Below are positions 1 to 64,000 of a stretch of DNA of 64,000 nucleotides, one piece after another. The position numbers were made by a program, and so were the translations under genes. The first letter of the stretch is position 1. Each line of letters begins with the position of its first letter. Source of the DNA: Gemmatimonadaceae bacterium (GTDB taxonomy: Bacteria > Gemmatimonadota > Gemmatimonadetes > Gemmatimonadales > Gemmatimonadaceae); assembly GCA_051859245.1 (NCBI GenBank), contig JBHYGA010000009.1, forward strand, positions 1-64,000. Reading direction: 5' to 3'. The notes below the pieces were generated by a model. That model did not search any database. It was not told the DNA's origin and worked only from the letters and a program-made list of their open reading frames with translations.

Positions 1-73
1 CCCCGCCCGCTCCCGGCGCGCCCGGCCGGCCGTGAGCGCGGAGGCCCCGGTGGGCTCCCGGCCCCCCCCGCAC

Positions 74-117
74 AAAAAAAACCGCCCCCGGACTCTCGAA
101 AGAGCCCGGGGGCGGTT
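74..117 (-). terminator. Rho-independent terminator of the small lipoprotein gene
   Basis: Minus strand reads AACCGCCCCCGG-G-CTCT-TTCG-AGAG-T-CCGGGGGCGGTT followed by a T-run: long GC stem, UUCG loop and U-tract just after the stop at 135. Confidence 0.9.
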
Positions 118-134
118 CACTCTGCCGAAGCAGA

Positions 135-335
135 TTACATGGAGGAGCTGTCGGGCGTGGCCGGCGGCGTGGTCGAATCAGCCGGCGGTGTCATCATGCT
201 GCTATCCATGGCCGGGGCTGCCGGCGTGGAGTCAACCATCGCGGCCGGGGCTTCTTCCGTGGCCGGGGCCTCTTCCTTGGCGCCACCGCAAGCAGCAAGC
301 ACGATCGCGGCGGTAATCAGGGCAATACGCTTCAT
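135..335 (-). CDS. Small low-complexity lipoprotein (66 aa)
   Basis: MKRIALITAAIVLAA-C lipobox; GAGGA RBS upstream of ATG 335; mature part rich in Pro/Ala/Ser/Thr/Asp/Met; has its own promoter and terminator. Confidence 0.85.
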   Translation of the reverse strand: MKRIALITAAIVLAACGGAKEEAPATEEAPAAMVDSTPAAPAMDSSMMTPPADSTTPPATPDSSSM

Positions 336-431
336 GGGATTCCTCATACGGTTTGTAGTCACCACGTGCACCCTGACCCGCTATCCGGACCTTAGGCGTA
401 GGCACGGCCTCCCGCTCGGAAGGACGAGAGC

Positions 432-459
432 AATGTAGGACTTTCGACCTACCTGTCAA
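432..459 (-). promoter_or_regulatory. Sigma70-type promoter for the small lipoprotein
   Basis: Minus strand TTGACA-N16-TACATT about 100 nt upstream of the start codon. Confidence 0.65.
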
Positions 460-618
460 GAGACAGGTTGCGTGAGATCGACCCTCGCAACTCGCCTTGC
501 CACAACAAGTTCGGCTCTTTGGTCCCTCACGCCGTGATACCGTGGGCACGATCTGCGGCCGTTGTGCGCTGTGTACTGTGACGGCCATGCACGCCGACTT
601 TCCTTCTGCCAAAGTTTC

Positions 619-2070
619 GTGACCAGACTCCCCGATACGCTCGGCGCATTGCGCCGCTCTGCCTGGGCCGACCCCAGTCGTCCGCGCACTGTAAAAGACG
701 AAGTGCGCGCTAATCTCATCGCGCGACTCAAGGCGGGTGGCCCACTCTTCAACGGTGTGCTCGGTTATGAAGACACCGTCATGCCGCAAATCGTCAACGC
801 GTTACTGTCGCGACACAATTTTATTTTGCTCGGACTGCGCGGGCAGGCCAAGTCGCGCATTCTTCGCGCACTCGGTACGCTGCTCGACGAACAGATGCCT
901 GTGGTTGCCGGCAGTGAAGTGAACGACAGTCCGTTCGCGCCCATTTCCAAATACGCGAAGCAACTCATTGCCGAACATGGCGATGATACACCGATTGCGT
1001 GGGTGTCGCGCGATGAACGTTATGTCGAAAAACTCGCCACGCCCGATGTCACCGTGGCTGATATCATCGGTGATGTGGACCCCATTCGTGCCGCGCGTGG
1101 TGGGCATTTGTTGAGTGACGAACTCACCATGCACTACGGCATGTTGCCGCGCGCCAATCGCGGAATTTTTGCATTGAATGAGTTGCCCGATCTCGCCGGA
1201 AAAGTGCAGGTGGGTTTGTTCAACATCATGCAGGAAGGCGACGTGCAGATCAAAGGTTATCCTGTGCGTCTCAAGCTTGATGTGCTGTTGTGCTTTACCG
1301 CGAATCCGGAAGACTACACCGCACGCGGCAAGATCATTACACCGCTCAAGGATCGCATTGGCAGCGAAATCATCACGCACTATCCAACAAGCGTGGATAT
1401 GGGCGTGAACATTACGCGTCAGGAAGCATGGACTGATCGCGGCGTCATGCCGCAGCGCATTCCTGATCTTGTGCGCGAAGTGGTGGAACGTGTGGCGTTT
1501 GAAGCACGTGACGACAAGCGCGTGGACAAGCGCAGTGGTGTGTCGCAGCGCATGCCGATCACCGTGCTCGAAAATGTTGTGTCAAATGCTGAGCAGCGCG
1601 CGATCCTCAAGAACGAAAGCGAAGCCGTCCCGCGCATTGCTGACATCTACGCCGCGTTGCCTGCAATCACCGGCAAGATGGAACTCGAGTACGAAGGCGA
1701 ACTGGTGGGTGGTGCGGCCATCGCGCACGAGCTGATTCGTCGTGCGTGTCACGAAACACTCGAAGCGCGCGCGGGCGAAGTGGACGCCGACGAAGTGGTG
1801 ATGTGGTTTGACGGCGGTGGCGCGCTGCAGGTCGCGGATGACGCCGCCACGCCGCTCGTGCGTCAGGGATTTGATGTGGTGCCGGGTTTGGTGAACACAG
1901 TCGTTGCGCTCGGCCTCGCACCCAAGAACGACTCGGCGCTCGTGGCTGTAGCGTGCGAAGTGGTGCTCGAAGCACTCGTCGCTCGGCGCAAGATCAGCCG
2001 CAGCGAGCAGGGGCAATACGGAAAGGCCGAGCGTGAACGGAGACGGCCGAACCAGGAGTACTTCGGATAG
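619..2070 (+). CDS. AAA+ ATPase, Mg-chelatase ChlI/MoxR-like (partner of vWA protein)
   Basis: Walker A GLRGQAKS, Walker B-like FALNELPDL, GDVDP and TANPEDYT..G motifs; start placed at GTG 619 (the ORF opens at 562). Confidence 0.85.
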   Translation: MTRLPDTLGALRRSAWADPSRPRTVKDEVRANLIARLKAGGPLFNGVLGYEDTVMPQIVNALLSRHNFILLGLRGQAKSRILRALGTLLDEQMPVVAGSEVNDSPFAPISKYAKQLIAEHGDDTPIAWVSRDERYVEKLATPDVTVADIIGDVDPIRAARGGHLLSDELTMHYGMLPRANRGIFALNELPDLAGKVQVGLFNIMQEGDVQIKGYPVRLKLDVLLCFTANPEDYTARGKIITPLKDRIGSEIITHYPTSVDMGVNITRQEAWTDRGVMPQRIPDLVREVVERVAFEARDDKRVDKRSGVSQRMPITVLENVVSNAEQRAILKNESEAVPRIADIYAALPAITGKMELEYEGELVGGAAIAHELIRRACHETLEARAGEVDADEVVMWFDGGGALQVADDAATPLVRQGFDVVPGLVNTVVALGLAPKNDSALVAVACEVVLEALVARRKISRSEQGQYGKAERERRRPNQEYFG

Positions 2071-2079
2071 CAGTCCGGA

Positions 2080-2120
2080 TGATGCGCGACCGCAACACAT
2101 CCTGCTCCTTCATTACAACA
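2080..2120. promoter_or_regulatory. Pair of putative enhancer-binding-protein sites
   Basis: TGATG-N8-CAACA (2080-2097) and TGCTC-N8-CAACA (2103-2120), 23 bp apart, 100-140 bp upstream of a sigma54 promoter. Confidence 0.6.
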
Positions 2121-2219
2121 GTTGGAAAGAGCGATTTTGTGACTGTGAGGGTGAAGGGGATTCCCTGACGGAAGCGCTCTTCTCTGGTACCGGCTCTGTG
2201 ACGAAATCAGAGCCATGGG

Positions 2220-2234
2220 TGGCACGCGCTTTGC
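2220..2234 (+). promoter_or_regulatory. Sigma54 (-24/-12) promoter of PEP-CTERM gene 1
   Basis: TGGCACG-CGCT-TTGC, a perfect consensus with GG and GC 12 bp apart. Confidence 0.85.
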
Positions 2235-2299
2235 CCTTAGTGGGTTCGATAGCGGGGACAGCCTCCGCTTTGGAAAACCCTACAGCTTTTGGAGTTCGA

Positions 2300-3010
2300 A
2301 TGCGTTTGTTCTTGACTGGTGCTTTGCTTGTCGCCGCCACTGCGTCTCAGGCCTCGGCGCAGATCGCGTTCTCCAGCACCGCGGGAAATGTGGTCGCGGC
2401 CGGTCAAACCGTCTTTTTGAACTTCGACCTGCTCACCCCTGGGTCGGTGACGTTCGGCGGCAACTATTCGATTCTTTCCGGCACGACGTCAGGCATCGCG
2501 GCCGCTCCGTTCGGCGGCAGCGGAAACTACTTCGCGGTTCCCAAGACTTCGAACTCTGGCGCCGTGGAGACGTGGACTGCGACGATCAACTTCCAGAACT
2601 TCATCGCCGGTCGTGCGCTCAAGTCGCTGAGCTTCCTGTGGGGTTCGGTTGATACCTACAACACGCTCCAGCTGCTTGATGCCAACGGGAACGTGCTGGA
2701 AGACGGCCTGAACAACATTCTCGCCAACACCACGATCCTCGGCGGCCAGCTGCCCCCGGCAAATGGTGATCAGGGCAATGCGGCGACCAATCGTCGTCTT
2801 CAGTTGAACTTCTCCGGATCTGCGGCCACGGATTTCAGCCAGCTTCGCTTCACGTCGTCGCAGCGTGCCTTTGAAGTTGATGATTTCGCCGCGGAGTTCG
2901 TTGTTGATCGCGTCGAAGTCCCCGAGCCCGCCACGCTCTCCATGCTGACGTTCGGCATCGCGATGCTCGGCGTCGCCGGCGCCCGCCGCAAGCGGAACGC
3001 GACCGTTTAA
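2300..3010 (+). CDS. PEP-CTERM sorting-domain surface protein 1 (resembles the Npun_F0296-type domain)
   Basis: GGAG RBS; signal peptide ending ASA-Q; WGSVDTYN and AFEVDD motifs; C-terminal VPEP, TM helix and RRKR. Confidence 0.9.
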   Translation: MRLFLTGALLVAATASQASAQIAFSSTAGNVVAAGQTVFLNFDLLTPGSVTFGGNYSILSGTTSGIAAAPFGGSGNYFAVPKTSNSGAVETWTATINFQNFIAGRALKSLSFLWGSVDTYNTLQLLDANGNVLEDGLNNILANTTILGGQLPPANGDQGNAATNRRLQLNFSGSAATDFSQLRFTSSQRAFEVDDFAAEFVVDRVEVPEPATLSMLTFGIAMLGVAGARRKRNATV

Positions 3011-3021
3011 GTTGACACCCA

Positions 3022-3100
3022 CCGAGGCGACGGGAATCGTCGCCTTGGCGCAAATACCTCGCGCGCCTCGTGCTCCGGATCTTCGGACACGAGGCGCGCG
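3022..3100 (+). terminator. Two tandem stem-loops downstream of PEP-CTERM gene 1
   Basis: CCGAGGCGACG-ggaat-CGTCGCCTTGG (3022-3048) and CGCGCGCCTCGTG..CACGAGGCGCGCG (3060-3100); U-tract is weak. Confidence 0.55.
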
Positions 3101-3131
3101 TTGCGTTGGCGATCACTAGCTTCCGACCGCC

Positions 3132-3857
3132 ATGCCACCACGCCGACTCTCGCACGCTCAGACCGCACAAAAAATCGTCGAACAGCTCGAGCTGCCGAGT
3201 GTTCGGCGTCAGATGACGCGTTTGCGACGATGGTTTGGGAAGCACGGCCGAGATCTGCCGTGGCGCAAAACACGCGATCCGTATCACGTGCTCGTATCCG
3301 AGCTAATGCTGCAGCAAACGCAGGTCTCGCGCGTGATCGACTACTACGATCGCTGGCTCACGCGTTTCCCCACCCTGCACCACGTAGCCAAGGCGCGACC
3401 GTCGCAGGTGCGCGAGGCGTGGGAGGGGTTGGGCTACTACGCCCGCGCGCGAAATCTGCACAAGCTGGCCAAAGAGGTGTCACCCAACGGTGAGCCGAAT
3501 CATGCGCTGCCGGCCGATCCGGCCGAGCTGCAGGCGTTGCCCGGTATCGGGGCGTACACGGCGGGTGCCGTGGCGAGTTTTGCTTACGAAAAACGCGCGC
3601 CTCTGGTGGACACCAACGTGGCCCGGGTACTGCTCCGCCTCTACGCACCCGAGCATTCCCCCAAGAGCGGCATCGGTCAGCGCGTTGCCTGGGCTTTAGC
3701 CGAGGCGGTTCTGCCTCGCACCGGCAAAGCATCATGGACACATAATCAGGCCATTATGGAGCTTGGAGCGCTTGTTTGCACCGCCAGGGTTGCGCGGTGC
3801 GACGTGTGTCCATTGGCCGCGGAATGCCGGTCGGCCAAGCTGCCCGATTCGCCATAG
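3132..3857 (+). CDS. mutY: A/G-specific adenine glycosylase, short form
   Basis: LPWR..DPY, ELMLQQTQV, WEGLGYYARARNL, HhH LPGIGAYTA, VDTNV and 4Fe-4S motif C-X6-C-X2-C-X5-C. Confidence 0.9.
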   Translation: MPPRRLSHAQTAQKIVEQLELPSVRRQMTRLRRWFGKHGRDLPWRKTRDPYHVLVSELMLQQTQVSRVIDYYDRWLTRFPTLHHVAKARPSQVREAWEGLGYYARARNLHKLAKEVSPNGEPNHALPADPAELQALPGIGAYTAGAVASFAYEKRAPLVDTNVARVLLRLYAPEHSPKSGIGQRVAWALAEAVLPRTGKASWTHNQAIMELGALVCTARVARCDVCPLAAECRSAKLPDSP

Positions 3858-3872
3858 AATAGCTGAGTCCGC

Positions 3873-3890
3873 CGTTGCGTGAGCGCAACA
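3873..3890. promoter_or_regulatory. Putative enhancer-binding-protein site
   Basis: CGTTGCG-TGAG-CGCAACA near-perfect palindrome about 150 bp upstream of a sigma54 promoter. Confidence 0.65.
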
Positions 3891-4034
3891 AACCACGCGC
3901 ACCGGGCCACAGCGAACTCGACTGTAAATGGCTGGAATTCGGCGAGGTTCTGCGTTGCTCAGACGGACCATAAAGACTTGTCTTGCATGTAGTTAGTCTG
4001 CGCCGAGCGCGACTGTGCCAAATCCTGGAATGGT

Positions 4035-4050
4035 TGGCATGTTTTGTGCT
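4035..4050 (+). promoter_or_regulatory. Sigma54 promoter of PEP-CTERM gene 2
   Basis: TGGCATG-TTTT-GTGCT, with GG at 4036 and GC at 4048. Confidence 0.75.
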
Positions 4051-4103
4051 TTTCATCACGACGATCGAGTGATTCCCACCACCTAGTTTCGCGAGCGTCG
4101 CAG

Positions 4104-4799
4104 ATGAATCGTTTCAAGACATCATTACTTACCGCAGGCCTCGTGCTGCTGCCCTCGCTCGCGAGCGCGCAGACCGACATCTCCACCACTAACCCGGCCA
4201 ACTGGACGGGCTGCGCCACCCAGGTTCCGGGCTCGTGCACACCCGCCGGCGCGACCGGTTCGATCGGTCTCGCCGCTGGCTGGAAGCCTGGTCCCTGGAT
4301 TGCCCCCGATGGACAGACGAGCCGCTCGCCCAGCGGACCGGGCGAAAACCCGGCGTGGTCGCTCAACTACGGCTACAAGTTCCTGAGCGACGGCTTCACC
4401 TCGGCGACCTTCTCGGTGACCCGTTTCCAGCTCGACAACTACCTCGTTGGCTTCTACCTGAACGGCGTTGAGCTCGAGCCCCTCTGGCGTGTGGGCTCAA
4501 TCATCGATCCGCTCGGCACTGATCCGGCGAACTACGGCGGCATTCCCGCGCTGCCGAACGGCGAAAACTGGACCAAGGTGTTTGGCTTCGTCGCGTCCGG
4601 CGATCTGATCGACGGTGAGAACCTGTTCGAAGTGCGCACCACCGGTAACGGTGTCACGGACGGCATGGCGCTGAACGGCGAACTTCGCCTCAGCGACCCT
4701 GGCATCGTGCAGGTTCCGGAGCCGGCATCATTCGCGCTGATCGTGTTCGGCCTGGGTGCACTCGGTGTGACGGCGCGCCGTCGCCGCAACGTGGCCTGA
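4104..4799 (+). CDS. PEP-CTERM sorting-domain surface protein 2
   Basis: Signal peptide MNRFKTSLL..LASA-Q; C-terminal VPEPASFALIVFGLGALGVTARRRR. Confidence 0.9.
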   Translation: MNRFKTSLLTAGLVLLPSLASAQTDISTTNPANWTGCATQVPGSCTPAGATGSIGLAAGWKPGPWIAPDGQTSRSPSGPGENPAWSLNYGYKFLSDGFTSATFSVTRFQLDNYLVGFYLNGVELEPLWRVGSIIDPLGTDPANYGGIPALPNGENWTKVFGFVASGDLIDGENLFEVRTTGNGVTDGMALNGELRLSDPGIVQVPEPASFALIVFGLGALGVTARRRRNVA

Positions 4800-4819
4800 G
4801 CAAAACACCACGCAATTCC

Positions 4820-4855
4820 AAAGCCCCCGACAACTCCGTGTTGTCGGGGGCTTTT
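4820..4855 (+). terminator. Rho-independent terminator
   Basis: AAAGCCCCCGACAAC-tccgt-GTTGTCGGGGGCTTT-T. Confidence 0.9.
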
Positions 4856-4886
4856 GCGTGTTGTGCATTCCGGTGAGTTTTAGCTG

Positions 4887-5477
4887 ATGCGTCCCATCAT
4901 TGAAGGACTCGCGTTCGCCCTCGCCGTTGTCAGACCGCTGATCCTCGGCGCAGCCGTCCTCACGGGCATCGCCGCGATCGGTTCGTGGGCCGCGCGCACG
5001 CGTCGCATTTCGCCGTTCTCACCGATTGCGCGCTTTACGCGTCAACGCGTTGATCCAATGTTCGCGCCCGCAGAAAAGCGATTGCTGCTATCGGGCGGTC
5101 AACCGGCGCAAGCGCCGTGGTGGACACTCGGCGCGGTTGTGGTTGGCGGACTGCTGTTCATCTCCGCGATGCAGTTCATAATCACGCAACTCGCAATGGC
5201 CGATGTGGCCGCACGATCAGGTCCGCGCGGCATCATTCGACTGCTGATCACGTGGACGTTTGCTGTGCTCAAGCTCGGCATCATTGCGCGTGTGATCGCG
5301 AGCTGGGTGGGCGGATCGCCGTACAAAAAACTCTGGCGGTGGGCGTTTGTTATCACCGATCCGATTCTCGTGCCGCTGCGCCGAGTGCTGCCAACGTTTG
5401 GACCAATCGATGTGTCGCCGCTGGTGGCATACTTTGGGTTGAGCATCTTGCAGGCTGTGATACTCAGCGTGATTTAA
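4887..5477 (+). CDS. yggT: YggT family membrane protein
   Basis: Two YGGT-like repeats; ITDPILVPLRRVLP..GPIDVSPLV motif. Confidence 0.85.
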   Translation: MRPIIEGLAFALAVVRPLILGAAVLTGIAAIGSWAARTRRISPFSPIARFTRQRVDPMFAPAEKRLLLSGGQPAQAPWWTLGAVVVGGLLFISAMQFIITQLAMADVAARSGPRGIIRLLITWTFAVLKLGIIARVIASWVGGSPYKKLWRWAFVITDPILVPLRRVLPTFGPIDVSPLVAYFGLSILQAVILSVI

Positions 5478-5480
5478 TCG

Positions 5481-6746
5481 CTACATCTCGCGCAGTTCCG
5501 GGCGCCGCCTCACAATGAACCATGCAAACACCACCGTGATTGCGGCGCCAACACCCACCGCCCACTGCACGCCAAATACGCGCGCCATGGCACCCGCTGA
5601 GAGTGCACCGGCACTCTGCGACAACCCGATCAGAATCAGTCCGTAAAACGCCATCAGGCGTCCGCGGTATTCGTCGGCCACAAGCGTTTGCAGAATACCG
5701 TTGGCGAGCGAGTTGAACGTGATCAGCATGGCGCCGATGAGCGGCAACATGGCCAGCGCAATCCACGTGACGCGATTGAGCGCGAAGAACAGCAACAGCA
5801 CCGGATACACGAGTGCAGCGGTTGAAAGCAGTCGACCGCGACGCGCCTGCGACAGTGGACCCGCGAGCATTAGCGCGCCAACCACGCCACCAACTCCGAG
5901 CGCGGAGAGCAGTGAACCGTATCCACCAGCGCCGAGCAGCAACCGATCGCGCGCGAATACGGGCATGAGTGTAATCACGGGGCCGGCGAACACGGCACCA
6001 ACCGCAACGAGTGCGAGCAGATCACGCGCAAGTCCAGGTTGCATGAGATAACGCATGCCGTCGCGCACACTGGCATTGCTCGACGTAACAGCGTCGCGCA
6101 CCATGGCCACACTCCACTCGAGTGTGTCGCGTGCAGCACTCGGCCGTGCCAGTGCAACACGTTGCAGTCCCCACAACACAAACCCGTAGCTCAGGGCATT
6201 GAGTCCAAAGCACCATGCAATGCCGAGTTTGGCAATAACCACACCGCCAATTGCGGGACCGATCACTCGCGCGAGATTGAATCCGCTGGAGTTGAGCGCG
6301 ATGGCCGGTTGCAAGTCATCGCGTCCAACGAGTTCGAACACGAGTGCTTGCCGCGCGGGAATCTCCACGGTTGCGCACGCGCCATGCACCGCGGCGAGCA
6401 GCATGAGCAACGGGATTGTGATGTGTCCACTCCACGTGAGCAACCACAGCGCGGTGGCTTCGAGCAGGAACACCGTCTGCGCCACGCGTACAATGCGCAG
6501 GCGATCACCACGATCGGCGAGCGCGCCCGCGTGAAACGAGAAGAGCAGCATGGGCAGCGCGTTCATTGCGGCCACGAGTCCGACAACAAGCGCGCTGTTG
6601 GAGAGCTCGAGTGCGAGCCATCCCTGCGCCATGGACTGCATCCAGGTGCCTATGAGCGACGCCGTCTGCCCCGTCCAGAAAATGCGGTACTCGCGGTGAC
6701 GGCGAAGTACAGCGAACGGATTGCGAGAGGTTGTGGGTGCGGCCAT
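5481..6746 (-). CDS. MFS transporter (MFS_3/DHA3-like)
   Basis: About 12 hydrophobic segments; GQTASLIGTWMQ, GALADRGDR and PARQALV motifs; start placed at ATG 6746. Confidence 0.88.
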   Translation of the reverse strand: MAAPTTSRNPFAVLRRHREYRIFWTGQTASLIGTWMQSMAQGWLALELSNSALVVGLVAAMNALPMLLFSFHAGALADRGDRLRIVRVAQTVFLLEATALWLLTWSGHITIPLLMLLAAVHGACATVEIPARQALVFELVGRDDLQPAIALNSSGFNLARVIGPAIGGVVIAKLGIAWCFGLNALSYGFVLWGLQRVALARPSAARDTLEWSVAMVRDAVTSSNASVRDGMRYLMQPGLARDLLALVAVGAVFAGPVITLMPVFARDRLLLGAGGYGSLLSALGVGGVVGALMLAGPLSQARRGRLLSTAALVYPVLLLFFALNRVTWIALAMLPLIGAMLITFNSLANGILQTLVADEYRGRLMAFYGLILIGLSQSAGALSAGAMARVFGVQWAVGVGAAITVVFAWFIVRRRPELREM

Positions 6747-6849
6747 TGATGCACACAAGATGGACGATTTCCGGTCTGCGGCGTAGACCCGGGATCGACT
6801 TGGCGCGTGAAAGCGTACTACTTGTATTCTCCCCATCCGAGTCCTGCAC

Positions 6850-8130
6850 ATGCGCCTGCACAGCTACACCAAGTTCAATCCTGCCCTTGCCGACGCCGTT
6901 GATCTGCAGGCGCTGCTCGACCAGCTGAGCGACTTCCTGTTGCAGTCGGGATTTGCCGGCACGGATGACCAGCGCTCCTGGTGGGGCGAGCCCGGCGAAG
7001 ACGCCGACCGCTCCATGGACGGCCTGCGCGAAGCCATTCTCAAGGCGCTCATCGAGGGTGGTCAGCTCACGCCCGAAATGCTGAAGGCGCTGCGTGGTGA
7101 GGGCGACGAGGTGAGCGAAGCCAAGCTCGCTGAGTTGCTCGACGGTCTGGTGCAGCGGCTGATCGCCGACGGATTTCTGACCATGGATCAGGCCGGCGAC
7201 GTGCCGTCAGGGCACCAGCCGGTGACCGGCAAGGGCTCGATGGGCCAGGCGGCCGCGCGCGACGTACAGTTCAAGCTGACCGACAAGGGCATGGACTTCC
7301 TCGGCCATCGCACGTTGCGTCATTTGCTGGGCTCGTTCGGCAAGAGCAGTGTGGGTTCGCACGATACGCCGCACTTGAGCACCGGCATTGAGGCCGACGC
7401 GTGGAGCAAGCCGTACGAGTTTGGCGACGTGCTCAACCTGGATGTAGCCGCCACGCTGTCGAACGCGCTGGCCCGCACCGGGTCGTTGGACGTACCGCTC
7501 GATCTGGACTACAGCGATCTCATGGTGCGGCAGTCGGAGTACCGGTCGAGCTGCGCCACGGTGCTCATGCTGGACACGTCGCACAGCATGATTCTGTACG
7601 GCGAGGACCGGTTTACGCCGGCCAAGAAGGTGGCGTTGGCGCTCACCCACCTTATTCGCACCCAGTTTCCGGGCGACACCATTCGCGTGGTGCTCTTCCA
7701 CGACTCAGCCGAGGAGATCCCGATTGCCAAGTTGGCCGGGGCGCAGGTGGGCCCCTACCATACGAATACGGCGGAGGGGCTCAAGCTGGCCCGGCGGCTG
7801 TTGATGGCGCAGAAGAAGGACATGCGCCAGATCATCATGATCACCGACGGCAAGCCGAGCGCGCTGACCATGCCTGACGGGCAGATCTATAAGAATAGCA
7901 TGGGGCTGGACGGGTACGTGCTGGCCGAGACGCTGCGGGAGGTGGCCGCCTGCCGGAAGAGCGGGATCGTGATCAACACGTTCATGCTGGCCCGGGACCG
8001 GGCGCTGGTGGAGTTTGTGCGTCGGATGTGCGAGATCGCGCGGGGCAAGGCGTACTTTACGAATACAATGACGCTGGGTCAGTTCATTTTGATGGACTTT
8101 TTGCGCCGGAAGACGAAGCGGGTGTCGTAG
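6850..8130 (+). CDS. vWA domain protein (partner of the ChlI/MoxR-like ATPase)
   Basis: MIDAS motif DTSHS...HTNT...ITDG in the C-terminal half. Confidence 0.88.
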
Positions 8131-8157
8131 TGGTTTGGGGGTCAGCACCACACAATC

Positions 8158-8193
8158 TGTTGCGGTGGCCCAACATGTTGTAGATTGGCAACG
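8158..8193. promoter_or_regulatory. Two abutting putative enhancer-binding-protein sites
   Basis: TGTTG-CGGTGGCC-CAACA (8158-8175) and TGTTG-TAGATTGG-CAACG (8176-8193). Confidence 0.7.
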
Positions 8194-8334
8194 ACCCACA
8201 AATCTTGCCAATTTTTGGAAGGATGGTTCGCACTAGATCTTTTGAGTTGGCGCAAGTTGTTTGTTTTGAGTGTCTTACAGCTTTTTCTACACCATTCGTG
8301 TCAGTCCGTCGGTTGGCGGAAGCCTTCGCGAAGA

Positions 8335-8350
8335 CGGCACAGGACTTGCT
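8335..8350 (+). promoter_or_regulatory. Sigma54 promoter of PEP-CTERM gene 3
   Basis: CGGCACA-GGAC-TTGCT, with GG at 8336 and GC at 8348. Confidence 0.8.
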
Positions 8351-8426
8351 CCTCTACCTTCTCAGGAAGAGGCAATCAGTCTGCGGTCCTCTTCACGCAT
8401 CAAAAACCCCTATCCAAAGAGTAGAT

Positions 8427-9161
8427 ATGACGAAGACCTCATTTACCAAGATTGCGCTGGCGCTCGCCATCGCGGTCCCCGGCGTCGCTTCGGCGCAGCC
8501 GATCGTGAACCTGCAAACGCTCACGAGCAGCTTTTCGGATGCCGTGGGTGGAACCGATGTGACCTACAATGGCTCGAACACGACCACCAGTGGTGTGAAC
8601 TGGGGCGTCCCGTTTGGCCAGCCATTGCAGAGCGGCTACACCTTTGCGTCGCGTCCGCTTCCGCTCGCAATCGATCTTATCACCGGCAGCAACTCGTTTT
8701 ACCTTGGCGCCTTCAGCCACCAGAACTTCATCATCACGCGTGGCTCGTCGATTTCTCAGGTTCAGCTCAACCTGACGCTTGGTTTCGAAAACGCTGCGCC
8801 TGCCACGTTCTCGGAGTTCTTCAAGATCAACCATGTTGAGACGCCGAATGGCGAAGTCCCGTGCGCGGAAGGCGGTGAGCCGCTTTGCCCCGACCTCGTT
8901 ACCTTCGGCGGCCCGGGTTCGGGAAACAGCTTCGTGGTTGACGGCAACCGTTACAACCTCAATCTGAAGGGTTTCTCGACTTCAGCGGAGACGTTCATTC
9001 CGCAGTCGGAAAACGGCTTCCTGACGCTTGAAGAGCAGGACAACGTCGCGTTCCTCTGGGCCGACATCGCCCTGGTTGTGCCGGAGCCGACGTCGATGGC
9101 GCTCATGATGTTTGGTTTCGCCGGTCTCGGCGTCGCCGCTCGTCGTCGTCGCAACGCGTAA
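8427..9161 (+). CDS. PEP-CTERM sorting-domain surface protein 3 (THxN/choice-of-anchor-K-like)
   Basis: Signal peptide ending ASA-Q; SHQNF and HVETPN motifs; C-terminal VPEPTSMALMMFGFAGLGVAARRRR. Confidence 0.9.
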   Translation: MTKTSFTKIALALAIAVPGVASAQPIVNLQTLTSSFSDAVGGTDVTYNGSNTTTSGVNWGVPFGQPLQSGYTFASRPLPLAIDLITGSNSFYLGAFSHQNFIITRGSSISQVQLNLTLGFENAAPATFSEFFKINHVETPNGEVPCAEGGEPLCPDLVTFGGPGSGNSFVVDGNRYNLNLKGFSTSAETFIPQSENGFLTLEEQDNVAFLWADIALVVPEPTSMALMMFGFAGLGVAARRRRNA

Positions 9162-9207
9162 TGGGATCAGGGACATGTCCTAGTGACATGTCCTGACATC
9201 TTTGGAT

Positions 9208-9254
9208 ACGGGGATGGGGCAGAGGAACTTCGGTTTCTCTGCCCTATCTCGTTT
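9208..9254 (+). terminator. Stem-loop terminator/attenuator between PEP-CTERM gene 3 and the exosortase
   Basis: GGGCAGAGGAAC-TTCG-GTTTCTCTGCCC core with a cUUCGg loop, extended stem and short T-run. Confidence 0.7.
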
Positions 9255-9295
9255 CAGTGGGTGTCGTCTTGCACTTACAGTCGTCTACTTTCGAT

Positions 9296-10960
9296 ATGTC
9301 CTCCGACACTTCCCTTCCGGCACCATCCCAGACTGAGCCGCACAACGCGGCACAGCGTCTTACTGCCAAGCGTGAGAACTCCGGCGAGGGTGTTCTGCGC
9401 GCAACTCTTGCTGCTATCGCTCTGCTCTTTTTTGCCATGTTTTGGCCTACCATTTCAGGTATGCCTGCTACGTGGTGGGATAAGGGCGGTCAGGGATTTG
9501 TTGTCGCCGCGTTCTGCACATATCTCATCTGGCGCGATCGCAAGCCCATCTTTGGGCAGCCGTCTCCGATTGGCGTTGCTGCGATTCTCACGATCGGTCT
9601 TTCGCTACTGTGGCTGGTTGCCGTGGTACTCAACGTCCAGCTCGTGCATCAAGCCGCGTTGCCACTGATTCTGTTGAGCTGGCTGTTGGCGGTATTTGGT
9701 CTGAACGCCTCGCGAGTTGCACTGCCGATCGTCGGGGCGTTCTTTCTGGCGGTGCCACTTTGGGGTGCATTTATTCGACCCCTCCAGTCCATGACGGTCT
9801 CCGCTACTGGAGTGCTGCTTTCCATTTTTCAACTTGAAGCGGTCGTCACTGGCGAGTACATCAAGATTCCGTCGGGAGTCTTTTGGGTCGCCGAGGGATG
9901 CGCAGGGCTGAACTATTTCCAGACCTCGCTGCTTATCAGCGTGATGTATTCCCTGCTGTTTCTAAATCACTGGCGTTCACGTTTTGTCGCCGTGGCGTTG
10001 GCAGTGGCACTTGGTGTGATTTCAAATTGGATCCGCGTGTTCGGGCTGGTTGTGATTGGCCACTACACCCAGATGCAATCGTCACTGGTGACCGACCACG
10101 TGACCTACGGTTGGGTGATTTTCGCCGTCACCATGGTCGTATTCTTTGCCTTGACCAAACGCATTGAGACGCTTGATCGAGCACGCGACGCAACGGCAGT
10201 CGCGCCGGAACAGACTGAACGAAATAGCACAGTAAAGAACGCGTTCTTTCACCCCTGGACTGCTGTGCTCCCCACGATGGCCGCTCTTGTCGGCCCAGCG
10301 CTGTTCTTTTCGCTGGGCGGCCGAGCCGCGACTGGAGAGGCCAGTGACAACGCTCCGGGAATTGTCGGCTCCAGCGAGTGGCGAAAAGTGTCTGAGGAGC
10401 GCTTCGCGGGAAACACTGTACCTGCAGAGAAAGATTCGTCATCCGACACGCTTGTTGTAACCAGCGCGACCCAAGCGGAAAGAGCAACGTCCGACGCCGA
10501 CACCGCAACCGTGTGGAAGCCGCAGTACAGAGGTGCTGACGAACATCGAATGGCCGTCTGGCAGCGTGATTCCGTAACCTTTCAGGTAGATCGTTTTCTG
10601 TACGTTGATCAGTCCCAGGGACGCGAGTTGATAAACAGCGGTAATCGCGTGGCCGCGCGCTCGCGCCGACTTGGGGATCAGGTTCTTGGACCGCTCGATC
10701 GCGAGGGGCGGATGGTCAACGCAACCGCGGTGCGAACTCCGAAAGGCGTACGTCTGGTCTGGTATTGGTACAGCGTAGCCGGGGTCACCACACACTCGTC
10801 GGGCAACGCCAAGTTTCTCGAACTCATGGCGTTTGTGAAAGCCAGAGTACCGCCGTCCGAGCTTGTATCGGTGAGTACGCTTTGCGGGCCTGACGACTGT
10901 AATGCCGCAAGTCAGCACATGGTGCAATTTGTCGCGGGCGTACAAACAAGGCAGCGGTAG
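9296..10960 (+). CDS. Exosortase (XrtA/EpsH-like) with C-terminal EpsI-like domain
   Basis: Multi-TM N-terminal part; catalytic triad-like VAEGCAG (Cys), NWIRV (Arg) and DHVTYGW (His); periplasmic tail with QSQGRELIN and LVWYWY. Confidence 0.9.
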   Translation: MSSDTSLPAPSQTEPHNAAQRLTAKRENSGEGVLRATLAAIALLFFAMFWPTISGMPATWWDKGGQGFVVAAFCTYLIWRDRKPIFGQPSPIGVAAILTIGLSLLWLVAVVLNVQLVHQAALPLILLSWLLAVFGLNASRVALPIVGAFFLAVPLWGAFIRPLQSMTVSATGVLLSIFQLEAVVTGEYIKIPSGVFWVAEGCAGLNYFQTSLLISVMYSLLFLNHWRSRFVAVALAVALGVISNWIRVFGLVVIGHYTQMQSSLVTDHVTYGWVIFAVTMVVFFALTKRIETLDRARDATAVAPEQTERNSTVKNAFFHPWTAVLPTMAALVGPALFFSLGGRAATGEASDNAPGIVGSSEWRKVSEERFAGNTVPAEKDSSSDTLVVTSATQAERATSDADTATVWKPQYRGADEHRMAVWQRDSVTFQVDRFLYVDQSQGRELINSGNRVAARSRRLGDQVLGPLDREGRMVNATAVRTPKGVRLVWYWYSVAGVTTHSSGNAKFLELMAFVKARVPPSELVSVSTLCGPDDCNAASQHMVQFVAGVQTRQR

Positions 10961-10983
10961 ATCTTGATCGGGTACGAGCCTGC

Positions 10984-12111
10984 TCACCTGATCTTTTGCT
11001 GCAACACCGCTCGATACAACGACGCGTGACGCGTGAACCACGCGCTTCGGCTGTACGACTCTCTTACACGTTCGGCGGCGACCTGAGCGCATCGCGCGCT
11101 TAGCTCTGAATCGTCGAGCACTGCTTGCAGCGCATTCGCGAGCGCCGGAATGTTTCCGTACGGCACCACAGTTCCGGCACCGTTAGCGAGCAAGCTGGGT
11201 ACGCCTCCAACGGCGGTACTGACCACCGGCACACCAGCTCGCATGGCTTCGAGCACAACCATGGGTGTGCCCTCCGTTAAAGATGTCAGCACGAGCGCGT
11301 CAAACGCGGCGACGAGTCGGCCAGCAGATGGCACAACGCCAGCCAGGCGTATTTGCAGGTGATCGGATTCCGCTATGGCAGACTTCACGTTGGCCATGAG
11401 ATCGCCGTCGCCAAGCATCACACCTTGCACCGCCGCGTCACGTTCAAGACGTGCGAGCACATGCACGAACGCTACGGGATCTTTCTCACCGCTCATCCTA
11501 CCGACCCAGCCAACCACTGTGCCATTCATCGGCAGGTGGAGTGCTTGCCGCGCTTCTGCTCGGGACAGCAACGGTGACTCCGGTGCGGCATTCGCGACTA
11601 CGTGAAGCTGCCCTGCGGCAAGTCCGCCTTTTCGCGCGTGCTGAGCAACAGAATCTGATACGGCCACGACTTCTGCTGAGCCGCGCAGCGCCAACAGCTG
11701 CAATTTTTCGTACAGGCGACCACGCCTTGTGGCGCCTACAAAACCGTGCAGCGTTGAAACATGCGGCACACGAAGCGCTCGCGCACAGAAGCTTGTCAGC
11801 ACGTCTGCATGGTAGCCGTGACTGTGCAGCAGTTGGATGTCGCGGCTCCGTAACTCGGCCATCAGCGCGCGATACTGCCGCCGATACTGACGATGCGGCG
11901 CGGAGATACGAACAATGTCAGCTCCACGCTCAGCGAGCTCGGCGAACGCGGGTGGAACGGTTGCTGTATCGGGCAGCAGCATCAGACAACACATGGGTTG
12001 TCCGGCGACGAGTGCCGCGCTGATCAGCTCACCAACAACTGATTCAAGTCCCCCAACGGGCGCTGGAGCAACGATTTGAGCAACGCGAAACGAACTGCAA
12101 TCCTCAGTCAC
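10984..12111 (-). CDS. Glycosyltransferase family 4
   Basis: GGLE, HSHG, VGRMSGEK and EGTPMVVLEAM (EX7E) motifs. Confidence 0.9.
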   Translation of the reverse strand: MTEDCSSFRVAQIVAPAPVGGLESVVGELISAALVAGQPMCCLMLLPDTATVPPAFAELAERGADIVRISAPHRQYRRQYRALMAELRSRDIQLLHSHGYHADVLTSFCARALRVPHVSTLHGFVGATRRGRLYEKLQLLALRGSAEVVAVSDSVAQHARKGGLAAGQLHVVANAAPESPLLSRAEARQALHLPMNGTVVGWVGRMSGEKDPVAFVHVLARLERDAAVQGVMLGDGDLMANVKSAIAESDHLQIRLAGVVPSAGRLVAAFDALVLTSLTEGTPMVVLEAMRAGVPVVSTAVGGVPSLLANGAGTVVPYGNIPALANALQAVLDDSELSARCAQVAAERVRESYSRSAWFTRHASLYRAVLQQKIR

Positions 12112-12175
12112 GCGCAGTCATGACAGAGTCGCTTCGCTTGAGCGGAGCCAAACTCCTGTTTCCGGCGGCTGGAAG

Positions 12176-13003
12176 TTACCAGCCACCAACTCGGAATAAC
12201 ATGACGGGAACCGTGCGGAGCATAATGCGCAGGTCCGTCATCACAGACTGAGAGCGCAAGTACTCAAGATCAAGGCGAAGCTTTTCGCGAACACCGTCAA
12301 TGTCGGTGTCGTAGCTACGATTGATCTGCGCCCATCCAGTAATGCCAGGCTTCACACGCTGGCGTACCGGCAATAGCGAGATCTCTTCGCGAAGACGTAC
12401 GAAGATGCTCGGACGTTCCGGGCGCGGTCCAACAACATTCATTTCGCCACGCAGAACGTTTAACAACTGAGGAATTTCGTCGATTCGAGTAGCGCGCAGG
12501 AACTTTCCAACCGTGGTTACGCGATCGTCGTCCTGGGTGGCCCACACCGCCGCTCCACCGACCTCTGCGTCCACGCGCATGGAGCGGAACTTGTAGATCG
12601 TGAACTGCTCGCCGCCAAGATCTTCGCGACGGCGCTCGTAGAGGGCACGTGTGCGGTTCCAGCGACGATCAAGTCCCACGCGCGTCTGGGTGTAGAACAC
12701 CGGTCCCGGCGATGTGAGCTTGATCGCAATCGCCGCCAGCAGCGTGATTGGCAGCGAGAGGATGATCAGCAGCGTGGCCACAAAGACATTCAGGATACGG
12801 CAAGCGAGCTCGGAGCGGGCAGCGGGCTCAAGATCGGAACCGCGCTGCTCGTTGGTGTTCGTATCTGGCGCTGGTGCGGGAGTAGCAATGGCAGCCGGCG
12901 TATTGCGAGTGCCAACACGCACCGGTTGGAACGCGCGCGCAGGGGTGCGCGGCGCTCCAAAGGAGCTGTTGAACTCTGGCGTGGCGTCCATCGTTGTCTG
13001 CAT
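12176..13003 (-). CDS. Priming polyprenyl-phosphate sugar phosphotransferase (WbaP/WcaJ C-terminal family)
   Basis: KFRSM, DDRVT.VG.FLR..RIDEIPQL.NVL.GEM.VVGPRPE and VKPGITGWAQ motifs. Confidence 0.93.
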   Translation of the reverse strand: MQTTMDATPEFNSSFGAPRTPARAFQPVRVGTRNTPAAIATPAPAPDTNTNEQRGSDLEPAARSELACRILNVFVATLLIILSLPITLLAAIAIKLTSPGPVFYTQTRVGLDRRWNRTRALYERRREDLGGEQFTIYKFRSMRVDAEVGGAAVWATQDDDRVTTVGKFLRATRIDEIPQLLNVLRGEMNVVGPRPERPSIFVRLREEISLLPVRQRVKPGITGWAQINRSYDTDIDGVREKLRLDLEYLRSQSVMTDLRIMLRTVPVMLFRVGGW

Positions 13004-13014
13004 TCCCTACGTCC

Positions 13015-13842
13015 TCACTCTGGTTCCGCGTAAATAAACTGCAGGAGTCGGATGATGCCAAACGCCGCCGTTGAGGCAAACGCTATGATTCGAACGATCG
13101 CGAACAAATCACGCTTTTTCCGCTCGCCGATCTCGATGACATCTCCAGGCTGCAGGCCTAACTGTGCAACGGTCGTGCCAGTCTTTACCGCTTCCCGCCA
13201 CATTTTTGGTTTGACGATCAATCGGCCATTTCGACGGATCGATATTTCTTCGAGATTCGAGGTCGCCGTTGGTCCGCCGGCAAGCATAATGACTTCGCTC
13301 ACGGGCCTGTCAGGCGAAATGCTGTAGAACCCGGGTCGGCCGATGGGCCCCATGATCTGCAAACGCGTGACAAAGTTCACGCGAACCGTGTGATCCACCA
13401 GAAACCGGTTCACATGCTCCTGCATTTTGGACTGGATTTCGCTTCGCAGCAAACCGTTCACCGAGATGTCGGGCAGCGCTGCAAAAGCCACCAACTTTCC
13501 GTCGCGGACCGTCGCCGTATCCACCTGCACCTGGTCTCTGGTGACCGTCACGATGAGTTGATCACCGATACGGAAGTCCCCTTCCTGCAAGCGGTTGCGA
13601 AGATTGGCGAGCTCTGCATTGGCTTCCTTCAAACGGTCACCCTTCAGGCTACCGGAGGCGACGGCGTTTTCGAGTTCGGTGGCCCGCGCGGCGATTTCAG
13701 CACGTCCGGCATCGACCAGCGGAACCTGCGCATCATCCACGCCGATCATGAAGTCCGGCCGCTTGATGGAGCAGGCAGTCAATGACTGAAGCGCCAAAGC
13801 CACAAACAACGCGCTACAGAAGACCCGGTTGAAACGAGCCAT
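13015..13842 (-). CDS. Wza-like polysaccharide export lipoprotein (SLBB domain)
   Basis: Lipobox SLTA-C; GDQLIV, G.IGRPG.Y, AGG and LQPGDVI motifs; C-terminal amphipathic helix; start placed at ATG 13842. Confidence 0.8.
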   Translation of the reverse strand: MARFNRVFCSALFVALALQSLTACSIKRPDFMIGVDDAQVPLVDAGRAEIAARATELENAVASGSLKGDRLKEANAELANLRNRLQEGDFRIGDQLIVTVTRDQVQVDTATVRDGKLVAFAALPDISVNGLLRSEIQSKMQEHVNRFLVDHTVRVNFVTRLQIMGPIGRPGFYSISPDRPVSEVIMLAGGPTATSNLEEISIRRNGRLIVKPKMWREAVKTGTTVAQLGLQPGDVIEIGERKKRDLFAIVRIIAFASTAAFGIIRLLQFIYAEPE

Positions 13843-13944
13843 AAAACTGCGGCACGTTCTCTGCCGTTGTGAGTTGACCTGAGGACCTGAAAAGCGACTG
13901 TTGCCGCCCGATTGTCCGTTACGCATACCGGCTGCCTGCTTAAA

Positions 13945-13985
13945 TGTGGTGGAAACGCAACAGCAGTAGATGCGACCGAGCATCA
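13945..13985. promoter_or_regulatory. Pair of putative enhancer-binding-protein sites
   Basis: TGTGG-N8-CAACA (13945-13962) and AGATG-N8-CATCA (13968-13985), 23 bp apart. Confidence 0.55.
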
Positions 13986-14062
13986 CTCTGTCGCACTTTA
14001 GTACGTTCGCCTGGTAACACTCGGCGACAGAACGATCGCGGCTGCGAAGTCGAGATTACAGC

Positions 14063-14075
14063 TAAGCTGTTGATT
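14063..14075 (-). promoter_or_regulatory. IHF-binding consensus site
   Basis: Minus strand AATCAACAGCTTA matches WATCAANNNNTTR exactly and lies between the enhancer pair and a sigma54-like box. Confidence 0.55.
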
Positions 14076-14198
14076 AATCGAGGAATAGCGCGGAGCATTG
14101 TGACCTGAATCACAATCGCACGATTCCTGCAGAACAAAGTCTCTGAACGCCACTTCGGGCCGCGAGATCGCCCGTTTCTTTTCACGCTCTGTCGACCT

Positions 14199-15191
14199 GT
14201 GTTCACTCCCGACGCCACACCACGACCTCCCGTCATTCTGATCGTTTCTGATCAGGAGTGGCTGGCTCGGAGCATTGACGCGCTCATCGCCGAGCAGGGC
14301 ATGGTCACCGTTCGCGCCTACGCCGGACGAGATGCCCTGGCGCTTGGCATGGACGCCGTGGCCGATGTTGTGGTCAGCGATACCCGACTCTCCGATATCT
14401 CGGGCGTTGATCTCGCACGAGCGCTGCAAGCCACGTCGGATCTTGGCACTGCGCTGCCGGTTATTCTGGTCACCACGCAGGACCCCGACCGACAAGCCGT
14501 GCTCGAAGCGCTCGAGGCGGGGGTCTGGGACTACCTGTCCTTTCCGTTTGACGGCGCCTTCTTCTCGGCTCGGCTGCGTACTTTCGCCGGTGCCAAACGA
14601 CGCGCTGACCGATTTCGCAACGAATCGTTGCTCGATCAGCCCACGGGCGTTTACTCGCTTCGCGGCCTGACCAGACGGGCGCGAGAACTCGGCGCAGACG
14701 TACAGCGACTGCACACGCCCATCGGCTGCGTGGCGATCGCGGCTGATATTGTGCATGAGGGGCAACACAGCGAGCCGCCCCCGGCCGAAGCCGCGCTGCT
14801 CGCTGACGTGCTCAGGAACACGGCTCGCGCGAGCGATGTGGTGGGACGCACCGGCAGCGGCGAGTTCGCGGTGTTCACCCACGGCAGCGGCCCTGAGGGC
14901 ACTGCCGCGTTCGTGGAGCGCCTTCAAGCCACGGTGAACTCCACGCCGCGTGGCGGTGGTCAGGAATGGCGTTTGCGCGCTGCCTGGTGCGCCAACGACA
15001 GTCACGATCCCACGCCTGACCCGATTGAAATGCTCAACCGCACCTCGGCTGAGCTGCGCATGATTCGCGCTGCCCACCGGGATGACGACCGCGTTCGCGA
15101 AGTGCCGGTGCCCCGACGCGTGATTCAATCGCCAGCCGCCTTTACCACGGCTGCGCGCGCGGGCGGCGCCAACGGCAGCGATTTCACCTGA
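14199..15191 (+). CDS. Atypical receiver domain plus degenerate GGDEF domain protein
   Basis: REC fold (ILIVSDQ, DVVVSD, G.WDYLSFPF); DQPTGVYS..G; RASD-X5-GSGEF in place of GGDEF. Confidence 0.8.
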   Translation: MFTPDATPRPPVILIVSDQEWLARSIDALIAEQGMVTVRAYAGRDALALGMDAVADVVVSDTRLSDISGVDLARALQATSDLGTALPVILVTTQDPDRQAVLEALEAGVWDYLSFPFDGAFFSARLRTFAGAKRRADRFRNESLLDQPTGVYSLRGLTRRARELGADVQRLHTPIGCVAIAADIVHEGQHSEPPPAEAALLADVLRNTARASDVVGRTGSGEFAVFTHGSGPEGTAAFVERLQATVNSTPRGGGQEWRLRAAWCANDSHDPTPDPIEMLNRTSAELRMIRAAHRDDDRVREVPVPRRVIQSPAAFTTAARAGGANGSDFT

Positions 15192-17542
15192 TCTTCGTCC
15201 TTCGCGGCGTAGTCGAGATAGTACGAGTAGTACTGGTACTGACCGGTCATCTTGATGCTGTTCAGCACGCCACCCAGGATTCTCACGGGCAACGTTTCGA
15301 GCGTGCGCAGCTTGGCAGCGGCCATTTTGCGGTCGCTCAGTCCGGCGCGCAGCACAATCACCATGTTGCCCGACGCAATGCCCAGCGCGTAAGCATCAGA
15401 TCCGGCGCCGAGAGGCGGTGAGTCCACGATGACCACGTCGTAGTCGCGTTTGAGCAGCTCCACGAGTTGCGTGAGTCGCGGGCCGGTAAGCAGTTCCGGC
15501 GCGCGACGCTGACGCTTGCCGCACGGAATGAGCGTGAGGTTTGGGTGATGCGTATCGCGCATGACTTCAGGCAGCAATGCCGCACCGTCGAGGTAGTCCA
15601 CGAGGCCCGGTTTGTTGCTCACCTTGAACGTTTCTTCGAGCGCACCACGTCGCACGTCGCCGTCAACCAGAATCACGCGCGAGCCGCCGTCGGCAAACGA
15701 CAACGCGAGATTGCTCGCGATCAGTGACTTGCCGTCGTTCGGTCCCGGGCTGGAAATCGTGACAGCGAATGGACGTGATGGATCCACGGCGTAACGCATG
15801 TTCATGCGCACCGTTCGGAACGCTTCCACCATTTGTGCCGCGTCTTCAACACTGCGACGGCGCTTGCGGCTGAGTTCCGGGATCACGCCGAGAATGAACA
15901 GGCCAAGCTCATCGGTGGCCTGCTGTGGGTACCGGAAGCGCTTGTCCAACATGTCGAGCAGAATGGCAAGTGCAATGCCGAGCGAAAGCGCAGCGCCGAT
16001 GGCGCCGATGATCAGGATCGGACCCGTTTTGTTGGTTGGACGGAGCGGTTCAACCGCGGGGGAAAGCACTCGCAGATCTTGCGGAGTTGTTGCTTCCGCA
16101 AGTTTGGCGTCCTGCGCCTGAATCAACATCGATCGATATTGCGCATCGGCAACGGCGACCTCTCGCTCCAGCTGCATCAATTCTATTGTGCGTGACGGAA
16201 TGTTTCGCAGATCGCGCTGCGATTCCGAGAGGTTTCCTTCGAGGTCCACAGCCTGCTGGTCCAGCTGCGCAAGAAACGCCCTGGCCGCCGCTGGTATCAC
16301 AACGGTGCGAAGACGCTGCAACTGCTGGAAGGGCCGCTGATACTGCGGATTTTCCTCAGTAATGTTCAGGCGAAGCTTTCGAAGCTCAGACTCCATGCTC
16401 ATGGCTTCGGCAAGGTCTGCACGCAGTTTTGTAGCCGCGGGCGATGAGTTTACGCTCGGAATCGACAACAATGCTTCGGCACGTACGCCACCATCTGACT
16501 CGGCGGTGAGCGCACGCTCAATCCACTCGCGGTCGCGACGCAGCTGTTCGGCCTGAATCTTCTGATTGAAGTAGTTGGAAAATACTGGATTCGACGTGAC
16601 TTCGGGCCCGGCGATCTGTGGCATCCGGCTTTCTGACGGCATCTCGGCCGTTCGTATCTTGAAGTTGCCGAGTGCTGCTTCTGCGGCGGCAAGCTGCTCG
16701 CGGGCATAGCCGAGCTGACCATCGAGGATCATTGCTCGCTGAGTCGCATTCGCGCGCTTGTACTGTGTGGCGACCGCGAGGAAGTTCTCGGTCCACATAT
16801 TCAACGTGCGTTCCGTGGTCTTTGCCTCGGTGCCAGTTAACGAGATGCGCAAGAGATTCGATCCTGCGCGCAGTCGTGGAACGTTCAGCCTCTTAATCAG
16901 GTCCAGCGAAACTTCGCGCGGCGTTGTGATAGTGAAATCGACGTTTCGCTTGCCCTGAAGCAGCTCGGCACTGGGCGTCCACGTAAAGCGAGCGGCAGCA
17001 CCGATCGGTTCGCCGATCGTGCCGCGCTGCACAATCTGCGTCGCGTTTCGAACGAGTTCGAAGTTCGTGCCCGTGATGCGGAGCGAATAATCGCCCGCAA
17101 GGACATCAAGGCCAGAAGTGAAGCTGCGCAACAATGCCGAATCGGCCGCCACAGCCGGCATCAGGTGAAGATTGAGCTGCGTGACGACGGGGTCGACCAC
17201 CGGGTAGGACACCAGCAGATCCAGCAGGCCGGCCTGCTGGAATCCATCGATTGCACCGTCGCTCGCACGCTGATCCCGCGAAAGCACGAGCACTGCCTGC
17301 ACCGAATATTCCGGCTTGACGAACCGTGTAGCGACCGTTCCTCCGGCGCCGCCCGCAAGCACGAGCAACAGCACCAGCCACTTGAATCGCCAGATTGCGG
17401 CAGCATATCGCTGGAGCTGCAGCGCACCCTTGTTTGGCGCCTCTACGCCGCCCTCGTCCCAGCCGGCCGCGGCACCTGGCTCCGAGTACGGCTGGAGTGG
17501 TGGGCCATTGTCAGGGACCTGCTGGAGATGTGTTCCGGTCAT
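15125..17542 (-). CDS. wzc: Wzc-like polysaccharide co-polymerase / BY-kinase
   Basis: Two TM segments flanking a coiled-coil region; EAFRTVR, Walker A SPGPNDGKS, DGDVRR, VIVDSPP; C-terminal Tyr cluster YQYYSYYLDY. Confidence 0.9.
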   Translation of the reverse strand: MTGTHLQQVPDNGPPLQPYSEPGAAAGWDEGGVEAPNKGALQLQRYAAAIWRFKWLVLLLVLAGGAGGTVATRFVKPEYSVQAVLVLSRDQRASDGAIDGFQQAGLLDLLVSYPVVDPVVTQLNLHLMPAVAADSALLRSFTSGLDVLAGDYSLRITGTNFELVRNATQIVQRGTIGEPIGAAARFTWTPSAELLQGKRNVDFTITTPREVSLDLIKRLNVPRLRAGSNLLRISLTGTEAKTTERTLNMWTENFLAVATQYKRANATQRAMILDGQLGYAREQLAAAEAALGNFKIRTAEMPSESRMPQIAGPEVTSNPVFSNYFNQKIQAEQLRRDREWIERALTAESDGGVRAEALLSIPSVNSSPAATKLRADLAEAMSMESELRKLRLNITEENPQYQRPFQQLQRLRTVVIPAAARAFLAQLDQQAVDLEGNLSESQRDLRNIPSRTIELMQLEREVAVADAQYRSMLIQAQDAKLAEATTPQDLRVLSPAVEPLRPTNKTGPILIIGAIGAALSLGIALAILLDMLDKRFRYPQQATDELGLFILGVIPELSRKRRRSVEDAAQMVEAFRTVRMNMRYAVDPSRPFAVTISSPGPNDGKSLIASNLALSFADGGSRVILVDGDVRRGALEETFKVSNKPGLVDYLDGAALLPEVMRDTHHPNLTLIPCGKRQRRAPELLTGPRLTQLVELLKRDYDVVIVDSPPLGAGSDAYALGIASGNMVIVLRAGLSDRKMAAAKLRTLETLPVRILGGVLNSIKMTGQYQYYSYYLDYAAKDEDQVKSLPLAPPARAAVVKAAGD

Positions 17543-17644
17543 TCTGCTGCGGGCTGGTGGGTTCGCGCCAAGGCGCGCGCTGATTCAAGAATGATCAGCG
17601 AAGGAGACTGTGGAGCAACCTTCTGGGCAACGGCGAAGAACAAA

Positions 17645-17753
17645 TGTGGCACAAAAGAGACAGTGAGTGTAGGGGCGACCCAACGCTTTCCCTTGACTTC
17701 CGGAAGAATTGGGACACACTTCGCCCGATGCAGCCCGTCGGAAATGTGCAACA
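17645..17753. promoter_or_regulatory. Cluster of putative enhancer-binding-protein sites between wzc and the activator gene
   Basis: TGTGG-N8-AGACA (17645-17662), TGTAG-N8-CAACG (17668-17685; 23 bp spacing) and CGTCG-N8-CAACA (17736-17753). Confidence 0.5.
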
Positions 17754-17971
17754 TACCGGCGAAATGACGACCAGACCCGCTGTTGGGATACGCGAGCGTC
17801 GCGGGATCTACACCGGTGTGGTGAAGTTGATACGCTTTTCCGGCTCGTGCGTCTTGACCGTGCGACACTCGGTGCTCCCACGCATCGCGGTGCCGGCGCC
17901 ACAGTTCATAACCCGGCGCCGTCCGCATCGGTCACCGCTCAGGCCCCACCTTTTCTGATCGACCGTACTTC

Positions 17972-19459
17972 ATGACCTCAAGCGCCGCCCCCATTCCTTC
18001 GGACCCCGCCAGCAGCAGCATGCGCGTGCTGGTGGTGGACGATGACCGTACGCTGCGCGAAGGCACGGCGTCGGTGCTGCAGATGGACGGGCACGCGGTC
18101 ACGAGCACGGGCCGAGGCGAAGAGGCCATTGAGCTCGTCCGGCGCCGCAAGTTCGATCTGGTGCTGGTTGACCTCTATATGACGCCGATTGGCGGCATTG
18201 ATATCCTCCGCGCCTGCCTGGACACGCATCGCGATACCATCGTGGTGGTCATGACGGGCAACCCCAGCGTGGCGTCGAGCATTGAAGCGCTGCGCATGGG
18301 CGCCTGGGACTATCTGCCCAAGCCGTTTTCGGCGTCGCACCTGCAGGTGCTGGTGGGGCGTGCGGCCCACGCCGTGGCCAGTGCACGGGATTCTCGCGAA
18401 CAAACGGCCGCACCGAGTGCTAGGCCGCAGCTCGTCACTCAAAGCGGCGCCGGTGAGCTCATGGCGCTGCTGGGCGACAGCCCGAGCTTCCGCAAAGCCG
18501 TTGACCTCGCGCAAAAGGTGGCGGGCACCGACGCGAGTGTGATGATCTCGGGCGAAAGCGGCACGGGTAAGGAAATGATCGCGCAGTTCATTCACAAACA
18601 CAGTCGGCGCGCTCAGCGCAAACTGGTGCCGGTGAACTGCGCAGCGCTTCCTGAGAACCTGCTCGAAAGCGAAATGTTCGGTTACCGCAAAGGCGCCTTT
18701 ACCGGCGCTGACCGCGACAAGGCCGGATTGCTGGAAGTAGCGAACGGCGGCACGCTGTTCCTCGACGAACTCACCGAAATGACGATGCCGCTGCAGGCCA
18801 AACTGCTGCGCGTGTTGCAGGACGGTGTGGTACGCCGGCTCGGCAGTGAAACACACGACGCCGTAGTTGACGTGCGTTTCATCTCGGCGACCAATCGTGA
18901 TCCGCAGGAGTCAGTGAAGCAGGGGATTCTGCGCGAAGACCTGTTCTATCGCTTGCGCGTGGTGCCCATCAAGCTGCCACCACTTCGTCAGCGCACCGAA
19001 GATATTCCCATGCTGGCCGAGCATTTCTTGCGTAGCTCGTGGCAGCGTCACCGCGGTAATACGGAGCCGCCGGTGTTCGGCAGCAGCGCGGTGGACTTTC
19101 TCGTTTCGCGGCAGTGGCGCGGTAACGTGCGCGAGTTGCAGAACGTGATCGAGCACGTAGCCGTAATTTCTGAACCAGGCCAGGCGATCTCGCCCGATGA
19201 TATTCCGGTGCACGATGATGGCGCTGCGCCGTCGTCGAGCGACGCGGTGATGCCGTCGGCGTATCTCAATGAGCCGTTTCACAGTGCCAAAGATCGGCTC
19301 GTGGCGGTGTTTGAAAAGGAATATCTCGCGCGTCTGACCACGCGAGCGTCTGGCAATATGTCCAAGGCGGCACGCCTCGCGGGCATTGATCGCACCACGC
19401 TCTATCGCCTGCTTGAGAAGCACGAGATTCGCCGAGACGATCCGGGCGACGGCGAGTAG
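17972..19459 (+). CDS. Sigma54-dependent NtrC-family response regulator (REC-AAA+-Fis HTH)
   Basis: Intact REC (VVDDD, VDLYM, KPF); GESGTGKE, ESEMFG, GAFTGA, LFLDE, WRGNVREL; HTH AARLAGIDRTTLYR. Confidence 0.95.
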   Translation: MTSSAAPIPSDPASSSMRVLVVDDDRTLREGTASVLQMDGHAVTSTGRGEEAIELVRRRKFDLVLVDLYMTPIGGIDILRACLDTHRDTIVVVMTGNPSVASSIEALRMGAWDYLPKPFSASHLQVLVGRAAHAVASARDSREQTAAPSARPQLVTQSGAGELMALLGDSPSFRKAVDLAQKVAGTDASVMISGESGTGKEMIAQFIHKHSRRAQRKLVPVNCAALPENLLESEMFGYRKGAFTGADRDKAGLLEVANGGTLFLDELTEMTMPLQAKLLRVLQDGVVRRLGSETHDAVVDVRFISATNRDPQESVKQGILREDLFYRLRVVPIKLPPLRQRTEDIPMLAEHFLRSSWQRHRGNTEPPVFGSSAVDFLVSRQWRGNVRELQNVIEHVAVISEPGQAISPDDIPVHDDGAAPSSSDAVMPSAYLNEPFHSAKDRLVAVFEKEYLARLTTRASGNMSKAARLAGIDRTTLYRLLEKHEIRRDDPGDGE

Positions 19460-19464
19460 TATTT

Positions 19465-20583
19465 GTGCGCAGTCCTGCAATCGGCACGCGTGTACCGCGG
19501 CCGCTCGAATCAGATAACGAGTCGAACGATATACTCGGACGTGCCGTGCAGTCGGTTGGGAAGTCAATCGACGACGCGCACTCGCCGAACACGCGCGAGG
19601 CGCTCACGCTGCGCGCTCGACTTGACGAACTTGGCGAGCTTGTCCGCCAATCACGACGGCTCGACAGTCCAGTAATTGAGGGGAGCGAACACATTGACAG
19701 TGTCTCGCGGCAGCTACTCGACCTTTTGCGCCGTCAGGTACTCCTGGCAGCGCACGCGGCGGGTGACGCGGAGGGATTCGCCGAATCACACCGACTGCTA
19801 ATGGCGATTGAATTGCTGAGTATCACCGCCGAATCGACCGCAACTATGGGTCTTCCTTGGATGCGTCACGATGCGAATGCCAAGGAAGTCCTAGCTGAAG
19901 TCGCACACGATATGCGCTCGCCACTCGGCGCGATCCTATTTCTGGTGGAGCGTGTGCGCTCTGGACAGAGCGGTAGCGTTAACGAGGCGCAGGCCAAACA
20001 ACTTGGTCTCGCATACAGTGCCGCGTTCGAACTGAATGGGCTCACGTCTGACCTCACCGAACTCGCGCATGGCGGTCGTCGTTTGACTGAGCTGGACCCA
20101 ATGCCATTTGCAATTTCAACGATCATTCACTCTGTCGAAGCACTTGTTCGACCCATCGCGGAAGAAAAGGGGCTTGAGCTGGTCACTTTCGTGCCGCCAA
20201 GGGATGTGCGGATAGGGAATGCTTCGGCTTTGACACGAGTGTTACTCAACCTTTGTACGAACGCTTGCAAGTTTACCGATGCGGGCAGAGTGGTGCTCTC
20301 AGCAGACGTGATTGACGAGGATAAAATCCAGTTCACAGTCCGCGACAATGGGCGCGGCTTGCCTGACGAGCTAGCCGCCGCGTTTTCTCCGTCTGCAGTT
20401 TCAGCGCGTCGCGGTTTCGCAATACCAGCTTCACGCCGGTTCAGCAGTACAGGACTTGGTCTCGCTATCTGTTCGCGACTAGTGACCGCTATGGGTGGTG
20501 TGATTTCGCTTGCCGACACCTCGCCAGATGATACTCGCAGCGGCACGGCTCTCACGTTTACACTTAGACTGCCGCGCGTATGA
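19465..20583 (+). CDS. Soluble sensor histidine kinase
   Basis: H-box VAHDMRSPL, N-box NLCTNACKFT, G1 DNGRG, G2 TGLGL; no TM segment; start uncertain. Confidence 0.88.
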   Translation: MRSPAIGTRVPRPLESDNESNDILGRAVQSVGKSIDDAHSPNTREALTLRARLDELGELVRQSRRLDSPVIEGSEHIDSVSRQLLDLLRRQVLLAAHAAGDAEGFAESHRLLMAIELLSITAESTATMGLPWMRHDANAKEVLAEVAHDMRSPLGAILFLVERVRSGQSGSVNEAQAKQLGLAYSAAFELNGLTSDLTELAHGGRRLTELDPMPFAISTIIHSVEALVRPIAEEKGLELVTFVPPRDVRIGNASALTRVLLNLCTNACKFTDAGRVVLSADVIDEDKIQFTVRDNGRGLPDELAAAFSPSAVSARRGFAIPASRRFSSTGLGLAICSRLVTAMGGVISLADTSPDDTRSGTALTFTLRLPRV

Positions 20584-22397
20584 GTCGAATCAAGACATTG
20601 GCGTCGAAGCTGAGAAAGTCAGGAATATTTGCTGCTGCCTGGCTGAATCGCCGGCGGCTCTCCTCTATCCCTGTTATCGGCATCACCGGGAGCGCCGGCA
20701 AGACTACAACGAAGGAGTTGTGTGTTTCCGTGCTCGCGCCTTTCGGCGCGTGTGTCAGCACGGAAAGATCCAAGAACACGTGGATGTCAGCGGCCAAGCT
20801 GATGCTCCGTCTGACATCAAAAACGCGGTTTTGTGTCGCTGAAATGGGAATTATGAGACCTGGCGGGCTGAATCTGACGCTCAAGCTCGCACAACCCACG
20901 ATCGGCGTTTTCACTCTGGTTGCGCGCGATCACTATTCAGCTTTCAGAAGCCTCGAGGCCATCGCTGAGGAAAAGAGCAAACTGATTTTTGCGTTGCCTC
21001 GTAGCGGCACCGCGATCATAAATATCGACGACGCACTGGTCCGTCGAGTTGGAGAGCAAGCCCCGTGCAAAGTCATAACAATTGGCCGTGACGAGCATGC
21101 GGATATTCGGCTCATCTCGGCACGCTCTGTTTGGCCAGAGCCACTGACCTTGCAGGTACGCGTGTTTGGCGAAGAGCACACCGTCAAAACCCAGCTTCAC
21201 GGAGAACATCTTGCTTTGAATGTTCTCGCTACACTTGGCGTAACGTCGGCGCTGCATCTGCCTCTCGATCGTGTGCTAGCTTCGCTGGAGAGTGCGGATC
21301 AGGCAGAAGGTCGCATGCAACCCGTGATCGGCGCAGACGGTGTTACTTTCTTGCGCGATGATTTCAAAGCGCCCCAGTGGTCGTTCCACGCGCCGCTTGA
21401 GGTGCTAAAGTCTTCAAGCGCCCTGCGAAAAATTGTGGTGGTCGGAACCGTTTCCGACTCGCCGGATTCTCCGTCGAAGCGATATCTCCGCATCGCTCGA
21501 GATGTCAGAAAGATAGCTGATCTTGCAGTTTTCATTGGTCGAGATGCGCAAAAAGCGCTAAAGGCGCGAAGCTCGCCAGACGACGCTTCAATCCAGGCAT
21601 TCACACAGCTGGAATACGCAAGCGCCTTCCTTAAACGCGAGCTCCGTCGGGGCGATCTTGTTCTGCTAAAAGGTACGAACAAGCAGGATCATCTCGTTCG
21701 TTTGATTCTTGACCGAGAAAATCCGATCTCGTGCTGGCGAGAGAACTGTGAGATTGAAGCCTTCTGCTCGACATGTCGGCTTTTGCACCGCGCCGAATCG
21801 AACAAGCGGGAGGTTCGAGATCCAGACGCCACCCCGATGGACTTCTGCGATCCAAGTGCCGCCACCAACGTGATCGTCGGGCTTGGTAACCCAGGCGATC
21901 GATACGCCGACACGCCTCACAACGCGGGGCACATGTTCGTCGATGGCCTTGCACTCGCTTTCGGTTCCAGATGGGAGTCCCACAGGCTTGGCAAAGTCTG
22001 CGCAGTAGAAATGGACGGCAAGCGCGTGCTGCTTTTTAAGCCGGGAACGCTGATGAATGTCAGCGGTGAGCCTGTACGTGACTTCCTTCATGAAATCGGT
22101 GGCCACCCCCATCTGCTCTCTGTCGCACATGACGAGATTGATCTTGAGCTGGGAGATGTACGGCTCAAGAAGGGTGGCGGTGACGCAGGCCACAAAGGCA
22201 TACGCTCCGTAATCGCGGGCCTTGGTACTGAAGCGTTTACGCGAGTCAGACTCGGTGTCCGCTCCTCGGTTGATAACCGGAAGGCCAAGGAGATTGTTCT
22301 CGAGCGATTCTCCGCCGCTCAACTGGAAGTCTTGCGAGGTGCATGCCAACGCGCAGGGGAACTAGTCCGGGCTACCTCCACCATGCCCACTGCGTAG
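20580..22397 (+). CDS. Fusion of MurF-like Mur ligase (middle and C-terminal domains) with a peptidyl-tRNA hydrolase domain
   Basis: GITGSAGKTTTK, AEMG, DH, EKSKL, NIDD, GRMQ and LLKG Mur motifs; from about 21867 VIVGLGNPG..Y..TPHNAG, KPGTLMNVSG, VAHDEIDL, GHKG and RVRLGV Pth motifs; one continuous ORF. Confidence 0.88.
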   Translation: MSRIKTLASKLRKSGIFAAAWLNRRRLSSIPVIGITGSAGKTTTKELCVSVLAPFGACVSTERSKNTWMSAAKLMLRLTSKTRFCVAEMGIMRPGGLNLTLKLAQPTIGVFTLVARDHYSAFRSLEAIAEEKSKLIFALPRSGTAIINIDDALVRRVGEQAPCKVITIGRDEHADIRLISARSVWPEPLTLQVRVFGEEHTVKTQLHGEHLALNVLATLGVTSALHLPLDRVLASLESADQAEGRMQPVIGADGVTFLRDDFKAPQWSFHAPLEVLKSSSALRKIVVVGTVSDSPDSPSKRYLRIARDVRKIADLAVFIGRDAQKALKARSSPDDASIQAFTQLEYASAFLKRELRRGDLVLLKGTNKQDHLVRLILDRENPISCWRENCEIEAFCSTCRLLHRAESNKREVRDPDATPMDFCDPSAATNVIVGLGNPGDRYADTPHNAGHMFVDGLALAFGSRWESHRLGKVCAVEMDGKRVLLFKPGTLMNVSGEPVRDFLHEIGGHPHLLSVAHDEIDLELGDVRLKKGGGDAGHKGIRSVIAGLGTEAFTRVRLGVRSSVDNRKAKEIVLERFSAAQLEVLRGACQRAGELVRATSTMPTA

Positions 22398-22475
22398 ATT
22401 CCGAGCAGGCAAACAACTCCCCCGTGGCCCCGCTGCGGCTCCAATTCCGCACGCTCGATCAGCTAAGGAATGACG

Positions 22476-23837
22476 ATGACGGATTCCACCAAGACCGCCG
22501 AAGGCGCGCTCGAACTGCGCGACACTCGTACCGGAACTCAGTACTCCGTTCCCATTAAGACCGAAGGCCCCGAAGGCGATACCTATATTCGGGCCACCGA
22601 CCTGCGCCCGATCAAGCAGCAGCCCGACGAGTTCGGCCTGCTCACCTACGATCCGGCCTTCATGAACACCGCGTCGTGCAAGAGCGCGATCACGTTCATT
22701 GACGGCGACAAAGGCATTCTGCGCTATCGCGGCTACCCCATTGAGCAGCTGGCCGAAAAGGCCACGTTCCTGGAGGTGGCGTACCTGCTGCGCCACGGTG
22801 AGCTGCCCAATCAGAGTGAGTACAACACGTGGGTGCACGACATCACGTTCCACACCTACGTACACGAAAACATCCGCAAGTTCCTCGAAGGGTTCCGCTA
22901 CGACGCGCACCCGATGAGCATGTTGTGCAGCGCCACGGCGGCACTGTCGAGCTTTTATCCGCAGGCCCGCGACATCGATGATCCGCACCAGCGCTACATC
23001 TCGATCATTCGTCTGCTCGCCAAGCTGCCCACGATTGCCGCATTTGCGTATCGCCATGTGAAGGGATTGCCGTTCATCTATCCCGACAATGAGCTCTCGT
23101 ACAGCGAGAACTTTTTGAGCATGGTCGCGCGCATGTCGGAGCCCAAGTACAACGCCAATCCGGTGTTCGTAAAGGCGCTCGAAGTGCTGTTCATTTTGCA
23201 CGCCGACCACGAGCAGAACTGCTCCACCAGCGCGGTGCGCGCGGTGGGATCAAGCCACGTGGACCCGTTCTCGGCCGTTGCAGCCGGCATTGCCGCACTC
23301 TTTGGCCCGCTCCATGGCGGTGCCAACGAAGCGGTGCTCACCATGATCAAGCGCATTGGCCACAAGAAAAACATTCCGGCCTTCATTGAGAATGTGAAGA
23401 GCGGCGGCGGCGAGCGCCTCATGGGCTTTGGCCACCGCGTGTACAAGAGTTACGATCCGCGGGCCCGGATCGTGAAGAAGTTGGCGGACGAAGTGTTTGC
23501 GCAGGTGGGCATGGATTCAGACCTTGAGATTGCGCTGGAGCTTGAGCGCATTGCCCTTGAGGACGAGTATTTCATCTCGCGCAAGTTGTATCCGAACGTG
23601 GACTTCTACACCGGACTCATCTATCGCTCGATGGCGTTTCCGGCAGACTTTTTCACCGTGCTGTTCGCCGTGGCGCGTGTATCCGGCTGGGCCGCGCAGT
23701 GGGAGGAGATGGTGCTCGACAAGGAACAGAAGATTGCCCGCCCGCGCCAGATCTACGTTGGCGCCGGCGAACGCGAATACAGTGACGCACTGGCGGACAA
23801 GTTTCCGCGAGCGCGGAAAGACAGTATCCGAAAGTGA
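22476..23837 (+). CDS. gltA: Citrate synthase
   Basis: DG.KG.L.YRGY, HADHEQNCST, GPLHGGAN, MGFGHRVYK, PNVDF; AAGGA RBS favours ATG 22476 (alternative 22470). Confidence 0.96.
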   Translation: MTDSTKTAEGALELRDTRTGTQYSVPIKTEGPEGDTYIRATDLRPIKQQPDEFGLLTYDPAFMNTASCKSAITFIDGDKGILRYRGYPIEQLAEKATFLEVAYLLRHGELPNQSEYNTWVHDITFHTYVHENIRKFLEGFRYDAHPMSMLCSATAALSSFYPQARDIDDPHQRYISIIRLLAKLPTIAAFAYRHVKGLPFIYPDNELSYSENFLSMVARMSEPKYNANPVFVKALEVLFILHADHEQNCSTSAVRAVGSSHVDPFSAVAAGIAALFGPLHGGANEAVLTMIKRIGHKKNIPAFIENVKSGGGERLMGFGHRVYKSYDPRARIVKKLADEVFAQVGMDSDLEIALELERIALEDEYFISRKLYPNVDFYTGLIYRSMAFPADFFTVLFAVARVSGWAAQWEEMVLDKEQKIARPRQIYVGAGEREYSDALADKFPRARKDSIRK

Positions 23838-24721
23838 CGCACGTCGGCGCCGATTCCTTGCGGCCACTCGGCGCCGAGCGGCCTGTACCAGTCTTCAGTG
23901 TTGATGTGGAAGACTGGTTTCAGGTCAGCGCGTTCGACGCGCACGTTGAACGAACGCGCTGGGACAGTTACGAGTCGCGTGTGGTGAGCAACACCGAACG
24001 GTTGCTCGACCTGATGGATGAAAGCGGAGGGCGCGGTACGTTCTTCACGCTTGGCTGGGTGGCGAAGAAGTTTCCGGCGCTGGTGCGTACGATTGCCGAA
24101 CGTGGACACGAAGTTGCGTCGCATGGATTCTGGCATCAGCGCATTCCCACCATTTCCGAAGCACAGTTTCGCGACGATGTGCGCAGCGCCAAAGCCGCGC
24201 TCGAAGATGCGTGTGGATGCATGGTGCGAGGATATCGTGCGCCTTCGTTTTCGCTTACCGATGATGTCTTGTGGGCCGCGCGCATTCTGGTTGAAGAAGG
24301 TCATGTGTACGACTCGAGCCGATTCCCAATCGCACGATCCGGATACGGCACGGCAACTGGCCGACGCGATCCGCATGTAATCAACACACCGTCTGGAGAC
24401 TTGCTGGAATTTCCGCCGGCGGTGTGGTTGTTCGCCGGTCAGCGCGTACCGGTGGCCGGTGGCGGATGGTTCCGGCAACTACCGCTCGCTGTGATCAAAC
24501 GCGGACTTGGCGCTGTGCTGGCCGACAGTATGCCGGCGGTGTTCTACATTCATCCGTGGGAGATTGACCCTGGGCAGCCGCGCATGACTGTGGGGCTCGT
24601 TACGCGGGTACGACATTACCGCGGTCTCAGCGCGGCCGAAGCTCGGCTGCGCGAATTATTGAACACTTGGAAGTTTGAAGCATTTGATTCACTGCTTGTT
24701 CTTCCGGCGGCCACAGCATGA
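23834..24721 (+). CDS. XrtA-system polysaccharide deacetylase (DUF3473-type)
   Basis: SVDVEDWFQV, TFFTLGW, HEVASHG, GYRAPSFS, GGGWFR and YIHPWEID motifs. Confidence 0.9.
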   Translation: MTHVGADSLRPLGAERPVPVFSVDVEDWFQVSAFDAHVERTRWDSYESRVVSNTERLLDLMDESGGRGTFFTLGWVAKKFPALVRTIAERGHEVASHGFWHQRIPTISEAQFRDDVRSAKAALEDACGCMVRGYRAPSFSLTDDVLWAARILVEEGHVYDSSRFPIARSGYGTATGRRDPHVINTPSGDLLEFPPAVWLFAGQRVPVAGGGWFRQLPLAVIKRGLGAVLADSMPAVFYIHPWEIDPGQPRMTVGLVTRVRHYRGLSAAEARLRELLNTWKFEAFDSLLVLPAATA

Positions 24722-25740
24722 GTGCGCTTGAAGTTCGCGAAGCAACCAGCGGCGTAGAGTGGAACGCGTTTGTTGATCAGGCTGAAGGCGGCAGCACGTT
24801 TCATCGCTGGGAGTGGCGCGATTTTTATCGCGACAGTTATGGGCATCAAACGCCGTATCTCGCTGCGTATCGCGCTGGTGCGATTGCCGGAGTGCTGCCC
24901 TTGGTGCGTGTGAAGTCTCTGGTATTCGGCCACTATCTGGTATCCTTGCCCTTCGTGAGCTACGGCGGACCGCTGGGCGAGCCCGACGCACAGCGCGCAT
25001 TGAGTGCGCATGCTGCATCGATTGCGAATGGTGCAAAGTTGGTGGAGCTGCGTTCGCGCGCCCCGATTGACACGGAGCTCACGCTTGTTTCTCGCAAGAT
25101 CACTGTGGTGCGTGATCTCGTGCCGGGCGATTACGAAGCGACGTTCAGAACATTTGACAGTAAAGTGCGCAGTCAGGTTCGACGCGCCGAGCGCGAGGGG
25201 CTGAGCGTTCGCTTTGGTCATGAGCTGCTGCCCGCGTATCATCGTGTGTTTGCTGAACACATGCGGGATCTCGGTTCGCCAGCGCACGGCCTGGAATTTT
25301 TCACGCAACTTGCGCGCGCACTCGGTGATCGCGCGTGGGTGGGCGTGGCGTTTCTTGGCGACGAGCCGGTTGCTGCTGGCTTTGCCATTGAGAACGGGAC
25401 AGAAGTGGAAATCTCGTGGGCGTCAGCACTTCGCAAACATTCAAAGATTGCGCCGAACATGGCGCTGTATGGCGCGTTTATCCGCCGCGCGTGTGAGCAG
25501 GGATTTGAAGCGTTCAACTTTGGTCGCTGCACTGCTGATTCCGGCACGCACAAGTTCAAGCGCCAATGGGGATCACGCGATGAGCCGCTGGCGTGGTATC
25601 AGTACACGCCCGGCGGCGGTGTGTCTGCGCCGCCCAATCCGGATCAGGGTGCGTACGGGACTGCCGTGAAAGTGTGGCAGAAGCTGCCGTTGTCGGTGAC
25701 AACACCGCTGGGTGCGCGGTTGATTGCGGGGATTCCCTAA
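24718..25740 (+). CDS. FemAB-like XrtA/PEP-CTERM system-associated aminoacyl transferase
   Basis: GVLPL..VKS..FG..LVSLPF..YGG, LGSP, APN..LY, FNFGR and FK.QWG motifs. Confidence 0.9.
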   Translation: MSALEVREATSGVEWNAFVDQAEGGSTFHRWEWRDFYRDSYGHQTPYLAAYRAGAIAGVLPLVRVKSLVFGHYLVSLPFVSYGGPLGEPDAQRALSAHAASIANGAKLVELRSRAPIDTELTLVSRKITVVRDLVPGDYEATFRTFDSKVRSQVRRAEREGLSVRFGHELLPAYHRVFAEHMRDLGSPAHGLEFFTQLARALGDRAWVGVAFLGDEPVAAGFAIENGTEVEISWASALRKHSKIAPNMALYGAFIRRACEQGFEAFNFGRCTADSGTHKFKRQWGSRDEPLAWYQYTPGGGVSAPPNPDQGAYGTAVKVWQKLPLSVTTPLGARLIAGIP

Positions 25741-25744
25741 GGCC

Positions 25745-26629
25745 ATGAGTCTGCGTTCTGCGGTGCGTGGCGTGGCGGAAAAATTGCTCGTTCAGCTGCC
25801 ACGGCGAACAAGTAGTGGTGACCGACTCATTCTTTCGTACCACAACGTAGTACCGAGCAGTTGGTCGCCACGCGGCGATAAGTCACTACATCTACCGCTG
25901 AACAAGTTTGAGGAGCAGCTACGCATAATTCGCAATGAAGCAGAGCTTGTCCCGCTCATGGAACTGCTGACAATCGACGCACCAAACGATCGCCGCGTAG
26001 CGATCACCTTTGACGATGCGTACGCGTCAGCGCTTGAGCTCGGTCTAGGCGCATGCTGCGCCTCGGGCATTGCGTGCACTGTGTTCGTTGCGCCCTCGTT
26101 GTTGGACACCGTGCCACCGTGGGATTTGCTGGCCGAGCGAGGTGAATGGGGTGAGGCAGCGCGCGAGCGATTTCTGTGGCAAGGCCGTGGTAGGTCGAAC
26201 ACGGATTTGGCCACGCCCGTCGGGCGGGTTGTCGATCCCGCGATTCGAATCGGCAGTGCTGAGAATCTGCTTGGCGCCGTGAACGCGAGTGGATCCTTGG
26301 TTTCTCTGGGCAATCACAGCATGACTCACGCAAATCTTGGCGCTCTTTCCGCGCCCGAGGTCGAGCAAGAGTTGGCCGATGCAGAGAAATGGCTCCGTGT
26401 TCACGCACCAGCTGCGCGAATTCCTGTCGTCGCGTACCCGTACGGCATCGCTCCACGGGAAGCTGCAAACGCGGATCGAGATGCAGAGTACGGGCTTCTT
26501 GTCAGCGGCGGGTGGATTCGTGCGAACGGGCCAGGCCAGGTTGACCGCTGGCGAATCCCACGCTGGAACGTGCCTGCAGGCATTAGCGCCAACGGGTTCA
26601 ACATTCGCCTTCGCGGTCGCATGCTCTGA
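25745..26629 (+). CDS. Polysaccharide deacetylase (NodB/IcaB-like)
   Basis: LSYH, ITFDDAY, GNHSMTH and AYPYG motifs. Confidence 0.85.
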   Translation: MSLRSAVRGVAEKLLVQLPRRTSSGDRLILSYHNVVPSSWSPRGDKSLHLPLNKFEEQLRIIRNEAELVPLMELLTIDAPNDRRVAITFDDAYASALELGLGACCASGIACTVFVAPSLLDTVPPWDLLAERGEWGEAARERFLWQGRGRSNTDLATPVGRVVDPAIRIGSAENLLGAVNASGSLVSLGNHSMTHANLGALSAPEVEQELADAEKWLRVHAPAARIPVVAYPYGIAPREAANADRDAEYGLLVSGGWIRANGPGQVDRWRIPRWNVPAGISANGFNIRLRGRML

Positions 26630-26671
26630 CGATGAGGGTGCACCGCGTTGCAAGCGGTGGCAGCACACACC

Positions 26672-28480
26672 TCAAGCAGATGCGGCGAGTTTGCGAAAGT
26701 GTTCACTCCGTTCAATCAGCTCGTCGTATGAACCCTGTGCAACGACCAGCCCCTTTTCCAGCAGGTAAATGCAGTCGCAGTCGCGAACCGTCGACAGGCG
26801 ATGCGCGATCATGATGATGGTTTTTCGTTTGCTCAGTGCACGTACAGCGTCCATCACCGCGTGCTCAGTCAGGTTGTCGAGTGCGCTGGTGGCTTCGTCG
26901 AGTACGAGAACGTCTGGATTGCCGTACATTGCCCGAGCAATTCCGATGCGCTGACGCTGGCCGCCTGAAAGACGGACCCCACGCTCGCCAACCATCGTTT
27001 GATAGCCTTGCGGTAGATCGGTAGTTACAAACTCATGCAGGCTTGCAATCCGTGCCGCACGTTCGACGGCATCCAGATCGATTTTGTCGGGTGGCAAACC
27101 AAATGCGATGTTTGAAGCCACAGTGCTATCAGTCAGAAAAATATGCTGGGGAACGTAACCGATTGATCGCTGCCACCGGCGTACGTTGTCAACATTGATT
27201 ACGGTGCCGTCTACAGACATCTGGCCTTCGGTCGGTCGGAGCAGACCGAGCATGATGTCAACCAGCGTAGTTTTTCCGGAGCCAGTTGAGCCGACGAGCC
27301 CGATGGTGTGAAACGCCGGAATTTCAAGCGACACGCCCTTCACAGCAAACGTCTCGACGAGCGGATAACGAAACTTTATGTCTTTCAGACTGAGTCCGTC
27401 GCCGAGGCTAATGCGAGGGAGCGCGTCGCTGGCTCGGCTTTTCTCGCGTGAGCCAGTGGTTTCATCAGCGAGGTAGAGGTCGCGAACGAGAGAGTCGAGC
27501 ACCGGCTCGGTGGAGCGGATCTTCATGTTTTCTTCAAAGATCTTCTGAATCGCGGGCATGAGTCGATATCCGGCCAGTGCGTACAAGCCCATGATTGGCA
27601 GTGCCTGCTCGAAACCGCCCTTTGCCGCAACGAGATACAGCAGCACGAGCATCATTCCACCGAACAGCAGGCCCTGCATGAGGAATCCCGGCATTTGGCT
27701 CATAATTCCGACCGAGATCTGTCGCTGAGCCCGGATTTCCGACGGTGCTCGAAACCTGGCCAGAGCGAGGTGTTCCAGTCCGCTCAGTTTCATGTCCTTG
27801 ATTCCGCCAAACGCTTCCTGCACCACGTGGAACCGCTTTCGACTCGCCGCCAGCCGTTCAGCACCCAGCCGCTTAACTCGCTTTCGCATGGTGACGGAGA
27901 TGAGTCCGAACCCACCTCCCATCACGATCCCGACACTTAGCGCGAGCACTGGGTCCACCACAACGAGAAGCGTGAGTAACAGCGTGGCAACGGTCGTGTG
28001 CGCGATGATCTGCATCGCTGGTACGAGCGATCCATTCACTGCGGAGTCAACTTCGGACAGTACCGCCGTTGTCAGTTCCGAGCTGTGCTTGTTCAGGAAC
28101 CACTCGTATGGCTGATAGAGGTATGACGCAATGAGTCGCTGGCTCCAGGAGACGCTACGATTAAATGAGAAGCGCAACTGTGCCCAGAAACCCAACGCTC
28201 GAAGCGAAAGAGAGCAAACGAGGGTGATAAAAAACGTCGCTCCCATTGCGATAAGAAACGAGTCGCGAGACTGAAAGCCAAGCGTATCGTACGTTAGCTT
28301 AAGCCACTTGTTCTCGGAGATGATATCTGGATTCGCGAGCACGGTGAGGAACGGCATCACGGATGCAACTCCCGCCATTTCGCCCAATGCCGTAAGCAGC
28401 ATCAGGCTGAACACAAGAGAAGCGCGGCGGCGTTCTCGGGCGTCCAGAACCCTCAGCAGTTTCTTGTAGATCTTGAACAT
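26672..28480 (-). CDS. ABC transporter permease/ATPase, PglK-like lipid-linked oligosaccharide flippase
   Basis: N-terminal TM domain; GSTGSGKT, LSGGQRQR, LDEATSALD, IAHRL; YRLMP motif typical of glycan-locus exporters. Confidence 0.88.
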   Translation of the reverse strand: MFKIYKKLLRVLDARERRRASLVFSLMLLTALGEMAGVASVMPFLTVLANPDIISENKWLKLTYDTLGFQSRDSFLIAMGATFFITLVCSLSLRALGFWAQLRFSFNRSVSWSQRLIASYLYQPYEWFLNKHSSELTTAVLSEVDSAVNGSLVPAMQIIAHTTVATLLLTLLVVVDPVLALSVGIVMGGGFGLISVTMRKRVKRLGAERLAASRKRFHVVQEAFGGIKDMKLSGLEHLALARFRAPSEIRAQRQISVGIMSQMPGFLMQGLLFGGMMLVLLYLVAAKGGFEQALPIMGLYALAGYRLMPAIQKIFEENMKIRSTEPVLDSLVRDLYLADETTGSREKSRASDALPRISLGDGLSLKDIKFRYPLVETFAVKGVSLEIPAFHTIGLVGSTGSGKTTLVDIMLGLLRPTEGQMSVDGTVINVDNVRRWQRSIGYVPQHIFLTDSTVASNIAFGLPPDKIDLDAVERAARIASLHEFVTTDLPQGYQTMVGERGVRLSGGQRQRIGIARAMYGNPDVLVLDEATSALDNLTEHAVMDAVRALSKRKTIIMIAHRLSTVRDCDCIYLLEKGLVVAQGSYDELIERSEHFRKLAASA

Positions 28481-28492
28481 GAGTGCGGGCGC

Positions 28493-29656
28493 CTAGCGCG
28501 CCATCAAAGTGCGAAAAACGCGTTCAATACCAGCTACCTGCAGGTCTCGTGAGAAGCGTGCGAGTACTCGTTCGCGACCACTTTTCCCCATCGTCCCGCG
28601 CCGGCTGTCATCGGAGAGAAGTAACTGAATGAGTTCAGCTGCACGCACGTGGTCTCCTGTTGGAAACGTAACGCCAGTTTCAGGGGTGATCGTTTCTCGC
28701 AGGCCCGGGAGATCCGAGACGATTAGCGGTAGCTCAGTCGCCGCCATTTCGAGCGACGACATGGGAAAAGAATCCCAGCCTGTGGAAGCAATAATGCCAA
28801 GTGAACACCCTTGCAGTAGCGCTGGTACGTCATTTCGATAGCCACCAAAAGTAATGTGCGATTCGGCTGCGGTGCCTCGGTATAGGCTGTCGAATTTCGC
28901 CTCCTGTCCCTCACGGTTGCCGAGGATCAGGAAATGAGCGTCACGCACACCAAGTTGCTCAACCAGATGCACCGCAGCCTTCAGAACAATATGCACTCCT
29001 TTTCGCTCTTCCATGTGGCCGGAAAAGAACACCACCTTGCGATTTTCGGGGATTCCAAACACACGGTGAGGATAGTTTGCATTAGCCAAGTCAGGCGCGT
29101 ACCGCACTGTATCGATGCCAGTTCGTACTACTGATGTGCGATGCGCGGGAATGCCGCGGCCGTGTGTCGCCGTGCGACGCATATCATCGCTCTGGAAGAT
29201 ATAGTGGTCCGGACCCGGCCCCCGCCGCAACATGTCGAGCGATTTGAGCCAAAGCTTTGGGCCACGATTCACACTACTCATTGGTGCGCCCCAGTAAGAC
29301 ACGAAGTGCCGAACGCCTCCCCGCCGGTACGCTGAATACATGGGAAAGCGCGGCGGCTGATCAAAGCCAAGCAAGAACTGAATGTTGTGCTCACGCACGT
29401 ATGCTTCTACCGCCCGCAGTCGCGAGACTTCGCGCACGCTCGAACGTAGTTCCAGCGTGTGCTTTACTTCCGATGCGAGTCCTGGGGTCATTCCATCTTT
29501 GAGCGTGCGATACGCAAAGTGCACCTGATCAGCATTTCCGACCAGGCGTTTTGCCACGGCGAGAAAGGTATGCTCGTGTGTAGATGCGGCGAATCCGGGG
29601 TTCGATTCACAATGGAAAAGCACCAACATGCCAGGCATGTCAGCGAGCCTCTTCAT
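28493..29656 (-). CDS. Glycosyltransferase family 4
   Basis: G.MEERKG, GYRNDV and DSFPMSSLEM motifs. Confidence 0.85.
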   Translation of the reverse strand: MKRLADMPGMLVLFHCESNPGFAASTHEHTFLAVAKRLVGNADQVHFAYRTLKDGMTPGLASEVKHTLELRSSVREVSRLRAVEAYVREHNIQFLLGFDQPPRFPMYSAYRRGGVRHFVSYWGAPMSSVNRGPKLWLKSLDMLRRGPGPDHYIFQSDDMRRTATHGRGIPAHRTSVVRTGIDTVRYAPDLANANYPHRVFGIPENRKVVFFSGHMEERKGVHIVLKAAVHLVEQLGVRDAHFLILGNREGQEAKFDSLYRGTAAESHITFGGYRNDVPALLQGCSLGIIASTGWDSFPMSSLEMAATELPLIVSDLPGLRETITPETGVTFPTGDHVRAAELIQLLLSDDSRRGTMGKSGRERVLARFSRDLQVAGIERVFRTLMAR

Positions 29657-29686
29657 GCGCGGTTCGCAAGTTCAGCATGGGTAGCG

Positions 29687-30754
29687 TCATCGTGTATTGC
29701 GTGCGAATCGCTCGTAGTTGAACTCGCGAAGCGTTGGACCCACTGCCGCTTCTTGAAATTTGATTCCTGGGTGGCTCGTATTCCACTCCAGCAATGCCGA
29801 TTCCCCATTGTCATCGATGGCCAGATCCCAGCCAATAATGCCGAGATGCGGGACTTTCGCGTGAAGTCGAACGCAAGCGTCTACCGCTGCGCGGTAACCC
29901 GGAATCCGCAGATTCTCGAAAGACGCACCGGTGTCTGGGTGCCTCGTATGTCGCTTCCACACGGAGTCGGATGCAAAACTGGAGAGCGAGCCATCCCCAT
30001 CGATGACCACGAACTTCAGCGAGGTGCCGCTGGTAATGAAGTTTTTCTCTCCCACTCCCGTCCGCAAAAATGACGCGGTGAACTTGACGACCCCACGGTC
30101 ATCCAAAGCCGTGGTGACTCGCAGAGTAGCTGTAGCGTTCGGAGAGATCGGATCGAACCACTTTGCCTGTCGAACACCTCTTTGCACTACGCAATTGCCG
30201 GAAGTCGGTAGCGCCTCCAACGAGAAGTTGTCGCGGTGCAGAATAAACACACCCCGGCCGCGACTGGAACGCTCAAGTTTCACGTACACAACCGGTTCGA
30301 CTTCGAAGAGGTGCCTCTTCAACGCGGAAACCTGGATTGGCTCACTGTTAAGGTCGAACCAATTGCCATTGAGTCGGTACGCGATGTCCGGTAGAAGTTC
30401 TGTATCGAGCAGACGACGCGAGAGTGTTTTCGACATCCCGAGTTCGCGATACGGAGCGTTGATCTGTGGCAACACTCGCCATTCGAAGTAGTTGTCGGGA
30501 ATCCAACCCTCCAGAAATTCGCCGCGGTAAGCCGTATACATTTCGAGCCAAGGCATGTAGAGCTCCCGGCCGAGGACGTCGTTGGCGTATTGCCTTATCG
30601 TGCGTCGAGTTGCGGAACTGAGTTCATTTACGCCGGGGTTAGCAATGATCCCCCGGTACGCACTCCTCGCCGCCAGTATATGTTGGCGCTGAGTGTCGCT
30701 AGGTATGATTTTTCGAACGAGGCGCTTTGCTCGCGCGACAAGTGCGTTCGACAT
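29687..30754 (-). CDS. Sugar-transfer-associated ATP-grasp protein
   Basis: VKL..SSRGRG, VVQ, TLRV, HPDTG, IGWDLAI and LEWN motifs; start placed at ATG 30754. Confidence 0.85.
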   Translation of the reverse strand: MSNALVARAKRLVRKIIPSDTQRQHILAARSAYRGIIANPGVNELSSATRRTIRQYANDVLGRELYMPWLEMYTAYRGEFLEGWIPDNYFEWRVLPQINAPYRELGMSKTLSRRLLDTELLPDIAYRLNGNWFDLNSEPIQVSALKRHLFEVEPVVYVKLERSSRGRGVFILHRDNFSLEALPTSGNCVVQRGVRQAKWFDPISPNATATLRVTTALDDRGVVKFTASFLRTGVGEKNFITSGTSLKFVVIDGDGSLSSFASDSVWKRHTRHPDTGASFENLRIPGYRAAVDACVRLHAKVPHLGIIGWDLAIDDNGESALLEWNTSHPGIKFQEAAVGPTLREFNYERFARNTR

Positions 30755-30773
30755 CAGGAAACACCTGCGCTGT

Positions 30774-31711
30774 TCATTGTACTTTGCCCGAAGCGCGCTT
30801 GAGTCCATCGCGCCATGCGACACCGAGAAGGCGGTCCAATTCGGTGCGACGCCAAGGGGACGCCCCTCCACTAGGATAGTTCGTCAACTCGCCGAACACT
30901 GGCTCGCCGTTTATCAGATAGAGATCGACGCGTATAAAATCCATATTGCCGGCCAACGCGAGCGCCGTTTGCTCCAGCTGCACGTGTTGCGGTGGACGCG
31001 GCGCTTCGAAATGGTTTCTCAGCGGCGCAATCTGCTCGCCAAATGAGCTCCAGTCCGGTTTCAGAAAACAACGGCGATTCGACCCAAGCTTGTCGCGGAA
31101 CACCTGAATCATTTCAATCTTTCCTGAGAAAGTATAGAAGCGGTATTCATCGCCCACCGAACCCGTGCCATCATCGAGCAACTCCTCAAACACGATCTGT
31201 GGAGGAATATCGCGATAACACCATTCAAGCGTGTTGTTGTTTTCTGAATAGTTAAAGCTGAGCCACTTCGCCGCCTTCGCTTCAATTTCTGACTTGCGGG
31301 CGGCGAACTCTTCCCTCGAGCGCACGACTACGGTCATCGCGGATCCATGCGTAGCCTTGATTGCACAGGCGTCAACGTTCGCGGGCATGGTCAGCGGCGA
31401 GGCCGCGCGAGTCACCTGATAGATCTGCGGCACACGAAGACCGGGTGCCTTGCTCTTCACGTAGTCGCGCCTACCTTATCGGCGAACGTCGTCAGCAATA
31501 CCCGGCGATCACGAGCCTTCTTGAGATGCACCCACTCCGAGAATAGTTGGGGCTCTCGAAAACCCACGACGCCCGCATATTCGCACCATGTCCGAACGTC
31601 GAACGGCAAGAATCTCATATGCTTTAGGCGAGCAAATCCGGAACGCCGGAGCCGCGAAAGCGCACCGTACTTCCGCCCCGCGACGGGGCTGGCAGTTGCG
31701 GCGGGCGTCAT
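30774..31711 (-). pseudogene. TupA-like ATP-grasp gene split by a frameshift near 31470
   Basis: The N-terminal ORF (31457-31711) ends ..TFADKVG; the other frame continues RDYVKSK..KATHGS..EW.Y..IPPQI..EE..EYRF..FIRVDLY..FGELT; may be an assembly error. Confidence 0.75.
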
Positions 31712-32592
31712 ACGTTCCCGAACAGCAAACGTGAGGCGATCGCCTCTCCGCTACGTGGATGGAAATGCGCTCGAAGATTCGCCGGCATGTGGGTGAGTTC
31801 CCCAACTACAATACCCTTTCCGTCTGAATAGAGGTCTACTCGGACGAAAGAGAAGTCACGGCTCAGCTTGGACGCCACTTCAAGCATCTCGGCAAGGTTT
31901 CCAGGTTTGGGAATCGCATCTTTCGTGTTTGCGCGGAGTACCTCAAACGGAAGCAGATTCCACTCCACATCGTAAAGGTTTTTGCCGTGCGCACCGAACC
32001 TGTCGCGATGCACCTGAATCAAACCAGGCTTGCCGTCAGCGCACAAAATCTTGTAGTCGAGCGGCGCGTCCAGACCAAGGGCAAATTCCTCGACGATCAC
32101 TTTCGGCACAAGCGATTTGTAATTTCGCTCGCGAGTTTGATGGTAGTAGTTCGTGGCGAACCAGCGCCGGAATTTTGAACGGTCAATATCCTGGCCATTT
32201 GTTCGGAGCATTACCGGGCCGGACATGTGCGTGGGTTTGATGACGCACCGAGAGGGAAAATCGAACTTCTCACACTCCTCGACAGAGTGAAGAACGGCGA
32301 TTGTAGGCACATTGTACTGTGCGCCGACCTTCTCAAGTACGTATTCCTTTACCAGCGCCTTATCGGTCGTTTTCACCCGCAGTGGTGAGACGAGCTCACC
32401 TGAGGTTTTGATCTCATAAAGCACGTCGTTGAACATTCGACGGCCCTTCACTGGCATGCGCTTGTGCCAGCGAAGGAACCACGCGAGTGTCAGCAAGTTG
32501 TCAGCCTGCTGTGAATGCGGGAGCAATCGATTGGCGCGATTCCATAGCGACCATTCGAAATCACTAATGTGAAGGTGACGCGATTCAGACAT
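31708..32592 (-). CDS. TupA-like ATP-grasp protein
   Basis: DKALVKEYV, IKPTHMSG, E.NY..L.PKVIVEE, DYK, FVRVDLY and GELT motifs. Confidence 0.88.
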   Translation of the reverse strand: MSESRHLHISDFEWSLWNRANRLLPHSQQADNLLTLAWFLRWHKRMPVKGRRMFNDVLYEIKTSGELVSPLRVKTTDKALVKEYVLEKVGAQYNVPTIAVLHSVEECEKFDFPSRCVIKPTHMSGPVMLRTNGQDIDRSKFRRWFATNYYHQTRERNYKSLVPKVIVEEFALGLDAPLDYKILCADGKPGLIQVHRDRFGAHGKNLYDVEWNLLPFEVLRANTKDAIPKPGNLAEMLEVASKLSRDFSFVRVDLYSDGKGIVVGELTHMPANLRAHFHPRSGEAIASRLLFGNV

Positions 32593-32622
32593 GAATGGAG
32601 TTGATATTGAGTTTGAAAAGCG

Positions 32623-33549
32623 TCATTTGTGTGCGCCGAGTGCACGCGTCAAGAATCGTCGGCTTGCTTTCGGAATTTCAGCCAACGCGTCGCCGTAGTT
32701 CCCGGTAAGGAAAAACCACTTGAACCCCTTGCTCTTCACCCACGGGTAGTTGCGCCTGCGTGCCTCGTCAAACTTGTGCCACGACAACTCTCGATCGAGC
32801 GCTACATCATGCACCAGCTGGTCAAAAATCGTGACTACTCGGCCCTTGTCTTTCTGCGTGTAGAAGAAATGCCAGATCGCTGCGTTTCGTGCGTACCCAG
32901 GCCACGCGTTGACTTGCGCGTTATACACGTATGAAAGCACCGAAACGGCGCTTTGCATTTCGCGATCTGTCTGTGCAAGCGCAGGTTGATCTTGAACGAC
33001 CCCCGCCTGCGCCGATGTTTTCCAGTTGCGATACCACGTCTCCGCGAAGTGGTGCGCCCTCGCAGTGTCTCGCCACAAGCTCACCCCACCATTGAAATAC
33101 CGATTTTCAGGATGGGGCCAGCCAATCTTGTCGAACTTCGCTCGTGCGCTTGCAGGAGGTCCCTTCTGACGTGGAGACCCCGGAATACAGTCAAAGACCA
33201 TTCCGACGTCGGTCACATGCTTCGGCCAACAGTCGAGTGCGCGCACCGCCAGTGTATCCGAATCGACATAACAGAAGTCTCCGATAGTTTCGAGTCGCAG
33301 CCTGATCTTGATCGATCGATTGCGCGCAACCGGAGTGGATTCGTCACACGCATCCACTCGGACGTGCTCGAAAAGCTCGCCCAAGCGCACTCCATCGCGA
33401 TCCGCGGCGCGCAGGCTCTCACGATCCAGCGCCAGCCCCAAAGTGGCAGCGGGATCCACACGCCGTAGCACCTGAGCAGATGCGAGCACCAGATCTCGAT
33501 GCTCTCGCTCTCCTGAACTTGTCAATACATACCAGACTGGGACTCGCAT
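32623..33549 (-). CDS. GT-A fold glycosyltransferase (GT8-like)
   Basis: DxD (YVDSD), YFNGGV, DQPAL, YN and IWHF motifs. Confidence 0.7.
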   Translation of the reverse strand: MRVPVWYVLTSSGEREHRDLVLASAQVLRRVDPAATLGLALDRESLRAADRDGVRLGELFEHVRVDACDESTPVARNRSIKIRLRLETIGDFCYVDSDTLAVRALDCWPKHVTDVGMVFDCIPGSPRQKGPPASARAKFDKIGWPHPENRYFNGGVSLWRDTARAHHFAETWYRNWKTSAQAGVVQDQPALAQTDREMQSAVSVLSYVYNAQVNAWPGYARNAAIWHFFYTQKDKGRVVTIFDQLVHDVALDRELSWHKFDEARRRNYPWVKSKGFKWFFLTGNYGDALAEIPKASRRFLTRALGAHK

Positions 33550-33557
33550 TCGGATTC

Positions 33558-34832
33558 TCAGTTTGATGACAACAAGCTCGCAGGGTCCATGCGCGTTGGC
33601 ATGAAGCCGGATCGCGAAGCGCCTGTCAACAACGCCTCATATTCTGGCAAAATCCAAGCCCAGTCGAACTTGCGAAGGAACTGCTCACCCGCGGCCAGTT
33701 GCTTCGAGACCACATCGGGCGAGCGAAGCATTGTCTCGATGGCACTTGCGATCTCCTCGTTCGTGTCGGCCACGAAGAAATCGTCCACGCCATGCCCCGC
33801 GAGTCCGTTCGCACAGACAGACGTCATCACAACTGGCCGACCGGCACGGATAGCCTCCAGCACCTTGTTCTGAAGTCCCGCGCCCATTTCCATCGGAAAG
33901 ACGAACACATCCACATCGGCGAGTGATGGCCAGATGGAAGGCACGCTGCCCGTGATCTCAACCGCATCTGACCGCAGCGCCATGAGATCGGGTCTTGGTG
34001 CGCGACCGATGACTTTCACCTTGACGCGAAGATCACGCAGCTTTTGCTGCACTGCGTCGAGAATCGACGTGGCGAGCCACATGGCGGCTCGGTGATTGGG
34101 TTCGTACCCCATATGTCCTAGAAAACCCAACGTCAGTTGCGGCAAGCGGCTCAGCGGCGCGCGAACCGTCGTCTCTCCACTATTGGGGAAGTCGTCGTAG
34201 AGCCCGTTGGGCAATACTGCCACGCGCTCGTTCGGCGCACCGTTGGCGTGTGCTGCGTCGGCCTCCGAGATGTACACGGCGTAGTTCAAGCGCTGGTTCA
34301 CTGATCGTTGCCAGCTCTTGATCTTTTCAATTTCCGAGACATCAACCTTCCCCGTTGCCTCGGTCTTTCGCTGAGCGAGCAATGAGGGGGCGTCGATCCA
34401 GTCATACACGTGACGAAGCGCCGGATATTCGTGCGCCAACACAGCTGCAGCGTGACAGAGTCCCGGACCAACTGAAAACACAACATCGAAGCGCTGCGCG
34501 TCGAGCTGGCTCCTGGCGGCGGACAGCAGATTAGCGGTGAACGGCCTGAGCTGCGAGCTTGGCGGCAGCGGGCGATGAAGAAGCCCTCGCAGCAATCCCG
34601 CACGAACAGCAGTCTTGGACCGGGCGACCGCAAGGCAGTGTGCAGAAGCGCAGCTTCCACGCGCCAATTCGAGATACTCACCCATGGCGCGTGATCGAGG
34701 ATCGTTTACGGCGATGAGATGCACCTCGTGTCGCGAGGACAGATGCACGAGTAGCGGATTCACGCGAACGGTGATTCCGTTCGCCCGAACCGGATACGGC
34801 ACATGCGTGGTTAGCAGAAGGACACGTGACAT
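33558..34832 (-). CDS. Glycosyltransferase family 4 (PEP-CTERM-system sugar transferase-like)
   Basis: PYP...G...R, LPNG, G.MGYEPN and GAGLQNKVLEA motifs. Confidence 0.88.
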   Translation of the reverse strand: MSRVLLLTTHVPYPVRANGITVRVNPLLVHLSSRHEVHLIAVNDPRSRAMGEYLELARGSCASAHCLAVARSKTAVRAGLLRGLLHRPLPPSSQLRPFTANLLSAARSQLDAQRFDVVFSVGPGLCHAAAVLAHEYPALRHVYDWIDAPSLLAQRKTEATGKVDVSEIEKIKSWQRSVNQRLNYAVYISEADAAHANGAPNERVAVLPNGLYDDFPNSGETTVRAPLSRLPQLTLGFLGHMGYEPNHRAAMWLATSILDAVQQKLRDLRVKVKVIGRAPRPDLMALRSDAVEITGSVPSIWPSLADVDVFVFPMEMGAGLQNKVLEAIRAGRPVVMTSVCANGLAGHGVDDFFVADTNEEIASAIETMLRSPDVVSKQLAAGEQFLRKFDWAWILPEYEALLTGASRSGFMPTRMDPASLLSSN

Positions 34833-34856
34833 GACGAAAGAAACTCTGAGCGCGGC

Positions 34857-36041
34857 TTAGGTCAGCGGCGGCATTGCTGGCCGCTGAGTTGGCTCCCACA
34901 TCGAATGCTTCTCATTCCGGGCCAGATGCAACCACGCCATCCAGCCCGCGACAATACTGACAAAGATGTAACCAGGAAATGCAATCAGCCGAGGTAGACG
35001 TTTTCCATCGGGCCACGTAATGGTCACACGAGCGAGCACGAGGCCTGCCACCATGCCAGCCAACAGGACGAGCGTGAACGGCGCCGACTGGATCAGCAAG
35101 AGCGGACCCACGATCCAGCCAAGCAGTGCCGGAAAGAGCAGCCAGCGGGCCAGTTTGTGTGACGCCATCATGAACGCGTAGCTGCCGTAACGAAATGGAT
35201 TCAGCATGCCACGCAGATACACAAGCGTATCAAGACCGCGGCCCATCGTGCGGCTTTTTCGCTTGAGTTCGGCCTTGAGCGTGGTGGTCCGCGGCACAAG
35301 ACACGTGGCATCATCAACCGACACCGCGCGATAACCATGCGAGCGCGCTATGCTCGCCGCGGCGAAGTCGCGCGACAGCTCTTCGGGTAGCGGAAGTTTG
35401 TGCAACTCTTTTCTGGCCGCGTAAAAGCATCCGCTGGCGCCGACAATGCTATGTACGCGCGTCTCAAAATGACGCAATGTCATTTCCAGACCGACATAAC
35501 TCGACTCGGCCTTATTGCCTTCGCGCGCTTCATCGCCAACACTAATGTCCCGGCCCGAGGCCAGTCCAACTCCTGGCACCAGAAGCGCTCGCACCAGCGG
35601 CTTGAGTGATTCACGTGGAATGAGAATCGCCGCATCGATGGACACGACGAAGTCACCTTTCACGTGCGCGCCAGAGGCATTTTCTCCGGCTGGCTTGCCA
35701 CGACGTTCCGGCTGACGAAGTAGCCGCACGCGCGCATCGCCCCAGTTTCGTACGAGGTCATCCGTGCCATCGCTTGACGCATCTGACACCACCAGCACAT
35801 CCAGCTTTTCTGGCGGATAGTCAACAGCGAGCGCGTGCTCAAGCGTACGCGGCAAACGTCGCTCTTCGTTGTACGCAACAATGAGAATCGTGACGTGCGG
35901 CCACTCCTGAGGCTCGGGCGCCAACACAAACGGAGAGGTGAAGCGCGACCAGAGCCACACAATCGCCGGGTACGCCAGAAACGCGTACACACCGAGCACG
36001 AGCGGTGCGGCAATCAGCGTCCAGCCGACTATTTCGAGCAC
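34857..36041 (-). CDS. Membrane glycosyltransferase family 2
   Basis: AYNEE, SDASSDGT, GK, GASGCFYA, DF and R..R motifs; N- and C-terminal TM segments; GAGGA RBS before GTG 36041. Confidence 0.88.
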   Translation of the reverse strand: MLEIVGWTLIAAPLVLGVYAFLAYPAIVWLWSRFTSPFVLAPEPQEWPHVTILIVAYNEERRLPRTLEHALAVDYPPEKLDVLVVSDASSDGTDDLVRNWGDARVRLLRQPERRGKPAGENASGAHVKGDFVVSIDAAILIPRESLKPLVRALLVPGVGLASGRDISVGDEAREGNKAESSYVGLEMTLRHFETRVHSIVGASGCFYAARKELHKLPLPEELSRDFAAASIARSHGYRAVSVDDATCLVPRTTTLKAELKRKSRTMGRGLDTLVYLRGMLNPFRYGSYAFMMASHKLARWLLFPALLGWIVGPLLLIQSAPFTLVLLAGMVAGLVLARVTITWPDGKRLPRLIAFPGYIFVSIVAGWMAWLHLARNEKHSMWEPTQRPAMPPLT

Positions 36042-36051
36042 GAGTACTTCC

Positions 36052-37236
36052 TCATGAAACGCGCCGAAGCCAACGCCAGGCTTCGGCGAAAAATGGAGCG
36101 GGATCGGACCACCGGAACACTTCAAGATGATCGAGCTGCGTGCGTTTGCCGAGGGCACGCAGAGCGGCCGCCATGCCGGCATTCACATCGGGAGGTAGGT
36201 GGAGTGACTCGCGCGAACCGCGAGCGAGTGCAATTGCGTGATCCAGCTCACCAAGCTCCCACACACTACGCACGCCAGCCCGGGGATTTGCCGGAGGTTG
36301 AACTGGATGACCAAGTGCGTACGACACGAGTGCACAAGGGAAATCCACTCCTGCATCGATTGCGAGCTGCAGCGAACCCCACAAGCGGGCGTTGATCTCC
36401 ATGAGCACATATTCGCCCGTGCGAACATCACGCTTGAACTCAATCATTGCCGCGCCGTTGTAGTCGAGCGCATCGAGCAACTGTTCACACTTGAACTTGA
36501 GGTCTGCGGGAACAGCGATCGCCTCACGATACGTACTCACACCACCGGCCGGCGGTTTCTCGTGCAACCGTCGGTGCCCGAACGAAAGCGCGGTCGTTTG
36601 CCCCGTACGAAAAAGAAATACGCCCACACCTTCACCGATCGTACGTTCCTGCAACAACAGCGGAAACGCTTCCACCGGATACGTTCCAACCAACGGACTC
36701 AGCTGTGACGCGCTATCCACGTACCGCACGCCGAGTTTCTGGGTGCGGCCCTCTACTTCGACCTCCGAACGGCTCGGCTTGATCACAAACGCGTTACCGC
36801 TCTTCGCGAAGTCGGGCGGCACTTGTTCGTTTGCCTGCAGTGTGTGCTGTCTCGGCACGCGTAGTCCGATTGTCTGTGCCAACATCAGCAGCTCGGCTTT
36901 GTCGCTTGCGCGGGCATAGGCCTCGGCCGACGGCCCGGCGATGCGTGTTCCAACAATGCCGTCATGGCCAAGAAGACTGCGCGACGCAAAGTCAGAAACG
37001 GGGATCACAACGTCAGCGCACATCTTCGTCACCACTGATGCAACGGCTTCCCGACAAGCTTCGGCTCGCGTCATGTCGACGCGCGCGCAGGGCCAGTGTG
37101 CCGAGACTGCTTTCGACACGCCCGCGAGCCCGCGCGTCACGCCCATCGTATGAACGACATAGCCCGCCCGATGCAACGAACGGGCAGCCGCCAGCGCGGC
37201 GCGTTGCTCCGGGTCGGTCAGCAGGATGATGGGCAC
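36052..37236 (-). CDS. ATP-grasp carboxylate-amine ligase
   Basis: DK, VIKP, LLQE...G, R..E.PP.GG.ST, MIEFK and MEINARLWGS..LA..AGVDFP motifs. Confidence 0.88.
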   Translation of the reverse strand: MPIILLTDPEQRAALAAARSLHRAGYVVHTMGVTRGLAGVSKAVSAHWPCARVDMTRAEACREAVASVVTKMCADVVIPVSDFASRSLLGHDGIVGTRIAGPSAEAYARASDKAELLMLAQTIGLRVPRQHTLQANEQVPPDFAKSGNAFVIKPSRSEVEVEGRTQKLGVRYVDSASQLSPLVGTYPVEAFPLLLQERTIGEGVGVFLFRTGQTTALSFGHRRLHEKPPAGGVSTYREAIAVPADLKFKCEQLLDALDYNGAAMIEFKRDVRTGEYVLMEINARLWGSLQLAIDAGVDFPCALVSYALGHPVQPPANPRAGVRSVWELGELDHAIALARGSRESLHLPPDVNAGMAAALRALGKRTQLDHLEVFRWSDPAPFFAEAWRWLRRVS

Positions 37237-37367
37237 GATCTAGACGCATGTAGGAAGGGTGAGGGCATTCCTTGAAAGACGAGGGCGCCCCGTGTGTCGC
37301 AACGCGTTGCGAAGCCGCACCCGCTGATCGACATTGCAGACTCTCGCTGTTTCACGTTCTTCATTTC

Positions 37368-38564
37368 ATGAGCCCTCTGCGCTACTACCCGCCGGTTCAC
37401 GCCCCCGTCAGCGTTCGAGGAGTTTGGGCGGCACTTGGCGCCAGCCTTGGCGGAGATCCGGAGGCCGTTGAGAGCCGGGCGCGAGCGGCGCTGGCCGAGC
37501 TGTATCCACGACGTCGCGCGGTTCTGACGAACAGTGGCACATCGGCCCTCCAGCTTGCGCTGCAACTCACCAGCACGGCTAGGGCGGGCGCTGATCGCGC
37601 CGGGATCGTGGCGCTGCCTGCGTACGCGTGTCCAGACTTGGGCACGGCGGCGATCGGCGCCAACTTTTCGATTCGGCTGTACGACGTCGACCCGCGCACG
37701 CTGCAACCGGATTGGGACTCGCTCGAACGTGCGCTGTCGATGGGCGTGACCCACGTGGTGGGGGCGCACTTGTATGGGCGTCTGGTGGATATTCCCGAGA
37801 TGCGTCGCCGCGCCGACGCTCACGGGGCGATTGTTATTGAGGATGCTGCCCAGCACGCGGGCGGCACGTTGCACGGTGTGCGCGGTGGTGCCTTGGCGGA
37901 TATCTCGGTGCTCAGCTTCGGGCGCGGCAAAGGCATAAATGCTGGCGGTGGCGGAGCGTTGTTGCTGGAGGGAGAACAGTGGGTCACGCCACCGTCACTT
38001 CCCCGGCAAAGCGTGGTGAACAGTGTGAAGATAGCACTGATCAGCACGGCGGTCAGCGTACTGTCTCACCCATTGTTGTATCGTTTACCCGCCCGTCTGC
38101 CTGGGCTAGGTCTGGGGGAGACGGTGTATCACGCGCCGGGCAATCCAGAAGCGATTGCGGCGGCCTCGGCGATGCTGCTGCTGTACGCTCTTCGAGATGA
38201 GGCTATGGGCCTGGAGGCGAGAAGAGCGCGTGAGCAATGGTACTCATTGTCGCTCGCAGCGCATTCTGGATTGATTTTCGAATCTCTGGCCGGAAGCGTG
38301 TCAGGCGCGCTTCGATTCCCGATTCGGCTTTCTGCAGAGCTCGCTTTGGGGCTCAAAATGCTCGGGGTCAGTCGATCCTATCCTAAAACACTCGCAGAGT
38401 ATCCGGAGCTTTGCGTGACGATGCACGCCCGAGGGGCGACTGCGTTGGCCGCGGAGACCTACACACTTGCAACGCACAAATTCGTTTCAGAGGAACTCGC
38501 CGCCAAGTTGGTTGCCGCGCTTTCGAAGACCGAGGTCAAGAGGGTAGCTAGTCGATCAGGATGA
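37368..38564 (+). CDS. DegT/DnrJ/EryC1/StrS-family PLP aminotransferase-like protein
   Basis: SGTSAL, PAYACP, HLYG, IEDAAQ, SFGRGK (PLP Lys) and GGG motifs; start placed at ATG 37368. Confidence 0.85.
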   Translation: MSPLRYYPPVHAPVSVRGVWAALGASLGGDPEAVESRARAALAELYPRRRAVLTNSGTSALQLALQLTSTARAGADRAGIVALPAYACPDLGTAAIGANFSIRLYDVDPRTLQPDWDSLERALSMGVTHVVGAHLYGRLVDIPEMRRRADAHGAIVIEDAAQHAGGTLHGVRGGALADISVLSFGRGKGINAGGGGALLLEGEQWVTPPSLPRQSVVNSVKIALISTAVSVLSHPLLYRLPARLPGLGLGETVYHAPGNPEAIAAASAMLLLYALRDEAMGLEARRAREQWYSLSLAAHSGLIFESLAGSVSGALRFPIRLSAELALGLKMLGVSRSYPKTLAEYPELCVTMHARGATALAAETYTLATHKFVSEELAAKLVAALSKTEVKRVASRSG

Positions 38565-39458
38565 GGCGAGAGCACGCTGAACTCGGTCCAAGTCTGCGAG
38601 CCTGGCCTCTGGCACGGCAATGACGTCACACCAGCGGCGCGGCGGAACTTCAAATTGTTCTAGCTTGAGGAGTTTGTCCGTAGTCCAAAACATGTATCGC
38701 GCGGTGCGGTAAGATTTGAGTGTGTGAATCGCAGCCAAGGGGTCGAGCCCCTGCGCTTCCGCCGCACTATGAAGGTGCTCGAACCATATGATCGGAGCGT
38801 CTCGTCTATCAAGAAGCATCGAGGCACCGCGAAACACGCGCGCCTCTGCTCCCTCTACGTCAACCTTGATGAAAGTCGGTCGCGCAAGCCCCGACGCGGA
38901 AATGAGACTGTCGAGTGAAACAACCCGGACATTGACTACTGACACGATATTATTGTGCTTACTCCAGTTCCCGAGGCTGCCCATACTGTCGTCGCTGGGA
39001 ATGTAAAACGGCAATTCTCCGTCGGTCTCGGCCAGTGCGACGGCGTGAACCCGTACACGCAAATCGGTACTGAACGTTTCTTGCAGCGCAGGAACAAGGT
39101 TCGGGTTGGGCTCGAATGCCTCAACCCTTCCGTAATCCCCGACGCATGTGCGCAGGAGGTCAGAACACAGGCCAACGTTCGCGCCGATGTCGTACACGAC
39201 GTGTCCGGCGGTGACAAGGCAACGAATGGCGACAGCCAGCTCAGCTTCACGGTTGCGGAGCTCCTCGGACGTCTTGGAGAATGCCCATGTGTGTCTCCGA
39301 GACACGTCGAGCAGTATGGGTTCCGAAGAGTAGGCCCATACTTTTGCTCTCTGGAAAACTCGAAGCCGCTTAGCAAGAAATCTGTAGAGGGTCCACGCAC
39401 CGCGGACATCACGACGAAGAAGTATCTGGACCACGCGGACTACGGCGTCACTAAACAT
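38556..39458 (-). CDS. FkbM family methyltransferase
   Basis: YDIGANVG, AFEPNP, LD and IKVDVEGAE motifs. Confidence 0.92.
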   Translation of the reverse strand: MFSDAVVRVVQILLRRDVRGAWTLYRFLAKRLRVFQRAKVWAYSSEPILLDVSRRHTWAFSKTSEELRNREAELAVAIRCLVTAGHVVYDIGANVGLCSDLLRTCVGDYGRVEAFEPNPNLVPALQETFSTDLRVRVHAVALAETDGELPFYIPSDDSMGSLGNWSKHNNIVSVVNVRVVSLDSLISASGLARPTFIKVDVEGAEARVFRGASMLLDRRDAPIIWFEHLHSAAEAQGLDPLAAIHTLKSYRTARYMFWTTDKLLKLEQFEVPPRRWCDVIAVPEARLADLDRVQRALASS

Positions 39459-39715
39459 GCATGGATGGGAAAGAGCCGAGGGTCGTCACGAGGGGCATGT
39501 CGGAACTACGGTAGTCCGTATGAGCAGCTGCATTATAGCTCTACCCGCGCGATTCGGGCGGGATCGCACTAACCCTCGACAAGCTGCCATGCGGGAACGT
39601 GATTTGGCAACAACTCTATCGTTACTCAGCTCATTGCCAGTCGTCGTCGGGCACAGGCTGGGGCTGGACTAACCACGCAGTATTCGTAGCAACCCGCCCT
39701 TCACACGATTGTGAC

Positions 39716-40756
39716 ATGACCCCCCTCGTTTCCCAGCTCCGCACGCACGCCGAAAGCGCCAGGGATATCGCGTCTCGGGTGATTATGCACCGCGATGCGG
39801 TGTCAAGGTATGCCAAGCTTGTAACCAACCCGGATGTCGCGCCGCTTACTAAGCGTGTTGAGAAACAGATTGCTGAGTACGCGATGGACCACTTTGGCTC
39901 GCGGTGGAGTGCGAGCTGGCTTCGCTTTTATGCCGCGTTTCGAGGCGAGTTTGTTGAAGGCTGGTTGCCCGAAGATCACTACGTTCGCGTAGTATTGCCA
40001 CAGGTGAATGGACCATACCGCGAAGTTGGCATGGCCAAGACGCTAACCCGCCGCATGTTGTCGTCCGATGCGTTGCCTGATCTGGCGTACTGCGTGCACG
40101 GACAGTGGTATGACACGGAAATGGAGATGCTCAGCGCCGGAGCGGTAAAGGACCTGGTGTTTCGCGATTCGGCTACCGTTATCATGAAGGTTGACAACGC
40201 GATGCAGGGCTACGGCGTCAAGGTTTTTGATCGAGCGGACTTCAAACCCGACTTTTTCACCGGGCATTCCGTGGTGCAGCGCTTTATCCCTCAGGCTCGC
40301 TGGTTCGATCAGATCGTATCAGGGTCCACCTGCACGCTGCGTGTTCTAAGCGCGCTTGTTGACGGAAAGCCGAGATTTGTTGCCAGCCATCTTCGCGCCG
40401 GCAGGCAGCGTGAGCGGGCAATTATTGGCACCACCAAACTCACGCTTGCCGTGAGCGAACAGGGTAAACTCGGGCCGTTCGCCAGCGATATTCGGTGGAA
40501 ACGATATCGTTCGCATCCCGACTCCGGTTTTGTTTTTGCGGATCAACAAGTTCCGCGATTCGCAGAGGCGGTAGAGCTTGCACTTTCACTGCACCGAAAG
40601 GTGCCGCATTTCAGGTTGATTGGCTGGGATATTGCCATTCCAGACTCCGGGCCGTTGCAGTTGCTTGAGTGGAATATGAATCATCCTGGCATAACGTTTC
40701 ACGAGGCCGCGAGTGGTCCATGCTTTGGATGGCTCAAAGCTGGGATGAGCGCATGA
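39716..40756 (+). CDS. Sugar-transfer-associated ATP-grasp protein (tandem copy A)
   Basis: MK...MQG.G, VVQ, TLRV, HPDSG, IGWDIAI and LEWN motifs. Confidence 0.85.
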   Translation: MTPLVSQLRTHAESARDIASRVIMHRDAVSRYAKLVTNPDVAPLTKRVEKQIAEYAMDHFGSRWSASWLRFYAAFRGEFVEGWLPEDHYVRVVLPQVNGPYREVGMAKTLTRRMLSSDALPDLAYCVHGQWYDTEMEMLSAGAVKDLVFRDSATVIMKVDNAMQGYGVKVFDRADFKPDFFTGHSVVQRFIPQARWFDQIVSGSTCTLRVLSALVDGKPRFVASHLRAGRQRERAIIGTTKLTLAVSEQGKLGPFASDIRWKRYRSHPDSGFVFADQQVPRFAEAVELALSLHRKVPHFRLIGWDIAIPDSGPLQLLEWNMNHPGITFHEAASGPCFGWLKAGMSA

Positions 40757-41799
40757 AGCCATTTGCTGTGATCGTAAAAAACGCGGCCAAACGGGTTTCG
40801 GAGGATGCAAACCTCGTTTTGCTCCGGCAAGAAGCTGATTTGAGATACAAGCGACTCATCAAGAATGCGAACGTCCCGCCGCTCAACACAGGGACTGAGA
40901 AGCGTGTGTTCGAATACGCCATGGATACCTTTCGCTCCCGCTGTAGCGCGAGCTGGCTGCGCTTTTACGCGGCATTTCGCGGCGAGTTCGTTGAGGGTTG
41001 TATTCCTGAAGATCTGTACTCACGACGTGTGCTACAGCATCTTAATAGTGAGTTCCGAACAATCGCGCAGGCCAAAACGCTCACACGACGAATGCTTGGG
41101 GCCGCCGAAATACCAGACCTCGCGTATCGTGTACACGGGCTGTGGTACGACCAGAACATGCAGCGCATCGGGCTCGGAGAGCTGCGCGATAAGTTGTTCA
41201 GTCAGCACGAAAGCGTGATCATGAAGCTGGACAACTCAATGCAAGGGCGTGGAATCAAGGTTTTTGATCGAACAGATTTCAACCCCGATCACTTTCCGGG
41301 AAACTCCGTTGTGCAGCGATTTGTCGAGCAGGACCCATGGTTCGACCAGATCATCACTGGCTCAACAAGTACGCTGCGAATATTGAGTGCGCTGATCGAC
41401 GGAACGCCACGGCTGATCGCCAGTCATTTCAGGGTCGGACGAAGCAACGAACGTTCAATTGCAAGCCGCACACGACTGCTGCTTTCGGTGGACGCACAGG
41501 GACGTCTGGGAGACTTTGCCAGCGACGGTGCGTGGCGTCGCTACGTCCAACATCCTGACACCGGATTCACGTTTGCGAAGCAACAGATTCCAAGGTTTGC
41601 CGAGGCGGTCGCAAACTGCTTTGCGCTACACCAGCGTGTTCCGCAATTCCAACTGGTCGGCTGGGACCTGGCGATTCCGTCGACTGGGCCGCTGCAGATT
41701 CTTGAATGGAACATGAATCATCCGGGAATAACCTTTCACGAAGCAGCAAGCGGACCGTGCTTCAAGGGCCTCGGTCTGGAGGCGTTGGCAAAAGGCTAG
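40753..41799 (+). CDS. Sugar-transfer-associated ATP-grasp protein (tandem copy B)
   Basis: Same motifs as copy A; ATGA overlap with the stop of copy A. Confidence 0.85.
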   Translation: MKPFAVIVKNAAKRVSEDANLVLLRQEADLRYKRLIKNANVPPLNTGTEKRVFEYAMDTFRSRCSASWLRFYAAFRGEFVEGCIPEDLYSRRVLQHLNSEFRTIAQAKTLTRRMLGAAEIPDLAYRVHGLWYDQNMQRIGLGELRDKLFSQHESVIMKLDNSMQGRGIKVFDRTDFNPDHFPGNSVVQRFVEQDPWFDQIITGSTSTLRILSALIDGTPRLIASHFRVGRSNERSIASRTRLLLSVDAQGRLGDFASDGAWRRYVQHPDTGFTFAKQQIPRFAEAVANCFALHQRVPQFQLVGWDLAIPSTGPLQILEWNMNHPGITFHEAASGPCFKGLGLEALAKG

Positions 41800-42874
41800 C
41801 GTACAACGATTCGTACGCGCTAACCATTGCCGCTTCACTGTATCGCTCACGAGCCACGTGGAATGCTCGGTTCGTGAGTGACTCACGCACGCCGTTTTTA
41901 TCCTGCAGCAAGCGCGTCAGTGCTTGAGCCATTGCTGCAGCATCGCGCACTGGCACGAGCAGCCCCGTGACCTCGTGCTCGAGAATTTCTTCCGGGCCGC
42001 CACTGCGCGTAGCAACAACAGGAATTCCCGCCAGCATGGCCTCTATCGTGGAGAGTGAAAACCCCTCCTGCGAAGAACTCAGCACAAAACAATCAGCCTC
42101 ACGCAGCATTGATTGCGGATCTGCGACGAATCCGTGAAACGTGACATGCGATTCGAGACGCAACTCCTGAACCTGAGCGAGCAAAACTTCATAGAGTCCT
42201 TCCCGGTCGGGCTGCCCCAGAACGTTCAGGAGCACATCGGGGATTTGATCACGCAAAAGTGACATTGCCTGAATCAACGTGGGATAATCTTTAGCCTTCC
42301 TGATGTTGCCTATCGCGATTATTCGTGGTGATGCGGAGACCGAGCGCGCTTCCGGAACCTGTGCAGCATCCGGTAGCGGTACACCGTTGGGCACCACGGA
42401 AAAATTCGCTGGCGCGATTTGCAGTGCATCACGAAGCTCGGTGCGCAGCATATCGGAAACCGCCACAACGCGAGTGATGCTCGCCCGGAACAAGCGCTGC
42501 TTGATCGCTGCCTTGATTCCCCCTCGCCGCACATCTACCTGCCCGTGCAAGGTAACAATACACGGAATGCCCTCCAGCCTCGCGGCGAGAGCGGCGTATA
42601 AAGCGCCCTCAAAAAGATGCGCGTGCACGATCTGAGCATTCTGCGAACGTATTTGGTGTCTCAGGAGCTGCAGTAGCGGCCAGTCAAACGCGCTGCCACT
42701 GGGCATCAAAACAAAGGGCAAGCCGCGCTTCGTGAGCTCCTTGGGTAGCCAAGAGCCGTTGCGCACCAGGCAGTTTACCTGGTGGCCACGCGACTGCAGC
42801 CCGCCCGAAAGCCTGGCGAACACCGTTTCAGCACCTCCCGGCCCGCCCGTTTCAATAACCTGCAGAATTCGCAT
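41762..42874 (-). CDS. Glycosyltransferase family 4
   Basis: GGAE, HAH, VPNG, IGN...K and EGFSLSTIEAM motifs. Confidence 0.92.
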   Translation of the reverse strand: MRILQVIETGGPGGAETVFARLSGGLQSRGHQVNCLVRNGSWLPKELTKRGLPFVLMPSGSAFDWPLLQLLRHQIRSQNAQIVHAHLFEGALYAALAARLEGIPCIVTLHGQVDVRRGGIKAAIKQRLFRASITRVVAVSDMLRTELRDALQIAPANFSVVPNGVPLPDAAQVPEARSVSASPRIIAIGNIRKAKDYPTLIQAMSLLRDQIPDVLLNVLGQPDREGLYEVLLAQVQELRLESHVTFHGFVADPQSMLREADCFVLSSSQEGFSLSTIEAMLAGIPVVATRSGGPEEILEHEVTGLLVPVRDAAAMAQALTRLLQDKNGVRESLTNRAFHVARERYSEAAMVSAYESLYASLLPTPPDRGP

Positions 42875-42880
42875 GTCTGG

Positions 42881-43936
42881 TCAGCGAGAGATCAGTCGAC
42901 TTACGAGTTTTTCAAGGCGTGCGTTGGTCGTACCAACTTCGACCCGCACTTCAGACGCAACCTCCATATCCTCTCCTCCGAAACGTCGCTTGAACTCAGC
43001 GATGCCGGCAAGTGGGCTCGCCGGATCAGCATTCACAGTGATACCGCCAAGGTCGAACCACGAAGCGCCGCGCGAAATTCCCCACTGCATCAGTCGCCAC
43101 ATCGGTGCGTAGTTTAGCGGCAAAGTGCCGAGTTCCGGTTCACGCGACGCCGCGCCGTGCAGATACGTGACGTGGTCGCCGTTGTCGACGCCCAGGGCAA
43201 ACGCAACGATGCGTTCGGGGCCCGTTACGGTTGGCAACTGGAGCGTGACGAGTAAGCGGTGCGATTGATCCGCAATGGCAAATTTGAGATCGGACGCGGC
43301 GAGATCACGTTGCAGCGCGGACCCGGTTCGCGTGAACGAGCTCTTCATGAGATCAAGCAAGCGCGGCAAATCCGCCGGCAGGACATCGGTTGAGAGAACA
43401 AGTCCGGCACTCAACGGACGACGCACCGCCCGCCGCAGGGTCGCCGGAAACGTAGCGAACGTGTCATCATCTCTCGAACCGAGCGTAATCACATGAGTGT
43501 GCGTGTACATCATGGCTTTGGGATAGCTGACGTTCGCCACGCCGGCCAAAGCTGTTATCATCTCGTCGCGCGCATTTCTGTTTTTGCTCACCAACCGCAG
43601 ATCGGCGCGCATCACCCGGGGCAGAGCCTGCATGCCCGCTATCAGAAACGACGCGAACTCATTGGCGCGTTGTGCATGCAGATAACTGATGTGGATATCG
43701 GCCCTTACAAGGGTAGCCCACGGAACGCGGCGGCTCCCGGATGTCCGCACCGACAGTCCCATAATCGCATCACTGTGAGGCGCACCTATCCAGTAGCGTT
43801 CTTCTCCGCCGCGCACAAACGCCTTGCTGCGGGGTCGCCACGACTCGGGGATGTGTAGTTCGCTGGATTCCATCTTCGCCAGCGACGCCAGATGTTCGAC
43901 GGAACCGTCCGCTGAGACTGCAATCCTCGGCAACAC
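42881..43936 (-). CDS. FemAB/GNAT-fold aminoacyl or acyl transferase
   Basis: LRRAVRR, YLHGA, W..MQW...RG...FDLGG and GI..FKRRFGG motifs typical of FemABX-like proteins. Confidence 0.75.
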   Translation of the reverse strand: MLPRIAVSADGSVEHLASLAKMESSELHIPESWRPRSKAFVRGGEERYWIGAPHSDAIMGLSVRTSGSRRVPWATLVRADIHISYLHAQRANEFASFLIAGMQALPRVMRADLRLVSKNRNARDEMITALAGVANVSYPKAMMYTHTHVITLGSRDDDTFATFPATLRRAVRRPLSAGLVLSTDVLPADLPRLLDLMKSSFTRTGSALQRDLAASDLKFAIADQSHRLLVTLQLPTVTGPERIVAFALGVDNGDHVTYLHGAASREPELGTLPLNYAPMWRLMQWGISRGASWFDLGGITVNADPASPLAGIAEFKRRFGGEDMEVASEVRVEVGTTNARLEKLVSRLISR

Positions 43937-43938
43937 CG

Positions 43939-44952
43939 TCAGAGCAGCAGGTCGCGCGCCATATTGGGCGGCCGATCATCGAACGAGAAGCGCGGTAGTC
44001 GCCAACGTAGCGTCGACTCGCGTTCAGTCCATTCACGACGGTCTATATAGCCGGGTTCACTGCTCAGCCCACCGATCGCATCACTTTCGCGTACCACTGA
44101 CTCTTCGCGCGCGCCAAGGTCTCGATAGCGCCCGTTCGGGTAACAGAACACGCCGCTCGCAAAGCGGAGCTCGGCGCGCACGCGGGCGATTGAGCCTGCA
44201 ACTTCCTCGCGGGCTTCCGCCTCGCCGCACTGACTCAAAATGGGATGAGAGAGCGAATGAGCACCGAACCGAATAACTCCCGGTGCTTCCGCCGCCCGAA
44301 GTTCATCCCAGGTAAGCACGCGATACTCGCGCGGTGTGGTGGCCGAGAGCTCCACCCCGCTGCGCTCGATCACTTGCGCGATGACCGACAAGCGCTCGGC
44401 ATTGGTCACTCGCTTGAGTTGATCAACGATCGCATCAAGGGATTGTTTGCGAACGACTGGATCAGTGAGGGAAAGCGAGAGTGATGTTCGGGGCAGCTCC
44501 ACCTGAAGTGATGGGTGCTCGGTGTGCTTCATCACGTACTCGAGCTGATCCCACCAGAACCAGGCTGATCCATCCACCATATGAGGAACAACAAATGCTG
44601 TTACCGGACAGTCGAACTCTCGAAAGATCGGAAGTCCGACTTGGAGCAGATCGGCGTAGCCATCATCAACGGTGAACGCAACAGTCATTTCCCCGCTGCT
44701 GCCCGTTAGCGGGGCGCCTTCATCAAGCTCGAGCAGCAGGTCGTCGAGTTGCACAAAGCGCGCGCCGATAGCGCGCAAGTGCGACAGCGTATCGCGCAGT
44801 CGCTCCGGCGTGTGTCCGGTTTGTTTGCCATGCGGCGCACGAAACCGGTGCAGCATCACGATATTGACGCGAGAACGACGCAGCCTGGCCAGCGCGCGGC
44901 TGGCCATCGGGTGCGCGATTGCGCGCAGTGCTGCGTCTTTGATCGTTCTCAT
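43939..44952 (-). CDS. Polysaccharide deacetylase
   Basis: MLHR, FTVDDGY, LTWDEL, FGAHSLSH and FCYPNG motifs; ATGA overlap with the upstream GT. Confidence 0.9.
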   Translation of the reverse strand: MRTIKDAALRAIAHPMASRALARLRRSRVNIVMLHRFRAPHGKQTGHTPERLRDTLSHLRAIGARFVQLDDLLLELDEGAPLTGSSGEMTVAFTVDDGYADLLQVGLPIFREFDCPVTAFVVPHMVDGSAWFWWDQLEYVMKHTEHPSLQVELPRTSLSLSLTDPVVRKQSLDAIVDQLKRVTNAERLSVIAQVIERSGVELSATTPREYRVLTWDELRAAEAPGVIRFGAHSLSHPILSQCGEAEAREEVAGSIARVRAELRFASGVFCYPNGRYRDLGAREESVVRESDAIGGLSSEPGYIDRREWTERESTLRWRLPRFSFDDRPPNMARDLLL

Positions 44953-46169
44953 GCAACCGTGGCGCTGATTGACTGATACTCGCGCAACAAACCGGCGCCG
45001 ATGCGTTGCCAATCGTACACTTCTTCGGCCGTACGGCGCGCGTTGGCTCCGAGACGCATTTGCAACGCCTCGTCGTTCAACACCATTCGCACGGCTTGGG
45101 CGAACTCACGCGGCTCGTCGCGCACCAGAATGTTTTCTCCATCGCGCGCATCCAGACCTTCACAGCCGACGGTTGTTGAGACAACCGCTTTCCCCATGGC
45201 CCAGGCGTCGAGCACCTTGAGTCGTGTACCGCCTCCAACGCGGAGCGGCACCACAAAGCAACCCGCGGCGTGCACGAAGGGTTGCACCGAATCGACATAT
45301 CCCGTGAGTGTGATCCCGCGTTGCGCGTACGATTCCTGCGCGCCTGGAAGCGCGCGCCCCACCCACATGATCTCGGGCAGCGGACCGGTGGCCTGCAGGG
45401 CGGGCACGATTTCGTCGGCAAAGAACTCGAGGCCGTCTTTGTTCGGAAACCAGGTCATGCCGCCAACGAACACAATGCCTGTGCCGGCGCGACCGGAGGG
45501 CTGAAAGGTGTGCACATCAACACCATTGGGAACCACCGCCGTACGGGCGCCGGGGGCGATCGCCTGGAGCAACCGCTCGTCGTCTGGAGAGCACACGGCG
45601 TTGAGCGCTACCCGCGGGCACCAGTAGGCCTCCTCCTGACGCATGAGCTCAGCCTGAAAGGCCAGGTACTGCTTTTTGATCGGGTTCGTCTCGACATCGG
45701 CGCGACGGCGCAACAGCGCCGATTCCACGTTGTGATGCGTGACGGCAACCGGCAGCTCGCCGAACGCCGGAAGATAGGCCGACAGATCCAGACTGTCGCA
45801 GTGCACCAGTGCGTAGTCCCTTGCCGAGAGCAGTTCGTCGAGCCGTTTGCGCAGGGCGGCGTTTTCGTACACGTGGCGCGTGTACACTTCGCGCGCGAGG
45901 GTGCTGCGAAGATGATCACGGACGAACCGCAGGCGGTCGTGTTCCTGCTCGATCGGGAATGCCTCCAGGGACTTCACGAAGGGGCGTAACCCCTCGAGCC
46001 CCCGGTCTACGCCCCGCGAGACACTCTGCCGAAAGAAGCAAACGGCATGAATGTCGTAGGTGGCGGAGAGCAGTTTGAGGATGTTGAATGTCCGAATGTT
46101 GACGCCTCCGTCGGGCGGGAAGGGTAGCGTCTGACAGAGGAACAACAACGATTCACGAGCTAACGTCAC
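44949..46169 (-). CDS. Glycosyltransferase family 4 (PEP-CTERM-system sugar transferase-like)
   Basis: PFPPDGG..IR, HHNVES, PNGVD, G.MTWFPN and GGGTRLKVLDA motifs; start placed at GTG 46169. Confidence 0.9.
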   Translation of the reverse strand: MTLARESLLFLCQTLPFPPDGGVNIRTFNILKLLSATYDIHAVCFFRQSVSRGVDRGLEGLRPFVKSLEAFPIEQEHDRLRFVRDHLRSTLAREVYTRHVYENAALRKRLDELLSARDYALVHCDSLDLSAYLPAFGELPVAVTHHNVESALLRRRADVETNPIKKQYLAFQAELMRQEEAYWCPRVALNAVCSPDDERLLQAIAPGARTAVVPNGVDVHTFQPSGRAGTGIVFVGGMTWFPNKDGLEFFADEIVPALQATGPLPEIMWVGRALPGAQESYAQRGITLTGYVDSVQPFVHAAGCFVVPLRVGGGTRLKVLDAWAMGKAVVSTTVGCEGLDARDGENILVRDEPREFAQAVRMVLNDEALQMRLGANARRTAEEVYDWQRIGAGLLREYQSISATVA

Positions 46170-46412
46170 GAACAAGCCGCCACGGGTAGGGTTCAGGGCA
46201 TTTTTTAAGCGTTCGTCGGCGAAGAGTGTGGGCGCGAAGTGATGCAGGCCACAGATCTGAGAAGCTGACGACCTTTGACGGTCGGCGCAACCTCGTCGGC
46301 GAAGTGGAAACCGGGTGTAAGTGACGGGTACGCAGTATCTTGAGTCTAGTGCAAGAGGCGGCGCTTTGCCCGCCTGCGTGATCACACCGATAGCCTCACC
46401 CGTCCGATCTCC

Positions 46413-47828
46413 ATGACGTCTCCATCCACGCTGACGCAACCACAAGCCAGGCTAGGCCTTCGGCCTCCGAGGCGGAAGCGGGGCGACTCTGAGGAGTCGC
46501 TGTTCCAGCTGAAGTTTGGTGCCCTACGCCGGGCGTTTTTTCGGCAGTCGCCAGCGTTCTGGTTCATCTCGCTGTACATCTTTTTTGAGTACGTGCGGCC
46601 GCAGAGTATCTACACGTGGATGGATGTGGCGCCGTGGGCGCTTATGTCACTCGTGGGCGCGGTGATCAGCGTCTTGGTTGAGCGTCGAGCGAAGTTTGAA
46701 AGTACGACGCTCTGGATGCTGATCTTCGCCTTTACCGCGGTAATCGTACTCTCGTCAGCGACTGCATACTTCCCTATGTACTCTTGGGAAAGCAAAGTTT
46801 TTTGGTTCAACTGGCTTTTGCTGATGTTCGTGGTTGGTGCGGGGATCAAGAACCGTACTGAGCTACTGCTGTTTTTGGTGGCGTTTTTTTTGTGGAATCT
46901 CAAGATGTCCCAGCACGGGACAAGAAGCTGGATTGGCGCGGGATTTCGATTCGTTTCGTGGGGCGCGGCAGGAGGGCCAGGTTGGTTCCAAAACTCGGGT
47001 GAGTTTGGAATTCAGATGTGCATCTTTCTGCCGCTTGTGGGCTACGCCAGTCACGGTCTTTGGCCTCACCTGAGCAAATACACCAAGTGGAGCGTCGCCG
47101 CGATTACAGCGACAGGCCTCATCAGCATCATTGCTACCTCATCTCGAGGTGCCATGATCGGCCTCGCGGGCGTAGGGCTTTGGATGCTTGTACGCAGCCC
47201 GAATCGCCTCCGCTCCGGCGTGGTCGTTCTGACAATCCTGCCGTTGATGTGGTTTCTCATTCCCGATGGTAGCAAGGAACGGTTTAGCGAAATGGGATCC
47301 GACAGTGATTCCTTGAACCGACTGCGGTACTGGGGACACGGGATTGAGATTCTCAAGGAACATCCGCTTCTCGGCGTTGGCTACAAGAACTGGCTGCCGT
47401 ACTACCGCACATATTACAACCCCGAAGGCCAGCTGCCGCACAACTACTTTGTCGAAGCTGGCGCGGAGCTTGGTGGTCTCGGTCTTGCGATTCTGATCGC
47501 AATCTTCGTCGCGTACTTCTGGCAGAACGCGAAGACAAGACGCGCTACTCGCCCCAACGGGCCTCGTCCAGATCGATTTTTGCACTCCCTCACGTTTGGG
47601 CTTGATGGTGCAATGATCGGCTTTATGGTGAGCGGCTTCTTCATCACCGTTCTGTACTATCCGTATATTTGGATGAACGTCGCCCTCTGCTTGGCGGTCG
47701 CGCGGGTGGCCGCGGGTGACGAATCCAGGCGACTCAAAGCCAAAGTCAGGCGCGGAGCGACGGCTCGGTTTGGCAGTGCGCCGAGCGTCACTCCTGCGAA
47801 TCCGTTAGCGCGGAGCGATCGATCTTGA
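46413..47828 (+). CDS. O-antigen ligase/Wzy_C family protein (exosortase-associated O-glycosylation ligase-like)
   Basis: Multi-TM; EYVRPQ, N..G, T.SRG, R..W, HPLLGVG and PHNYF...AELG..G motifs. Confidence 0.88.
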   Translation: MTSPSTLTQPQARLGLRPPRRKRGDSEESLFQLKFGALRRAFFRQSPAFWFISLYIFFEYVRPQSIYTWMDVAPWALMSLVGAVISVLVERRAKFESTTLWMLIFAFTAVIVLSSATAYFPMYSWESKVFWFNWLLLMFVVGAGIKNRTELLLFLVAFFLWNLKMSQHGTRSWIGAGFRFVSWGAAGGPGWFQNSGEFGIQMCIFLPLVGYASHGLWPHLSKYTKWSVAAITATGLISIIATSSRGAMIGLAGVGLWMLVRSPNRLRSGVVVLTILPLMWFLIPDGSKERFSEMGSDSDSLNRLRYWGHGIEILKEHPLLGVGYKNWLPYYRTYYNPEGQLPHNYFVEAGAELGGLGLAILIAIFVAYFWQNAKTRRATRPNGPRPDRFLHSLTFGLDGAMIGFMVSGFFITVLYYPYIWMNVALCLAVARVAAGDESRRLKAKVRRGATARFGSAPSVTPANPLARSDRS

Positions 47829-47897
47829 GAGGCATCGCCACTGCGTGAAGCTAGTTTTTTCGCGAAATAGTCGCAGCTTTCACCTCATCTATTTCTG

Positions 47898-49748
47898 ATG
47901 CAAGATCGTCGAGCGTTGCAGCACGGTTTTGTGGCGGTCATGCGCTCTGGCGCCTCCAGAGCATCTGGTTTGTCGGTTGACACCGATGTTCATCATGTGT
48001 TTACGAGTGAGACGGGGTGCACCGTCAGTTTTGCGTGCGCACTCCAGCCTGCGCGTTCAGCGGTTTACGAGATTGGTGCGCTGCGCGTGTTTGTGGAGGG
48101 CGACATCGGCGTGCACCGGCTTGTTGAAAGCCTCGAAACACGACCGCAGAAGGATGTGCCTGACGCGGATCAACTGCTCCGTCTGGCACGCGAGGTGGGT
48201 CAGGCTGCCATCTGCGTTTTCGACTCGCAGAGTCTGCAATGCACCATCGCTCCCGGGCACCTAGGCGGCGTCCCGGTCTTCTATCACCTCGATAATACTG
48301 GGTGCGTGGCGACCACGGTTTCTAGGTGGGCCGCGCCCCAGAATGCCCAGGCTGACCTTGCAGGAGTCGTGGGCTTTCTTCGCGACGCGCAGCTTACCGG
48401 AACGCGTACCATGACGATGGGCGTGAAGCAGTTAGTCGCCGGTCAGCGACTGGTGCTTCACGGACGGGACTGCACTGCGCAGGTTGAACGAGACTCGAAC
48501 ATGTGGTGGTCACGGCCCGCACAGATCAAAAGCAGAGATCTCAGAGATAGGGAAGAGGAACTCTGGCAAGCAATGACCTCGACGGTTTCCGAGGGAGTAT
48601 CAAGCTCTGGAAACGTTGGCATCCTAATGTCCGGCGGTTGGGACTCGAGAACGGTACTGGGCGCAGTGGCTGACACGGTTCGTGCCGAGCGAGCCATCGC
48701 TTTGTGTCACGGTGACCTCGACAGCGCCGAGTTGGCGATCGCGAGAAATCTTTCGGCAGCCGTTGGGGCGCAGTTCATCGCCCGCGAGATAGCACTATCT
48801 GACTATCACTCTCTTGGTGAGCTCTACGCGAGTGTAGGAACGTCCATCTTTCCCTACTGGCGAACGGCGTCGGAGATTCTGGCTCAGCACGGCGCGGATG
48901 TAAGCACTAGTGGAGTCTACGGTGAAATTTTAGGAGGCCGTCTCAGTCCGAAGTTTTTCCTGAGAAACGGTGTCACGCGACTTGACGAAGTGCGAAGTTT
49001 ATTTGCGCTTTTTCCGGCTGCGCTGCTCGAGGGGCCACTCCATCGCCCTAACTTTACCCTCGCGCACGTGCCTCTTCCATGGGTGTTGCGCGCAGAGCTT
49101 CGCTCGGAAATGGAAATGGTCAAGGAGTCGTTAAACGCCGACACCAACGGGCTGCTCGATCACATTGAGTCGTACGACACGTCCGGACTGAATGCCGTTG
49201 AGGTATTCGTATCCCTCACGCGGCGTGGCGGGTACACGAACGGTCAGGCAAGAACTCTGCGATCGGCACTGCCCACCTTCGATGTTGTTTCCCCAGAGCG
49301 AACGCTTCGGTTGATTAACGCGATACCCTTTCATTCAAGACACAACAACTCACTGAACAGACGACTTCTTCAAAGACACCAACCTGCCCTGCTCAGGGAG
49401 AGAGTCGCGGCAAGCCTTTTGCCCGCTCGCTACCCAATTCACATGCAGCAGAGTGCGCGACTGGTTCGCAAAGTGGCCGGCAATGTCGCAGCAGCAGTTG
49501 CCAGGCGAACGAATCGTGATGTCCCGAAAACTTTGCGGACCGGATGGGTAAACTTTGGGTTTCTCCACCGGTCCGGATTGCTATCGCAGATTGTGGAATC
49601 ACTGCGATCCGACATTTGGGACCGAGATGCAATGAGAACGGTCGTCACGCGCAGTGATGCGCAAGCTGTTCCCGGCAACCTTCACTCATTGGCTGACATG
49701 TTGCTGAAGGTTTACGACGTAGACCAGTGGATCAGCCGAGCGGAATGA
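47898..49748 (+). CDS. Asparagine-synthetase-related amide ligase
   Basis: PP-loop LMSGGWDSR, G..PVFY, GVKQL.AG and G..GE motifs; no N-terminal catalytic Cys. Confidence 0.75.
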   Translation: MQDRRALQHGFVAVMRSGASRASGLSVDTDVHHVFTSETGCTVSFACALQPARSAVYEIGALRVFVEGDIGVHRLVESLETRPQKDVPDADQLLRLAREVGQAAICVFDSQSLQCTIAPGHLGGVPVFYHLDNTGCVATTVSRWAAPQNAQADLAGVVGFLRDAQLTGTRTMTMGVKQLVAGQRLVLHGRDCTAQVERDSNMWWSRPAQIKSRDLRDREEELWQAMTSTVSEGVSSSGNVGILMSGGWDSRTVLGAVADTVRAERAIALCHGDLDSAELAIARNLSAAVGAQFIAREIALSDYHSLGELYASVGTSIFPYWRTASEILAQHGADVSTSGVYGEILGGRLSPKFFLRNGVTRLDEVRSLFALFPAALLEGPLHRPNFTLAHVPLPWVLRAELRSEMEMVKESLNADTNGLLDHIESYDTSGLNAVEVFVSLTRRGGYTNGQARTLRSALPTFDVVSPERTLRLINAIPFHSRHNNSLNRRLLQRHQPALLRERVAASLLPARYPIHMQQSARLVRKVAGNVAAAVARRTNRDVPKTLRTGWVNFGFLHRSGLLSQIVESLRSDIWDRDAMRTVVTRSDAQAVPGNLHSLADMLLKVYDVDQWISRAE

Positions 49749-50994
49749 AGTAGCGTAGCTTGCCGGAGGGCGAAAGTGGAATGTCATCGACCACTTGTAC
49801 ATCCACGCTGATCTGGTCATCGAGCGCCTCGCGAAGCCCCCGGGCGACCTGATTGGTATTCACAGCTGCGCCTGAACGCACAATCATTCGTACCACCAGG
49901 TCTGTCGCTGAGGTTTGCTCACCCTGAAAGCGCAGCACTTCAGTTGGCATGTTGTACGCGAGTATTGCGTCGTAAACAAGCTTGCCTGTTGGGAGTACGA
50001 TCCAACTGTCTACACGCCCGAGCATGTCTGAAAGGACGGGGAGGGTCCGCCCGCACCGGCACGGCGAAGCAGGTTGGTGAAGTATCCCGCGATCACCCAA
50101 CAGCAGCCGGTCAAACGTGAACGCCGAAGGAAACAGATCCGTAACCGCCAGTGCTGCGGGCGAATCGCAAACTGGTCGGCCGGCTTCGTCGAGAGACTCG
50201 ATTATGGCCGCCCCTGGCATCGTATGCATAGAGCCCGCGGTACACTCAAATGCGAGCAGGCCAACCTCCGTGCACCCGTATTCATTGACAATCGGTGCAC
50301 CGAAAAAATCGCCAAGTTGGGCTCTCGCTACGTCCGTAAGCATCTCGCCCGTCATTACCACGGCCTTGAGATTAAGCGCTCTGCCGTCGAGTCCGTGGTC
50401 GACGCAGTGTTGCACGAATGCTGATGTAAGACTTGGGTAGCCATAGATCCATGTAGCGCCAAATGACCTAAGTTTCCCGAAGTACTTTAGGGATTCCTCT
50501 GCGGACACGTTGAAGGCGTTATACCGAGATCGCGATAAAACCCAGTCGCTAACCTTTTTCCGCAACCGTGCCCGGCCCTGGAACGGACGCCCCCAGAGCA
50601 CGCCGTGCCTGTCGCCCGGAGTGATGTCGTACCAGGAATACGCGGCCCACATGACGGCATCCATCCGCCGCAACATTTCTTTGGATCGAGGAAACCGAAA
50701 CGGCATACCTGAAGAACCGCTTGTTTTACGCAGTACATTGCCGCTAACGCGATCGCCCAGAGCCTCAATTGCTACTCTTGCCACAGGTTTTGAGGTTGGC
50801 GTCCAGAGAGATTGGCGGTCTGAACGCACACCAAACCGCGCCATTTCGCGTAATCGTCCCGCTACGTAGCTTTCGCGGTCGCCGGTATGGGCATCAAGCA
50901 ACTCGCGAGCCTCCTTAACGAGCTGCGGCGTCAATCCTTCAGACACCCGAGCCGCCAGATAATAGACTGACCGTGCAGTGAAGTGGCGAATCAT
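49732..50994 (-). CDS. CapK/PaaK-like adenylate-forming (CoA ligase-like) enzyme
   Basis: KTSGSSG.P, GYPS, TGE, NEYGCTE, GD, C.CGR, GR.D and SGK motifs; start placed at ATG 50994. Confidence 0.85.
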   Translation of the reverse strand: MIRHFTARSVYYLAARVSEGLTPQLVKEARELLDAHTGDRESYVAGRLREMARFGVRSDRQSLWTPTSKPVARVAIEALGDRVSGNVLRKTSGSSGMPFRFPRSKEMLRRMDAVMWAAYSWYDITPGDRHGVLWGRPFQGRARLRKKVSDWVLSRSRYNAFNVSAEESLKYFGKLRSFGATWIYGYPSLTSAFVQHCVDHGLDGRALNLKAVVMTGEMLTDVARAQLGDFFGAPIVNEYGCTEVGLLAFECTAGSMHTMPGAAIIESLDEAGRPVCDSPAALAVTDLFPSAFTFDRLLLGDRGILHQPASPCRCGRTLPVLSDMLGRVDSWIVLPTGKLVYDAILAYNMPTEVLRFQGEQTSATDLVVRMIVRSGAAVNTNQVARGLREALDDQISVDVQVVDDIPLSPSGKLRYFIPLG

Positions 50995-51165
50995 GTTGCA
51001 AGAAAGAATGAACGGCGCGACTGCGCCACCTCGAACGATTGCGACCTCTGCGTTCCGACTGCTTGTGAGATTACCTTCGCGAACATTGTTTGCTCCGGCA
51101 GTCGAAAGCAAATGTTCCGATCTGCCCGCCGGGGCCTGGATGTACGACTAATCGCGTAGGGAAAG

Positions 51166-52356
51166 ATGGAACACGCACCGCTGCCACTTTACGCGCTCTT
51201 TTCACGACGTCGTCCCGTTGACCGTGCCATTACTCGTCTCATGTGGAGACGGATGAGCACGCTTAAACTTAAGTCTGGTTTTGTTGTAGGCAGCGTCGTT
51301 TGGCCTGCCATTGCGGCCTACCGAGCCTTTCGCCTCACCCGGCACCGTAATCGCGCATTCCGGGGCGAGCTACAACGACACCCCCTCCTGCAGTGGTTCG
51401 ATCAACTGCGTTTGGCGGCGTTCTACGGCAAACCGCCACATATCTACTATCGCTACCGCTTGTACGAGCGATCGCGTATGCGAGAGGCGCTGGATTTCGT
51501 CACGCCACAGGAGTTCCGAGGCGTAGTGGATGCCACCTGTGATGAGGCAACCCTAGAGTTGTTTCGTGATAAGGCAAAGTTCGAGGCTGCCTGCTCCGCC
51601 AGAGGCCTGCCTGCGGTTGGCACACTGCGTGTGATTCGCGGACAGTCAATGGTGGTTCGCGACGGCACTGAAAACGGCACGCTACCGCTGCGCAACCTAT
51701 TTGTGAAACCTCTGGACGGCATTGGAGGCAGGGGCGCTCAGGCGTGGGTTTTCGAGAACGCACAGTTTCGCAATCTTCTCACCGGTGAGACCCGATCGCC
51801 CGAGCAACTACTTGTGGAACTGCGCTCAGCGTCCCGTGATCAGCCGTACATCGTTCAGCCACTACTGCGAAACGCTGCGGCGATTCGCAGTTCACTCGGC
51901 GACACGGCCTTGGCGACCGTTCGCGTTTTCACTATCAGTGTGGCCAAAGGCGGCGCTGAAGCCGCCTATGCGATGTTCAAGATCCCCGCACAGAACTCCG
52001 TCGTCGATAACATCGGCTCAGGAGGAATCGGCTGCTCGGTGGATTTGAAGACGGGCAGACTGGAAGAGGGATTTTCTCGAGAAAAGTTGGGCGTCGTGAC
52101 CGTCGACCCCGCGACCGGCGTTCCACTTAAAAAAGTTGTTTTGCCTCACTGGCTCGAAGTTGTTCGATTGGCTGTGGAAGCGCACAACTCACTCGGGAAG
52201 CTCGCGTTTGCTGGCTGGGACATTGGCATCCTGGACGAGGGAGCGATGCTTGTAGAAGGCAACACCTTTCCGTCTGTTGAAGCCATTCAGCAAGCATTTG
52301 GGCCGCTGGTCTCCAACGATCTATTTCTCAGTGTTTTCCGGGAACAATCTCTGTGA
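51166..52356 (+). CDS. Sugar-transfer-associated ATP-grasp protein (divergent from the other three)
   Basis: DK, FVKP..G.GG.G, VQ..L.N, TVRV.T, DN...GG, P.TG, GWD and VEGN motifs. Confidence 0.85.
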   Translation: MEHAPLPLYALFSRRRPVDRAITRLMWRRMSTLKLKSGFVVGSVVWPAIAAYRAFRLTRHRNRAFRGELQRHPLLQWFDQLRLAAFYGKPPHIYYRYRLYERSRMREALDFVTPQEFRGVVDATCDEATLELFRDKAKFEAACSARGLPAVGTLRVIRGQSMVVRDGTENGTLPLRNLFVKPLDGIGGRGAQAWVFENAQFRNLLTGETRSPEQLLVELRSASRDQPYIVQPLLRNAAAIRSSLGDTALATVRVFTISVAKGGAEAAYAMFKIPAQNSVVDNIGSGGIGCSVDLKTGRLEEGFSREKLGVVTVDPATGVPLKKVVLPHWLEVVRLAVEAHNSLGKLAFAGWDIGILDEGAMLVEGNTFPSVEAIQQAFGPLVSNDLFLSVFREQSL

Positions 52357-52375
52357 GCGTAGCCCTCGAGCGCGC

Positions 52376-54196
52376 TTACGGCCAGCCTGGATTCTTGTCA
52401 TAAGCCTTGAAGTCGTCGATGTAGAATACCGTCTCCTCACTGTAACCGGAGTTGGCCCAACCCATCAAGTAGCCATTTCTCAAATAGTTATTGCCATCGG
52501 ACGTCCACATCGCCCACTTCTGCGTGCGCCACTTGAGGGTGTTGCCAAACCACGCCTCGTACACACCATCAAGGCTCGTGGGCCCGCTCGAACGACGAAA
52601 GTGAATGCGAACCCGTTGCCAGGTTCCACGCATTGACGGGGTCAGGAATTCACGACTCATGAAAGCGTCTTTACGGATTCCTCCTGCGGAGTTTCCGTCG
52701 ATCTTTGCGAGCACCCTCGCTAGATTTGCCGTGTCGTTAATACGTTCGAATTCAGTCCCTACGAGCAGATTTGCACCAACGTTCGATTCGGCGAACAGCA
52801 TAATGAACTTGTTGTTCGCAGGCAGATCTTTACGGACGAAGAAGTTTGTTGGCACAAATAAGTAGTATTCGAGCCAGAGCTCATGCACGTTCCTGCCCAG
52901 ATCAAAGCGCTGCTCCGAGGTTGCATCTTTCCCGACAGGCGTTGCTTTGTACGTAAAGCGCATTGCATGCGATCCACTGTATCCACGGTCGTTGTGAACG
53001 CGGGTATCGTGCCCGCCTGCCCAATGGAACCCATTCGCGTCGCGCAGTTTCCCTGACTCAAAGTCATCGCTGAAGAAGGGCGCGGCACCAGTGCCGCCAG
53101 TCGGTGGCGGTGTCGTGGGTGGCGGTGTCGTGGGTGGCGGTGTCGTGGGTGGCGGTGTCGTGGGCGGCGGCGTCGTGGTCGGCGGCGTCGTGGTCGGCGG
53201 CGTCGTGGTCGGCGGCGTCGTGGTCGGCGGCGTGGTCGGCGGCGGCGTCTCGGGGTTCGAAACCACCGTTGTCACATTCACGAATGCCGTATCGCGCAAG
53301 ACCCCACCCACGTGTTCAAGAATCACCCGGTAGGCGCCAGGCGTTTGTGGGGCGGTGAATACACCAAGAGGAGATACAACACCGCTCGAGGCAGTGTATG
53401 CAACTGGAGGCAGGGCTGTGGTGCCAGTGCTCCACGTTGCTTGCGCACTGAAGGTGCGAGTCTCGCCCGGAGCTACCGTGACGGTTTTCGGGCTGATCTT
53501 TAGCGATGTGAGTTGGGCGGGCGCCGAGCCCACCGATGCGTACGCTGTGTCAGCGAGTCCACACGCGCAGCTCGCAATGATCATGAAGGTGCCTGAGACC
53601 TGGCCAGCAGAATAGAATCCCATTTCAGATACGTCCCCACCAGTTGTCTGATACTCAACTTCAATCGGTCGATCAACAAAGTCTGACCACGTTACCGAGG
53701 TGGTGTACTGACGTACCCCACCCAGTGGCAACGGAACTCCGTACCGGGGTGAGATAGTAAGCGCTGTGACCCGAGGCGAGGAAGAAACCGGATCAACCAC
53801 GATCACAGTGGCATTTGTGGACTCGCCCGCGAACGTCCCCGTCACCTCAGCCGTACCTGCCGATCGCGCCCTGATCTGACCGGTTGACGTAACCTCTGCG
53901 ACCTCAGAATCGCTGCTCGAATATCGGACAAATCGCTGGTACTGGCGACTCGTTACCTCAAACTGCGCCGTCCACCCCACTTCCAAACGGTATGTGAAGG
54001 CGCCGGCACTTGCGGTCACGGTGTTCGAGCCAACTCGCGATGTGCGCGAGGCTGACGCTTCAATGGAGGGCAGCGACACGGCTGACTCAGCAAGGTTCGG
54101 AGCGAGCTCCGCCGGCGGAAGCGGTAAATCAGAGGCGCACGCTAGCGTAAGCAGTAGGGGAGCGAGCAGCGAGCCGCGCAAGACGAACTGATTCAT
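52376..54196 (-). CDS. Lipoprotein with Ig-like (Big_2-type) domains, Pro/Thr linker and C-terminal beta-sandwich (polysaccharide-lyase/ConA-like) domain
   Basis: Lipobox LTLA-C; SSSDSEVAEV...G and LTISP/LKISP repeats; PT tandem linker; FSDDFESG...W.EY.L..P.NF...K...W......YIDD. Confidence 0.7.
   Translation of the reverse strand: MNQFVLRGSLLAPLLLTLACASDLPLPPAELAPNLAESAVSLPSIEASASRTSRVGSNTVTASAGAFTYRLEVGWTAQFEVTSRQYQRFVRYSSSDSEVAEVTSTGQIRARSAGTAEVTGTFAGESTNATVIVVDPVSSSPRVTALTISPRYGVPLPLGGVRQYTTSVTWSDFVDRPIEVEYQTTGGDVSEMGFYSAGQVSGTFMIIASCACGLADTAYASVGSAPAQLTSLKISPKTVTVAPGETRTFSAQATWSTGTTALPPVAYTASSGVVSPLGVFTAPQTPGAYRVILEHVGGVLRDTAFVNVTTVVSNPETPPPTTPPTTTPPTTTPPTTTPPTTTPPPTTPPPTTPPPTTPPPTTPPPTGGTGAAPFFSDDFESGKLRDANGFHWAGGHDTRVHNDRGYSGSHAMRFTYKATPVGKDATSEQRFDLGRNVHELWLEYYLFVPTNFFVRKDLPANNKFIMLFAESNVGANLLVGTEFERINDTANLARVLAKIDGNSAGGIRKDAFMSREFLTPSMRGTWQRVRIHFRRSSGPTSLDGVYEAWFGNTLKWRTQKWAMWTSDGNNYLRNGYLMGWANSGYSEETVFYIDDFKAYDKNPGWP
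53103..53249. repeat. 15-bp coding tandem repeat (Pro/Thr linker)
   Basis: (GGTGGCGGTGTCGTG)x4, one hybrid unit, (GTCGGCGGCGTCGTG)x3, then degenerate units; encodes TTPPP/TTTPP. Confidence 0.95.
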
Positions 54197-54430
54197 GAGA
54201 GGGAAAGACCTGGAGACTACGAGCGATAACCAAGGCGAGCATCAATTCACCTCACGGCGCCGAAAGGTGTGGCTCATTCTGAAACAGAGACGGCATCAGC
54301 AGCGGGAGAGTAACCGTTCCACTGTGCCGAGAATGTGACGGTCGTCGCCCTCAGCGATCAAATCTGTCAGAAATTGCTACTTTTGATCAGGATGTGACGC
54401 ATCCTTCCGAGCGAGTGATACTTGGCCCAG

Positions 54431-54952
54431 TTAACGGTCGGCCGAGACCAGCAGCACGTCGTCAGAGTTTTCAGCGCGACGGCGACTTTCCCCCCGACTT
54501 GGCGAGACATCCAGGTCACGCGCGGCTCGCCAGAGGCCAAGGCCGAGTGACAGCGCAGCGAGCGACGAAAGCAGGCCCTTCAGGATTGCCACGTACGTGT
54601 TGTTCCTCAGCGAACCGCGCACACTCGACTGCGCCATCTGCTGCACGTCCTGACCATCCAGAAAGAACAGCGCGATCGTGGGGAGCAGCGCCATCCCAAC
54701 CAACATCGCGATCGCCGCCACCGCCTTGAGGATGCCGGTTTCTTCCGTCGCCCATGCCACCAGTCCGGCAATCAGCAACCCCAACAGCACCAGCGTGATG
54801 GAGTTGATGATCGCGAGCTCCGTCTGGAAGCGCCACTGGGCAAGGTGCAGCTGCAGCGGCCACATGCGAACGGCCAGTTCGAGCGCGGGAGAAACGATAA
54901 GCGCCAGCGACAATGGATACAGCAGGCGCAGATTGCTTGGCGAAGCCAACAT
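54431..54952 (-). CDS. Hypothetical 4-TM membrane protein
   Basis: 173-aa ORF with four hydrophobic segments and coding-like codon usage; no family recognised. Confidence 0.7.
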   Translation of the reverse strand: MLASPSNLRLLYPLSLALIVSPALELAVRMWPLQLHLAQWRFQTELAIINSITLVLLGLLIAGLVAWATEETGILKAVAAIAMLVGMALLPTIALFFLDGQDVQQMAQSSVRGSLRNNTYVAILKGLLSSLAALSLGLGLWRAARDLDVSPSRGESRRRAENSDDVLLVSADR

Positions 54953-55060
54953 GGGGAGGATACGAGTGGAAGGGTGTGAAATCAGCTCAAAACATCTACG
55001 CGCACAAACTCACGCTATCTCTCAAGCTGCAATCGCGCAAATACCGCGCCAGCGGAACTC

Positions 55061-55707
55061 CTATTGACTGCCGCTCATGAGACGCACCCAGGCTTCGCTG
55101 GCCCGTTGGACCCGGACAAAAGCGCGCCGGGTTGCCTCCACGCCCAGGCCGTACGGATCCGGAATGATGCGACGCGGTATCTCCGAGCTCTGACCGGCGC
55201 TGACGGCCTGCTCGCTGCCGGCGCGGAATACATCGCCGACCAGAAACACCTGCTCGCCTGCCACATGCGGCGCCGCACGGGCCATTGCCGCGTTGTGGAG
55301 ATCCATACAGATCAGCACATCGTGCGCACGCACAGCCAGTCCGCGCAGCGGCGTAGACCGATGATGTGTCAGATCTACGCCGAACTCAGCCGCAACTGTC
55401 ACGGCATCAGCGTCCGCCTCTGACCCGAGACTCGCATGCGTGCCCGAGCTCAGTATCTCGCGGCGAAAGTTGGGGTGCATTGACCTGATGTAGGCTTCAG
55501 CAAACGCGCTGCGCATGATGTTGCCGTGGCAAATGAAGACGACCCGTGCTTCCGGGTGCGCTACGGCCGCCCGCACACGTGAGCGAAGCACGTTGGCCGA
55601 TTCGAGGTTCACCCGGAGCACCTCAAGCAGCTCACGGAGCGACAACGACCCGACGAGTCGCCGGACCCGACCAATCCGTTTGCGCGCATCGTGAGCGAGT
55701 GAGGGTG

Positions 55708-55711
<4 letters not shown>
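55061..55711 (-). CDS. Low-molecular-weight protein tyrosine phosphatase (Wzb-like)
   Basis: P-loop [15 protein letters not shown]...H.S, ICMD and IPDPY motifs. Confidence 0.85.
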
Positions 55712-59333
<3,622 letters not shown>

Positions 59334-59337
<4 letters not shown>

Positions 59338-60323
59338 CTCCACCCCAAGGCAGACATTTCGTGGAGCGTTTTCTTCACACCTTCTGCAGGCAGCGTTGGC
59401 TGGTGGTGATAGCCTGCGTCGCGCACTTTGCTCATGTCGGCCTGCGTGAAGTTCTGATATTGCGTGGCCAGCGATTCGGGCATGGGTACGAACTCGATAT
59501 TGGGTGTCTCACCGCGAGCGGCAAAGTACGCCTGAATCATTTCAAGGAACGTGGAGGCCACACCAGTTCCCGCGTTGTAAATGCTGCTCGGCGCACGGTG
59601 TTCGGCAACCCAGCGCATCTCGTTAATCACGTCGCCCACCCAGACGAAATCGCGACGCTGTTCGCCGTCAGCGAAATCGGCGTGATTGCTGCGGAACAGC
59701 TGCACGCGCTTGAGGGACGCCATATCACGTTCGGCCTTCCAGATAATGCTGGCCATGCGGCCTTTGTGGGCCTCACGCGCACCGTACACGTTGAAGAACT
59801 TGAACCCCGCCCAGTGAGGAGGCGTTGAAGCCCCTGATGCGACCTGGTCAAGTACCCACGCGTCAAAGTCGTTCTTGCTTTTGCCGTACAGGTTGAGCGG
59901 CGTGAGTTGATCCGGCGTGGTGCGATCGCTGAAGCCCTGCGCACCATCACCATAGGTAGCGGCGCTGGACGCGTAGTAGAACGGAATGCTGTGCTCAGCA
60001 CACCACCGCCAGAGCTGTTGCGACGCACCAATGTTCACGTGCAGCAGGTGATCCCAGTCGCGAGTGGTGGTGTCGGAGTTTGCGCCGAGGTGCCAGACGG
60101 CTTGCACTGTTGACGGTTTGATTGCACCGAGCACCGGCAATGGTTCGCCGGCCACAAACACCTCGGCCGCATTCATCAGCGGGTGTGCGTCGAGTCCGCT
60201 CAGGTTGCTCGCTTTCTGTTCGTCTGCCGGAAAGTCCACCAGCGCGAGCGCGTCACCGCGCGAGTTCAACTCATGTGCAAGATGAGCCCCGATAAAGCCG
60301 GCGGCGCCGGTAATAAGCTGCAT
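59334..60323 (-). CDS. hldD: ADP-L-glycero-D-manno-heptose 6-epimerase
   Basis: [40 protein letters not shown] and RDFVWV motifs. Confidence 0.9.
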
Positions 60324-60468
60324 AGAGTGTTCCGCGGGGTGGAGCAATTCGTGAGGCCGACGTGGCGCGGGACCCGTTCGCACCACTTCGTATATTAAGT
60401 GGTGGGCCTGCTTCTCGGCTGCGCCCCTCAAGACAGTGCCTGTCTGTATTCATCGTCCAACGCTCCGC

Positions 60469-62346
60469 ATGTCGACCAGTACTCTCGTACACGCACGATC
60501 GGCCCTGCTCCACCGCCTCACCGACCCTACCGAGGTGGTGCTGTTCGATGGCGCCATGGGAACCATGCTGTATGCCCGCGGCGTGTTCATCAATCAGTGT
60601 TACGACGAGCTGGTACTGCGCGCCCCGGACCTGGTGCGCGAGGTCCACGCGGCGTACGTGAAGGCTGGCGCCGAGGTGATCGAGACGAATAGCTACGGAG
60701 CGAATCGGCAGAAACTCGCTCAGTACGGGCTGGAATCGCAGGTCAGCGAGCTCAATAAGCGCGCGGCCGAGCTGGCGCGTGCGGCGGCGGGTGAGGATCG
60801 GCTGGTGGCGGGTGCGATCGGGCCGCTGGGGGTGCGACTGGAGCCCTACGGTCCCACCAGCAGAGAGGAAGCGCGCGCCATGTTCGCCGAACAGGCCGCC
60901 GCTTTGCTCGAGGGCGGGGCCGATTGTTTTGTGCTCGAGACGTTTTCCGATCTTGAGGAAATCGAGCAGGCGATTGCTGGTGTGCGCGAGGCAGCGCCGG
61001 GCGTGCCGATTATTGCGCAGATGACCGTTGGCCCCGATTTGCGCACGGCCTACGGTGCGACACCGGAAGACATTGTGCGCGCCTTGGAGCGCTGGGGCGC
61101 CGATGTGGTGGGGCTCAACTGCGCGGTTGGACCGCAAACGATTCTTGAAGCGATTGAGCGCATGGCCGCGGTGGCGCATGTGAAGCTTTCGGCGCAACCC
61201 AACGCCGGACTACCACGTGATGTGGGTGGTCGCAACATGTACATGGCCAGCCCGGAATACATGGCGACGTACGCGCGCCATCTGATTCAGGCCGGCGCGA
61301 AAATTGTTGGAGGATGTTGCGGTACCACGCCGGAGCACATCCACGCGATCGTGGAGGGTGTGCGTCCACTCGCGCCGCGTCATCGCGACGCGGTGGTTGC
61401 GCGTTCGCGCGATGTCTCGGACGAAACAGGCGTTGGTGTGGAGCCCGTGCCGCTGGCGCAGCGCTCGCGCTGGGCGGCCAAGATTGCGTCGGGTGCGTTT
61501 GTCACGAGCGTGGAAATTGTGCCGCCACGCGGCGTGGATACGTCACGACTGGAACGCGATGCGGCTACGCTGCACGCGGCCGGCGTTGATGCGATTAATG
61601 TACCCGATGGCCCGCGTGCGCAAAGTCGCATGGGAGCGATTGCTACGTCGCTCATTATTGAGCAGCGCGTGGGCATTGAAAGCGTTACGCACTATTGCTG
61701 TCGCGATCGTAACCTGCTCGGCATGCTCAGCGACTTGCTCGGCGCGAGTGCGCTCGGACTGCGCAACATGTTGCTGATTACGGGTGACCCGCCCAAAATG
61801 GGGCCGTATCCGGATGCGACTGCCGTATTCGATATTGACGCAATCGGACTCACCAACCTTGTCAGCAATCTGAATCGCGGGCTTGATCCGGGCGGTAATG
61901 CGATCGGTGCCCCCACACAGTTTGCAATTGGTGTGGGTGTAAATCCGGCGGCGATTGATCCGGCGCACGAGCTGCGCCGCTTTGAATACAAAGTGCAGGC
62001 CGGTGCGGAATACGCGATTACGCAGCCCGTATTTGATGTGGAGCAGCTTGAGCGTTTTCTGAAAACGATCGAGCACACGCGCATTCCCATTGTGGCGGGC
62101 ATCTGGCCGCTGGTGTCGGCGCGTAACGCGGAGTTCCTCGCAAACGAAGTGCCGGGCGTGACGGTGCCGAAGTCGGTGCTTGATCGCATGCACAAGGCGA
62201 ATGCGGTGAGCAAGGATCACGCGTTGGCCGAGGGCATAACGATTGCGCGCGAGATGCTGGATCGCGTGCGCGATCTGGTGCAGGGCGTGCAGGTATCAGC
62301 GCCGTTTGGGCGGGTGGAGTTGGCGCTTGAGGTGTTTGGGAAGTAG
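60469..62346 (+). CDS. yitJ: Bifunctional homocysteine S-methyltransferase / methylenetetrahydrofolate reductase
   Basis: HMT domain (DGAMGT, GLNC, PNAG, GGCCGT) fused to an MTHFR domain (VEIVPP, RDRN, TGDP, ITQP.FD). Confidence 0.92.
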   Translation: MSTSTLVHARSALLHRLTDPTEVVLFDGAMGTMLYARGVFINQCYDELVLRAPDLVREVHAAYVKAGAEVIETNSYGANRQKLAQYGLESQVSELNKRAAELARAAAGEDRLVAGAIGPLGVRLEPYGPTSREEARAMFAEQAAALLEGGADCFVLETFSDLEEIEQAIAGVREAAPGVPIIAQMTVGPDLRTAYGATPEDIVRALERWGADVVGLNCAVGPQTILEAIERMAAVAHVKLSAQPNAGLPRDVGGRNMYMASPEYMATYARHLIQAGAKIVGGCCGTTPEHIHAIVEGVRPLAPRHRDAVVARSRDVSDETGVGVEPVPLAQRSRWAAKIASGAFVTSVEIVPPRGVDTSRLERDAATLHAAGVDAINVPDGPRAQSRMGAIATSLIIEQRVGIESVTHYCCRDRNLLGMLSDLLGASALGLRNMLLITGDPPKMGPYPDATAVFDIDAIGLTNLVSNLNRGLDPGGNAIGAPTQFAIGVGVNPAAIDPAHELRRFEYKVQAGAEYAITQPVFDVEQLERFLKTIEHTRIPIVAGIWPLVSARNAEFLANEVPGVTVPKSVLDRMHKANAVSKDHALAEGITIAREMLDRVRDLVQGVQVSAPFGRVELALEVFGK

Positions 62347-62349
62347 GCG

Positions 62350-63588
62350 ATGCGCTCCCTTCTCGCGTACTTCGGCCGGAACATCAACGAGATACGGGAC
62401 GATCACACGCTGCGCATATACGGCGCCTTTCTGGCGCTGGCTGATGTGCTGCTTGCGTTTCGAAAACAGGGCCGGTTTCTGCATGAGGGCGCGGAGATTA
62501 TCTGCTGGCCGCTCATACCCTCCTGCGAGGCGCTTCGCCTCCCGAGTGAGGCTGCGGCAACACTTCTGCTCTGGACGTTTTCTGGCGCGGCCGCTGTGGT
62601 CGCGCTTCTCTTCCTGCGAAAACGAACTCTCACCGCGGCGTACACCGGGCTGGTTCTGTTGCTGATCGTGAAGGTCGCGATCATGGCGATCGATTTTCGA
62701 ATGCGGCATAACGCGCATTACATGATGACGATCATCATTGGTGCGTTTTTGTTTTTTCCGGCAAAACGCGATCTCACGCGGATTCTGCTCGTCCTGTTCT
62801 ATGTTGCCGCGGGCACGCTCAAACTGAACTGGGAATGGGTGTCGGGTTCCGCAACGGGGCCATTCTTCATTTTTTCGGGCTCCCTGCTTGTGATCGCCAG
62901 CGCCTATGCTGCGTTCATGGAGCTGGTGGTGGTGTGGGGACTGTTCTCGCATCGACGGCTGTTTTTCTGGGGCGCGATGCTGAACTTGCTCGCCTTTCAC
63001 CTGGTGAGTTGGCCGCGCGTGGGTTTTTTCTACCCGATGGTGATGTTCTGCTTGCTGGCGATTTTTCCATTGGTGTGGTTTTCGCGGGTGGAAACACAAA
63101 GTCTCGCCCACCGGTTTCGCAGCGGGCAGATCCATCGAGCCACGCCCATTGTCGCCGCAGCATTCTGCGCGCTACAGGTTGTGCCGTACCTTTACCCCGG
63201 CGACGCTCGGATCACGGGTGAGGGGCGGCTCTTTGCGCTGCACATGATTGACGCGCGCGTGATCTGCACGGCGCGGGCAAGCATCACGCACAACGATGGT
63301 TCACAATCCGTTGTGGATTTTCCGTCCACCCGCGAGCGAACGCAGTGTGATCCGATCGTGCTGTACAACCGAGCGCGCAATCTGTGCAACAATCGCAGTC
63401 CGTACGCCACGAACGTGCGTGATATGCGAATGCAGCTCACGTCCCGCCTGTCAACAAATCCAGTGTCCGAGACGATTGTTGACGAGCCGGGATTCTGTCA
63501 AAGTGGCCTGACCTATCATCCGTTTCGGCACAACGAGTGGATCAAAGGGCGGAGCCGGTGGGCGAGGCGGGATGTGGCCAAGGGGTGA
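62350..63588 (+). CDS. Multi-pass membrane protein, HTTM/vitamin-K-dependent-carboxylase-like
   Basis: Many TM segments; NAHY, Y..AG..KLN.EW.SG, FH and EGR.F...M motifs; Cys-containing C-terminal soluble domain. Confidence 0.55.
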   Translation: MRSLLAYFGRNINEIRDDHTLRIYGAFLALADVLLAFRKQGRFLHEGAEIICWPLIPSCEALRLPSEAAATLLLWTFSGAAAVVALLFLRKRTLTAAYTGLVLLLIVKVAIMAIDFRMRHNAHYMMTIIIGAFLFFPAKRDLTRILLVLFYVAAGTLKLNWEWVSGSATGPFFIFSGSLLVIASAYAAFMELVVVWGLFSHRRLFFWGAMLNLLAFHLVSWPRVGFFYPMVMFCLLAIFPLVWFSRVETQSLAHRFRSGQIHRATPIVAAAFCALQVVPYLYPGDARITGEGRLFALHMIDARVICTARASITHNDGSQSVVDFPSTRERTQCDPIVLYNRARNLCNNRSPYATNVRDMRMQLTSRLSTNPVSETIVDEPGFCQSGLTYHPFRHNEWIKGRSRWARRDVAKG

Positions 63589-63651
63589 GAACTGAACAAC
63601 TTTGCCGTGTGCGTGCCATCCCTGAGCTCTGCGTGAAGCTGACCGAGATGC

Positions 63652-64000
63652 TCAACCCGCTTGAATTTGTGTGCAACCTCTGCGCCGCAGCAGGCCCACC
63701 AGCACCGGGATCAACCCGATGAGCAGCAACGCCATCGAAGAAGGTTCGGGAACGACGTACTTGAGCTCAAACCTGAGATCGAAATCGTAGACGTTGTATC
63801 CATCTCCAGCCGTTCCTCCAGAATACACGTCGCCTACTGTGATCTCAGTCCGCCAAGGCTCGTAAACAGTGGGATCACTTGAAAAAATTGCGTCGCACAA
63901 TGGCGTCCGCTCTGATTCGCCCGGATAGTACCCGCAACCATCGGAGTAAATGAAGAAGGAGTACGTCTCACCCTTCTTTAGGCGCAGCGACTGCGGCAAG
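63652..64000 (-). CDS. PEP-CTERM sorting-domain protein 4 (5' part outside the window)
   Basis: VVPEPSSMALLLIGLIPVLVGLLRRR at the C-terminus; the ORF is open to the window edge. Confidence 0.85.
   Translation of the reverse strand, partial: LPQSLRLKKGETYSFFIYSDGCGYYPGESERTPLCDAIFSSDPTVYEPWRTEITVGDVYSGGTAGDGYNVYDFDLRFELKYVVPEPSSMALLLIGLIPVLVGLLRRRGCTQIQAG

Follow-up and report, generated by a model that had tools for sequence, protein, structure and literature searches.

Mur ligases normally take free amino acids, and in MurD, MurE and MurF a conserved lysine is carbamylated; other Mur-type ligases that have no N-terminal domain (FolC, MurT, PgsB and the M domain of cyanophycin synthetase) act on substrates other than UDP-MurNAc. 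Peptidyl-tRNA hydrolase (Pth) is known as an enzyme that rescues translation, essential and present in a single copy, and the housekeeping Pth clears N-blocked aminoacyl-tRNA. FemAB-like proteins are users of aminoacyl-tRNA, and those of the FemABX/MurM type, including the XrtA-associated TIGR03019, decorate glycan precursors with tRNA-borne amino acids. ATP-grasp ligases of the class known as 'sugar-transfer associated ATP-grasp' (ATPgrasp_ST, PF14397), predicted to be amide ligases that form an acyl phosphate, use free amino acids. PEARLs (peptide aminoacyl-tRNA ligases), which are related to LanB, use ATP to make a phosphorylated carboxylate, onto which an aminoacyl-tRNA condenses by its amine before the tRNA is hydrolysed, according to passages of PMC11962472. 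Here we describe a protein in which a Mur ligase module is joined to an intact Pth domain. It is encoded in the window, that is, the whole stretch of 64,000 nucleotides that we analysed, among the following features.

2033-3010 and 4044-4799: PEP-CTERM proteins
9257..10960, + strand: exosortase (EpsH) fused to DUF3485
17972..19459, + strand: sigma-54-dependent response regulator (PEP_resp_reg-like, below the cut-off; profiles), first of a same-strand run
19465..20583, + strand: histidine kinase (profiles), sharing 4 nt with the start of the fusion
20580..22397, + strand: Mur ligase–Cys4–Pth fusion ORF, 605 aa (ORF call, Pfam, NCBIfam)
22470..23837, + strand: type I citrate synthase, within the operon (NF004126, 602 bits against a cut-off of 505), overlapping the next gene by 4 nt
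23834..24721, + strand: XrtA-system polysaccharide deacetylase (TIGR03006, above the cut-off)
24718..25740, + strand: FemAB-family XrtA/PEP-CTERM-associated protein (TIGR03019, above the cut-off)
29687..30871, - strand: nearest ATPgrasp_ST gene
39599-40756, 40669-41799 and 51166-52356: further ATPgrasp_ST copies
42881-43936: second FemAB-like gene

By its exosortase–DUF3485 gene the locus is recognizable as a polysaccharide system of the PEP-CTERM/exosortase kind, and the exosortase, PEP-CTERM proteins, TIGR03006 and TIGR03019 are all found together in the window, which also holds three or four polysaccharide deacetylase genes. No convincing promoter or terminator was found inside the operon, and matches to the sigma-54 promoter consensus were not enriched in the window (8 against 7.31 expected).

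The original prediction of a single 605-aa ORF joining a MurF-like region to a complete Pth fold agrees with the ORF call, Pfam and NCBIfam. From N to C terminus, a MurF-like ligase (aa 35-366) is followed by a Cys4 motif (aa 385-399), a linker and a Pth1 domain (aa 431-598), in the following segments.

20583..20657, + strand: N-terminal basic helix, aa 2-26 (DSSP helix, pLDDT 90-96), which replaces the UDP-MurNAc-binding domain of MurF
20682..21242, + strand: Mur ligase central (ATP-binding) domain, aa 35-221, with P-loop GITGSAGKTT (Pfam, alignments)
21309..21677, + strand: Mur ligase C-terminal domain, aa 244-366, with R245/M246 and RDDFKAPQWS at aa 259-268 (Pfam, alignments)
21732..21776, + strand: Cys4 motif C385-W-x3-C390-x5-C396-x2-C399 (alignments, pLDDT ~85)
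21777..21863, + strand: variable, partly disordered linker, aa 400-428 (pLDDT, alignment)
21870..22373, + strand: complete Pth1-type peptidyl-tRNA hydrolase domain, aa 431-598, with N437, H447, N493, D518, H538, K530 and R557 (Pfam, NCBIfam, fold, BLASTP)

Pfam placed Mur_ligase_M (PF08245) at aa 35-221 (E 1.4e-31), Mur_ligase_C (PF02875) at aa 244-366 (1.2e-9) and Pept_tRNA_hydro (PF01195) at aa 431-598 (4.4e-45), and, at E up to 0.1, nothing beyond these Mur and Pth domains; both Mur matches exceed their gathering scores, so Mur ligase family domains are present. MurT and cyanophycin synthetase appeared only as weak NCBIfam matches. Among the folds listed for the AlphaFold 2 (AF2) model of the fusion (pLDDT 92.4, pTM 0.86), the closest were Pth 2z2i, at TM 0.90, and MurF 4qdi, at TM 0.74 on the target; none of the matches listed was a solved chain spanning both parts. 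Prediction of a complex between the Mur part (aa 1-402) and the Pth part (aa 426-605), with a 120-row alignment for each, scored 0.00 in both runs (mark 0.32; run without controls), which points in neither direction.

The Mur module resembles MurF and other Mur ligases (TM 0.71-0.74) in its central and C-terminal domains, its P-loop, its Mg-binding glutamate and histidine and its conserved lysine. The murF model TIGR01143 scored 193.4 bits, below its cut-off of 288.6, and matched at model positions 69-407 of 418; positions 1-68 are unmatched, which means that the N-terminal domain that binds the UDP-MurNAc-peptide is missing. BLASTP agrees, aligning fusion residues 19-287 with residues 91-358 of E. 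coli MurF, and in the AF2 model a single helix (aa 2-26) lies ahead of the P-loop domain. The absence of this domain, as originally predicted, is supported, and because it is the domain that holds UDP-MurNAc in MurF, the acyl substrate should differ. The DDFKAP sequence noted in place of the usual MurF motif was likewise recovered: RDDFKAP lies opposite DDSYNAN of E. coli MurF, so that the D-D-x-Y-N-A-N motif is absent and the fusions carry RDDxKAPxWS instead, together with a Cys4 tail and a Pth domain that MurF does not have.

Conservation of the Mur active site is nearly complete. In an alignment of 120 sequences, P-loop K41/T42, E88, H118, N148, D150 and R245 are invariant, and K132 and D151 are kept in at least 90%; within the RDDFKAP region, D261, K263 and W267 are invariant and R259, D260 and P265 reach at least 90% conservation. 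E88, H118, K132, N148 and D150 align with E. coli MurF, K132 standing opposite the second lysine of its 'AKAK'. We take E88, H118 (of the 'DH' motif), the conserved lysine and the N-x-D-D strand to be the Mg/ATP-site residues of Mur ligases. Behind the ligase, the CWx3Cx5Cx2C motif (aa 385-399), which had been absent from the original prediction and was found in the alignments, is invariant in 25/25 and 120/120 sequences and is probably a metal (Zn) site. Relatives that consist of the Mur part only also keep the motif, and we therefore assign it to the Mur module. The linker that follows differs in length across the alignment and has pLDDT below 50 at aa 409-419.

The Pth part shares with Pth1 a complete fold and 38% identity to E. 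coli Pth; the pth model TIGR00447 scored 150.9 bits, above its cut-off of 100, and PF01195 was matched over profile positions 1-169 of 183. E. coli Pth N10, H20, N68, D93 and H113 correspond to N437, H447, N493, D518 and H538, so the equivalents that had been read from the sequence, of catalytic N10, H20 and D93 as well as of N68 and H113, which bind the substrate, are indeed kept. Across 72 full-length copies (the window fusion and 71 ORFs from other genomes), the equivalents of N10, H20, N21, N68, H113 and R131 are kept in all, and that of D93 is aspartate in 71 and glutamate in one. The K105 position (K530 in the window) is arginine in 38 and lysine in 32 copies (K/R in 70/72), and the R133 position (R557) is lysine in 37 and arginine in 34 (K/R in 71/72); these two positions presumably form the basic clamp for the tRNA 5'-phosphate in Pth. 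Conservation of this order indicates that both the Mur and the Pth active sites are under selection. The TPHN and GHKG sequences had been noted as departures from TRHN and GHNG: the residues are present (P446 for R19 and K539 for N114 of E. coli Pth), but they are ordinary variation and no sign of repurposing, since 42 of 113 standalone Pth proteins have proline in place of R19 and 56 have lysine in place of N114.

One position does set the fusions apart. At F66, 111/113 standalone Pth proteins have F, Y or W, whereas fusions have small or polar residues, and this loss could reflect a changed substrate. Together with lysine at the R133 position in 37/72 copies and the lack of linked tRNA genes, it lends some weight to the idea that the Pth domain is an esterase for a non-tRNA substrate, such as an O-aminoacyl or O-acyl sugar ester or a phosphate-bearing carrier, with tRNA uninvolved; the basic clamp could then bind another phosphate, for example undecaprenyl-PP or a nucleotide. 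We regard this as improbable, given that the whole catalytic set and both clamp positions of tRNA-acting Pth are kept and that the domain scores above the curated pth equivalog cut-off. To our knowledge, moreover, no Pth-fold protein with a different role is well known apart from plant CRS2, which is not an esterase; CRS2 was among the PDB matches.

The architecture recurs well beyond this genome. The three domains are shared by each of the 120 best database relatives and by two clusters in the Atlas, with 85 and 128 members, and in a collection comprising 185,579 species genomes, 276 genome stretches encode relatives. Carriers include nitrifiers, Marinobacter, floc-forming Thauera, Aromatoleum and Propionivibrio. 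In a tree of the 72 fusion Pth domains and 113 standalone Pth proteins, the two groups are split by a single branch with 98% support. It is hardly credible, then, that the ORF is an assembly artefact, or that it is the genome's only MurF or Pth with ordinary housekeeping roles: we found no point in support of either, the fused ORF is shared by the 120 relatives and the 71 full-length ORFs of other genomes, which refutes an artefact, and a housekeeping role sits poorly with up to four copies per locus, the missing MurF N-domain, a murF score below the cut-off and a family found in only those 276 stretches. Housekeeping Pth is a standalone, single-copy protein of ~190 aa, whereas the Pth studied here makes up the C-terminal domain within 605 aa, occurs in as many as 4 copies at a locus and is encoded in polysaccharide loci. 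The fusion is an accessory protein, neither housekeeping MurF nor housekeeping Pth.

Two to four fusion copies lie in tandem in 16/66 loci. Array members are orthologous across genomes (for example, L028_7881 with L034_7982, 99%; L053_9854 with L067_578, 100%), a topology indicating that the array paralogues are old, orthologous lineages, and this fits distinct specificities. Other module orders also occur (Pth–Mur in L011, Mur–Mur–Pth in L038). Mur-only relatives with the Cys4 motif are nested in the fusion tree, where 7 rows need 6 changes and so have arisen repeatedly; the Mur module can thus persist where no Pth is attached in cis, perhaps with free amino acids as substrates. Searches for split forms returned, for the Mur part, mostly fragments on short contigs and, for the Pth part, ordinary standalone Pth of up to 48% identity and two fusion fragments (P0241 and P0242); these protein searches showed no standalone Pth in fusion-bearing genomes.

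These Mur-only derivatives, the FemAB-like genes in the window and a Pth part that looks ordinary and passes the curated pth cut-off would suit two independent, co-expressed activities, in which a free amino acid is attached by the Mur module to the polysaccharide precursor while Pth clears N-blocked or stray aminoacyl-tRNA by-products of FemAB-like or other ligases, guarding the tRNA pool. We consider this unlikely, although less so than the non-tRNA esterase. Even in arrays of up to four, no copy has lost its intact Pth, a redundancy that cleaning up would not call for; the FemAB-like clusters are limited to 6 loci each, the Pth of the fusions forms an old clade of its own, and a housekeeping Pth normally does this job already.

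Glycan-type neighbours were found in 53/71 loci, in agreement with the proposed link between the homologues and glycan loci. ATPgrasp_ST is the commonest neighbour, lying within 10 kb in 39/71 loci and adjacent in 24/68 sources; it shares these loci and differs from the fusion in having an unrelated fold and no tRNA-linked domain. The immediate neighbours in the window are not conserved partners. When 17 window proteins were compared with the 71 loci by tblastn, the citrate synthase was found in 0, the response regulator in 1, the kinase in 2, FemAB in 3 and the XrtA deacetylase homologue in 5. The overlap behind the proposed translational coupling to the kinase is real in the window, where the ATG of the fusion runs into the kinase stop codon TGA (gtATGAgt, 4 nt shared by the two genes), but the coupling is peculiar to it. 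Likewise, the two FemAB-like genes that had been reported are present in the window, but such genes accompany the fusion in a minority of cases elsewhere (two Acetyltransf_6 clusters, 6 loci each). Some fusions lie beyond glycan loci, either between pyruvate carboxylase and SecA (L061, L062) or among housekeeping genes (L025, L027). A tRNA gene scan found 0 tRNA genes in the window and 4 in 3 of the 58 loci scanned (of 71).

Polysaccharide deacetylases near the fusion are common (18 loci, besides those of the window) and would make free sugar amines available. This raises the question of whether Pth acts first, hydrolysing a specific N-acyl-aminoacyl- or peptidyl-tRNA made by another enzyme, so that the Mur module re-activates the freed carboxylate and couples it with an amine, such as that of a de-N-acetylated amino sugar. 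The missing N-domain could mean a small acyl substrate, and the Pth–Mur order in L011 matches this sequence of events. Such a route would waste energy, however, because ATP would be spent on re-activating what hydrolysis of an activated ester had just released; direct transfer would be open to a FemAB-type transferase, and the loci hold no conserved enzyme to make the required peptidyl-tRNA. We judge it about as improbable as the esterase.

We tentatively favour a different order of steps, in which the fusion may be an amide ligase in the cytoplasm, accessory to an exopolysaccharide pathway of the exosortase/PEP-CTERM type, and work by analogy with PEARLs; we hold this to be possible, if short of probable. 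The N-domain-less Mur module would first spend ATP to make an acyl phosphate from a carboxylate on a polysaccharide precursor (perhaps a sugar acid or an earlier-added residue, carried by a nucleotide- or lipid-linked unit). An aminoacyl-tRNA would then attack this acyl phosphate through its alpha-amine, and the resulting N-acyl-aminoacyl-tRNA would belong to just the class of substrates that Pth acts on; the tethered Pth domain would cleave the ester, releasing free tRNA and a new carboxylate. Two to four tandem paralogues could add one residue each, extending from N to C as in MurC–F; the single copy in the window would add one. The carboxylate substrate, the aminoacyl-tRNA as amine donor and the step order are what we infer, and the intact catalytic residues in both modules, their family-wide conservation and the polysaccharide-locus context are consistent with them. 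The likeness to PEARLs lies in the proposed chemistry only, as far as passages of PMC11962472 describe it: the LanB-like fold is absent and Pfam finds only Mur and Pth domains in the fusion, and PEARLs extend scaffold peptides of natural products, whereas the fusions sit in polysaccharide loci and have a dedicated hydrolase domain. FemABX/MurM-type enzymes differ in another way, having a GNAT fold, using no ATP and making an amine the acceptor of the aminoacyl-tRNA's acyl group, the opposite polarity to that proposed here.

Several observations weigh against this mechanism. The Mur-only relatives with Cys4 suggest that the Mur module may use free amino acids; the commonest neighbour is an ATP-grasp ligase, whereas FemAB-like clusters are confined to 6 loci each; the tRNA scan of the window and 58 loci revealed no dedicated tRNA genes; the F66-position aromatic is lost; the linker is disordered; and some fusions lie outside glycan loci.

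A broader proposition, which we think rather unlikely, is that Mur–Pth proteins form an unrecognized class of ATP-driven, aminoacyl-tRNA-dependent amide ligases, in which each enzyme would add one residue brought by tRNA to a carboxylate of the polysaccharide precursor, its own Pth would reset the cycle, and arrays of up to four paralogues would act as a small assembly line without a template, by which the exopolysaccharide acquires a peptide stem. Less likely again, that stem might be the exosortase acceptor for PEP-CTERM proteins, comparable to sortase and the lipid II bridge built by FemABX.

ATPgrasp_ST was reportedly defined by Iyer et al. in 2009, a paper outside the scope of our literature searches, which covered main texts. 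Those searches found no paper describing a Mur ligase–Pth fusion, in keeping with the earlier statement that no characterized protein of this architecture was known. In the parts covered by term searches, the fusion goes unmentioned in Haft 2006 (PMC1569441) and in the Lipocone paper (PMC12419801), a 2026 review of aminoacyl-tRNA-dependent enzymes gave 0 matches for Pth or Mur ligase (PMC12945691), and passages of the Rubrivivax cluster table name no Mur or Pth gene (PMC3684757). Three further papers (PMC5744179, PMC13751637 and PMC12452194) proved irrelevant.

Relatives carry the pipeline names 'aminoacyl-tRNA hydrolase' or 'MurF', and both mislead. Pept_tRNA_hydro also serves as a single-copy marker, according to passages of PMC13390463, so array copies could inflate estimates of genome contamination. 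Many environmental bacteria have incorporated an intact Pth into the making of polysaccharides. If the tRNA-dependent mechanism is true, these proteins would be a new enzyme class in non-ribosomal, tRNA-dependent peptide-bond formation, and peptide-decorated exopolysaccharides would be predicted in organisms of biofilms and activated sludge.

The Mur ligase-Cys4-Pth fusion is encoded by one uninterrupted 605-aa open reading frame (ORF) at window positions 20580..22397 (+), whose start codon ATG shares bases with the TGA that ends the histidine-kinase ORF upstream (junction sequence 'gtATGAgt').

Pfam domains of the fusion protein
aa 35-221, Mur_ligase_M (E 1.4e-31)
aa 244-366, Mur_ligase_C (E 1.2e-9)
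aa 431-598, Pept_tRNA_hydro (E 4.4e-45)

With NCBIfam models, the protein scored 193.4 bits for murF (cut-off 288.6), covering only model positions 69-407 of 418, and 150.9 bits for the pth equivalog, above its cut-off of 100. Residues 19-287 pair with E. coli MurF 91-358, which places RDDFKAP opposite the MurF DDSYNAN, and the MurF module that holds UDP-MurNAc is missing. E. coli Pth and the fusion share 38% identity, with N10, H20, N68, D93 and H113 (E. coli numbering, used below for Pth) corresponding to N437, H447, N493, D518 and H538. An AF2 model built from 120 homologues (mean pLDDT 92.4, pTM 0.86) fell below pLDDT 50 only in the stretch aa 409-419 and at the final three residues. Foldseek matched it to MurF 4qdi (TM 0.74 on the target) and Pth 2z2i (TM 0.90); among the matches listed, no single chain spans both the Mur and Pth parts. 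The model contains no signal peptide or membrane segment, with a basic N-terminal helix as the exception, and the protein is likely to be cytoplasmic. On the Pfam, NCBIfam, alignment, AF2 and Foldseek results, the residue-level statements of the original prediction, which described a truncated MurF-like region joined to a complete Pth fold, all hold. We tested three features that define MurF and found none of them in the fusion, which we therefore classify as a Mur-family ligase by membership rather than as MurF. Its C-terminal part is a bona fide Pth1 domain, yet not the housekeeping Pth.

The original prediction had also singled out 'TPHN' and 'GHKG' in the Pth part. These are not marks of altered function, because either substitution is frequent among standalone Pth of the ordinary type: P occupies the R19 position in 42 of 113 such proteins, and the N114 position is K in 56/113 and R in 9/113. 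A genuine family-specific change is found at the F66 position, which is aromatic in 111/113 standalone Pth and in the fusions holds residues that are small or polar, A, P, N, S, K and L among them. Overlooked in the original prediction was C385-W-x3-C390-x5-C396-x2-C399 (aa 385-399, window 21732-21776), which follows the Mur C-domain and precedes the linker. This CWx3Cx5Cx2C motif is invariant in 25/25 and 120/120 sequences, and is retained with the Mur module in relatives without Pth; the invariance of all four cysteines suggests that they probably form a metal site.

A word-indexed search returned 699 relatives with E no greater than 1e-3, annotated at source as 'aminoacyl-tRNA hydrolase' or 'MurF', with Kineobactrum, Nitrosomonas, Aromatoleum/Azoarcus, Marinobacter, Thioalkalivibrio and Syntrophales among the genomes named. 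The best 120 of the 699 all have the three domains (582-701 aa), confirming that the fusion is genuine, and two ESM-Atlas clusters (85 and 128 members) have the identical architecture. We consider it highly improbable that the ORF is an assembly artefact or the cell's ordinary MurF/Pth; separate pth and murF genes presumably lie elsewhere in the same genome. In a survey of one genome per species (185,579 species), a relative was encoded at 276 of 387 pattern matches. The 71 loci that we fetched (L numbers below) are mostly from Pseudomonadota, and also from Rokubacteria, Nitrospira, Acidobacteriota, Lentisphaeraceae and Syntrophales. Among the 66 with a family ORF, 50 carry one copy, 13 carry two, 1 carries three and 2 carry four. 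The three- and four-copy arrays come from Propionivibrio, Rhodoferax and Nitrosomonas mobilis.

Arrays of three or four full-length Mur-Pth paralogues
L053:4103-11749, four in a row
L056:7975-15620, four in a row
L024:5981-11836

All 72 full-length copies (71 from the loci and the window's own) keep Pth N10, H20, N21, N68, H113 and R131; at D93 a single copy has E and the other 71 have D, and the K105 and R133 positions remain basic (K or R in 70/72 and 71/72 copies). On the Mur side, K41/T42, E88, H118, N148, D150 and R245 are invariant in 120/120 sequences, with K132 and D151 conserved in at least 90% of them. In a FastTree phylogeny whose standalone set was limited to matches 170-230 aa long together with E. 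coli Pth, and which left out P0242 (a fragment of a fusion), a single branch with 98% SH-like support parts the 72 fusion Pth from the 113 standalone Pth. The full-length tree comprises two clades with 100% support each. Clade A (31 rows, mainly Rhodocyclaceae and Comamonadaceae) contains the large arrays; clade B (41 rows) contains the window's protein, whose closest relative in these genomes, from a Porticoccaceae MAG, is 47% identical. Array members group with array members of other genomes and not with their own neighbours, as in the pairs L028_7881 and L034_7982 (99%), L053_9854 and L067_578 (100%), and L053_6021 and L042_20 (98%), each named by locus and ORF. Since array members are thus orthologous across genomes rather than paired within an array, the paralogues are old lineages that have been kept, which is what distinct specificities would lead one to expect.

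Variant architectures
L038:5948-9280, Mur-Mur-Pth, 1110-aa ORF of Thioalkalivibrio denitrificans (source annotation lists a 621-aa protein)
L011:8144-9655, Pth-then-Mur, ORF broken off at the contig end
L001:8558-9859, L023:9965-11209, L025:3517-4878, L027:9956-11254, L043:9719-11230, L044:9899-11146 and L051:9923-11272, Mur-only

None of the seven Mur-only ORFs (414-503 aa) is truncated by a contig end, and they retain the Cys4 motif. Their positions are dispersed within the fusion tree, such that 7 rows require 6 changes, and L001_8558, one of the seven, shares 79% identity with the Mur part of a full fusion. This nesting among fusions suggests that the Pth domain was lost more than once. 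Two Mur-only forms (L025 and L027) sit among housekeeping genes.

The window itself is a large exosortase/PEP-CTERM polysaccharide locus. It also encodes a Wzc-like kinase, an export protein, a priming transferase, an XrtA deacetylase and a FemAB-like protein that score above the cut-offs of TIGR03006 and TIGR03019, respectively, a second FemAB-like gene, Wzy_C and an LMW phosphatase. ATP-grasp ligase genes are unusually many (four ATPgrasp_ST, two TupA-like and one ATPgrasp_Ter-like).

Selected features of the window
2033-3010 and 4044-4799 (+), two PEP-CTERM proteins, upstream of the polysaccharide genes
9257-10960 (+), exosortase (EpsH) fused to DUF3485 (EpsI-like)
22470-23837 (+), type I citrate synthase, full, within the polysaccharide operon
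29687-32592 (-), 36052-37236 (-), 39599-41799 (+) and 51166-52356 (+), ATP-grasp ligase genes
55708-59343 (-), full MetH (B12-dependent methionine synthase), at the polysaccharide locus edge
60436-62346 (+), homocysteine S-methyltransferase-MTHFR fusion ORF, next to MetH

ORFs 29687-30871 and 30774-31460 share about 100 nt as called; probably one of them has a wrong start or the 228-aa TupA-like ORF is truncated. The citrate synthase, which exceeds the NF004126 cut-off with 602 bits, starts 72 nt past the fusion and has a 4-nt overlap with the XrtA deacetylase gene; it may be gltA of the cell or else a dedicated copy that might supply a carboxylate. Sizeable ORFs at 13998-15128 (-), 17539-17928 (-), 47898-49748 (+) and 49732-51111 (-) matched nothing in Pfam or NCBIfam.

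The genes that touch the fusion in the window are rare beside it elsewhere (citrate synthase in 0/71 loci, the regulator in 1/71 and the kinase in 2/71). Clustering every ORF of the fetched loci identified the recurrent neighbours.

Recurrent neighbours of the fusion
ATPgrasp_ST, 38 loci
polysaccharide deacetylase, 18 loci
asparagine synthase, 15 loci
GT4, 14 loci
GT2, 14 loci
alpha/beta hydrolases, two families, 12 loci each
Wzx, 11 loci
Wzy_C, 11 loci
PLP decarboxylase, 10 loci
DegT aminotransferase, 9 loci
AMP-binding ligase, 6 loci
Acetyltransf_6 (FemAB-like), two clusters, 6 loci each

An HMM built from the ATPgrasp_ST cluster found this family in 39/71 loci and in the window; it adjoins the fusion or array in 24 of 68 sources and lies within 5 kb in 36/68. 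The proposed tie of homologues to glycan loci was upheld, with at least one glycan-type neighbour in 53/71 loci and in the window. The remaining 18 loci include several short contigs; a GT4 gene lies in L033 and one for a pyruvyl transferase in L050, and the contexts of L061, L062, L025 and L027 are unrelated.

Both catalytic modules are intact and have been co-retained over long evolutionary time, at times in different order. N-acyl-aminoacyl-tRNA is the substrate class that defines Pth. The reading that we put first, tentatively, is a PEARL-like order, the simplest chemistry needing both activities on one substrate, in which the Mur-type module would form an acyl phosphate on a carboxylate, the amine of an aminoacyl-tRNA would attack it, and the Pth domain would cleave the N-acyl-aminoacyl-tRNA product. 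PEARL enzymes carry out that step order with an unrelated fold (PMC11962472), and the proposed order of steps would be all that is shared; the fusion is neither a PEARL nor a FemABX protein by descent. The reverse order, with Pth acting first and handing over to the Mur module, seems improbable to us. The PEARL-like order would explain both the presence of a Pth in each array member and the rewritten MurF amino-acid motif, and the carboxylate freed by Pth could feed the next paralogue. It is weakened because Pth has been lost repeatedly and because the main partners are ATP-grasp genes rather than FemAB-like ones; that the protein combines independent ligase and tRNA clean-up activities is, in our estimate, unlikely, if somewhat less so than Pth acting first. 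The altered F66-position residue and the lack of linked tRNA genes (none in the window, and 4 genes in 3 of 58 loci scanned) also count against the PEARL-like order, and we give a Pth domain acting as an esterase on a non-tRNA substrate the same low standing as the reverse order.

A full-text literature search, with Iyer et al. 2009 (the likeliest place) outside its coverage, found no paper describing a Mur-Pth fusion; we regard Mur-Pth as an uncharacterised, conserved architecture, with a reaction that is probably new. Pept_tRNA_hydro is among the 'bacteria71' single-copy marker models (PMC13390463), and genomes with up to four additional fusion Pth domains may score as over-contaminated or redundant.
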